From: Theionarchaea archaeon
GTDB lineage: Archaea > Methanobacteriota_B > Thermococci > Methanofastidiosales > SZ-28-30
Direction: 5' to 3'
DNA: 42,274 bases
Assembly: GCA_018992685.1 (NCBI GenBank)
Contig: JACVGT010000006.1
Span: 1-42,274, forward strand
The translations under genes were made by a program, and so were the position numbers. This document shows positions 1 through 42,274 of the stretch, one piece after another (the stretch's first letter is position 1; every line of letters starts with the position of its first letter). Below the pieces are notes generated by a model that saw only the letters and a program-made list of their open reading frames with translations, was not told the origin of the DNA and ran no database searches.

Positions 1-4
1 CAAC

Positions 5-1297
5 ATGGCTGAAGATAAACCCCACCTGAACGTGGCGTTCATTGGACATGTCGATCACGGAAAGTCCACGCTCATTGGAAGAATGATGTTTGAGCATGGA
101 GATGTCCGAGAAGCCCTGATCAAGAAGTTCGAGGAGATGGGTGAGAAAGGAAAGACATTCAAGTTTGCATGGGTTATGGACAATCTCAAGGAGGAGCGTG
201 AGCGAGGTGTTACCATTGACCTGGCTCACAAGAAGTTTGAGACTGACCACAATTATATTACCATTGTGGATTGTCCAGGTCACAGAGACTTTGTTAAGAA
301 CATGATTACCGGAGCTTCTCAGGCTGATGCTGCTGTGCTTGTCGTGGATGTCAAAGATGGTATCATGCCTCAAACCATTGAACACGGGTTTCTAGCGAAG
401 ACACTGGGAATCACCCAGCTAATCGTCTGTGTCAACAAGATGGATCTCGTCAACTACGACCAGAAGAAGTGCGAGGAACTAGAAGAGGAGCTGTCCAAAC
501 TCTTGAAGCGTATTGGATATGATCCTGAAAAAACGCCTTTCATTCCGACCTCTGCCTTCAATGGTGACAATGTGATAAAGGCATCTGACAGGATGGCCTG
601 GTATAAAGGAGATACCATGTTCCAGGCGCTTGACAAGCTGAAATCACCAGAAAAACCAATTGACAAACCTCTGAGATTACCCGTACAGGACGTATTCACT
701 ATCAAGGGTGTCGGTACTGTACCTGTAGGTCGAGTAGAAACAGGAATCATGAAAGTAGGAGATATGGTGACGTTCGAGCCTGCTACTACCATTCTCAGCA
801 AGCCCATTTCGGGTGAAGTGAAGTCAATTGAGATGCACCACGTGTCTCTTCCAGAGGCAACTCCCGGCGACAATGTCGGATTTAATGTGAGAGGAGTTGG
901 AAAACAGGATATCAGACGAGGAGACGTAGTTGGACATTCAGATACACCACCCAGCGTCATCAGGCCAAAAGACAGCTTCAGAGCTCAGATCCAGGTTATC
1001 AGACACCCCACAGCTATCACCGCAGGGTATACGCCTGTGTTCCACTGTCACACAGCCCAGGTTGCCTGTACATTTGAGCAGCTGGCGGCAAAGCTCGACC
1101 CCAGAACGGGTGGAGTCCAGGAGGAGAATCCAAGCTTCCTGAAGACAGGCGATGCTGCGCTGGTTGAGATCAGGCCAACCAAGCCCATGGTCATAGAGGT
1201 TTTCAAGGAACTACCTCAGATGGGTCGATTCGCTATCCGGGACATGGGTCAGACTGTGGCTGTCGGTGTCTGTGTCGCCATTCACAAAGCAGGCTAA
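5..1297 (+). CDS. tuf: Translation elongation factor EF-1 alpha
   Basis: [10 protein letters not shown]-loop, [31 protein letters not shown]; followed by rps10. Confidence 0.99.
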
Positions 1298-1306
1298 GAG
1301 AGGATC

Positions 1307-1618
1307 ATGGTGCAGAAAGCCAGAATACGCCTTGCAGGTACCGAACCGCGGAAACTCAACGACGTCTGCGAACAGGTGAAGAAGATTGCAGAAAAGACTG
1401 GGGTGGACCTCTCAGGGCCCATTCCCCTGCCCACCAAGAAACTGAGAGTTCCGACTCGGAAGTCTCCAGACGGTGAAGGTACTGCGACTTGGGAGCGTTG
1501 GGAAATGCGCATTCACAAGCGGTTGATAGAAATCGACGCTGACGAGAGGACCATGAGACAGATCATGAGGGTTCGAGTACCTGAGGGTGTGAATATCGAA
1601 ATCGAATTGATATCTTGA
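1307..1618 (+). CDS. rps10: 30S ribosomal protein S10 (uS10)
   Basis: [33 protein letters not shown]; canonical position after tuf. Confidence 0.99.
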
Positions 1619-1624
1619 TTTTTT
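1619..1624 (+). terminator. Oligo-T archaeal terminator candidate
   Basis: T6 run directly after the rps10 stop. Confidence 0.5.
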
Positions 1625-1713
1625 CAATTCTTACTTTGAGGTTTCACGCGAATCCCGTGCACTGGTAATCTAGGTAATAGATTCCACACTATCCTCCTTT
1701 TTACAGTCTCGTA

Positions 1714-2592
1714 TCAGGGTTGAATGGTATCTACATTCTGCAGGTGCTTCATTGTTCCGTACATTCTTTCCAGGTTCTCATATTCTTCTACAGTGTAGAA
1801 TGCACATGTTCCTCCCGTATATTCCTTTGCCACCTCCACACAGAACCTCGCAGCTGCTTCCACATCCAGTAATTGATTCGTCCCCGTTGCACATCCAGGA
1901 ACCACAACCTCGGACGTGATGGCAACTCCGACCACAGGCGCACTGGTTTTTGTGCAGGGCTGCATTATAGCATTGAGATGATATACTTCGTTGGAATAGG
2001 GAGTGATGTCCTGCATTGTAATGGGAAATACGACAGGGTGCTTCCCTGTCACCCGCTCCTGTATGCTCAGCAGGTCTTCACTGACCCGCAGGATCCACCC
2101 CTCTTTCACCGTGGGAGAAAGAGCAAACCCCCTGTAGTTGATGATCCTGTTGCCCCTCGTGGTGTCCACGGACAGGATAGCGTCCATTTTCTCTTCTACC
2201 AGATGTTCCATCATCGTACTCACTGAAAGGGGTGATCCCATGAAATCGACGAGGTCATGGGGGATGATGGGTGCTCTGGGGCATACATGGGTGGTAACGA
2301 TGACAGTTCCATTCACCAACCCCTTTTCCAGCTGCAGTGCGCAGGCAAGCACAGTCAGTGCACCTTCAGCATCCGATACCAGACCTTTTCGTTCTTCAGC
2401 TCCAATACCTCCCAGTTGCCCAACAATACCAAGAGTGGGAGAACCTGATCCAAATTCAATGCGAACAAAATCCGTAGATTTCTGTTCAGTGACTGTTTTT
2501 ACCTCAGCTCTTGAAAAAAGACTTGCTACATCTTCCCCGGTTACCCCGGGGTTATCGAGCACCTCGTATACGTCCAGCACATTTTTCAACAT
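1714..2592 (-). CDS. DUF1177 family protein
   Basis: STDFVRI, PTLGIVGQLGGIGA, GLVSDAEGA, SVDTTRGNR, QDITPY motifs; start moved to MLKNVLDVYEVLD. Confidence 0.85.
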   Translation of the reverse strand: MLKNVLDVYEVLDNPGVTGEDVASLFSRAEVKTVTEQKSTDFVRIEFGSGSPTLGIVGQLGGIGAEERKGLVSDAEGALTVLACALQLEKGLVNGTVIVTTHVCPRAPIIPHDLVDFMGSPLSVSTMMEHLVEEKMDAILSVDTTRGNRIINYRGFALSPTVKEGWILRVSEDLLSIQERVTGKHPVVFPITMQDITPYSNEVYHLNAIMQPCTKTSAPVVGVAITSEVVVPGCATGTNQLLDVEAAARFCVEVAKEYTGGTCAFYTVEEYENLERMYGTMKHLQNVDTIQP

Positions 2593-2760
2593 GGTACCAC
2601 ATGCTGCAGTGTGCATATCTTGTTTTATCCTTTTCGCCTGTGAGAACCACTTTCTCTATCTCCATATCCCTCGGAGAACCCACCTCCCCTGAGTGTAACC
2701 ACCTGGCGCAGCAGTTGTTCAACCAGTTGTCTTTCCCATCTATGGCAAAAGCCGAAAACC

Positions 2761-2767
2761 TTAAATA
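2761..2767 (+). promoter_or_regulatory. TATA box, likely leaderless transcript of the HTH regulator
   Basis: TTAAATA preceded by A-rich GAAAA, ending 23 nt before ATG 2791. Confidence 0.6.
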
Positions 2768-2790
2768 GGAATTGAAAGAGACTATCGCAC

Positions 2791-3507
2791 ATGATTGATG
2801 ATTACAAAGAGAGGCTTGCCAAACGTATGGCTGGTGAAATTACTCTTTCTGAAGATCCCGGGAAAACTATGAAGAAATGGCGGGAAGTGTTTGGCATCAC
2901 CCAGACCCAGCTGGCAGACCATCTCAACATCTCATCATCTGTCATCAGTGACTACGAAGGGGGCAGGAGGAAATCACCAGGGTCTTCCACCATCAAGAAA
3001 ATTGTGGAAGGATTGATTGACCTTGATGAACTCAATGGGGGTCATGTCATCCATGCCTTCAGCAGAATGATGGATACAGAACTCTCCACTGATGTCATTA
3101 TTGATATGCGTGAGTTCGCAGTTCCCATTGATGCACGTATGGTTCAGAAGGCGGTCCAGGGAGATATTATTGTGAATGAACAGTTGATGGACCGGGAAAT
3201 CTTTGGCTACACAGTCATTGACAGTATCAGGTGTATTTCTGAAATGACGTCTGATGAATTCACAAAGCTGTATGGCTGGACCACAGAGCGGGCTCTGATT
3301 TTCACCCAGGTCTCCAGGGGGAGATCTCCCATGATTGCCATACGCGTAAAGGGGCTGAGACCCGCCCTCATCATTCTTCACGGCCCCTCAACGATAGATG
3401 ATCCTGTCGCGATCAAGCTTGCAGAAGTAGAGCGTATTCCACTGATTCTTTCCAGAGCCGACTCCGTGGATACCATGATTCGTGGGTTGCGTTCTCTCCC
3501 CATGTAA
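2791..3507 (+). CDS. Conserved archaeal XRE-type HTH transcriptional regulator (COG1709-like)
   Basis: AGEITLSEDPG, KKWREVFGITQTQLA, SVISDYEGGRRKSPG, ERALIFTQVSRGRSPMIAIR. Confidence 0.9.
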   Translation: MIDDYKERLAKRMAGEITLSEDPGKTMKKWREVFGITQTQLADHLNISSSVISDYEGGRRKSPGSSTIKKIVEGLIDLDELNGGHVIHAFSRMMDTELSTDVIIDMREFAVPIDARMVQKAVQGDIIVNEQLMDREIFGYTVIDSIRCISEMTSDEFTKLYGWTTERALIFTQVSRGRSPMIAIRVKGLRPALIILHGPSTIDDPVAIKLAEVERIPLILSRADSVDTMIRGLRSLPM

Positions 3508-3600
3508 CCTGACTTTTCGTCATTTTACCCTTTTATCATCATAAAATACATCGAAGATAATAGACTATTGTCGAACTCCAATAAGTTAATCACCGTAATC

Positions 3601-3607
3601 TTTATAT
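3601..3607 (+). promoter_or_regulatory. TATA box of the mevalonate operon
   Basis: TTTATAT upstream of the GGTGA RBS (3641-3645) and ATG 3650. Confidence 0.6.
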
Positions 3608-3649
3608 GGACCGGAGGGTATGCTTACGGAGATTGTGCTTGGTGACGAT

Positions 3650-4696
3650 ATGAAACCGAATCAGCATACAGGCATCGTGGGATACGGTGTGTACATCCCA
3701 CGGTACAGGATCAGTGGTTGTGAGATTGCACGAGTCTGGGGACAGGACGCAGGTAGTGTTCCTGTCCAGGAGAAATCTGTGCCAGGCCCTGACGAGGACG
3801 CAATCACCATCGGTATCGAGGCTGCGCAGAACGCTTTGAAGAGGGCTCAGGTCCCGCCTGAGAAGATAGCTGCCGTGTGGGCAGGATCCGAGTCAAAGCC
3901 CTATGCAGTCAAGCCTTCTTCGAGCATCATTGCAGAAGCCATTGGGGCCACACCTCACGTGGAAGCGGCAGACTGGGAATTTGCCTGCAAAGCAGGGACA
4001 GAGGCCATGCAGGCATGTTTTGCCTTGGTGGGGTCAGGCATGGGATTATATGCTCTGGCTCTGGGAATTGACACTGCCCAGGGGAGGCCGGCAGACCCCC
4101 TGGAATATACAGCAGCTGCAGGTGGGGCTGCCTTTCTCATAGGAAAAGGGGAAGAGAGCCTTGCCGTCCTGGAAGCATCTCATTCTTATGCATCTGACAC
4201 TCCTGATTTCTTCAGACGAGAGAGTAATCGCTATCCGGTGCATGGTTCCCGATTTACCGGAGAACCGGCCTACTTTCATCATGTAGTCCAGGCAGCCAGT
4301 GAATTGATGGAGGACATAGGGCGGACACCAGAGGATTATCAGTATGTGGTCTTTCATCAGCCCAACACGAAATTTCCCTTGACAGCAGCCAAAATCTTGA
4401 AATTTCCTCCAGAAAAAGTAAAACCCGGATTAATAGCTCCTTATATCGGAAACACCTACTCGGGCTGCTCAGTGTTGGGACTGGCTGCAACCCTGGATAT
4501 TGCATCACCTGGAGATAGGATTCTGTGCGTTTCCTATGGAAGCGGGGCAGGAAGTGATGCCTTCTCCTTCATAGTCACAGACCTCATCGAGGAACGGAGA
4601 ATGCGAGCTCCCCATGTTTCTGTCTACATTGAGAGGAGAAAGGCAGTTGATTATGCGGTCTATCTCAAGTACACAAAGGCTCTGGTGATGAGATGA
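3650..4696 (+). CDS. Hydroxymethylglutaryl-CoA synthase, archaeal type
   Basis: [19 protein letters not shown] (catalytic Cys), [21 protein letters not shown]; start at MKPNQ behind GGTGA. Confidence 0.95.
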
Positions 4697-5841
4697 ATAT
4701 GAGAGAGGTGGTCATTGCAGGAGTGGGACAGATCGCAGTTCGCGAACACTGGGAGACTTCTCTGCGCGATCTGGCATACCAGTCAATCAAGAAGGCAGTG
4801 TCTGATGCGGGGACAGACAGTGTGGATGCACTGTACATTGGCAATATGCTGGCAGGTGAATTGTCTGGTCAGGAGCACCTGGGAGCCCTCATCAGCGACT
4901 ATTGCGGATTTGATGGCATTGAAGCGGTGAGGATTGAGGCTGCAGCAGCCTCAGGAGGAGCAGCTCTGCGGCAGGGAGCAATGAGCGTGGCGTGCGGGCT
5001 CAATGACTGTGTGGTAGTAACAGGAGTGGAGCAGATGACTGACGTGCTCCAGGACAAGGTAACAGCAGGCCTTTCTCTGGCACTGGACACTGAATATGAG
5101 CTGGCCAGTGGTATCTCCCTGGCTGCATTGTTTGCCATACTGACAAGACGGTATGTTCATGAAGGGTGCTGCAGTCCAGAGGATCTTGCCCTCTTCTGTG
5201 TCAATGCTCAGAAGAATGCTGTTGGAAATGACTACGCCATGTTCAGAAGAGAAATCACGGTAGACACTATCATGAGGTCACCCATGGCTGCAGACCCCAT
5301 CCATGTTCTGGAATGTCCCCCCGTATGTGATGGTTCTGCGTCAGTGGTCTTGCTGCCTGCAGAAAAGGCAGACCTTGAAGCTCCGGTGAAAATCACAGGA
5401 AGTGCAGTGGCCACTGGAACAATTGGTGTAAACAACAGGCCTGATCCTCTAGTTTTTGAGTCAGTGAGAGACTCCACAGAAAAAGCACTGCGCATGGCAG
5501 GCAAGACCAGGGAAGATGTTGATTTTTACGAGCTCCACGATCTGTTCCCCGTGGTAGCTGCATTATCGCTGGAAGCCAGTGGATTTGCAAAGAAAGGAGA
5601 AGGCGCCCTCATGGCCAGAAATGGTGATATTGCACTTGAAGGAAAGATACCCATTACAACCATGGGGGGCTGTAAGGCCAGAGGGAATCCAGTAGGAGCC
5701 TGCGGCATATACCAGGCTGCAGAAGCTGTTCTTCAACTCAGGCAGCAAGCGGGAAAGAACCAACTCCCCTGTGAGGTGGGAATGATCCAGTGTATGGGGG
5801 GAACTGCTGCCACAACAATAACTCACATATTGGAGGTGTAA
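4693..5841 (+). CDS. Thiolase-family protein (acetyl-CoA acetyltransferase-like) with atypical active site
   Basis: Thiolase fold motifs [31 protein letters not shown]; ATGA overlap with HMGS; precedes DUF35. Confidence 0.9.
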
Positions 5842-5843
5842 AT

Positions 5844-6245
5844 TTGGAAATATCGCGAAACTGGAGGTTACGGAACCAGCGTTACCGGCTGGTAGGAACG
5901 GAGTGTGGATGTGGGCACAGGAGTTTTCCACCCAGGAGAATCTGCCCCACATGCAGGGAAAATCCCCAGAACCCTGTTCAGTTTTCGGGAACTGGGACAG
6001 TCTATTCGTACAGCACCCTCTACGAAGCACCGGAAGGGTTCGAACAGTTCATTCCCTACACGGTGGCTCTAATTGACCTGGACGAAGGCCCCATGATCTC
6101 AGCACAGTTAACGGATGTTGACCCTGAAGATGTTGCCATCGGGATGCGGGTGGAGATGGTGACCCGAAAACTTAAAGAACAGGGGGAGTCAGGACTTATT
6201 GTGTATGGATACAAGTTCAGACCAATCGTAGGGTGTTACCCATGA
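5844..6245 (+). CDS. DUF35 Zn-ribbon/OB-fold scaffold protein
   Basis: CGC...[30 protein letters not shown]; TTG start after GGAGGTG. Confidence 0.93.
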
Positions 6246-7489
6246 CGTCCGAATTGAAAGGATTCTATAAGCTCCCTCTGGAAGAGAGGCTACGTACTGT
6301 ACAGGAGTTTTCTGAGCTCTCAGCAGAGGATGTTGAGATTCTCAGGAACAGAGGACTGGGCATGGACCAGGCCCAAAAGATGATTGAAAATGTGGTGGGT
6401 ACTTTTGAGCTGCCGTTTGGGATAGCAGTCAACTTCTTGATTAATGGGAAAGACTATCTTGTTCCCATGGTCATTGAAGAGCCATCAGTGGTAGCTGCTG
6501 CCAGTAATGCAGCAAAGCTGGCCCGTCCTGCAGGAGGATTTTCCACATCTTCTACAGATCCCATCATGATCGGTCAGATTCAATTGGTGAATGTTGACAG
6601 TCCTTCATCAGCACGATTGCAGATTCTGGAACAGAAACAGAGGATACTGGATCTGGCGAACCAGCAGGATCCGGTGTTGCTTCGGTTCGGTGGGGGATGT
6701 AAAGATCTTGATGTGAAGGTTTTAGACAACGGCATGGTAGTCACCCATCTGTTGGTGGACTGCAGGGACGCCATGGGCGCCAATGCTGTCAATACCATGG
6801 CTGAAGCTGTGGCACCATTAATCGAAGAGATTACAGGCGGGCAGGTGTACCTGAGGATTATCTCGAACCTTGCAACATACAGACTGGCCAGAGCGCGGGC
6901 AACCTTTGCAAAAGAGGTCATCGGACCTGAGACGGTTGACGGCATTGTTGAGGCATATGAGTTTGCCAGGGCTGATCCTTTCCGGGCAGCAACCCACAAT
7001 AAGGGGATCATGAACGGAATCACCGCAGTGGTGCTGGCCACGGGGAATGATACTCGCGCTGTAGAAGCAGGTGCCCATGCGTATGCTTCCCTGACTGGAA
7101 GATATACATCTCTAACACACTGGGAGAAAGACAGTAACGGTGACCTGAAAGGAAGTATCGAGATTCCGATGGCTGTGGGGCTGGTAGGGGGCGCCACCAA
7201 GTCACATCCAGTGGCCCGGGTAGCAGTGAAGATTCTGAAGGTGAAAACTGCACGTGAACTGGGAGAAACCATGGCTGCTGTGGGACTTGCCCAGAATTTT
7301 GCCGCGCTCCGTGCACTGGCTACCGAGGGGATACAGCGCGGGCACATGAAGCTGCATGCCAAGAATATTGCACAGATGGCAGGGGCAACAGGCGACTTCA
7401 TAGAGAAGGTGGCAAGCCAGATGGTAAAAGAAGGTATGGTAAGAGCAGACCGAGCAGAAGAGATCCTGAAGGAAATGACCTCCTCCTAA
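6242..7489 (+). CDS. mvaA: HMG-CoA reductase, class II
   Basis: [41 protein letters not shown]; ATGA overlap with DUF35. Confidence 0.95.
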
Positions 7490-7501
7490 CCACTTTGTCA
7501 T

Positions 7502-10500
7502 CTAATATTCCCGAAGTACTTTCAGAAATCCAGGCCGGGGCTCATAAATATCTCCATCGTGCTTGAACTTTGCCAGCCACTCTCTGACAAAACTCTCAGA
7601 CAGCCCTTTGTCCTGGCTAATTCTAAAAACGTCTTCCTGCTGTGCTCCGTTGCCCTGATTGCCTTTGTCCAGGTCTTCAATGATATCTCTCAGTATGAGT
7701 ATCTTGTCACGCTGTGATTTCCGGGTTCCCGTCATTAAGGTGTCAATATCCATCTTGCCAGTTTCTGTGTCCATGGCTACTTTAACCAGGCACTCTCTGA
7801 ACAGTCTGATAACCTCTTCTGAGTCCTCTTTTTCCACTCTTTCTGCAAGGCGCATCCGTGCCCTCGCTTCTGACAGCCTGATCAAGGCTTCAAGCTGTCG
7901 AGCAGTGATGGGAACAGGGGCATCTTCTGATTCCCCACCTTTCCGCATCTGCATGTAAAAGTTCAGCAATTTCTGGGCAGCTTCCTTTGTCAGTAGTGGC
8001 TTCACATTATTCTTTGCATACATGATGTATTTTTCCAGCAGATCAAGCGAAATGGGCTGGGTCACAGCTTCGTCAGGGCGCCTGTGTATGTTAACAATAT
8101 GCTCTGCAATACGCCGATCGGTGTCTTCGTGCGGTCTGTCTGTGATTATGTACACCAGGTCAAATCGGGACAGTAACGTAGAAGGAAGGTCAATCTGGTC
8201 AGTAATTGACTTATAACTATCAAAACGTCCATACTTAGGGTTGCAGGCTGCCAGAACTGATGTTCTCGCATTCAATGTGGCCACTACTCCTGCTTTTGCT
8301 ATGGAGATGGTATTGTGCAGGAGAAGGCCTGCGGCTGCAAACATGTGGTCGGTCACTGTCACATCATACACCCATTGGGCTGTGTGATTGGCGATTTCGT
8401 CCACCTGCTCCACCTTCAGCACACTTACCCCCTCCTGGCCCAAGGGTCCAGCTTCACCTTTGAACCCACTATGCTCTTGGCTCATGGTGGTTTCAGCCAG
8501 GTGTACGACTGGTGTCTGTTCAGTGCTGTCCGGACTGCCCAGAACAGTCATGAGGCCGCTAGCACCCCTCTGTACTGTTACTGCATGTTCTAAATCCGGA
8601 GGACCTGACTGGATAGAGAGTGCATAGAGACTCCTTCCATGAACGTCCTGAGAATGAATTGAAGCGTGCATTCCCATGCACAGAAAGGCATCCTGGAAGT
8701 CTTCCGCCAGCTCCCGAGAACGTACCAGGATCTGACTGTTCTCAGCGGGAGTCCAGAGCTTATCCTCTGGGTTGGTACTGGTATTGTCCCTGATGACAGC
8801 ACTCTTCAGGAATTCACCTATCAATTGAGGAGAACACTGCAGTATCTTGTGAGGAACGCGTTTTTTCGAGAATAGTCCAACCAGTTCAGGAAAATTCATT
8901 TTGATGAACTCATATAGTGGCATACAGGGACATCTCAGTTTAAAAACAGGGGTACCCTTCCTCTTTCTATCATGAATGAACGAGTATGCTCCAAATTCCT
9001 CTTGAAGGATGCTTTTTGCGTCCTCTATGATCTTTTTGTCACGACTGAAGATAATGACCTCCGAAATCTTGTTCTTCTTATTGAAATAGATATGACCAGC
9101 ACCGGTTATGTAACCCAACAGCCTGGCCAGTTTGTAGGTCATCTCTTGCGGAAATCGTATTCTGTTCATTGTGGCGGTGTGTTTCAAATGGCTGGCTCCA
9201 GGAATATGATATCTGGCCGCTCCTGGGACAAGTAGACCGGTACGTACCTTTTCTGCAGGAACAGTCTGGATTTTGCCTCTTTCATATATGAAAACGGGAT
9301 GCTCGGGCGTGACAGTGATTCCTCTTCCGTTTGAGTAGCGAATTCGAACAAATCGATCAGGAGCTTTGTGCCTGCTCACCCCTTCCACTGCCGTTGTTCC
9401 CCTGATGGACACCAGTTCATATCCCGACACGGGCAGAATTTCACAGTTCACTCCTTTAACAGGTTCCCGATTCTCCATCAGGTTATCCACGAATTCTCCA
9501 ATTCTGACCTTTTCCCCGGTTGACAGCAAAATTTCAGTTTCAGGATGATATGATTGCTGTTCCAGTGCTTCATGGATAGCCGATCTATCATCAGTGGACA
9601 TCTTATCTAATTCATCAATTGCACACAGTCCCCCATCTGCAAGCACCAGGGCGCCTGCCTCCAGAGCCCAGCCCCCTGTCAGCTCATCTCTTACCACGGC
9701 CGCCGTCAGTCCCACTCCGGACACTCCCTTTCCGGAGGTATACACTCCTCGAGGGGCCAACCGTGCTACATACTGGAGAATCTGACTCTTAGCAGTCCCT
9801 GGATCTCCCACAAGCAGTATGTTGGAGTCCCCACGCAGCCGCGTTCCATCTGAAAGGACTCTGAACACCCCAGAAAAGAGCTGGAGGGCAATAGCCTCCT
9901 TCACGTCTTCATGACCGTAGATGGCAGGAGCTATGGAAGACACAATTTTCTCACAAATGAAGGGTTCTGCACTCAACCTTCTGATTTCCTCCTCATCTTC
10001 CTTGGAAATCTCGATTTCTTCCACGACCTTCTCCCGCATTTCGACATGGTTGACTTCGGCATAAATATGAAAGGTTGTTTTCAATCCTCTTGAGGCCGTC
10101 TCCTGCTGCGTCTTGAGAATTCCCACAATGTTCACTCTGTTTCCTGCCTGTGCCCGATCTACAATATCATCCCGTATAATGCAGTCCACTGATCGAGGCA
10201 TCTTCCCCCCCCGCAGCCTCTCAGGCCGTTCCTGGACCTTCACCGACTGCCAGTCCACGAATTTGGATTGATTCTCAATAAGTTTGAAGGGCCCCTGTCT
10301 TCCGCAGGCTGGATTAGTACACATGGTGGGCTTCTGGAAGATGTGGGAGTCCTGTTCCACAATCAGGAGCTGACCACACCTCTGGCATTCAAATACTGCC
10401 TCTACAATCTCTGGTTTCACCTCGGATATCCGCCGTACCACCCCTTCGATTTGAACGAGTTTGTTGATGTGTTCAGAACGCAGGTCACGGATCTCCACTC

Positions 10501-10786
10501 TGGCCGGCGTCACATTATAAAATCGCACGTGCAAGTCAATTCTTTGTTCAGGACGGTACAACGTTTCAAAAGCAGCATCGCTGGCGGGAAGTGCAAACAT
10601 GGGTTCATCAATAATCAGCTGAGAAAGTTCATAATCATGATCCAGCACATGCTCAAAATCAACACTCAATGATCTCAAATAGTTAACCCTGCACCTGTTG
10701 ATCTCCTGCATGTAAACCGGGCTGTCCATGGAGGGAAATGTTTCTAGAAAGTCCCTAAATCTGTTCATCGCTTCTTCGAATTCCAT
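7502..10786 (-). CDS. mcm: Replicative helicase MCM, intein-containing (680 aa after splicing)
   Basis: Zn finger CQRC/CTNPAC, GDPGTAKSQ Walker A, IDELDKM Walker B, LLSRFD arginine finger, ITARQLE. Confidence 0.98.
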   Translation of the reverse strand: MEFEEAMNRFRDFLETFPSMDSPVYMQEINRCRVNYLRSLSVDFEHVLDHDYELSQLIIDEPMFALPASDAAFETLYRPEQRIDLHVRFYNVTPARVEIRDLRSEHINKLVQIEGVVRRISEVKPEIVEAVFECQRCGQLLIVEQDSHIFQKPTMCTNPACGRQGPFKLIENQSKFVDWQSVKVQERPERLRGGKMPRSVDCIIRDDIVDRAQAGNRVNIVGILKTQQETASRGLKTTFHIYAEVNHVEMREKVVEEIEISKEDEEEIRRLSAEPFICEKIVSSIAPAIYGHEDVKEAIALQLFSGVFRVLSDGTRLRGDSNILLVGDPGTAKSQILQYVARLAPRGVYTSGKGVSGVGLTAAVVRDELTGGWALEAGALVLADGGLCAIDELDKMSTDDRSAIHEALEQQSYHPETEILLSTGEKVRIGEFVDNLMENREPVKGVNCEILPVSGYELVSIRGTTAVEGVSRHKAPDRFVRIRYSNGRGITVTPEHPVFIYERGKIQTVPAEKVRTGLLVPGAARYHIPGASHLKHTATMNRIRFPQEMTYKLARLLGYITGAGHIYFNKKNKISEVIIFSRDKKIIEDAKSILQEEFGAYSFIHDRKRKGTPVFKLRCPCMPLYEFIKMNFPELVGLFSKKRVPHKILQCSPQLIGEFLKSAVIRDNTSTNPEDKLWTPAENSQILVRSRELAEDFQDAFLCMGMHASIHSQDVHGRSLYALSIQSGPPDLEHAVTVQRGASGLMTVLGSPDSTEQTPVVHLAETTMSQEHSGFKGEAGPLGQEGVSVLKVEQVDEIANHTAQWVYDVTVTDHMFAAAGLLLHNTISIAKAGVVATLNARTSVLAACNPKYGRFDSYKSITDQIDLPSTLLSRFDLVYIITDRPHEDTDRRIAEHIVNIHRRPDEAVTQPISLDLLEKYIMYAKNNVKPLLTKEAAQKLLNFYMQMRKGGESEDAPVPITARQLEALIRLSEARARMRLAERVEKEDSEEVIRLFRECLVKVAMDTETGKMDIDTLMTGTRKSQRDKILILRDIIEDLDKGNQGNGAQQEDVFRISQDKGLSESFVREWLAKFKHDGDIYEPRPGFLKVLREY
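8312..9553 (-). mobile_element. Intein (414 aa) in MCM with degenerate LAGLIDADG domain
   Basis: Interrupts EALEQQ|TISIAKAG; begins SYHPET, block B TPEHP, block F VYDVTV, ends HN before Thr. Confidence 0.95.
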
Positions 10787-10930
10787 GGTGACATCATCTC
10801 TCTCCTTACTGCTGGATTATGCAGGTTTTCATTTCCTGAAGACTATGCGACATAGATGCAGCGTAGCAAATAGCCTATTGGCTTCATACCCTATACGCTG
10901 GGTCTGGCAAAATTACTGATTTGGGAAGGG

Positions 10931-10938
10931 TATAAAAA
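10931..10938 (-). promoter_or_regulatory. Candidate TATA box for mcm
   Basis: TTTTTATA with A-rich upstream on the minus strand, about 145 nt before the ATG. Confidence 0.45.
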
Positions 10939-11190
10939 CTTATTTTTTACATCTTTGTAATGCTGGTGACGATTCTGCAAGGGCTCATCTCGGATTGTCT
11001 GGGTTGTTCCCCTCTGAAGACGGCTGCACCATTTTTGATACACCTTCTTACAACATCAGATTCTGCCTCACAGTTGGCATTTCGCGTAAGCGGTGGGTAA
11101 AATTGTATTGCACAATGAGTGGTATCTCAAAAAGCGCTCTTAAGAGTTTGCCGCCAGCACTGGAAAAGTAATCACTCCCCCGCTACCTGG

Positions 11191-11634
11191 TCAATCCTGG
11201 TGGAGAACTCTTCTTACCATGTCTCTTTTCCACGCTGCAACGAGCTCCTGTATCTTGTCATACAGGATTTGCTCATCGTCAGGGAGCTCAAGCTCAACAG
11301 GATGACAGGACATTCTCGCTATCTTTTCCAACCTAACATCCAGTAACTGGAGGAAGGCCTTCTGGGTTTCCCTGTCCTGGGAGAATTCCATCCTGTCGTA
11401 GAAATCATCAGGGATTTCAGACAATCTTGGACCCCTCTCTTTCATGAGCATGGCTTTGATCTCGCTGGACTTTAAGGGGACACACTCTACATCCAACATG
11501 GGAACCAGCCATTTGGGCAGCTCAATAACTTCGCCTTCTTTCAGGATGTATTCTTCCCCATTCATTTCTATGACCTGCTCCCTTCTGGGTATCACCGGGA
11601 TCTTGGTGGTGTGCATCAGTGCTACTATGTTCAT
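11191..11634 (-). CDS. gins23: GINS complex subunit, Gins23-type
   Basis: N-terminal B-domain motif GEVIELPKWL, then LSEIPDDFY and RLEKI; directly upstream of mcm. Confidence 0.8.
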   Translation of the reverse strand: MNIVALMHTTKIPVIPRREQVIEMNGEEYILKEGEVIELPKWLVPMLDVECVPLKSSEIKAMLMKERGPRLSEIPDDFYDRMEFSQDRETQKAFLQLLDVRLEKIARMSCHPVELELPDDEQILYDKIQELVAAWKRDMVRRVLHQD

Positions 11635-11679
11635 GCCTTAAAAAGGTTGGACTCTTTTGCTCTTGGCGTCTTGATGAAC

Positions 11680-13038
11680 CTATCCAACGTCGAGGTTGTA
11701 CTGCTGCGCAATCTCCAAGAATGCATTTGAAACCCACTTTATCTGGTCCCAGGTCAGCCCATACACATTTAATTTCCAGGTTCGGGTGGCTCCAGCAAAG
11801 GGACCCACAATTCCCCGTTTCTTTAATTCATCGCTGAAAAAATAACCCCGTCTCTTATGTGTCTTGGCTACCCTATCGAAGCTCCCGGACGTATCCACCC
11901 TGGACAGCGTATGGGCCCTGGGAGTTTCACTCAGGACTTTCGAGCCAGAAACTCGCTCAAACTGATTCACAAAATAGTTGCTCTTTTTTACTTCTTCATC
12001 CCAGGCCAGAACCCGGTCTTTGACATGGGGGAATGAAGCCATCATTGTCATGACTGTTACTCCCATCAGTGTGCACCCCAGCATTTCCACTTCCTTGATC
12101 CCAAATGTACGACCAGTGACATCTCCTGAAATGCCTGTGGTTCGGAACACCCGTTCTGCCCACTCCTCAGTTGTGGCCACGACTCCAGAAGGAGCAGCAG
12201 ATGCCATGCTCTTGTGTCCAGAGCCCACCACGAAGTCAACCCCCAGTTCCTTCGCATTGACCGGCAGAATTCCCACAGAATATGCTCCATTCAGAAGAAC
12301 AGGTATCCCATATTCTGATGCCACCTCCCCAATACCTCTGATGTCATGCTCATTTCCGTACATGTAGTCAAAATGATCCACCATCAACAGCACGGGAAGA
12401 GAACCCGTTTCCTTCTTCACCTCTTCAATAGTCTGTCTATATCCTTCTCCTGTCACCACATTGTTCTCAGAAGGAACCTCTCTTGCCACTCCACCTGCCT
12501 GTTCTATGGCGAGAAATTCTGTATAGTGGGCCAGGGACGACAAGATCACAACATCTCCCCTTTCCACCAGGGAGTTAACCACTACCTGAAACCCTCTCCG
12601 TGCTCCTGGCACAACTCTGGCTTCATCCATACCCAGGAATTTTGCCAGCTCCTGGTGAAACTGGTCCAGAGGTGGCTTCCTGATCTTATCAAGCCTGAAA
12701 GGGCTCAAACACTGGTCACAGACAGAATATCCATCAGCATATGAAATCAGAGCTTTTCTGGCTTCTGGAGTGAGTCTTCCTCCAGCCTGAATTGGCTGAA
12801 TGTTAATGTACGCTTCTTCCCGGATACGGGGCTCCAGGCTGTTCACAATGTACGTTTTCTGGCTACCCCTTCCTGATTCCAGCGATTCCAGTATATTTTT
12901 GAGCTTTTGGAGCTTATCATGAACTTCAAGTCCCTCTTCAGGATTCAAAACGGGAAGAGATGTTCTGTATACTTCTCTGATGTCCTCAAGTGTATAGAGA
13001 GCATCAAACAAAGCATATATTTGAGAGGATTTATCCAT
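11680..13038 (-). CDS. pscS: Sep-tRNA:Cys-tRNA synthase with N-terminal helical extension
   Basis: INIQPIQAGGRL, DGYSVCDQC, GARRG, AHYT, GSGHKS (PLP Lys), LGCT; start moved to MDKSS behind GGTAA. Confidence 0.95.
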   Translation of the reverse strand: MDKSSQIYALFDALYTLEDIREVYRTSLPVLNPEEGLEVHDKLQKLKNILESLESGRGSQKTYIVNSLEPRIREEAYINIQPIQAGGRLTPEARKALISYADGYSVCDQCLSPFRLDKIRKPPLDQFHQELAKFLGMDEARVVPGARRGFQVVVNSLVERGDVVILSSLAHYTEFLAIEQAGGVAREVPSENNVVTGEGYRQTIEEVKKETGSLPVLLMVDHFDYMYGNEHDIRGIGEVASEYGIPVLLNGAYSVGILPVNAKELGVDFVVGSGHKSMASAAPSGVVATTEEWAERVFRTTGISGDVTGRTFGIKEVEMLGCTLMGVTVMTMMASFPHVKDRVLAWDEEVKKSNYFVNQFERVSGSKVLSETPRAHTLSRVDTSGSFDRVAKTHKRRGYFFSDELKKRGIVGPFAGATRTWKLNVYGLTWDQIKWVSNAFLEIAQQYNLDVG

Positions 13039-13167
13039 GGTATTACCTACATAAGCCCTTCTGCAGAACATATAAATCTTTGTGCTTCCCTGTATGAATC
13101 ACCACCTTATACTGGTCTTGTCCCTAGGCAATGAAAAACCTTATTACTCCCTGTAAGAAGTGTGAGC

Positions 13168-14709
13168 ATGGACCCTGTAGAGCAATTGCGAGAAAAGGCA
13201 GAGCAGGCCACTCTCGGTGGTGGAAAAGAGGGCATTCAAAAACAGCACAATAAAGGCAAGCTCACCGCGCGAGAGAGAATAGAGACCCTGCTTGATGCTG
13301 GTAGTTTTGTGGAACTCGATCGATTTGTCGTTCATCAATGTCATGATTTTGGCATGGACAAAAAGAAGATACTCGGAGACGGAGTTGTCACGGGATATGG
13401 CACACTTGACGGTCGCCTCATATACATATTCGCCCAGGATTTTACCGTGTTTGGAGGGTCTCTGGGCGAAATGTACGCCCAGAAAATCTGCAAGATCATG
13501 GATCTGGCCATGAGGACAGGAGCCCCTGTCATTGGGTTAAATGATTCTGGAGGTGCTCGCATCCAGGAAGGCGTGACCAGCCTGGGAGGATATGCAGAGA
13601 TTTTCTGGAGGAACGTCATGGCGTCTGGTGTCATCCCGCAGATTTCAGCAGTCCTGGGCCCCTGTGCGGGAGGGGCAGTCTACTCTCCTGCCATGACTGA
13701 TTTTATCATCATGGTAGATGAAATCTCTCACATGTTTATCACAGGACCCGAAGTGATCAAGACAGTGACAAAGGAAGAAGTGACCTTTGAAGAATTGGGA
13801 GGGTCCCGCACTCATGCCGGAAAGAGTGGGGTGGCTCACTTTGCCTGCGGGGATGAGCAGGAGTGTTTCGCCACTATCAAGCGGTTGCTGAGTTTTATCC
13901 CTCAGAACAACATGGAAGATCCTCCAGTCATAAAATCGGAGGATGACCCAAACAGGAAAGACACTGAACTGGCATCTATCGTCCCTGATTCTCCGGAGAA
14001 GCCCTATGATATCAAAGATGTCATTACGCGAGTAGTAGATACTAATGATTTCTTGGAGATTCACAAGGACTATGCCCAGAATATTGTGGTGGGGTTTGCT
14101 CGCCTTGATGGGAGGCCGGTGGGCATTGTTGCGAATCAACCCAGCGTGCTGGCAGGTGTTCTGGATATTGCAGCCTCAATGAAAGGAGCCCGGTTTGTCA
14201 GGTTCTGTGATGCTTTTAACATCCCGCTGGTGACTTTTGTCGATGTTCCGGGATTCCTTCCAGGAACTGATCAGGAATGGGGAGGGATTATTTCCCATGG
14301 GGCAAAGTTGTTGTATGCATTTTGTGAAGCAACAGTACCCAAATTGACAGTGATTACCCGGAAAGCGTATGGCGGGGCCTATGATGTGATGAATTCGAAA
14401 CATGTGCGGGCAGATTTCAATATAGCCTGGCCACAGGCTGAGATTGCCGTGATGGGTCCCCAGGGTGCAGTGAATATCATCTTCAGAAGAGACGTTCAGG
14501 AAGCCGATGATCCTCAGAAAAAGGTGGAATCTCTGGTGGCTGAGTACAGGGAGAAATTCGCCAACCCATATGTAGCAGCAGAGCGAGGATATATCGATGA
14601 TGTTGTTGAGCCTCCCGAGACCCGGCCTCGACTGATCAGTGCACTGACCGCATTGCAGAACAAGAGACAGACCCTTCCACCCAAGAAGCACGGGAACATA
14701 CCCCTGTAG
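13168..14709 (+). CDS. Acyl-CoA carboxyltransferase (propionyl-CoA carboxylase beta / methylmalonyl-CoA decarboxylase alpha family)
   Basis: [52 protein letters not shown]. Confidence 0.96.
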
Positions 14710-14872
14710 GATACCTGCCTGTATGTACCGTCTGTGAAAGAGCCCAGCGTCCGTTTTCAGAACATGCGCTAGCGTGAGTTTCGGTTTCCTCTCTCTTTCT
14801 CAGTGGCCTGATGTCTGCCAATGCTAACCTTAATAAGGGATGTGTGCAATAGGGATCAGGAAGAGGGAGAGG

Positions 14873-15694
14873 ATGAACGTGCTTACACAGCGAGAATTTA
14901 AGGATTCGGTCATAGGATCGGATGAAGCTGGCCAGGTTCTGGAAAAGATCAGGAGGGAGAAACGTACTGGGTATTTGAAGATTGAATTTCGCCATTTGGA
15001 TTTCTTGTTGTTTTTTGAGAATGGAGTTTCTACCCACGGGTTCAGGATGGTAGAAGATGAGCTTTTCTCTTATTCTGGGTTGTCGGATTTGCTGCCCACT
15101 TTGAAGGAAGGCCAAATGGTTTTTTATGATACTCACCCAGGGGTCTTGCAGGCACTGCTGGACAAGAAATTCGGGGAGCGAATCTATGGAGACCTATACA
15201 CGAATTTTACAAATGCAGAAAAGTTTTTCGCGATGCTGAAACAGAAAACGCTCACAGGATGTGTGGAAATTGATCTATCCTCCACCCACTGCTTTATCCT
15301 TCTGGAGAAGGGTGACCCTGTTCAGGTATTATGCTCTTCAGATGAAGAAGAAAAAAGAGAGCCGTTCTCACTGGATTGCCTGATAAAGAGGATGGTTTCT
15401 GAAAACGGGGTTATCAGAGTATTTGAAAGGAAACCTCCCCCTACCGTGCTGTGTCCTGCTCCTGATAAAATCTTTGTGTGGTCAGACCCTCGCAGACTGA
15501 AACTTGAATTTGCATATGGGCAACTGGGAAAGGAATTTGAAGAATTGCTGGATCGGGAGATGAGTGTATCCCAGATTTTAAATACCTTGCATGTAGATTT
15601 TGAAGAAATAGCTGACATGTACACTTATTTATCCGCAAAGGGATATATTTCTACCAAAAAAGGTATTAACCAGGAATTTCACGCTATTCGGTGA
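14873..15694 (+). CDS. Hypothetical protein with two DUF2226/DUF4388-like repeats and possible C-terminal winged helix
   Basis: Repeated pattern TGYLKIE...LLFFENG and TGCVEID...ILLEKG; C-terminal SVSQI...YLSAKGYI. Confidence 0.6.
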   Translation: MNVLTQREFKDSVIGSDEAGQVLEKIRREKRTGYLKIEFRHLDFLLFFENGVSTHGFRMVEDELFSYSGLSDLLPTLKEGQMVFYDTHPGVLQALLDKKFGERIYGDLYTNFTNAEKFFAMLKQKTLTGCVEIDLSSTHCFILLEKGDPVQVLCSSDEEEKREPFSLDCLIKRMVSENGVIRVFERKPPPTVLCPAPDKIFVWSDPRRLKLEFAYGQLGKEFEELLDREMSVSQILNTLHVDFEEIADMYTYLSAKGYISTKKGINQEFHAIR

Positions 15695-15724
15695 GTTTAG
15701 GTGAACGCGGGTACTTTTCTTCAG

Positions 15725-16579
15725 TCAGTCCAAGACGGAGGAAATCACTCTTTCTGCGATGCAGAAGTCAGTAACACCTTGGAGTCCTTTCCATCCAGGG
15801 ATAGAATTAACCTCCACAACATAGTTCTGGTCGGGGCCAGGGAGGATATCCACACCAGCATAATGACAGCCAAGGACCTCAGAAGCCGCAATAGCCACGT
15901 CTGTGATGTCATGAGGCAGCGTGATCGTCTCCACTGAGGCACCTCTGGCATAATTCGTCTTCCAGGTATCCCCTCTTCTTCTCATGGAGGATATCACCTC
16001 ATCTCCAACCACGAAGACTCGGTAGTCCTCGTTGCTGTGGGGAATAAACTCCTGGATGTAAAAAACACAGTTGCCGTAATCCAGAATGCGGAACAATCGG
16101 TGTGCCAGGTCCCTGTCCTGTATCCTCATCACCCCAATCCCCTGAGACCCGAAGAGAGGTTTCACCACTACATCACCCAGGTTATCGAAGGCATCCATTG
16201 CCTCCTGGTACTGTTCCGTACACACCGTCAGTGGAGTCGGGATACCTGCATCTTCCAGGAGGGAACAGGTATAGTACTTGTCAGCACACTGCTCAATACT
16301 CTTAGAAGAGTTGATGACGGTGATCCCCATGTTTTCAACCCGGTGAAGTACATCCATTCTGAACACAACTTGTTCTGCAGAACCCCCGGGGACCCACCTC
16401 ACAAAGATTGCATCCATTTCATCAACTGCAACATCACCCCAGGTGACCCTGTGCGATGCCGAAACCTGGGCAAGAACCTCAGTGATAGGAAATACTGTAT
16501 ATTCCCTGCCTTTACTGACGATTTCCCTCATCAATTCCCTGACATTCCAGTCGAGTTCGTTTGCAATGATGCCTATCAC
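15725..16579 (-). CDS. RimK-family ATP-grasp glutamate ligase, probably H4MPT:glutamate ligase (MptN-like)
   Basis: VVKPLFGSQGIG, YIQEFI, DYRVFVVG, WKTNYARG, EVNSIPGW; in an operon with mch. Confidence 0.85.
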   Translation of the reverse strand: MIGIIANELDWNVRELMREIVSKGREYTVFPITEVLAQVSASHRVTWGDVAVDEMDAIFVRWVPGGSAEQVVFRMDVLHRVENMGITVINSSKSIEQCADKYYTCSLLEDAGIPTPLTVCTEQYQEAMDAFDNLGDVVVKPLFGSQGIGVMRIQDRDLAHRLFRILDYGNCVFYIQEFIPHSNEDYRVFVVGDEVISSMRRRGDTWKTNYARGASVETITLPHDITDVAIAASEVLGCHYAGVDILPGPDQNYVVEVNSIPGWKGLQGVTDFCIAERVISSVLD

Positions 16580-17634
16580 GATGCTACCGCCTCTTTCACC
16601 ATGTGTGCTGCTTTCACCATATTATTCAGCTTCTCCTCACAGATGGTCAGAGCTACATCCTCTGTCAGTCGCCCTCTAATATACCCTCTGAGTCCTCCAA
16701 ACCCACAATCAGGGTCCACAACAATGTTTTCTGCTCCCCATCGTTCAACAGCATCAGTAATTCGCTTTCTTATAGCAGAGACGGGTTCTACCACTCGCTG
16801 CCACGTTCCATCTTTCTGCACGTCCAAGAGTAGATTGGGTTCAACATTCGTTTCCACACAACCGTATCCCAGTACCTTCCCTCTGGATTCCAGATCCTCT
16901 CTGCTGTACATATCCAGGTTCTTGGGTAGGGCTGCAAACTCATGATCCAGAACATATGCTCTTGTGGATAGGACAATATCTGTTAAACTGGTATTCATCT
17001 CGCCGCAAACGTGGATGGAAGGAACAGCATTTCTAATACTTTCCATGGATTTATTAATCATTTCAATACAGAATTCGGGTTCTAACCCCACGTACAGTGC
17101 ATATACCAGAGATGGCTCATCCACGCTAATAATAGATGCACCTGCCTGATCGTATCCTCTGGCAATGTGGGCTGCAAAGGTGCTCAACTTCTCTACAACC
17201 TCAGGATACCCGATAGCAGGGGTTTCTCCCACTTTTACGGCTGCAGCCAGTGTGAGAGGTCCTGTTACCGGCATTTTAACCCCCTTTATCGGGAAAAACT
17301 TCTTGGCTATCTGCAGATATTCGATTCCAGGGAACCCGTGTGGGATATCGATGTCACCGACCACCTCAAATCCCTTTCCTGAAGGAGTCAGCCCGTGTCC
17401 CACGAGATGCCCTAAAAACATGGAGCACATGTCCTGAGGCTGGCCATAGCTGGGATAGTCAACACCAGAGCTGCACTGGATCCTCAGCGCTCTGAAAACG
17501 CCCGGTATGAAGGGATTATCTACCATCACTTCCCCATCAGGGACCACGTCAGTGTAGGGAGGAAAATCCTGTTTCACAGGATAGAAAGGGAGCACGGGAA
17601 AGCTCCCCACCACTGTTGTATCCAGTTCGTTCAT
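16576..17634 (-). CDS. Single-domain (core MetE-like) methionine synthase, probable methylcobalamin:homocysteine methyltransferase
   Basis: TTVVGSFP, TGPLTLA, VDEPSL, Zn ligands HVC, DHE and DPDCG. Confidence 0.8.
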   Translation of the reverse strand: MNELDTTVVGSFPVLPFYPVKQDFPPYTDVVPDGEVMVDNPFIPGVFRALRIQCSSGVDYPSYGQPQDMCSMFLGHLVGHGLTPSGKGFEVVGDIDIPHGFPGIEYLQIAKKFFPIKGVKMPVTGPLTLAAAVKVGETPAIGYPEVVEKLSTFAAHIARGYDQAGASIISVDEPSLVYALYVGLEPEFCIEMINKSMESIRNAVPSIHVCGEMNTSLTDIVLSTRAYVLDHEFAALPKNLDMYSREDLESRGKVLGYGCVETNVEPNLLLDVQKDGTWQRVVEPVSAIRKRITDAVERWGAENIVVDPDCGFGGLRGYIRGRLTEDVALTICEEKLNNMVKAAHMVKEAVAS

Positions 17635-18569
17635 TGTACACCCAGCGACGTTCTGAGAACATCCTCTTTGATTCCTCCTGCATGGTAGCAGTTCCCTGTC
17701 TTCACATTGTTTACAAAGATCTCTGCAGGAGAGAATAAATGGGGGTCTATCTTGTAGAAGTCCTTGTTGTATTTCTTAAAGATATCGTAGAAGGGCTGTC
17801 CATAGTCTCTTGAAGCAGAAGATGGGACCTCCTCAATAATGCTTTCAATCTGTTGATCTTCTGTGCTGACAAAGTACCGGGTTTGCCCACCGTACAGTAT
17901 ACAATCATTTGTAATACCCATTGCTTTCAGGTCTGACTTTGCAATGGGAGCTATGGGGCAGGTACCGTAGCCCGACAAGACTGCATCCAATGGAAATCCC
18001 AATTCGTGGAGCTTATGCAGCCCCGTTTCCACAATACGAGCTGAAATTTGAATGGAACCCACTAGACAGGCTGTGGGAGCCACCAGTATGTACAGCTTTT
18101 CAGGGGCAACTCCTGCCTTTTCAGCAATATAGGAAGCCACGTCACCCGAGGGGATTGTCCTTGTTTCCAGAGCAATTACAGCCTCAGGATAGTCATCCTG
18201 ATATCCCAATGTCTTGAACAGTTTCTCATCTCTAGCGAGGGAACGAGCAGGTCCGCTCCCCAGAGCAAAGAAATCTCCTACTTTGATTTTCCAGCCAGCA
18301 AACTGGGACCCCATGCATGCTTCCTTGGGGTAGTCTGTGGAGACATTGACATTCATCCCAAACCCGGTGTAGGAGAATTCCACCTGGGCCAGTCCACCCA
18401 TGCATGCTTCTGAGAAAAGCTTGCCAGCCATGATGCCACCCTCTCTGTCAACTCCACAGTCCACAAGCAGAGCGCCATTATCCAGGGATTTCACACCTAT
18501 TTTAAGTTCGTCTTTTTCCAGTATCATTTTCCTTGCTATGTGTGCTGCCTTTTCATTAACGCTAACCAC
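17631..18569 (-). CDS. mch: Methenyltetrahydromethanopterin cyclohydrolase
   Basis: CMGGLA, ACMGSQFAGW, GSGPARSLA, QISARIVETG, TNDCILYGG, FYKIDPHLFSPA; GTG start after GGTGA. Confidence 0.97.
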   Translation of the reverse strand: MVSVNEKAAHIARKMILEKDELKIGVKSLDNGALLVDCGVDREGGIMAGKLFSEACMGGLAQVEFSYTGFGMNVNVSTDYPKEACMGSQFAGWKIKVGDFFALGSGPARSLARDEKLFKTLGYQDDYPEAVIALETRTIPSGDVASYIAEKAGVAPEKLYILVAPTACLVGSIQISARIVETGLHKLHELGFPLDAVLSGYGTCPIAPIAKSDLKAMGITNDCILYGGQTRYFVSTEDQQIESIIEEVPSSASRDYGQPFYDIFKKYNKDFYKIDPHLFSPAEIFVNNVKTGNCYHAGGIKEDVLRTSLGVQ

Positions 18570-18600
18570 AGAATCACCACGTGATAGAAGATAAAGACTC

Positions 18601-18607
18601 ATATAAA
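18601..18607 (-). promoter_or_regulatory. TATA box of the mch operon
   Basis: AAAAA-TTTATAT on the minus strand, about 30 nt before the GTG. Confidence 0.6.
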
Positions 18608-18705
18608 TTTTTGTATTGAGTGATTTTCCAGGCGGTATCCCTCTACAAACGTAAATATTCCTTTTTTGGACTGATGCCTGGGGACACATCCCGCGTGCTC
18701 CAGAG

Positions 18706-18824
18706 AAAAAGAGATGGGGGGCTCGAATGAGCCCCTTGTGATTTGCTCCAGCCAACCATTGACGCCTTCACAGCACAGGAATCTTTCCAGTTCTCCAGCG
18801 CCTCCCCTTCTCAAGCTGGATATT
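18706..18824 (-). ncRNA. Candidate small RNA (unclassified)
   Basis: TTTAAATA at 18851-18844; UCCAGC/GCUGGA pairing; terminal GGGGCUC-AUUC-GAGCCCC hairpin then U-rich tract; no convincing ORF. Confidence 0.4.
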
Positions 18825-19287
18825 ATTCCTAGTGAGTTTGTACTATTTAAAGATTTCTGAAAGTCCGCTGCAGAAAGAAATATCCGGATTCTCCTCTATG
18901 GTTTTCTGTATTTTGGCTGCAAAAAGGCTGCTGCATGATTCATGATCTGTATAGTAGGTTAAAACATTGCAGCATTTCTTAATGCACGGGTGTGAAGAAC
19001 TTATGCTGCTTCACTTTCGCTGATGAAAGACAGCGTTGGTGCTGAAAGTCTGTGACATCCGTGCACCTGTTGATAGATTTCACGATGTACTTGCCCCAAT
19101 CAGGGAGGAGCAAAGCCTGTTCCCCATGTCACACACCTGCTGTTCTCCTGGTAATCGTGGTCCAGGAGGTGTCAACGAAGACTATTTAAATACCGGTTAC
19201 TCTTGACGGATGGTCTAAAAGCCCTTTCACCAAGTATTTCAAACATACCATTACTAGAAGACTAACACCAACTGAGGTGAAAAAAAG

Positions 19288-21666
19288 ATGTGGAAAAGAA
19301 CCAGTATATTCATGTTTCTCCTCTTGATACTGACTGCAGTGCCTGACACTGCAGCGAGCCCTGCGCTCGACGTGCGAATGAGTGAGAATGTCGTGGCAGT
19401 CGCTGCAGGGAGTCCTGGTACAGTCCAGGTAACCTATGAGAATGTTGGAGATTCTCCTCTCCACATATACCTGGTAATTATTGATGATGGAAGCAATGCA
19501 CAATCACCCCGGCCTGTTCTGGTATACGACGGACAGCCCTTCACCACAGCCGTCAATACGGGAATTATCTTCGGTGAGATGGACTTGCCTGTAGGAGAAT
19601 TCGAGACCATGGACATTACCTTCCGGGTTTCTGACACCGTCACCCAGGGAGACTATGCCTTTCGCATGGCAGGATATCAGGAAAAGGTTGGAGATACCTA
19701 TATTGGGTACGGAGAAGAGAGTTTTGTCGTAAATGTTGGTTCTCCCACACTGTCTGCTCCCGCTTTAATAAGTCCTCAGAATGAAGCCCAGGTGACAGGC
19801 ACCCCTGTGCTGCAGTGGTCAGGCGTTCCTGGTGCAGAAGGATATGCGTACGAACTTTCCATGAGCCCTGATGTGGATGAGAATGGCCACTTTCTCGCGG
19901 GTGTTTGCTCTGGTTCCACTACCAGTGTCTCCATAGGAGTCACCTGCACTCTTCAGAAAAACACGTGGATTTACTGGCATGTGTGGGCGTACGCGGGGGA
20001 AAAGACGAGCCCGGTCAGTGCTGTTTTCAGGTTCATGATCACTGATGCGAATACAGCCCCTGTCATTCTCAGTGCTACAGTCACTCCACAAACAGGGGAT
20101 TCTGATACGGTATTTACCTTTACGGTCAAATACCAGGATCAGGACAATGATTCAGGAATAGTCCACGTCTATATTGATGGTATCGAATTCGACATGGTTC
20201 CCAGAGACCCCACAGACACGGTGTACACAGATGACTGCACATACCAGCATGAGACTGTGTTGCCTGAAGGCGTTCACAATTACTTCGTTGTCTGTGAGGA
20301 CGGGAGAGGAGGGACCAGCAGGTATCCTGAGTCTGGTACTGTGTCAGGGCCTGTTGTATCGAATGGAGCTGCACTGACTCCACCAATTCTGGTGAATCCT
20401 CAGAATGACGCCAGCATAGATGCTGTCCCTGTTCTGACCTGGTCAGTGGTGTCAGACGCTGAAGGGTATGCGTGGGAAATGTCACTGGGGTCTGATGTAG
20501 ACCAAAATGGTCGGTTCTTGAGCATCGTGTGCTCAGGCACGTCCACCACACCAAGTGCTGCCGTTTCCTGCGATCTGCAGAAGAATACGTGGATTTACTG
20601 GCACGTATGGGCCTACGCAGGAGAGGAAATAGGCCCCATCAGCAGTGTCTCTCGATTCGAAATCGTGGAGCTGTTACCCACTCCAGTTCTGAATTCGCCG
20701 GCCATCAATGCAGTGGATGTGGAATTGAGGCCCACGTTCTCCTGGAGTGCTGTAGAAAAAGCATCCTCCTATACTGTTCAACTGGCCACAGATTTCTCTT
20801 TTCTGAGGATTATCATTGATGAAACTGTGAGCGCCACCTCATATGTCCCCTCTTTTGATCTGCAACCGTCCACCACGTACTACTGGAGAGTGAGGACTCG
20901 CTCTGATGGGCAGACAAGTGAGTGGGCATCAGGATATTTCACCACACGGTCAGTTTCTGGGCTGATGCAGCCCCCCATCCTGTCCTATCCTTCTAATAAT
21001 ACGAAGGACGTGGAATTGCGTCCTATTTTTTCCTGGAGTGTGATGGAAGGGGCGGGAGCGTATGTCATCCAGGTTTCTACCAGTTCTTCTTTTTCCCACT
21101 TCGCCATCAATGAGAAGGTCACTGCGTCATCATACATGACCTCTTTTGACTTGGAGCCTGAAACTCAGTATTTCTGGAGAGTGAGAGCTGAAAATGAGGA
21201 GGGTCCCAGCGACTGGTCCCCGTACTGGTCTTTTGAAACAACGGTTGTGGAGAAAAATGTTCTTGAACCACCCATTGTGGCCACGCCAGATGGTGAAGAA
21301 GGAGAAGGGGGAATCAGGCTGTCCTGGAATGCAGTTGATGATGCTGATCTGTATGAGATCCAGGTGAATAAGACAAAGGCGTTTCCTGAGAGTTCACTGG
21401 AGAAGATGAGTTCTGTTACTACCATGGAGGTGACCACCACCTCTGCAGAGGTGAAGCTTGCAGCGGGGATCTACTACTGGAGAGTCAGAGCCAGGAATGA
21501 GGATGGAAGCAGTGATTGGTCAAAAGGCGACCACTGGTTTGTGATTGCCGAAATGAATACGCTTAAAAACGTGGTGTTTGATCCTTTGGTGCAGGGCATG
21601 GTGGTGATCTCAGCTGCCCTTTCTATCATCTACGTTCTGGTCCCCTTTTTCAGGAAGAAGAAATAG
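19288..21666 (+). CDS. Secreted, C-terminally membrane-anchored surface protein with tandem Fn3/Ig-like domains
   Basis: Signal peptide; repeats of P-x-L-x-x-P...W...Y...YYWRVRA; C-terminal hydrophobic helix plus RKKK; GAGGTGA RBS; TATA at 19185-19192. Confidence 0.85.
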   Translation: MWKRTSIFMFLLLILTAVPDTAASPALDVRMSENVVAVAAGSPGTVQVTYENVGDSPLHIYLVIIDDGSNAQSPRPVLVYDGQPFTTAVNTGIIFGEMDLPVGEFETMDITFRVSDTVTQGDYAFRMAGYQEKVGDTYIGYGEESFVVNVGSPTLSAPALISPQNEAQVTGTPVLQWSGVPGAEGYAYELSMSPDVDENGHFLAGVCSGSTTSVSIGVTCTLQKNTWIYWHVWAYAGEKTSPVSAVFRFMITDANTAPVILSATVTPQTGDSDTVFTFTVKYQDQDNDSGIVHVYIDGIEFDMVPRDPTDTVYTDDCTYQHETVLPEGVHNYFVVCEDGRGGTSRYPESGTVSGPVVSNGAALTPPILVNPQNDASIDAVPVLTWSVVSDAEGYAWEMSLGSDVDQNGRFLSIVCSGTSTTPSAAVSCDLQKNTWIYWHVWAYAGEEIGPISSVSRFEIVELLPTPVLNSPAINAVDVELRPTFSWSAVEKASSYTVQLATDFSFLRIIIDETVSATSYVPSFDLQPSTTYYWRVRTRSDGQTSEWASGYFTTRSVSGLMQPPILSYPSNNTKDVELRPIFSWSVMEGAGAYVIQVSTSSSFSHFAINEKVTASSYMTSFDLEPETQYFWRVRAENEEGPSDWSPYWSFETTVVEKNVLEPPIVATPDGEEGEGGIRLSWNAVDDADLYEIQVNKTKAFPESSLEKMSSVTTMEVTTTSAEVKLAAGIYYWRVRARNEDGSSDWSKGDHWFVIAEMNTLKNVVFDPLVQGMVVISAALSIIYVLVPFFRKKK
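19750..20664 (+). repeat. Intragenic domain duplication A (19750-20040 and 20374-20664)
   Basis: Shared AEGYA, DVD-x-NG-x-FL and identical LQKNTWIYWHVWAYAGE. Confidence 0.85.
20674..21240 (+). repeat. Intragenic domain duplication B (20674-20946 and 20965-21240)
   Basis: Shared DVELRP-x-FSWS, SFDL-x-P-x-T-x-Y-x-WRVR. Confidence 0.8.
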
Positions 21667-21674
21667 GTGATTTC

Positions 21675-22121
21675 ATGGATGTGAGGACCCATACAGCACT
21701 CCATGTGCTGAAGGGAGCAGTCCAGAAGGTTCTTCATGTGGAGTGGACTGCAGGAGTATGGGTTGAAGGCCTGCATGGAAGACTTGTTGTCCAGACTGAC
21801 AGGAATCCTTCTCAAGACGAGCTGGAAGAAATCCAACGCGAGGCCAATGAGAAGATACAAGAAGATCAGGAGATTGAAGAATACACACTGGATAGAAACG
21901 AGGCAGAGAATCGCTGGGGAGATTCAATATATGATTTATTTCCTCTTCCCGAGGGGATTACCACCGTGACGGTGATGTGCATTCCAGGCTGGAACGTCAA
22001 CTGCTGCAGGGAGAAACACACCAAAACAACGGGAGAGATTGGAAGAATCACAGTGAGGAAGTCCAGGTTCAGGAAAAATAAGAACCTGCTGGAACTCTCA
22101 TTTTATATTGAACCATATTGA
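21675..22121 (+). CDS. alaXS: Small AlaX trans-editing protein (AlaX-S)
   Basis: HTALH and CCREKH (HxxxH, CxxxH) Zn motifs, 148 aa; GGTGA RBS. Confidence 0.92.
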   Translation: MDVRTHTALHVLKGAVQKVLHVEWTAGVWVEGLHGRLVVQTDRNPSQDELEEIQREANEKIQEDQEIEEYTLDRNEAENRWGDSIYDLFPLPEGITTVTVMCIPGWNVNCCREKHTKTTGEIGRITVRKSRFRKNKNLLELSFYIEPY

Positions 22122-22176
22122 ACCAGGGTCCTAACTTCCAGGACTGACGGGTCTGTACCATACCTTGCACATGACG

Positions 22177-23730
22177 TTACTCCATTCTGCTGAACCGTCT
22201 TTTTCCCAGCAGGAGAACTGTGATTCCCACAACCCACATAACTGGAATGACGAAATAGAACACTCCGGTCTCACCGAAGGCAACCAGACTGCCAAGCACA
22301 AAGAAGGCTGACCCCTGAGCAGGTATCATCATGTTCATCATGAATTCACCACCTCGTTCGTCATAGGCAGGCTTCAACAAGAAAAGCCCCAGGGCTAGCA
22401 TGGTATGTGCTGCAACAAGTAGTATCACAGCTACCGTATACATGACACCTGCCATCAAGGTGGTCCCCGGTATCAATTTCACTGAAAGCACCATAAGTGT
22501 ACCCGCCACAACAGGAACAAGCAGCCACCCCTGGACAAGTCGTGTTTTGATCAGCTTCTCCACTCCAAAGGGGACTTTTTTATACAAAAAGAGTGTCTCT
22601 TTCCCCCGAAGCGTAACATCACTGGCAACTGCGACAGCCAGCAGTGGGAAAATGAAACTGCTCACCAGGAGGACAGGGAAAAGATCCTGTGGCTTCATCA
22701 AGAAAATGTTCATGAGTGCAGCGAGCGCTACGATGTAAACAATCCATGACAGGTTCTGAAACCTTCTCACGTAGATTTTGAATGTTGAAGCCAGGAGAAT
22801 ACCGAAAGGACCCGTTCCTCCGAGACGTTGGATAGTCCTGTAAAAGACACCATCTGGTCCGGCCCGTGCAGCAGTGAAGGTAGCAGTCTCCATGCTGTAC
22901 GCACGATCAGCCAGGTTCATACCGATCAAGAGGGAAGCTCCCAGAAAGAGAACGCTTCCTGCAAGCCGTGGCACGACATCGATCCCAACAGTCCCGGGAT
23001 GGGCTGCAAACTGCGTAATGATACCGGCTCCCCACGAGCTGGGAAACAATGAGAGTATGTCCTTGATCAGTGTGCTGGTTTTGGGATCTGCAAGTGCCCC
23101 AATCAAACCTCCTCCCATGAACGCGTACATGATGGCAACAAAGGGTACCACCAGGAGGAGTGATATGGCCTTGGCCACATCTTTGCTGCGGGATGTTCTC
23201 CCCAGCCTCGTTCTCAGAAGGGCAGCTATCACCGTGCCAATCCAGAGAGCAGATGTGAGCGTAATGACAAAGCTTACTACGATTATTGCTTTTTGCGCCC
23301 CACTCACTCCCAGGGGATCAAAAAGAGCCGTAATAAATCCTGTAATGATGGTGATCATCACGAGATAGAGGGGCAGCTCTCCCAGAAACTCTCCAAGGAG
23401 AATGTCACGAGGATTCACCGGAGCTGAGACCAGCAGTACCTGCTGTTCAGACCTGACGTCTCTCAACATAAAGGTAACAGGAAGCCAGATGAAGACAAGG
23501 AAAAACATCAGAAACAAAATGGGCACGAACGCCACAGCTGCCTGGGACAGGAAGAATGCGACCAGTTCACTTGTGAAGAGATCCACGATTGCCGGGGCAA
23601 TATACAAAACAAAGACTGCCAGAATCCCCAGTACCATGAAGGGGAAATACCTGCGTATGGATCGTATACTGCTGGTGCGAGCCCGATAGTCATTTCGTGC
23701 AATGACGAACCATTTATGTGACATTTTCAT
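22177..23730 (-). CDS. ABC-2 type exporter permease
   Basis: Many hydrophobic helices, APVNPRDILLGEF; overlaps the ATPase gene. Confidence 0.85.
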   Translation of the reverse strand: MKMSHKWFVIARNDYRARTSSIRSIRRYFPFMVLGILAVFVLYIAPAIVDLFTSELVAFFLSQAAVAFVPILFLMFFLVFIWLPVTFMLRDVRSEQQVLLVSAPVNPRDILLGEFLGELPLYLVMITIITGFITALFDPLGVSGAQKAIIVVSFVITLTSALWIGTVIAALLRTRLGRTSRSKDVAKAISLLLVVPFVAIMYAFMGGGLIGALADPKTSTLIKDILSLFPSSWGAGIITQFAAHPGTVGIDVVPRLAGSVLFLGASLLIGMNLADRAYSMETATFTAARAGPDGVFYRTIQRLGGTGPFGILLASTFKIYVRRFQNLSWIVYIVALAALMNIFLMKPQDLFPVLLVSSFIFPLLAVAVASDVTLRGKETLFLYKKVPFGVEKLIKTRLVQGWLLVPVVAGTLMVLSVKLIPGTTLMAGVMYTVAVILLVAAHTMLALGLFLLKPAYDERGGEFMMNMMIPAQGSAFFVLGSLVAFGETGVFYFVIPVMWVVGITVLLLGKRRFSRME

Positions 23731-24496
23731 CTTCCCTCCATGCCAGCAATTCGCTTTCTCGCACACCGCCGGTCAATGCAATAAAAGCTTCCTCTAATGT
23801 GGTGGAATTACTCTGGCTGATAATATCACTGACACTCCCCACGGCAATGAGCGTGCCCTGGTGAATGATTCCAATTCTGTCACACAGTTCCTCTACAATG
23901 GGGAGGATGTGACTGCAGAGGAAGATGGTCCTGCCGGCCTTTTGTGACAAGTCCTTAATCAAATCCTTTACCATTAAGGCTGCTCGAGGATCCAGGGTAG
24001 ACGTGGGCTCATCCAGGAATAAGATGGGGGGGTCATGGACCAGAGCTGCGGCAATGAGAACTTTCTGTTTCATACCTCTGCTGTATCCTTCCAGGAGGTA
24101 GTCACGTCTTTCGTCAAGTCCGAAAAGTGTGAGTAGATCATCTGCCCTGCGGGGTAATATATCGCCAGGAACGTCATATAGAGCTCCCATGAACTCCAGG
24201 AATTCGCGAGCACTCAATTTCTCGAATAATCCAGGTGATTCAGCAAGTAATCCGGTAATTCGTTTCACCTCTTGTTCCTGAGTGAGTATGTCAAATCCGT
24301 TTACTGATGCTGTTCCAGAGGTCGGTCTGATGATGCAATTGAGCAGGTTGACAGTGGTGGTCTTTCCGGCCCCATTTGGACCCAGAAGACCAAACGTCTC
24401 TCCCTCGTATACTGTGAGGTCAAGACTGTCCACTGCTTTGATCTCGCCCTTGCCATAGTACTTGGAGAGGGCTTTCGTAATTATGAGGGGCTTCAT
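23714..24496 (-). CDS. ABC transporter ATP-binding protein
   Basis: GPNGAGKTT, YSRGMKQ signature, LFLDEPT, SH switch; start at MKPLII. Confidence 0.96.
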   Translation of the reverse strand: MKPLIITKALSKYYGKGEIKAVDSLDLTVYEGETFGLLGPNGAGKTTTVNLLNCIIRPTSGTASVNGFDILTQEQEVKRITGLLAESPGLFEKLSAREFLEFMGALYDVPGDILPRRADDLLTLFGLDERRDYLLEGYSRGMKQKVLIAAALVHDPPILFLDEPTSTLDPRAALMVKDLIKDLSQKAGRTIFLCSHILPIVEELCDRIGIIHQGTLIAVGSVSDIISQSNSTTLEEAFIALTGGVRESELLAWREDENVT

Positions 24497-24824
24497 AATG
24501 GCCCCCGTCTCAGGGAGGTTTAAGAATGTTTCCCCCCTGGTCTTGGTTAGTCCTATGAATCGAGAACAGATACTCTGCAAGAGTCATCAGTGAAGGTCAG
24601 GGAATCCCGGGCTTTTCTGGGTGTGAGGGTGAAGTCAGAGGGAGGCTGATCGGGATGAAGCTGCCGTAAGGAACGAATGAATGAAGGGTTGCTGGCCAGA
24701 CAGTTATCGAACCGTTCTGAGAAACCTGTGAGAACCAGGAAGTCAATGGATGATAAGTCAGTTATTGAAGAACCCTTTCTTTCAAAGGAAACCAGTTTAT
24801 TAATCGTCAACTGATTGTCGTATC

Positions 24825-25358
24825 ATGAGGTATTCAGTTATTTTTCTAATCCTCCTGGTAATAGGCTGCCTAGAGCAGCAACCGAAAAACGGGAATGAAG
24901 ACATAACTCCTCTTGAGGATTTTTTTGTAATAGATTCGGGAGTGGTTCCAGATATTGACAGTGCTCAATGGACACTTGAGGTGACGGGACTGGTGGAGTC
25001 CCAGCTTGCCATCACATATGAGCAGCTGCTGCAGCTACCATCTGTGACTCAGGTTACATACCTGTTTTGCATGCCTGGTTATGAAGGAACAGGGGAGTGG
25101 ACAGGTGTCCCCCTGAGATACGTGCTGGAGAAGGCAGGATACACAAAGGATGCAGGGTCTGTGACGTTCTATGCTGCTGATGATTTCTACTCCAGTATCT
25201 CCCTGGAAAAAGCGCTGCAGGAGGATACCATACTGGCCTACAAGATGAACGGAGTAGTCCTTCCTAAAGAACATGGATACCCACTCCGTCTCGTTGTGCC
25301 TGACGAAGTAGGTTCCAATTGGGTCAAGTGGATAGTACGGATTGAAATAGTGGAATGA
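24825..25358 (+). CDS. Sulfite oxidase/MsrP-like molybdopterin-binding domain lipoprotein
   Basis: WTLEVTGLV, LFC (Mo ligand Cys), WTGVPL, HGYPLRLVVP, VKWI; lipobox LVIGC; TTTATTA at 24796-24802. Confidence 0.88.
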   Translation: MRYSVIFLILLVIGCLEQQPKNGNEDITPLEDFFVIDSGVVPDIDSAQWTLEVTGLVESQLAITYEQLLQLPSVTQVTYLFCMPGYEGTGEWTGVPLRYVLEKAGYTKDAGSVTFYAADDFYSSISLEKALQEDTILAYKMNGVVLPKEHGYPLRLVVPDEVGSNWVKWIVRIEIVE

Positions 25359-25494
25359 AGCACCCGATCACCGGGTCTCTTGAGGGTTCTTTCACACATT
25401 CACACAGAAACCTTCATAAGGGCGTACATTCAACATCATCAGATGGGTTGGGGAGTGAGGGTCGAAGCATTCCTTGAGATAGGGAGGTTGAATC

Positions 25495-27057
25495 ATGATG
25501 AACCGTAATGTGAAGAGGGCTTCAATCCTGTTTGTGTTGGTGCTGGGCGGTATCCATCCTATTTTCAGTACAGATCCTATCAAGGTTCTCGTTGATGAGT
25601 CTAGGATTGACATGGTAACAAACCCGGAACAGTGGATGATTGATATCCTGGAGGCTATCGGGGTTGAGTTTGAAGAGATCGAGGACCCCCGGTGTTCATT
25701 TGAGAACACGGTGGAGGGGTTTGGATTCGGAACTGCTGCAGAAAGGCTCAGAAGTGAATTCTCGCTGAGCCTCAGGAAATCAGGGCGGCTTGACTACTCG
25801 ACCCTGAAGAAGTATGATGTTCTTGTCATAACTTCTTTCAGTGAACGGTATTCTTCTCAGGAAGCAGAGGCCATTCGACAATTTGTAGAAAATGGAGGAG
25901 GGCTGTTTCTCGCTGCGGACTATAGTGCGCCAAATAACAGCGTTTCCGCGGTGTTTGACGTTTCTTTTCCTTCAAACATAAATATCCTGGATAAGAATGA
26001 CAAGAGTTCCTCTAATTGGAGAATCTATATAGATGAATTTGGATCTCATCCAATAACAGAAGGTATAGATCAGATTCTCCTGGATGATGGAGTTCCAATT
26101 GACAAGTTTGAGTATGGAGAGGTTCTTGTCAGAACAAGCGAAACCTCGTGGGCAAACAGAACAGACTTCGGAGCCTTCTATGACGAAGACGCAGAGGAGA
26201 AAAAAGGCCCGTTCGATGTAGTTTTGGCGCAGTCAGTAGGAGAAGGAAGAACAGTCATCTTTGGAGGCAGTGACAGTTTCATCAATTCTGTCGTGGATGA
26301 AGATGACCAGCAGAATCTGGATTTTCTCGTGAACGCTATACGATGGTTGGGGGAACCCGGAGGACCATATAGGCAATACGCAATGAGGAACCAGCAGGCA
26401 CAGCAATTAATGTCTGAAGCAACATCTCTCTTTGACAGCCATAGCTTTTCAGCTGCCAAGAAGAAATTCCAAGATGTAATTGACCTGTACACGGAATCAA
26501 ATGAGATTTACGCCAATGTAGAAGCTCAAGAAAGAATCCTGGAGGCAGAAAAGTTTTCTGCCTACTGTGAGACAGGCATGGAAGCTGACACGCTCTTTGA
26601 CGGAGCCCTAGGACTGTATCAGGAACGGCACCTTGAAGATGCTGTTGCAGAGTTCGAGAGGGCTCAGTCATTGTACCGGGACATTTCATATGAGGCACGA
26701 GTGTCAGAGTGCAGTTCACAGATTGAAGAATGTCAGCGACTGATGACTGTGCAGGAGGAAGCTGCCAGCTTGTTCAGCCAGGGACAGACCGCGCTCGAGA
26801 CGGGTTCCAGTGGATTCAGCGCTGCAGGCTATGAGAAGGCACAATCCCTGTTCGAACAGGCCAGGTCCAGGTGGCAGGAGTATGGCGATGAATCCAAAGT
26901 GGCAGACTGTGATGAACGGATCGCTGAATGTGAGAAAGGGATTTCCGCTGTCAGCAGGAACAGAATCGTCCTGGGTGGTATCATTGCAGCAGTAGTACTT
27001 GTTGGCGTCGTTTTCGTAGTAGTAGTAAAGAGGAGGAAAAAACCAGAATCTGAATGA
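25495..27057 (+). CDS. Membrane-anchored secreted protein with GATase-like (DUF4350/GIFT-like) domain and TPR-like repeats
   Basis: KVLVDES, YDVLVI, FVENGGGL, HPITEGI, NAIRWL; three helical repeats; C-terminal TM plus KRRKK. Confidence 0.75.
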   Translation: MMNRNVKRASILFVLVLGGIHPIFSTDPIKVLVDESRIDMVTNPEQWMIDILEAIGVEFEEIEDPRCSFENTVEGFGFGTAAERLRSEFSLSLRKSGRLDYSTLKKYDVLVITSFSERYSSQEAEAIRQFVENGGGLFLAADYSAPNNSVSAVFDVSFPSNINILDKNDKSSSNWRIYIDEFGSHPITEGIDQILLDDGVPIDKFEYGEVLVRTSETSWANRTDFGAFYDEDAEEKKGPFDVVLAQSVGEGRTVIFGGSDSFINSVVDEDDQQNLDFLVNAIRWLGEPGGPYRQYAMRNQQAQQLMSEATSLFDSHSFSAAKKKFQDVIDLYTESNEIYANVEAQERILEAEKFSAYCETGMEADTLFDGALGLYQERHLEDAVAEFERAQSLYRDISYEARVSECSSQIEECQRLMTVQEEAASLFSQGQTALETGSSGFSAAGYEKAQSLFEQARSRWQEYGDESKVADCDERIAECEKGISAVSRNRIVLGGIIAAVVLVGVVFVVVVKRRKKPESE

Positions 27058-27282
27058 GCGACCCAAGGTTCTATGAAGTCATCGTTGACCCTCTTACAAG
27101 AAAATCACGAGAGTATTCCCTCTCACTGATTGCACGAAGAGGTGAGTGCAGAAAGAGAGAAAGAAATCACTACCTATTTATGGAGGGAATGTCATATGGT
27201 TTCATGGATCAAGGATATATCTTCATGAGGAAACCGTCTCCACAATTGCGGAAGCAAGAATCGAGTCCTGGGGAGGGATTAC

Positions 27283-28065
27283 ATGGCTAACTGGCTCGTC
27301 TTTCTGTGCCTTCTTGCAGTATCCATTCCAGGGATTGTTGTCACCGTTCCGGGTGCAGTTAGATCAATGGAAAGCAGGATAACGGAAAGTGCGCCGCCTG
27401 GCAAGAAGATACCCTCCATGAAAGTGATAGTATTTCTTGGCATACTTCAGAGCCTCGTACTGGTGTTGATTGCAGATGCTGCAGGTACTGTTACCACTCC
27501 TTCCATAGGGTTTTCTGCACCTTTCTTTGAAGCCCTGGTAACGGGCGAGAATATATGGGCCTCTCTACAACCACAGCTCCTTCCTTCTCTTGCGCTTGGG
27601 ATTGGTGGCGGGGCTTTCTTTGTGGCTTTGTACTACCTTGTGTTTCGGCCGCGCCTTGACGAACACACTGTTAGAACCATGGAAAAGCTGAGAATGGACC
27701 TCGGTCTCCCGGGACGGGTCTTGTATGGCGGCATCGTGGAAGAGGTCTTAACCCGTTGGGGGTTGCAGAGTGTTATAATATGGGTGGGGAGTCTTATTAC
27801 CGGTGTCGTCACTCCGACGACCATCTGGATCTCGATCATCATTGCAGGAGTCCTCTTCGGACTTGGACACCTTCCTTCGTACGTGGGAGCAGGGTGCAAG
27901 AAAACGCCCTTGTTCATAACATTCGAGATAACCCTGAATTTACTGGCTTCTCTCATCTTTGGCTGGTTGTTCTGGAACTATGGGTTGCTGTCCTCGATGA
28001 TTGCCCATGCGTTGTTCCATGTGGTCTGGTATCCCTTTGACGTTCGCAAATTCGCAGAACTGTAG
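27283..28065 (+). CDS. CPBP (Abi/CAAX type II) intramembrane metalloprotease
   Basis: EEVLTR, FGLGH, HALFH motifs; multiple TM helices; GGAGG RBS. Confidence 0.92.
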   Translation: MANWLVFLCLLAVSIPGIVVTVPGAVRSMESRITESAPPGKKIPSMKVIVFLGILQSLVLVLIADAAGTVTTPSIGFSAPFFEALVTGENIWASLQPQLLPSLALGIGGGAFFVALYYLVFRPRLDEHTVRTMEKLRMDLGLPGRVLYGGIVEEVLTRWGLQSVIIWVGSLITGVVTPTTIWISIIIAGVLFGLGHLPSYVGAGCKKTPLFITFEITLNLLASLIFGWLFWNYGLLSSMIAHALFHVVWYPFDVRKFAEL

Positions 28066-28080
28066 ATCGTCAGAATCCAC

Positions 28081-28093
28081 TTTTTTTTCTTTT
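28081..28093 (+). terminator. Oligo-T terminator candidate
   Basis: TTTTTTTTCTTTT 15 nt after the CPBP stop. Confidence 0.55.
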
Positions 28094-28257
28094 CTCAAGA
28101 ACTGATTGTCCCCTAGCAGAAGCTGCAGCCTCCCCATCAGTCACGACTATGAGAGCGACTCTCTGAATGGGTTATATCCTGCCCTGTTGTTCGAGGTCGT
28201 GAACGGTGCAACATGTGAGGAGTCAATCTTTTTATTGGCATTCGCCTCCTTTTGGGC

Positions 28258-28866
28258 ATGGTAGTAACCTTCTTCATACAAGGGTTCCTTATCGGTGTTG
28301 CAATCGCGGCTCCAGTTGGCCCTATTGGCCTTCTCTGTATCCAGCGGACTCTTTCTGAAGGATGGATTTCAGGGTTCGTCTCAGGGATGGGAGCTGCCAC
28401 TGCTGACGCCGTGTACGGGTGCATTGCTGGGTTTGGAGTAACAGTCGTCTCATCTTTCTTGGTCAGTCAGCAGATGCTACTGCGATTATTCGGTGGTGCA
28501 TTCATTATTCTCTTGGGTGGCAGGATCTTTGTTTCACCACCTGCAGAAAAGGCAGCTGTTCAAGGAGGGGGGAGTCTCATTACACGCTATGGTTCTACTC
28601 TTGTTTTAACACTCACCAACCCTATGACCATTCTTTCGTTTGCAGCCATTTGTGCGGGAGTGGGGATTTCTACCTATGGGGATGCAGGGCTGTTGGTTCT
28701 GGGGGTTTTCATGGGATCAGCAGTGTGGTGGTTCACGCTAAGTGGGTTGGTTCATCTGGTTCGATCTCGGATTGATCAGAAGAGAATGCAGTGGATAAAC
28801 AGGGCTTCTGGTGCTATTCTGATGGGAATTGGTGTTGTTATCCTTTTCAGCCTGGATGCTTCTTAG
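28258..28866 (+). CDS. LysE family translocator
   Basis: IAAPVGPIGLLCIQRTL, GAATADAVY, LTLTNPMTI, GSAVWW. Confidence 0.95.
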   Translation: MVVTFFIQGFLIGVAIAAPVGPIGLLCIQRTLSEGWISGFVSGMGAATADAVYGCIAGFGVTVVSSFLVSQQMLLRLFGGAFIILLGGRIFVSPPAEKAAVQGGGSLITRYGSTLVLTLTNPMTILSFAAICAGVGISTYGDAGLLVLGVFMGSAVWWFTLSGLVHLVRSRIDQKRMQWINRASGAILMGIGVVILFSLDAS

Positions 28867-28892
28867 AATGAGGGGGTAAACTCGGTACTCAG

Positions 28893-29159
28893 TAGCATGA
28901 AAATGAGAAGATAAACCCTGAAAAGGACGGGATTACAGGGATGAGATACTGTTTCAATGTTTCTGTGAAAAGATTCTCGGGGTACCCAGCGGTACCTTTA
29001 TATGGTAATACTAGGATGAAGGCGCGGGTGAGACCCTTGAGAGATGAAAAGATGCACAAGAAAGGATCAATTGTTGTAGTATTGATCCCATATCTGTTAA
29101 ATTCTTCAAATGAAGACGACGCTGTATCACCCTTGGAGCTGGAATGTTGGAGGTGATGA
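28893..29159 (+). repeat. Duplicated promoter/leader cassette, copy 1
   Basis: About 90% identical by manual alignment to 30395-30663; TTTATAT 28997-29003; ends in the RBS of the M50 gene. Confidence 0.95.
29052..29156 (+). CDS. Candidate 34-aa leader peptide, copy 1
   Basis: MHKKGSIVVVLIPYLLNSSNEDDAVSPLELECWR; frame and stop kept in copy 2. Confidence 0.35.
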   Translation: MHKKGSIVVVLIPYLLNSSNEDDAVSPLELECWR

Positions 29160-29160
29160 T

Positions 29161-30324
29161 ATGCTTGAAACACCCCTTCTGTTGTCCCTTGCGAGCCTTT
29201 CGATGGCTCTAGTCAGCATAGCAATGTCAGTATGGGTCCTGACAAACCGTGAGGCACAACAGACCGAGGAACATCTCATTATGCCTAGAGACTTCATTCC
29301 TTGGTCTGAAATTGACTCAATAGATCTTAGACACAGCAAATCAAAGCCTAGGTGGCTGACTCTGTCTCTCAAAAACAAAGAAGAGAAAAAATACGACTTG
29401 AAGTTCTTCAGAAACCGGTGGGTTCTGGTCAGCTATCTGGACCAGATATCTGGAGAGAAGGGATTCACATTTTTCTCAGACATACCTGTTCCGCGACAAG
29501 AGGAACCGCTCGGTGCCTTGAGAACTGTGGAATACAAGGGGAAGGTGATACCCGATGTCAGTTTCCCCCCACGGATGAAACTAGCAGTATATGGATTCAT
29601 GGCTATTTTTGTGTTGGGATTATCCTATGTTTTCCTTGGAGTGGGGACCACGGCGCTTATTGCCATTGTGCTGATGGTACACGAGGCTGGTCATCTTGTG
29701 GCTTCAAGACTCGTGGGCCTGAAGCTGGCACTTTCGTCGCTCCTCCCGTTCGCAGGTGTGGGGACATGGACAAATCCATTTTCCTCGTCAGAAGCCGAAG
29801 CTGGGGTGGCCCTGGCAGGCCCAGTGGCATGTTTGGCCCTGTATGGAGTTACAGCATTGATCGATCCAGAACGCGGACTCTTCCATGAGGATGCGGTGAG
29901 AGGGTTATACTGGTGGATGGCCCTCCGTGGGCTTCCAATCGTCTTTCTAATAAATGTGGTGGATCTGTTGCCCATCTTCCCTTTGAACGGTGGAAAAATA
30001 CTGAAGGCAGTCCTTCTGAAAACAAGGAGAAATGCACTTGTAGTAACAGTAATTACCATGGTGGTCTGTGCAATCATGGGGATCGGGCAGAGGAGACTCT
30101 TCTTCTTTGCGGCCTTTGGCGTTGGTCTGTTTTGCCTAATGGCTAATAGTGGCATGTATGTCAACTGGAAGCGACTCAATGGGCCAGTGCCCGACAATGA
30201 CCGTCCCCCTTTGTGGAAATCTGCTGTGACTCTCCTGCTCTGGATAGCAGTTGTGGTACTGTACTGGGTAGCCCTCCCTATGCTATCTCGATTTTTGCTG
30301 CACGTGGATTATGGGATTCACTGA
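29161..30324 (+). CDS. Site-2 protease (M50) family membrane protein with N-terminal bPH-like domain
   Basis: HEAGH, VALAGP, variant DLLPIFPLNGG; N-terminal TM plus IPWSEIDSI; ATG after GGAGGTGA. Confidence 0.85.
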   Translation: MLETPLLLSLASLSMALVSIAMSVWVLTNREAQQTEEHLIMPRDFIPWSEIDSIDLRHSKSKPRWLTLSLKNKEEKKYDLKFFRNRWVLVSYLDQISGEKGFTFFSDIPVPRQEEPLGALRTVEYKGKVIPDVSFPPRMKLAVYGFMAIFVLGLSYVFLGVGTTALIAIVLMVHEAGHLVASRLVGLKLALSSLLPFAGVGTWTNPFSSSEAEAGVALAGPVACLALYGVTALIDPERGLFHEDAVRGLYWWMALRGLPIVFLINVVDLLPIFPLNGGKILKAVLLKTRRNALVVTVITMVVCAIMGIGQRRLFFFAAFGVGLFCLMANSGMYVNWKRLNGPVPDNDRPPLWKSAVTLLLWIAVVVLYWVALPMLSRFLLHVDYGIH

Positions 30325-30394
30325 CAGAAAACTCCATGAAGAGAGAGAGGGCAGATCACTGCAACTTGCCTGTCTTCTCTTTTTTTTCTTTTCA

Positions 30395-30663
30395 TAGTAT
30401 GAAAATGAGAAGAGAAACCCTGAAAAGGACGGGATTATAGGGATGAGATACCACGTATCTACGTTTTTGTGAAAAGATTCTCAAGGGACTCAGCGGTACT
30501 TTTATATGGCAATACTGGTACAAAGGCGTGGGTGATACCCTTGAGAGATGAAAAGATGTACAAGAAAGGATCAATTGTTGTAGTATTGATCCCATATCTG
30601 TTAAATTCTTCAAATGAAGACGACGCTATATCACCGCTGGAGCTGGAATGCTTGAGGTGATGA
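30395..30663 (+). repeat. Duplicated promoter/leader cassette, copy 2
   Basis: Direct repeat of 28893-29159; TTTATAT 30501-30507; ends in the RBS of the RHS gene; preceded by an oligo-T tract. Confidence 0.95.
30556..30660 (+). CDS. Candidate 34-aa leader peptide, copy 2
   Basis: MYKKGSIVVVLIPYLLNSSNEDDAISPLELECLR. Confidence 0.35.
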   Translation: MYKKGSIVVVLIPYLLNSSNEDDAISPLELECLR

Positions 30664-30664
30664 A

Positions 30665-33600
30665 GTGAGAACATTGAAAACAAGTATGCTGGTGGTTGTA
30701 CTGTTTGTAGGATACATTGCCAGCACTCAGGTCATGGGAACTCAAGAGAGCGTCTCTTCAGAGAAGGCACTGGCTAGTCAGGAGGGGCTAGGGAGAGAAA
30801 AAACGAGAGGCAAAGTATTCACTTTTTTGAAGGACATTGACTCCAAAGAACAAAAGCCTTTTTCAAAGAACGCTGGAAACAGGGGATTTTTCTCAGATGA
30901 AACTGAAGAACAAGGATTCTTTTCAGAAGGCAGTGAACCCATTTCTTCACTCTACATTGATCCCCGCCAACCATCAAATCCTACCATCAATCCTTGCACC
31001 AATATGGAGTTTGACTATGAAGCAACGTCGCCCTATTACAAGGCCTTATTCAGGGATGGGACACTTCGAATCTACGTCGCAGGGAACTACATTGAATTTA
31101 GACTGAAAGAGAATTACCTGACAGCAAAAGAAAGCACTCGCATTGCTGAGGAGCCTTCAGTCAAGGAGAACTGTCTCTCAGTTAGTGAAAATACCATATC
31201 CGTCTCCGAGATTTTCGAAGCCATCGATCTCTCCTACAGAGTTGGAAGCTCTCAGATTGAGGAAGCTCTGACTGTCAAACAATTCAGGTCTATCGAGAGG
31301 CTCATATACGAGATTTCCTGGGAAGGACTCACACCAGAGGTTCAGGACGACGGTTCCATCATCTTCTCCGGTGACAAACCGCTCTTGGTGATCCTGCCCC
31401 CCTCCATGACTGACGCTCAGGGAGATGAATGCCGTGATCTTCATTACGAACTGATAGAGACAGAGAACGGGCATGAACTGCACAAGGTTGTGGATGAAAA
31501 AGGGGTGGAGTGGCTACAGCATGCGCACTTTCCTGTGGTACTAGATCCTCTGGTCGAAACCATTGAAGATGCATGGGAATCATCTGGGTTCACACCATAC
31601 GGGAAATACTTCGACAACTTCCAAGAACATGTCAACATTCTGAATGGTCATCTCATCGTATCACAGACGGATCTTGATATTCCAGGAAGAGGTCTGGACC
31701 TTGTGATATCGAGGATATATGAGACACCAGCTGTATTTTATCAGGCAGAGCCCTATGATTATACAGCACCACCTGTGAACGTCGGAATAGGATGGCGACT
31801 GGATTTTCCCTATGTCGGTGAAGAGTACCTCTACTCATGGGGCGGAGGAATATACAAGATTGAATGGTCAGGCGATACGTTCACGAACCATACCGGCAGC
31901 CACTTTGTTCTCGTGAAGAACGCCGACAACACGTACACACTGACAGGGGCAAACGGTACGGTATGTGAATTCGACACTACTGGTAAGATAACACACATGA
32001 GAGATTTGGACCAGAATACTATAACGTTCAATTACACCAGCGGAACTCTTACAAGCATCACTGATACCATCGGACGTACAGCTACTCTCAGCTACTCTGG
32101 CGGGTACTTGTCTGCAATTTCGTACAATGGTACTGTGATTGAATATGGAATCAATGGCTACGGCAACCTGGTTTGGGTGGACGATGTCCTGGACAGGAGA
32201 ACAACCTATAGCTACGACTCGGGGTGGACTGAGTGGTTCTACTATGGGTCAGGATACGCTCTGAAGGAGAATCTCTACCTGCTCACGCAAATAGGCTATC
32301 CCACAGGAGGTTACTCTCAATATGAATACGACAGGTTCTCTTACAATGACCTCTATGGCGGCAGTTCCTGTCTTGACTACTACAAGTACTTCGCGACAGA
32401 TCAACGAGTCTATGAAACGACCCAGGCAAGGCACAACGTGTACTCTTTTTACGGAAACTTCGACATCATCAGCGATTGTGATGTGACAACAAAGGACGAG
32501 TATGACATAACGCAGGGACTGTATGACTTCTCTCTGGATACATCCAGTGGCCTGGTTGTCCAGATGGCTCTTGAGAACGCATCACAGGCAACAATACGGA
32601 AATATGCATTTACATATAGTTCACAGAAACAGCTCAAAGAGGTGGAAGTCTACAACGACGGGGCAACTCTGTCGTACGTCAAATACTATGCCTACGATGA
32701 CTGGGGCAACCTGATATACTCAAAGGATCCAGAAGGGCACGAAGAATTCTTCTCCTATGCACATACGTCCACCTCAGGGTTCTTTGTTAATTACAGTGGA
32801 ACAGTGGTTCAGACCTTCACCAATGCGTTCTCAAATGACCCTGTGCCGGACTCCGTTCACACGGTCTTAATAGGCATGGCAGAGAAACAAGATGGTACCC
32901 ACGTAAGGGAAACCTACTTCGAGTACGATTCTGAGGCTCATCCAACACAGGAAAAGAGTTCCTTTGGAGCCTACACTACCTGGCTGACGGTTTCAGGTAC
33001 CTTCAATGAGAAGACTGGATCAACGAGCTTTCCTGTTGATCTGACAGGTCACACAGTGGTTGGAAATGCAGTCCTACGGATTGCAGGACTGCCTTCTGAC
33101 GATACGTATACAGAGACCCATTCAGTCCAATGTAACACCAACCCCTCTGTTCAATGTACGTGGAACGGTGGATACTGGTTAGGCAAATACTACAGTGTAT
33201 TGTGGATGTTCTGTAGCTTTCCTCTGGATTGTGACAGTGGAAGAGTCTCTATTGGTCCTTTCGTTCATTACCCTGGAACCTTTGGATACCAGAGTTACAC
33301 GACGAATCCAAGCCTAGGAGGAAAATCCAACTCGTTTGCCGTTACGACATACTGGAAAGCATATCCTGCTGAGGTGCAGTATAACCTCGACGGTTCTGAT
33401 TGGACAACGGTAACCACGAATCTGAGGAATTCTGCAGCGCAGGTGGCAGTCCCCATCACAGATGGAACACATACCTTGAACTTCACTGAATCTTCATCGC
33501 TGAAAACAAAATTCTCGTGGACCTTGTACGTCCCCGTGGACACCACTCCTGAAACATACATCACAACCACAGCATATGACGCGTATGGCAATGTAGAGTC

Positions 33601-36214
33601 TGTCACAGACCCTGGAGGACACACAACGACCTTTGGGTATTCGGCTGATTATGGACATGCCTACTTGACGAGTATTACCAATGCGCTTGGACACACAGCA
33701 TCTGCAACGTATGATTCTTCGACAGGAAGGATTCTCTCTTCAACAGATCCAAAGGGGAATACCGTCGCCTTTGAGTATGACCTCATGGGCAGAATAACAA
33801 AACGTATCCATGCAGATCTTTCAGAGGTTGAAGCTGTCTACGACGATTCGAATCTCATTGTTACTATCTTTGATGAACTGGATCACTACACCAAGACGCG
33901 CTACGACAAGATTGGCAGGCTCGTGCAGACTGACTACTACTTGAATGATACGCTCTATGCCACAGAGGTCTTCACGTACAACTACCTGGACAAGCACGTA
34001 TCGTATACAGATCCCCTCCTTCAAACGTACTACAATGAGTATGATTTCCTGGGCAGGACAGTTAAAACCACAAAGCCTGATAGCACGTTCACGACAACGC
34101 AGTACGATGACACCAACAATGTGAAGACGGTTCTTGACGAGAATGAGCACAAGAAGCAGTACAAGTATGACTGGATGGGCAGACTGCTGTGGGTAAGAGA
34201 ATTCATTGATGAAACCACCTACTATCTCACCGAGAGTACCTACAATGAGACAGGAAACATCACATCCATAACGGATGCCAATGGAACCACCACGAGCTGT
34301 GAGTATGACGCTCTTTTCGGCATGACGAGAACTTTATATCCAGACAGCACAACGGAAATCTTTGCCTACGATGTCGTGGGGAATTTCACATCGTATACAG
34401 ATGCCAATGGAAACACCACGAGCTATCAGTACAATGCTGTCTCGCAGCTGATCTCAGTTGAGTTTTCAGACGAATCATCTGTGGAACTTGACTATGATGC
34501 AAACGGTAACCGCACCCTCATGGTGGATCCAGCTGGAACTTCAACGTATGTGTACGACAACAGGAACCGCTTGTGTCAGGAGACGAGGACTATCGACGGA
34601 ATAGCATACACTGTCGGGAGACAATTCGACATAGCCTCTCGCACAGTGGCCACAACGTACCCCGAAGGAACGACCGTCACTTTTGTATACGACGATCTCA
34701 ATCGACTGACTTCCATTTCAGGCTACGCTGACTTCACTTACAACGCGAAATCTCAGGTTGAGAGTGTTGCCTATGCAAATGGTGTTCAACTGAGTATTTC
34801 CTACGGACCGTGCTGCAGCCAGCCGGCACGATTTCTTGCAACGAAGAGCGGAGCCACTCTCCTGGATCTGCTCTACACCTACGATGACGCAGATAATATA
34901 CTGGAAATCGAGAAATACATCTTCAATCCCGAAACACAGGTGCTCGAGGACTCTGTTGATCAATACACGTACGACTGGCTGGATCGAATAGTGACAGCGT
35001 CAGGTGATTTTGGCTCGCTCTCGTACAGCTACGATTCGGTGGGCAACAGGACGTCACTCAATGGAACGCAGTACGTGTACAACTCAATGAGTGAACTTGA
35101 ATCCACCAGTGAAGGGACGAGCTTTGCATATGACCAGAACGGGAATCTGGTCAGCAAGACCAATACTCACGTGTGGACATATCAGTACGATTTCAGCAAC
35201 CGACTTGTGGAGGCTGGCTACGATGGACAGATGATTGGCCAGTATGTGTACGATGGAGACGGAAGGCGTGTCAAGAAGACAGAATGGTCAGAATCGATGC
35301 AGGTATTCCAGAGCAGGATATACGTGTACGAGGGCATCAGCGTTCTGTATGAGAAGAATGTTGACGCAGGAATGGAAGCACTTTATATCTATGGAGCAAC
35401 TGGGCGAATTGCTGAGAAAACGGATGATATGACATTCTATTACCACAACGATTACCTGGGATCACCGAGGATTATCACAGATGAGGATGGCGTTGTAGTT
35501 ACGGGGATAGACTATCTTCCTTTTGGGGAAAGTGAGTTGAAGGGGGAGTCTGAGGACTATCTGTTCACAGGAAAAGAGGAGGATGTGTCTGAGCTGTACT
35601 ATTTTGGTGCACGGTACTATGATCCAACACTTGGGCGGTTCATCAGCAGGGATCCTATTCGAGGAGTAATGAGTGACCCGCGTAGTCTGAATCGGTACAC
35701 ATACGTTCTGAATAACCCTCTGAAATACCGTGATCCTTGGGGAGAGAAACCGGCAGATGAAGAATGCAGTTGTGAGTCAGACGTTGACGAACTTCTAGAC
35801 TTGTTGGCTGCCGCCGAAAATCAAATCAAGGAATTTGAACATGACATTGAGGAGGCAGAGTATCTTCTTGAACAGTATCAGCCACGAGTAGAGTGGTGCG
35901 ATAAAGCGCGTGAAGCCACTAGTTTCAGTATCGTTCAGAGTGTTCCAGAACTTGTTCTGACACTCTTCATATGGTACTACATAGAGGCGCCTTGCTGGAC
36001 ACAGAGAAGTGGAGTAGATAATACGCATCAACGCATAAAAGATCTGGAAAGATCAATTTCAGACCTCAAAGAGGACGCAAATAAATTCAGAGCGGAAATA
36101 AAGAAGAGGTGCTCCTGCGCGCTTCCTGAAGATGATGGGTTAGGGTCTACATCTTCAGATGATGATTCTCCGTTGCCACCAGGAGCAGGTCGTCCCGACA
36201 TTTTTGAGTGCTGA
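30665..36214 (+). CDS. Secreted RHS/YD-repeat protein (polymorphic toxin-like)
   Basis: Signal peptide; DUF6531-like VNILNGHL...DLDIPGRGL; YD repeats; core LYYFGARYYDP..GRFISRDP and NPLKYRDPWG. Confidence 0.95.
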   Translation: MRTLKTSMLVVVLFVGYIASTQVMGTQESVSSEKALASQEGLGREKTRGKVFTFLKDIDSKEQKPFSKNAGNRGFFSDETEEQGFFSEGSEPISSLYIDPRQPSNPTINPCTNMEFDYEATSPYYKALFRDGTLRIYVAGNYIEFRLKENYLTAKESTRIAEEPSVKENCLSVSENTISVSEIFEAIDLSYRVGSSQIEEALTVKQFRSIERLIYEISWEGLTPEVQDDGSIIFSGDKPLLVILPPSMTDAQGDECRDLHYELIETENGHELHKVVDEKGVEWLQHAHFPVVLDPLVETIEDAWESSGFTPYGKYFDNFQEHVNILNGHLIVSQTDLDIPGRGLDLVISRIYETPAVFYQAEPYDYTAPPVNVGIGWRLDFPYVGEEYLYSWGGGIYKIEWSGDTFTNHTGSHFVLVKNADNTYTLTGANGTVCEFDTTGKITHMRDLDQNTITFNYTSGTLTSITDTIGRTATLSYSGGYLSAISYNGTVIEYGINGYGNLVWVDDVLDRRTTYSYDSGWTEWFYYGSGYALKENLYLLTQIGYPTGGYSQYEYDRFSYNDLYGGSSCLDYYKYFATDQRVYETTQARHNVYSFYGNFDIISDCDVTTKDEYDITQGLYDFSLDTSSGLVVQMALENASQATIRKYAFTYSSQKQLKEVEVYNDGATLSYVKYYAYDDWGNLIYSKDPEGHEEFFSYAHTSTSGFFVNYSGTVVQTFTNAFSNDPVPDSVHTVLIGMAEKQDGTHVRETYFEYDSEAHPTQEKSSFGAYTTWLTVSGTFNEKTGSTSFPVDLTGHTVVGNAVLRIAGLPSDDTYTETHSVQCNTNPSVQCTWNGGYWLGKYYSVLWMFCSFPLDCDSGRVSIGPFVHYPGTFGYQSYTTNPSLGGKSNSFAVTTYWKAYPAEVQYNLDGSDWTTVTTNLRNSAAQVAVPITDGTHTLNFTESSSLKTKFSWTLYVPVDTTPETYITTTAYDAYGNVESVTDPGGHTTTFGYSADYGHAYLTSITNALGHTASATYDSSTGRILSSTDPKGNTVAFEYDLMGRITKRIHADLSEVEAVYDDSNLIVTIFDELDHYTKTRYDKIGRLVQTDYYLNDTLYATEVFTYNYLDKHVSYTDPLLQTYYNEYDFLGRTVKTTKPDSTFTTTQYDDTNNVKTVLDENEHKKQYKYDWMGRLLWVREFIDETTYYLTESTYNETGNITSITDANGTTTSCEYDALFGMTRTLYPDSTTEIFAYDVVGNFTSYTDANGNTTSYQYNAVSQLISVEFSDESSVELDYDANGNRTLMVDPAGTSTYVYDNRNRLCQETRTIDGIAYTVGRQFDIASRTVATTYPEGTTVTFVYDDLNRLTSISGYADFTYNAKSQVESVAYANGVQLSISYGPCCSQPARFLATKSGATLLDLLYTYDDADNILEIEKYIFNPETQVLEDSVDQYTYDWLDRIVTASGDFGSLSYSYDSVGNRTSLNGTQYVYNSMSELESTSEGTSFAYDQNGNLVSKTNTHVWTYQYDFSNRLVEAGYDGQMIGQYVYDGDGRRVKKTEWSESMQVFQSRIYVYEGISVLYEKNVDAGMEALYIYGATGRIAEKTDDMTFYYHNDYLGSPRIITDEDGVVVTGIDYLPFGESELKGESEDYLFTGKEEDVSELYYFGARYYDPTLGRFISRDPIRGVMSDPRSLNRYTYVLNNPLKYRDPWGEKPADEECSCESDVDELLDLLAAAENQIKEFEHDIEEAEYLLEQYQPRVEWCDKAREATSFSIVQSVPELVLTLFIWYYIEAPCWTQRSGVDNTHQRIKDLERSISDLKEDANKFRAEIKKRCSCALPEDDGLGSTSSDDDSPLPPGAGRPDIFEC

Positions 36215-36236
36215 ACAGTGCGAACAGCTCTTCCTA

Positions 36237-36251
36237 TTTTTTTCTTTTTTT
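36237..36251 (+). terminator. Oligo-T terminator candidate after the RHS gene
   Basis: T7-C-T7 tract about 22 nt after the stop. Confidence 0.55.
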
Positions 36252-36611
36252 CCCTTTTGCCAATACTACTGATATCTGCATATTTTGTGGCGCCTCCAAA
36301 GGATTTGCAGAAATTACCTGCATGTCGATCTAGGACATATTTTCTCATCTGGGATATTTCGATGCCCCGGACTTGGACAGGATTAATCTGATAGCAACGC
36401 GAGACACTGCTTGCCAGCTGAATTATCTATGATCAACATCACTTTTTGCAGTTCCTGAGCAAAATTCATTTGGAGACACTGCATACCTGATCCTAGTTTT
36501 CCGTAGAATGGGAGTTGTACTCTTTCTAGAAGTGTCTAGGTTTGCACAAAGGAGATCACACCCAACTTTTATGAAGAGTAAAGACAAGGAAGAGATAGCG
36601 TAACACCCGAA

Positions 36612-37370
36612 TTGTGTAAGCAGGAGGTGAGACAAATCACTGAAAAGAAAATCATTCAAAGGCAAATCGCTGAAAGATCTTATGTGAGTGTTACGGTTGC
36701 GACTCCTACTTTGAGTAGAGCAGAGGACTTGATAAGAGGTACATCATATAATGGCAAAGCAGGTTCATATCCCTTATATGCATTCTTTCTCTATAGTGAT
36801 ATGGATGAAGATCTCGCTGAATTCATAAAAAAGAAAGGATATTGGCTCCATTGTTTGAGTGGCGACGATTGCCTTATCGGCGCATTCGAAAACCCAGAAG
36901 ACTGGGGGAGAGGGTGGAAAAATCACTGGCAGGAAAAGCTCGGTTTTTTGTATTGGTCAGCTCAAGAAGAATGGACGAAATTGGAGGCATGTGACCGAAA
37001 TCTAGCATTCTGTTTGGCTGACAATCTGGGGATTGAGAAAAATGCTTTGCCATGCATGGTCTTTGCAGAATCTTCATTCAGCACAAGAATCTTGTGTTTA
37101 CCCATAGTTGCTGACAGAGACGACTATCAAAAGTACTTTCAGGACATCTTCGCTGCCGTTAGTACTGCCGCAAAAGCAGATACTGGTTGCAGACTTCAGA
37201 CCCTTCAATCTGAATGGGGAAAGATCTGGAGAAAATGGATTCTTCCTAAAAAAATTGAAAATCTGTCAGAAACAATCCAAGAATGGGGTTCCATCATTAG
37301 GGAGACGACATGCATTATCATAGGTGTTGCAGAACCTCTCAAATTCCTTTTTGGAAATAAAAGCATGTAG
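36612..37370 (+). CDS. Hypothetical protein (possible thioredoxin-like fold); start uncertain
   Basis: Long ORF in AT-rich DNA; FFLYSDMD, LHCLSGDDC, LADNLGI...LPCMVF pattern. Confidence 0.65.
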   Translation: MCKQEVRQITEKKIIQRQIAERSYVSVTVATPTLSRAEDLIRGTSYNGKAGSYPLYAFFLYSDMDEDLAEFIKKKGYWLHCLSGDDCLIGAFENPEDWGRGWKNHWQEKLGFLYWSAQEEWTKLEACDRNLAFCLADNLGIEKNALPCMVFAESSFSTRILCLPIVADRDDYQKYFQDIFAAVSTAAKADTGCRLQTLQSEWGKIWRKWILPKKIENLSETIQEWGSIIRETTCIIIGVAEPLKFLFGNKSM

Positions 37371-37430
37371 TTTTGATTGGGCTTTCTCGAAGCTCTCAGA
37401 ATGATTGAAAGTTCTTCTTGATCATTTCAT

Positions 37431-37622
37431 TCAAGTCACCTTGCTTTCTTCAAATAGATCTCTTTCTGTGATCTCTATTCGTGTACCTTTAACAGCATAG
37501 ATATTCTCAATACTCCAGAAACAAGTATCTATGATATATTCATCGTCCCTATGTGAAGCAGCTATTTCTCTTATAATTGGTATGCCAATGAATATTCTTC
37601 TTGCCAAATATCCAGCCAGCAT
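37431..37622 (-). CDS. Small hypothetical protein or gene remnant
   Basis: 63 aa with GGTGA RBS, co-oriented 31 nt after the preceding gene. Confidence 0.45.
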   Translation of the reverse strand: MLAGYLARRIFIGIPIIREIAASHRDDEYIIDTCFWSIENIYAVKGTRIEITERDLFEESKVT

Positions 37623-37653
37623 TTTTTCACCTGTCCATTCGATCCACCGATAC

Positions 37654-38421
37654 CTAGACGCGTGAACCTACATCAATCATTTCCTTCTCTAAACATCTTG
37701 CCAAATATCTCATAATATCGATCACAACTTCAATAATCATCTCAGTTGTCATTCTTGGCGCTGGACCGGGATGTGGTCCCCCGTAACTAAGAAATCTACT
37801 CAAATCACTGGTCAGTTTCCTTAAATTCTTCAAAAACTCCTTATTCTCCTCTAGGTCTTTTAGTTCTATATTCTTTATGAATTTATCCCTGAGTATCTGA
37901 ACTGCATTTCTCAATGAGGTTCTTGCACCTTCAACATCATTTTCCTCCAGCCTTGAATGAGAATCAAAGAGATAGCTTGCAGCCTTATCCAAGATATCAT
38001 TCTTAACGACAAAGGATATCAACCTCTCTTCAATTCTTGACAGTGTTCCAGCAATTCTTTCTGAGCTGTAGTCAAGAGCTTTGATCTCAAAAGGAAAAAC
38101 AGGCTCACCGTTGTAGTCCACAACCAGGATTGAGATTGTGTAGTTTCTAGCCACATTGAGATCTAGTACATCCTTTTCAGGAAATGCTATACGGGGCACC
38201 CAGATTTTTTCCAGCATATCAAAGTAATTTTCTGGTTCTAGCTCCAATTTCCTCATGGGTTTGAATCTTTTTATCAGCTTGTTATTGTTATCAACAATCT
38301 CAATTATAAAAAACCTTAGAATCCCTCCTTTACTAATGAAAGGAAGTAATCGATATAGATTCTTTAGGTTTACGCAAAGACCTTCCTCAAATTCGATTCT
38401 CTCAGTCACAATAGCTGGCAT
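37654..38421 (-). CDS. Hypothetical protein with C-terminal HEPN-like helical domain
   Basis: AASYL...GARTSLRNAVQ...LSYGGPH...EMII pattern; AGGTGA RBS. Confidence 0.7.
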   Translation of the reverse strand: MPAIVTERIEFEEGLCVNLKNLYRLLPFISKGGILRFFIIEIVDNNNKLIKRFKPMRKLELEPENYFDMLEKIWVPRIAFPEKDVLDLNVARNYTISILVVDYNGEPVFPFEIKALDYSSERIAGTLSRIEERLISFVVKNDILDKAASYLFDSHSRLEENDVEGARTSLRNAVQILRDKFIKNIELKDLEENKEFLKNLRKLTSDLSRFLSYGGPHPGPAPRMTTEMIIEVVIDIMRYLARCLEKEMIDVGSRV

Positions 38422-38462
38422 GTTGACTCACCTAGTTTTACTATTGATGATTTGGGAGTAGT

Positions 38463-42274: not shown

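Follow-up and report, generated by a model that had tools for sequence, protein, structure and literature searches.

WapA of Bacillus subtilis is a Sec-exported RHS/YD polymorphic toxin. In the Rhs proteins studied, the core ends in the motif DPxG, at which the tip is released by self-cleavage. CPBP/Abi proteins, in turn, have a role in bacteriocin self-immunity. To our knowledge, RHS polymorphic toxins are rare in archaea. An excerpt of PMC3482391 gives archaeal RHS/YD polymorphic toxin examples, such as in Methanosarcina acetivorans, and links PrsW membrane-embedded peptidases, distant kin of CPBP proteins, to the release of polymorphic toxin domains. Two further systems are relevant. Tse5 of Pseudomonas, according to an excerpt of PMC10684867, is a pore-forming Rhs toxin that reaches the membrane and a type VI secretion effector. 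As an excerpt of PMC10202637 describes, the site-2 protease RseP is the receptor of LsbB-family bacteriocins, the HExxH and LDG motifs bind zinc, and motif mutation lowers activity.

The locus described here lies in a 42,274-nucleotide stretch of DNA (hereafter the window; GCA_018992685.1 JACVGT010000006.1:1-42274) from an archaeon of the Methanofastidiosia/Theionarchaea group, a lineage for which the literature searched holds no RHS polymorphic toxin. Its RHS protein resembles the Sec-exported RHS/YD toxins in having a signal-peptide-like N-terminus, a YD shell, a DPxG core, and a variable tip, and in that several paralogues with different tips occur in one genome. Different from those toxins, its tip contains no known toxin domain and has no relatives beyond its own cluster. 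The locus also departs from the usual layout of a toxin gene followed by an immunity gene. Specifically, there is no directly downstream partner, and the promoter-leader is shared with an upstream gene encoding a conserved protease-like membrane protein (M50) that lacks a catalytic residue.

We favor, at a probability of roughly 0.55, the reading that a Sec-exported protein of the RHS toxin family and an M50-like accessory share a promoter-leader, with the neighboring CPBP and LysE genes outside the system. The RHS protein would be exported via Sec, and its tip, presumably freed by self-cleavage of the core, would then target the envelope or membrane of a competitor. The M50 protein, a paralogue of the site-2 protease of the cell, has diverged and lost the canonical zinc-binding Asp. 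Because the same 267-nt segment, comprising a TATA-like box, a palindrome, a possible upstream ORF, and a ribosome-binding site, precedes both genes, they are most likely switched on together, and for this reason the M50-like protein is a candidate accessory of the RHS gene. The most economical guess for its role is a non-catalytic membrane binder, serving as a protection or handling factor.

Organization of the locus

Profile searches place the four ORFs in the CPBP, LysE, M50, and RHS families named in the preliminary description, and their reported co-orientation is correct (Table 1). The loss of synteny with a same-genus genome marks the beginning of a variable region, at the start of which the RHS gene lies.

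Table 1. Positions in the window of genes, promoter-leader elements, and RHS protein segments
Feature	Position	Strand	Basis or remark
CPBP/Rce1-like intramembrane protease gene	27283..28065	+	Pfam PF02517, E 2.1e-10
T-run after CPBP, terminator-like	28081..28094	+	Sequence reading; resembles T-run after M50 (repeat D9); putative function
LysE-family exporter gene	28252..28866	+	Pfam PF01810, E 2.2e-22; likely ATG start 28258; closes the block shared in synteny with G001 (DNA synteny comparison)
Cassette copy A, promoter-leader before M50	28893..29159	+	Repeat families D1 and D3, alignment
TATA-box-like element TTTATATGG, identical in both copies	28997..29005 (copy B 30501-30509)	+	Sequence reading
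Possible 34-codon upstream ORF	29053..29156 (copy B 30557-30660)	+	TGA stop overlaps ribosome-binding site of M50/RHS
Perfect palindrome in leader	29064..29088 (copy B 30568-30592)	+	Regex scan
M50 (site-2 protease) paralogue gene	29161..30324	+	Pfam PF02163 Peptidase_M50, E 3.4e-07
T-run after M50, terminator-like, directly 5' of cassette copy B	30380..30393	+	Sequence reading; repeat D9
Cassette copy B, promoter-leader before RHS	30395..30663	+	Repeat search, alignment
RHS/YD-repeat protein gene (1849 aa)	30665..36214	+	PF05593 RHS_repeat, E 1.2e-41
Rhs-associated core end NPLKYRDPWG (aa 1684-1693)	35714..35743	+	Putative cleavage site
C-terminal tip (156 aa)	35744..36211	+	Follows NPLKYRDPWG core end
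T-run after RHS stop codon, terminator-like	36237..36251	+	Sequence reading; strains differ by 1-nt insertions

The RHS protein and its paralogues

The RHS protein is composed of the signal-peptide-like N-terminus, an N-terminal domain common to the paralogues, the shell, the Rhs-associated core, and the variable tip. In its N-terminus (MRTLKTSMLVVVLFVGYIASTQVMG), basic residues precede a stretch that is hydrophobic by hydropathy, all within aa 1-26, and P0006, an orthologue, has the same start; the sequence looks like the signal peptide proposed earlier. The shell matches PF05593 in six stretches and TIGR01643 (9.9e-25), and the core matches NCBIfam Rhs_assc_core TIGR03696 (8.9e-21, aa 1617-1693). 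P0006 and the RHS protein are 82% identical overall and 77% identical over the first 330 aa. The genome encodes at least six full-length RHS paralogues and additional fragments, whose tips are unrelated to each other and 156-262 aa in length. NPxxxxDPxG precedes unrelated tips in eight other RHS genes or fragments (nine with the window copy). Clear TM segments or HExxH motifs are present in the tips of sister paralogues, whose genes are followed by candidate immunity genes, and at other RHS loci small membrane ORFs or beta-propeller genes are located directly downstream. A whole family of RHS genes of the polymorphic toxin type is present in this genome. With its repeat shell, Rhs core, and variable tip, the window protein fits the earlier designation as a polymorphic toxin by architecture, albeit one without an obvious downstream immunity gene.

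The shared promoter-leader

A cassette of about 267 nt lies directly 5' of both the M50 and RHS genes. The two copies are about 90% identical (26 differences in 267 nt), and a genome search found exactly these two in the 3.03-Mb genome; the cassette is absent from all 40 relatives searched. Copies A and B end in GGAGGTGA and TGAGGTGA, respectively, immediately 5' of the M50 ATG or the RHS GTG. The promoter role of the TATA-like TTTATATGG is assigned from general knowledge of archaeal promoters. The palindrome, GGATCAAT-N9-ATTGATCC, occurs at just these two sites genome-wide; it pairs into a hairpin when the consensus is folded, and it may act as a hairpin or as a binding site for a regulator. 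The possible upstream ORF has six differences between copies, three synonymous and three not, which are too few to show coding. The leader as a whole folds no better than shuffled sequences (z -1.46), and two copies yield no covariation. Rfam gave no match at gathering score in the window and only chance-level ones (E 1.2-5) in 28800-30750. The arrangement is also seen in a contig of an independent study (X11 record 3, 97% alike), which spans 30231-31242 and thereby the M50 end, cassette copy B, and the RHS start. The shared cassette of the preliminary description is therefore real, and co-regulation of M50 and RHS, which it had deduced, is plausible and fairly drawn given the duplicated promoter-leader.

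The link between the two genes may instead be incidental. Local recombination upon the arrival of M50 or RHS would then have duplicated a promoter-leader, leaving the two genes with one type of promoter but unrelated functions. The locus sits exactly at the synteny break, the RHS genes are multi-copy here and prone to recombination, and the direct repeats, which have a period of 1502-1504 nt, enclose a single gene. The pairing of M50 and RHS is seen in one species only, i.e., in the window and in the 97% strain from another study's run (X11). None of the five other full-length RHS paralogues in the genome has an adjacent M50 gene. For the genome in which the closest RHS orthologue resides, the protein database contains no orthologue of M50, though that RHS gene is on a 38-kb contig, and the contigs carrying M50 orthologues (38459, 18717, 6492, 7308, and 3109 bp) have no size match to the RHS-bearing contigs listed. 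Hence, co-occurrence of cassette, M50, and RHS at other loci and genomes, which the preliminary description proposed to look for, was seen no further than the strain level.

However, the differences between copies A and B cluster in the middle of the cassette; 68 consecutive nt are identical (P about 0.008), and a 57-nt upstream block is conserved. Retention of these two parts while the middle diverged suggests continuing constraint on both copies, or their homogenisation. In addition, this RHS lineage is very rare, as is the M50 subfamily, and both occur in one archaeal group only. We thus consider an incidental link rather unlikely; if the two genes are unrelated all the same, the locus neatly illustrates how a promoter can be duplicated at a variable site in the genome.

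CPBP, LysE, and the region downstream of RHS

A second alternative is the original model, in which CPBP and/or M50, encoded upstream, confer membrane-level immunity on, or process, the exported RHS cargo. It draws on the co-orientation of the four genes, the cassette common to M50 and RHS, the lack of a credible immunity gene found 3' of RHS, by which this locus stands out from the other RHS loci of the genome, and the afore-mentioned PrsW and RseP precedents. We regard this model as unlikely. The CPBP translation contains EEVLTR, FGLGH, and HALFH, which we take to be the CPBP motifs. Positions 8907-28733 of the window are syntenic with the same-genus genome G001, where the CPBP and LysE orthologues (88% and 77% protein identity, respectively) keep their order, and DNA synteny stops at 28733, within LysE. 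Neither an M50 orthologue nor a cargo match was found anywhere in G001; a run of N lies exactly at the synteny end of its contig, and the sequence after LysE there is not fully certain. A 13.9-kb contig of an abundant metagenomic relative covers CPBP, while M50 and RHS are absent from it at a likeness of at least 80%.

In the window, a T-run comes after CPBP and another after M50, and none lies between the LysE stop and cassette copy A, which are 27 nt apart. CPBP is set apart from RHS by two genes and its terminator-like T-run, and neither CPBP nor LysE has the cassette. No CPBP gene is near the five other full-length RHS loci of the genome, and CPBP beside a toxin is not a recurrent linkage, as G001 has CPBP-LysE in place without M50. 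Because G001 synteny ends in LysE and G001 lacks an M50 orthologue and a cargo match, CPBP and LysE are probably bystanders outside the RHS system, being conserved housekeeping genes of the backbone, and their inclusion in it is not supported. CPBP/Abi immunity proteins and PrsW-type peptidases (the latter in the excerpt of PMC3482391) share with the window a membrane-embedded peptidase-fold gene near a toxin gene, but the window CPBP is a backbone gene present without toxin in a same-genus genome. The locus cautions that adjacent 'immunity-like' genes such as CPBP can be bystanders.

Two ORFs downstream of RHS were considered as the cognate immunity gene and rejected. The first, a 57-aa ORF at 36218-36391, carries 1-nt insertions in related strains (36236, 36238). 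The next one, at 36612-37370, encodes a soluble product, is part of a block with lower GC, and was found in none of 40 relatives. With the T-run after the RHS stop codon and these two ORFs, we likewise see no clear immunity gene 3' of RHS.

The M50 paralogue

The M50 protein resembles the site-2 proteases MjS2P, RseP, and SpoIVFB in its profile match above cutoff (30.3 bits vs 27.2), its HEAGH motif, and its multi-pass membrane core. It differs from them in two respects. First, instead of a PDZ or CBS domain, neither of which was found, it has an N-terminal TM helix and a beta-rich domain of about 70 aa, common to two other proteins of the genome. Second, its subfamily has LNG in place of LDG. 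When the subfamily profile is aligned with MjS2P (3b4r, E 2e-4), the N of PLNGG falls on the D of PMDGG. This zinc-binding Asp is Asn in all five subfamily members (window M50, P0003, P0004, P0008, and P0009), and two of them (P0003 and P0009) have RECGH, in which Arg replaces the first His of HExxH. The Asp is kept in the M50 paralogues on C9 and C1 of the genome. The five members nonetheless share about 200 invariant columns, and the subfamily is very rare, comprising the cluster of the window protein and two others among 5.8 billion proteins. The motif indicates that the window M50 is probably not a normal protease; with the zinc-ligand Asp replaced in all five members, its suggested action as a site-2 protease on membrane peptides becomes doubtful, which argues against processing of the cargo. 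An immunity role meets a different objection. Strains with an 8.6% difference in the tip have almost the same M50, and a specific immunity partner would usually not stay so constant where the tip varies.

Under the favored reading of M50 as an accessory, joint action of M50 and RHS would be a new way to guard against or handle a membrane-directed toxin, and would assign a function to an archaeal pseudo-site-2-protease for the first time. A more specific proposal, which we hold to be quite unlikely, is that the LNG paralogue gives the producer immunity as a membrane decoy or binder against its own helical-hairpin RHS toxin, being encoded upstream and tied to it by the cassette. This would be the reverse of the situation in LsbB-type bacteriocins, for which RseP is the receptor, and the pairing of a helical peptide toxin with an M50 protein offers a possible logic for such a decoy. 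However, LsbB/RseP is a case of target recognition in Gram-positive bacteria, not of self-protection (PMC10202637), and the M50-tip pair of the window is hypothetical. If true, archaea would have both an immunity protein of a new class and a new way of arranging polymorphic toxin genes.

The C-terminal tip

The AlphaFold model of the tip (pLDDT 73.8) is a long helical hairpin, antiparallel and moderately hydrophobic at its turn. The tip has no other copy in its own genome, and among 1.84 billion representatives its significant matches are confined to its own cluster (three at E<=0.001, one at E<=1e-10). Pfam gave weak coiled-coil matches only, all below curated cutoffs, and the Atlas search found none. 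Foldseek returned none at E<=0.001, the hits being generic coiled-coil hairpins, including colicin receptor-binding hairpins. Of the 'membrane-seeking' cargo described previously, one moderately hydrophobic stretch stands, but its best 19-residue Kyte-Doolittle mean (1.47) is below the TM threshold applied (1.6); the membrane as target of the tip is therefore only a guess. Tse5 is alike in combining an RHS shell with a tip thought to be membrane-acting and non-enzymatic, but as a type VI effector (excerpt of PMC10684867) it differs from the window RHS with its Sec-type signal, the hydrophobicity of the window tip is below the TM threshold, and no sequence relation between the two was found.

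That the RHS protein is a surface or cell-cell recognition protein with a structural or adhesive hairpin, as the missing toxin domain, the generic hairpin hits, and the lack of an immunity gene by RHS would allow, is very unlikely, because the Rhs-associated core is complete with its cleavage motif, the tip is the fastest-evolving part, and the sister paralogues follow the polymorphic-toxin pattern. The tip is 61% identical to that of P0006, as against 82% for the whole protein. Compared with the X11 strain, the tip has 54 differences and 4 gaps in 625 nt, the shell 10-20 in 552-967, and M50 1 in 595, corresponding to a DNA difference of 8.6% for the tip and 1.3-3.3% for the shell. Aside from the hairpin, the tip has a CxC pair at each end and a tail that is acidic and rich in Pro.

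Gene set and genomic neighbourhood

The window (42,274 bp) is contig C20 in full, from an archaeal genome of 3.03 Mb. The preliminary description was largely right in what it observed: four plus-strand ORFs occupy 27283-36214, and their families are those named from the sequence (see the table). It also read the region as a possible secreted RHS toxin system, listing CPBP, LysE and M50 as co-oriented with RHS and placing membrane-level immunity or processing by intramembrane proteases upstream. For CPBP and LysE this reading is wrong, as both are collinear in G001, a genome of the same genus in which neither an M50 orthologue nor the RHS tip (the 156-aa C-terminal part) was found. Specifically, window 8907-28733 has a collinear counterpart in contig C110 of G001 (about 81% identity at the DNA level), which includes CPBP and LysE with protein identities of 88% and 77%. 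A run of N marks where the collinearity breaks off, inside the 3' part of LysE; the genes beyond are unrelated. Searches of G001 and two other relatives' genomes (G002 and G003) found no M50 orthologue, the best match (32%) being of the type of a paralogue on contig C9, and no match to the tip; all three genomes carry other RHS genes. In the metagenome runs, a 13.9-kb contig of an abundant relative spans CPBP and its neighbours and, at a likeness of at least 80%, includes no part of M50 or RHS. As the conserved backbone stops at LysE and a T-run lies 3' of CPBP, the M50–RHS pair starts at the backbone end. Position, rather than function, best accounts for CPBP and LysE lying next to this pair. 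PADLOC gave no match for CPBP, M50, RHS or either of the two ORFs that follow, and a tRNA scan of the window found none.

The window has two insertions relative to G001. The one at 25360-27281 holds a 520-aa GldG-like ABC auxiliary gene (25495-27057), which the abundant metagenomic relative also skips, having 263 other letters instead; the one at 11653-13054 coincides with a 463-aa gene (11680-13071). A low-depth (2.4) contig of run X11 joins 27492 to 36765 with 11 other letters between; it could be chimeric through assembly, or it could come from a deletion variant without the CPBP 3' end, LysE, M50 and RHS. On the minus strand, an MCM replicative helicase gene at 7502-10786 (NCBIfam MCM, 8.1e-261) is split by an intein (N-terminal region, 3.4e-13) and identifies the genome as archaeal.

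Genes of the window and RHS loci on other contigs of the genome
Feature	Position	Strand	Family match
CPBP	27283-28065	+	Rce1-like/CPBP, E 2.1e-10
LysE	28252-28866	+	LysE, E 2.2e-22
M50	29161-30324	+	Peptidase_M50, 30.3 bits vs cutoff 27.2
RHS	30665-36214	+	RHS_repeat 1.2e-41; Rhs-associated core 8.9e-21 (aa 1617-1693)
ORF of no family	36612-37370	+	
ORF of no family	37654-38421	-	
NTPase gene, 1268 aa, runs to contig end	38463-42269	-	nSTAND5-type
RHS paralogue	C23:69794-74923		
RHS paralogue	C18:1995-7643		
RHS paralogue	C7:30828-36524		
RHS paralogue	C6:137469-143990		
RHS paralogue	C27:62417-69289		
RHS fragments	contigs C22, C19, C15, C11, C17		

A duplicated cassette precedes M50 and RHS

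M50 and RHS are preceded by copies of one 267-nt cassette, at 28893-29159 and 30395-30663, respectively. The copies show 26 differences, one of them a 2-nt indel, and a BLAST-based search of the genome revealed no further copies. The cassette is absent from all 40 relatives searched, and the genome collection contains no exact copy of its 47-nt core. Both copies begin right after, or near, a T-run, contain TTTATATGG and a short ORF, and share a perfect palindrome, GGATCAAT-N9-ATTGATCC, that occurs nowhere else in the genome. Their ends, GGAGGTGA/TGAGGTGA, lie a few bases 5' of the M50 ATG and the RHS GTG. By the general features of archaeal promoters, we infer that the cassette is a promoter with a 5' leader, and co-regulation of M50 and RHS is plausible. 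The differences are unevenly distributed, with a cluster at 28950-29032 and one identical 68-nt stretch; an identical run of 68 nt or more appeared in 0.8% of 100,000 random placements.

The short ORF differs between the copies by three synonymous and three non-synonymous changes, and so cannot be called coding. Rfam has no match for the cassette. The leader RNA folds no better than shuffles (z -1.46), and two copies allow no compensatory pairs. A bacterial promoter/terminator scan, a method not suited to archaea, was not above shuffles. We discarded minus-strand ORFs spanning the cassette, since copy B (before RHS) breaks the 94-aa frame seen in copy A (before M50) into two. The consensus fold pairs UAUCACC with the ribosome-binding-site GGUGAUG in both copies (29125-29158 and 30629-30662), a pairing without statistical support. 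It could be a switch in which translation of the short upstream ORF exposes an otherwise hidden ribosome-binding site.

M50 is probably non-canonical

Among 5.8 billion proteins, M50 has close relatives (57-62% identity) in only two further clusters, and the subfamily comprises five sequences. About 200 columns are invariant among the five, hence the subfamily is under constraint. According to a review, zinc is held by the HExxH and LDG motifs, and their mutation lowers activity (PMC10202637). All five members have PLNGG; the corresponding motif is P[LM]DGG in the paralogues on contigs C9 and C1 and in the solved site-2 protease MjS2P (3b4r). In two of the five, RECGH stands in place of HExxH. 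Judged by these motifs, M50 is probably a non-canonical membrane protein, predicted to be non-proteolytic. Its AlphaFold model is poor (pLDDT 42.6), the N-terminal β-rich domain (residues 38-106) reaching 57-75. This small domain recurs, with 26% identity across 95 aa, in a 209-aa membrane protein at C11:35837-41234. A broken RHS-core remnant (C11:40508-40663, one TAA) is 4 kb away, and genes for a C25 peptidase and an α/β hydrolase lie between the two.

RHS paralogues and their tips

Full-length RHS paralogues number at least six in the genome (C20, C23, C18, C7, C6 and C27), and there are fragments besides. In nine RHS genes or fragments, NPxxxxDPxG closes the core, and unrelated tips, 156-262 aa long, come after it. 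Three tips (C27, C22 and C19) contain HExxH motifs, and TM-anchored β-propeller genes with PQQ or PD40 repeats follow them; the C18 and C15 tips contain strong TM segments, and small membrane ORFs come after them. These five tips and their downstream genes look like toxin-immunity pairs, and such small membrane ORFs or β-propeller genes 3' of the paralogues are the usual toxin-then-immunity layout. The paralogue tips had no Pfam match at E<=0.001.

The tip of the window RHS (aa 1694-1849) has no second copy in the genome, and its significant matches among 1.84 billion representatives all fall within its own cluster. Pfam gave sub-threshold coiled-coil matches only, and Atlas nothing. In the AlphaFold prediction, built on a two-sequence alignment (mean pLDDT 73.8), a moderately hydrophobic turn connects two long antiparallel helices, and the acidic tail is disordered. 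Its Foldseek matches were all generic coiled-coil hairpins, every one with E above 0.001. The most hydrophobic 19-residue stretch scores 1.47, under the threshold of 1.6 for TM segments. Identity to the RHS orthologue P0006 is 61% for the tip versus 82% for the whole protein. A 97%-type strain known from a separate study has 54 differences and four gaps in 625 nt of the tip, versus 10-20 differences in 552-967 nt for the shell pieces. The tip thus evolves faster than the remainder of RHS.

Archaea are known to carry RHS polymorphic toxins, though rarely (PMC3482391). In the open-access literature, we found no paper joining RHS with Theionarchaea or Methanofastidiosa, nor one combining Rhs, 'immunity protein' and 'site-2 protease'. 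The RHS gene is a new representative of its kind, and the locus layout, with no downstream partner, a degenerate S2P upstream and a duplicated leader, may be new.

Is M50 tied to RHS?

Aside from the common cassette, a tie is favoured by the location of both genes within the variable part, by their both being rare lineages within the same archaeal group, and by retention of the junction in the strain from the second study. Against it, M50 has one difference in 595 nt where that strain's tip differs by 8.6%, and the database holds no M50 orthologue from the genome of P0006, though the P0006 contig is 38 kb. The contigs of the M50 orthologues (P0003, P0004, P0008 and P0009) and the RHS contigs also show no size coincidence, a weak point as the tables give the longest contig only. 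Neither M50 nor CPBP adjoins any of the five other full-length RHS loci of the genome. Metagenome scans with the M50 protein and with the M50 alignment gave no match, nor did a genome-collection scan with the alignment; these negatives do not refute recurrence in the relatives. Co-folding of M50 with the tip scored 0.00 against a mark of 0.32 and counts neither way; runs X12 and X14 are uninformative, their contig cover having gaps over M50. We give the candidate immunity or processing role of M50, which is unproven, about one chance in six.

Region downstream of RHS

In the usual layout the partner lies downstream, as for several paralogues here, whereas the window RHS has no clear downstream partner. 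A T-run follows its stop codon. Directly 3' lies a 57-aa hydrophobic ORF, which is probably no gene because two runs have 1-nt insertions there. The next ORF (from 36612) lacks a TM segment, lies where GC drops to 0.39-0.42, and turned up in none of 40 relatives; its only likeness, by language-model features, is to unnamed bacterial clusters. It is probably part of a low-GC block that also holds the STAND NTPase gene. This block (36600-42274) has a GC content of 0.38-0.42 versus about 0.47, and is probably a horizontally acquired, defence-like island.

Follow-up and report, generated by a model that had tools for sequence, protein, structure and literature searches.

A duplicated cassette with a probable promoter and small leader gene, possibly coupled in translation to a membrane protease gene and an RHS-repeat gene, in an uncultured archaeon

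Analysis of the window, i.e. the whole 42,274-nt stretch of DNA from a Theionarchaea archaeon, uncovered a cassette of about 270 nt that is present twice on the plus strand, once in front of the gene for an M50-like membrane metalloprotease (copy A) and once in front of the gene for an RHS-repeat protein (copy B). For the conserved core of this cassette, the likeliest identity is that of a small gene, equipped with a promoter of its own, that was copied to a place upstream of two neighboring genes. The best reading of the whole, to which we give an even chance, is that of a duplicated promoter and small leader gene, the latter coupled in translation to the gene that follows, and the small gene probably gates the translation of its downstream genes in such a model. 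The first-pass annotation had perceived in the same core a conserved structured RNA acting as a translational switch. Since the core coincides with a small ORF and a canonical promoter and start, most of its conservation can be explained without a riboswitch-like RNA. The coordinates of the features are collected in Table 1.

Table 1. Features of the duplicated cassette and of the genes that it precedes (positions in the window)
Feature	Position (copy A, unless stated)	Strand	Copy B	Basis or remark
Cassette copy A: upstream block, promoter, small ORF, RBS of M50-like gene	28893..29160	+		direct repeat with 30395-30664
Cassette copy B, before RHS-repeat gene	30395..30664 (copy B)	+		direct repeat; strain contig bridges locus
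Block 1, candidate regulator-binding region	28893..28949	+	30395-30451	3/57 differences between copies, 1/57 against strain contig
Archaeal BRE/TATA-like promoter element ACCTTTATATGG	28994..29005	+	30498-30509 ACTTTTATATGG	genome's enriched upstream 7-mers
GGGTGA, predicted transcript start region and small-ORF Shine-Dalgarno	29026..29031	+	30530-30535	5 nt before in-frame TTG 29037
Small ORF, 39 codons from TTG 29037 or 34 from ATG 29052	29037..29156	+	30541-30660	open in both copies
Perfect 8-bp hairpin / DNA palindrome GGATCAAT-N9-ATTGATCC, within small-ORF codons	29064..29088	+	30568-30592	sequence and fold
8-bp stem, 5' strand, GGATCAAT	29064-29071	+		same in both copies
8-bp stem, 3' strand, ATTGATCC	29081-29088	+		same in both copies
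UCUUC/GAAGA 5-bp hairpin	29103..29116	+	30607-30620	MFE and consensus structures
TCTTC / GAAGA	29103-29107 / 29112-29116	+		same in both copies
Predicted RBS/start-codon hairpin, 5' arm UAUCACC (29125-29131) in small ORF, 3' arm GGUGAUA	29121..29164	+	30624-30667	predicted fold
TATCACC	29125-29131	+		same in both copies
GAGGTGATGA	29150-29159	+		same in both copies
Downstream gene A: M50-like (HExxH) membrane metalloprotease, 387 aa	29161..30324	+		Pfam Peptidase_M50, E = 3e-07
Downstream gene B: RHS-repeat protein, 1849 aa, GTG start	30665..36214 (copy B)	+		Pfam RHS_repeat, E = 1.2e-41

The window corresponds to contig C20 of a 3.03-Mb assembly of 45 contigs, which encodes TBP, a family that matches only the four archaeal genomes among 14 controls; together with the intein-containing MCM gene in the window, this identifies the host as an archaeon. 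A 16S rRNA, from which the anti-Shine-Dalgarno sequence would be read, was not found in the assembly. Copy A is preceded by a LysE-type gene and copy B by the M50-like gene itself. The closest relatives of the M50-like protein are at the level of paralogues, with 32-34% identity, while the RHS-repeat protein carries a YD-shell/RHS core near its C-terminus; both proteins have hydrophobic N-termini of their own. The contig of a relative loses similarity directly after the LysE gene at 28850. At least six other RHS paralogue loci in the same genome have upstream regions without similarity to the leader, and the closest M50-like paralogue (on contig C9) has no comparable leader. This divergence of the relative past the LysE gene, together with the paralogues lacking the cassette, suggests that the whole block is accessory.

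The duplication of the upstream leader, which the first-pass annotation had recognized, was confirmed as a direct repeat in two parts, namely 28893-28949 against 30395-30451 (95% over 57 nt) and 28951-29159 against 30455-30663 (89% over 209 nt). No further copy of the cassette is present in the assembly. The first part (block 1) contains the sequence CCCTG..CAGGG and the first of three TGAAAAG repeats, and possibly serves as a regulator-binding region. Within the second part the middle zone (28951-29032) differs between the copies at 16 of 82 positions, as against 6 of 127 (4.7%) in the remainder (block 3, 29033-29159; Fisher p = 0.001). Block 3 includes the previously described 91-nt core with one mismatch, which corresponds to 29033-29123 with the mismatch at 29055 (1/91), and the flanks are indeed more diverged than the core, as seen in the middle zone on its 5' side and in 5 differences over the 36 nt on its 3' side (29124-29159). 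A second strain, about 3% diverged, provides a contig that spans the 3' end of the M50-like gene, copy B and the 5' end of the RHS gene. Relative to copy B this contig shows 1 difference over 57 nt in block 1, 10 over 85 in the middle zone and 1 over 127 in block 3 (p = 0.0006 for the middle zone versus block 3). As the same block pattern is seen in this diverged strain, the identity of the core is not merely the result of a recent duplication. The single difference in block 3 does not make it significantly more conserved in the strain comparison than the adjacent RHS coding DNA (8/336; p = 0.46), and the divergence of the strain is patchy along the contig.

To recognize promoters, words were derived from the host genome itself, using the 7-mers enriched 26-52 nt upstream of 1353 SD-led ORFs. 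The leading words, CTTTATA (7.6x), TTTATAT (5.7x) and TTATATG (8.8x), are among those that together spell AAACCTTTATAWA. Upstream of the same 1353 ORFs the TATA-like words peak 31-40 nt before the start, with 131 per 10-nt bin over a background of 19-31 per bin from -260 to -131 (one bin reaching 40), and the modal distance of TTTATA to the start is 36-40 nt (32 cases versus 16 in the next bin). The BRE/TATA-like element of the cassette matches this consensus at the usual distance from a start codon: the first T of TTTATA and TTG 29037 are separated by exactly 40 nt, a distance in the modal bin of the genome. The sequence ACCTTTATATG at 28994-29004 is identical in copy A, copy B and the strain contig, and the 20-nt spacer that follows it varies at 6 positions (30%) between the copies. 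Judging from the position of the TATA element, we infer a transcription start near 29026, at the GGGTGA that would also provide the Shine-Dalgarno sequence of the small ORF. Spacings of 4 nt and 5 nt between GGTGA and the start are found in 310 and 137, respectively, of 667 cases in the genome. By the combined TATA, SD and start distances, the GGUGA that had earlier been taken for the 5' strand of a closing RNA helix occupies the position of an RBS. TTG is the least used start codon of the genome (95/667); ATG 29052, the other potential start, is preceded at 4 nt by an SD-like AGAGATGA, and the 19 nt upstream of it are invariant. The nearest TATA-like word to downstream gene A is TTAAAT at 29097-29102, 64 nt before its start, which fits what might be expected of the second gene in an operon.

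The product predicted for the small ORF, which ends at the TGA 29154-29156, begins with basic residues, continues with 12 hydrophobic ones and closes with an acidic tail; inspection of both translations by eye reveals KK followed by the 12 hydrophobic residues GSIVVVLIPYLL. The coding signals of this ORF come from the comparison of three near-identical sequences (copies A and B and the strain contig). Six differences between the copies fall inside it, of which three are synonymous and three conservative (H/Y, V/I and W/L), and the sole strain difference within the ORF yields a third synonymous variant of a proline codon (CCC/CCG/CCA). Thus 4 of 7 substitutions are synonymous, as compared to an expected fraction of 0.21 (p = 0.04). 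The synonymous excess is a weak one, falling to 3 of 6 (p = 0.12) when the adjacent changes at 29132-29133 are treated as a single event. Measured against 2298 windows of real coding sequence, the codon-usage score of the ORF falls at the 45th-50th percentile, and as high a score is reached by only 3-4% of 19,990 open off-frame windows, amounting to a density ratio of 4-5. Open frames of 39-42 codons are not rare here, and one minus-strand frame is likewise open in both copies, with none of its 4 changes synonymous. There are zero synonymous changes in the 91-nt core. This is a stronger constraint than the peptide by itself would demand, and it may reflect a role at the RNA or DNA level or a conversion tract.

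Several other coding interpretations of the region were considered and set aside. A minus-strand ORF of 94 aa over copy A is broken in copy B by a 2-nt indel, and none of the codon changes in block 3 is synonymous in its frame. A 71-aa ORF beginning at ATG 28941 has a 5' part that is not retained in copy B. An in-frame extension of the M50-like protein from ATG 29110 finds its frame closed by a TGA in copy B. A +1 frameshift that would join the small ORF to the gene behind it is disfavored, as AGG-U on inspection lacks slippery re-pairing and both downstream proteins already have their own hydrophobic N-termini.

The arrangement of the small ORF relative to the gene that follows it is the same in both copies. 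They are co-directional ORFs a few nucleotides apart, as in coupled gene pairs, with the stop codon of the small ORF placed inside the SD of the downstream gene (GGAGGTGA). The gap between stop and start is 4 nt in each case, between TGA 29154-29156 and ATG 29161 in copy A and between TGA 30658-30660 and GTG 30665 in copy B. The frame, the stop within the SD and the 4-nt gap are thus kept in both copies, though the surroundings of the start codon differ.

These observations allow a mechanism to be proposed. The BRE/TATA element at 28994-29005 would direct transcription to start near G29026, and the first letters of the mRNA, GGGUGA, would act as the Shine-Dalgarno of the small ORF, which would be translated through the core up to the UGA at 29154-29156. 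The downstream gene's RBS and start codon would be folded in a hairpin, the 5' arm of which, UAUCACC, lies inside the small ORF, so that a ribosome translating this ORF would open the hairpin and terminate beside the downstream start. Whether the gene that follows is the M50-like one, as in copy A, or the RHS one, as in copy B, its translation would depend, wholly or mainly, on translation of the small ORF, through RNA unfolding and/or termination-reinitiation. The elements that we infer are the start of transcription, the coupling and the small ORF's translation. Among the 18 runs listed, no RNA run carrying the locus was found.

The pairing of UCACC with the downstream RBS, which would hide the latter, is one of the earlier proposals that the folding predictions bear out in silico, with a probability of about 1.0 in copy B and of 0.2-0.4 in copy A. 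Of the structural features, this hairpin is the one that carries statistical weight. The predicted RBS hairpin has an MFE of -12.5 kcal/mol (z = -1.56) in copy A and of -18.9 kcal/mol (z = -4.92) in copy B; among the 134 genes of the genome with a GAGGTGA-type SD the two rank 15th and first, respectively, in stability. By occlusion of the SD copy B again ranks first in this set, while the accessibility in copy A, at the 27th percentile, is unremarkable. When 29119-29136 is held single-stranded, the SD is predicted to become mostly free in copy B and to re-pair elsewhere in copy A. The changes seen in copy B at 29147 and 29160-29161 strengthen the hairpin. In copy A, position 29132 pairs with a G of the SD; across the three sequences it varies between C, G and A, which breaks the pair and preserves the proline.

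It could be argued that there is no device here at all, and that the duplication simply took in a promoter and a 5' gene fragment, the M50-like gene having perhaps integrated by a single crossover, with conversion tracts and patchy recombination accounting for the pattern of identity, and with the hairpins and the open frame being incidental. The restriction to two copies within one species-level lineage, at an accessory-looking locus, would be consistent with this, as would the patchy divergence of the strain, the lack of a significant difference between block 3 and the neighboring coding DNA in the strain comparison, and the commonness of perfect 8-bp hairpins: the window holds 13 of them, and 30 Markov simulations averaged 7.6 with no more than 16 in any one. 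Such a scenario does not readily account for a spacer that is 20-30% diverged while blocks 1 and 3 stay at 95%. The recurrence of the block pattern in the orthologous strain comparison is likewise not explained by conversion between paralogues. When the gene-like codon usage of the small ORF and the preservation of its frame, of the stop within the SD and of the 4-nt gap in both copies are also considered, we regard this explanation as unlikely.

The original proposal, in a form that requires no translation of the small ORF, would make the first 135 nt or so of the transcript a noncoding structured 5' UTR with several hairpins, in which a ligand, a protein or temperature shifts UCACC between the RBS and another partner. 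All the sequence elements named in that proposal are present and identical between the copies. The predicted sequestration of the RBS in both copies, strikingly so in copy B, would suit such a switch, as would the stabilizing changes of copy B described above. The invariance of the core even at positions synonymous for the small ORF, extending to the 19 nt before ATG 29052, is also in its favor. Of the 36 pairs predicted from the two sequences none shows a compensatory change and one shows a one-sided change, a stem pair that is G-U in one copy and G-C in the other, of which the latter observation would agree with a conserved structure and the former speaks against it. The UCUUC/GAAGA hairpin, being invariant, gives no covariation information. 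The closing GGUGA/UCACC helix, central to the earlier description, proved to consist of complementary letters only: neither copy is predicted to form it (pair probability 0.0), and imposing it on the fold carries a penalty of +6.0 kcal/mol for copy A and +7.2 kcal/mol for copy B, so that a two-state switch is not supported. The RNAalifold consensus keeps both hairpins and pairs UCACC with the downstream SD GGUGA rather than with the 5' GGUGA. The 8-bp hairpin has a predicted pair probability of 0.6 (copy A) or 0.96 (copy B), with a local z of -1.97. The whole leader of copy A (29026 to 29165) folds no better than shuffled sequences (z = -0.96; 34 of 200 shuffles as good), and the better value for copy B (z = -3.46; none of 200) is almost entirely due to the 3' RBS hairpin.

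Comparisons with known and related RNAs do not favor a free-standing conserved structured RNA either. The window yielded no match at the gathering score among 4227 Rfam families, and a permissive scan of 28860-30700 returned eight matches, all with E >= 1.2 and far below the gathering scores. A covariance model built from the leader found chance matches only in 60 relatives, the best non-self one scoring 22.4 bits and another, in the genome G027, lying inside a 268-aa gene. The variation at 29132, which breaks a pair with the SD and keeps the proline, also speaks against a noncoding switch. Furthermore, as the peak of TATA-like words 31-40 nt before starts implies short 5' UTRs, a UTR of 135 nt would be atypical for this genome. 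We therefore consider a noncoding switch to be distinctly improbable. Two more specific RNA or repeat identities were rejected: a C/D-box sRNA, for which the support consists of chance-level SNORD15 matches (13.7 bits), and an integron attC-like cassette repeat, of which inspection shows only the word GTTAAAT with no inverse core, and whose second 'cassette' would be 5.5 kb long.

A further explanation sees in the cassette DNA-level operators, such that the 25-bp palindrome GGATCAAT-N9-ATTGATCC and the TGAAAAG repeats bind a factor co-regulating both genes. The palindrome is perfect with a dimer-like spacing; there are three TGAAAAG repeats per cassette, and the only other such triple within 160 nt in the genome is inside a gene; and block 1, upstream of the promoter, is conserved with neither a coding nor a structural explanation. 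The palindrome would lie 38-62 nt downstream of the predicted transcription start, an unusual place for an archaeal repressor. Moreover, no other perfect copy of it is found in the genome and no near-perfect copy stands before another gene, the nine other loose matches all being mismatched, and the stop-in-SD geometry would go unexplained. Operators as the main function of the cassette appear very unlikely, and whichever reading is preferred, there may be room beside it for the palindrome, the three TGAAAAG repeats and block 1 as operators.

Searches for homologs of the cassette point to a narrow distribution. The 276-nt leader DNA retrieved from the 60 relatives only chance matches of 19-32 nt (E = 0.002-0.007), and the 42-aa peptide nothing below E = 0.088 in the same genomes. 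Scans of metagenomes gave 550 pattern matches for the peptide and 297 for the M50-like protein, of which none was confirmed in either case, and pattern scans of genome collections with the hairpin codons and with block 1 gave zero matches each. The 71-aa ORF produced no candidate in a word-indexed search of a collection of 5.8 billion proteins. A HMMER search of 1.84 billion representatives gave one match, to a repeat protein of 1067 aa that shares 22% identity per repeat and was judged spurious, and there was no usable match to the small ORF in the ESM Atlas and none in NCBIfam. In the collections searched, the cassette is thus restricted to one species-level lineage.

If the reading of the cassette as a promoter and leader gene coupled to the downstream gene is true, it would be a compact example, from an uncultured lineage of archaea, of translational coupling of the uORF type in which the RBS is masked, and one duplicated cassette would control both a polymorphic-toxin (RHS) gene and a membrane protease. 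It would also add to the few archaeal devices of post-transcriptional control, and to the archaeal small proteins missed by gene callers. For genome scans it carries a caution, in that what looks like a 'conserved structured RNA' in the interval from a promoter to a gene may turn out to be a small gene lacking annotation. Its practical weight is limited, as the element is found in one species-level lineage only and the mechanism is a proposal.

Among known systems, riboswitches and other RBS-sequestering RNAs of Rfam share with the cassette the presence of an anti-SD, here UCACC, that is predicted to hide the RBS. The cassette differs from them in having no match among the Rfam families, no covariation (over two sequences) and no candidate ligand pocket, and in that its alternative conformer is disfavored.

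In outline the cassette also resembles bacterial systems in which a leader or arrest peptide frees a sequestered RBS, as described for MifM-yidC2 and SecM-secA (PMC4423224, PMC10987492), with the erm leader peptides as a further bacterial example (PMC5118997). With MifM, SecM and the erm leaders the cassette shares a small upstream ORF and a downstream RBS that is here predicted to lie in a stem-loop. The similarities to MifM and SecM extend to the basic-then-hydrophobic N-terminal part of the peptide, to an acidic NEDDA near the 5' arm of the RBS hairpin, and to the downstream products, here one membrane protein and one that is probably exported. It is conceivable that the small ORF encodes an archaeal regulatory leader peptide, on which a ribosome pause (e.g. 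at NEDDA) in response to a cellular signal would keep the downstream RBS open; if so, nascent-peptide sensing would gate the production of both a membrane protease and a secreted RHS toxin. The predicted peptide differs from MifM in length, with 39 residues versus 95, and with so few residues its hydrophobic part would still be inside the ribosomal tunnel when a C-terminal stall occurred. Force sensing by a 39-residue peptide is accordingly implausible. The small-ORF NEDDA only resembles the DEED described for MifM (PMC4423224), and the host here is an archaeon rather than a bacterium. The genes downstream of the Sec/YidC arrest peptides SecM, MifM and VemP also set these apart, being sec/yidC by the criterion given in PMC10987492 as opposed to the Peptidase_M50-like and RHS genes found here. 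A limited literature search gave no report of an archaeal leader-peptide device of this kind; the word 'archaea' is absent from the main text of PMC10987492. We rate a regulatory leader peptide of this pausing kind as highly improbable.

In its workings the cassette appears nearest to a pair of translationally coupled genes of which the second has its RBS masked. Translational coupling of closely spaced genes has been shown in Haloferax volcanii and E. coli (PMC6728339, PMC10666635, PMC12548453). As in such pairs, the two ORFs of each copy are co-directional, with the stop 4 nt before the start and within the SD, and the predicted RBS hairpin includes sequence of the upstream ORF. The cassette departs from them in that its upstream partner is an orphan ORF of 34-39 codons instead of a normal gene, and in that the whole unit is duplicated along with its promoter before two unrelated genes. 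In Haloferax, reinitiation is described as working at very short gaps, being about 60% down at 13 nt and gone at 22 nt (PMC10666635), and models of coupling by RNA unfolding and by reinitiation have been reviewed (PMC12548453). The geometry of the cassette, with its predicted RBS hairpin reaching into the small ORF and its 4-nt gap between stop and start, would fit both of these published models.

The conserved upstream part of the approximately 270-nt leader cassette, block 1, which recurs before both the M50-like gene (copy A) and the RHS-repeat gene (copy B), differs at 3 of 57 positions between the two copies and at 1 of 57 from the second strain, a degree of conservation equal to that of the 91-nt core. 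The predicted transcription start lies approximately 80-135 nt downstream of it. None of the open frames in block 1 carries synonymous changes, and its predicted fold is weak (z = -2.49). Each cassette possesses three TGAAAAG words, one in block 1 and two further downstream, and the sole other cluster of this kind in the genome occurs within a methyltransferase-like gene.

Comparison with a related organism bears on the status of the entire block formed by leader, M50-like gene, leader and RHS gene. A 12.7-kb contig of that organism matches the LysE-type gene 5' of copy A with 26 differences in 151 nt (28700-28850) and is unrelated to the window from 28850 onwards. Given this departure immediately after the LysE-type gene, the block looks like an accessory insertion.

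Within this block, the N-terminal ~110 residues of the M50-like protein (encoded by 29161-29500) are found again, at 24-35% identity, in several other proteins of the same genome and of one genome of the same genus, which points to a shared uncharacterised module. At least six further RHS-repeat loci (contigs C18, C7, C6, C27, C17 and C23) are present in the genome; these are 36-63% identical to the RHS gene of the window from about residue 100 onwards, with unlike N-termini. The RHS genes on C18 and C7 share a conserved upstream stretch of ~120 nt with the 5' end TTTAAATAAA, which may represent another long leader.

Elsewhere in the window, the 624-nt-period repeats in the 792-aa protein are tandem domain duplications.

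Coordinates of features in the window, and of recurrences elsewhere in the genome
Feature	Position	Strand	Remark
Block 1, copy A	28893-28949		conserved upstream part of cassette
Block 1, copy B	30395-30451		conserved upstream part of cassette
Recurrences of the M50-like N-terminal part	C9:125247-125534, C11:36161-36457		same genome
Two ORFs, then 1268-aa protein	36612-38421 and 38463-42269 (-)		downstream of RHS gene
MCM replicative helicase gene split by intein	7502-10786	(-)	intein with LAGLIDADG endonuclease domain
Internal direct repeats, 624-nt period, 71-76% identity	19748-20642		inside 792-aa protein with Ig/fibronectin-type domains

Neither of the two ORFs downstream of the RHS gene belongs to a Pfam family, and the first shows a sub-threshold match (E = 0.025) to an IS1249 transposase-like protein. 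The 1268-aa protein beyond them contains a novel STAND NTPase 5 domain. This region could constitute an immunity or defence neighbourhood.
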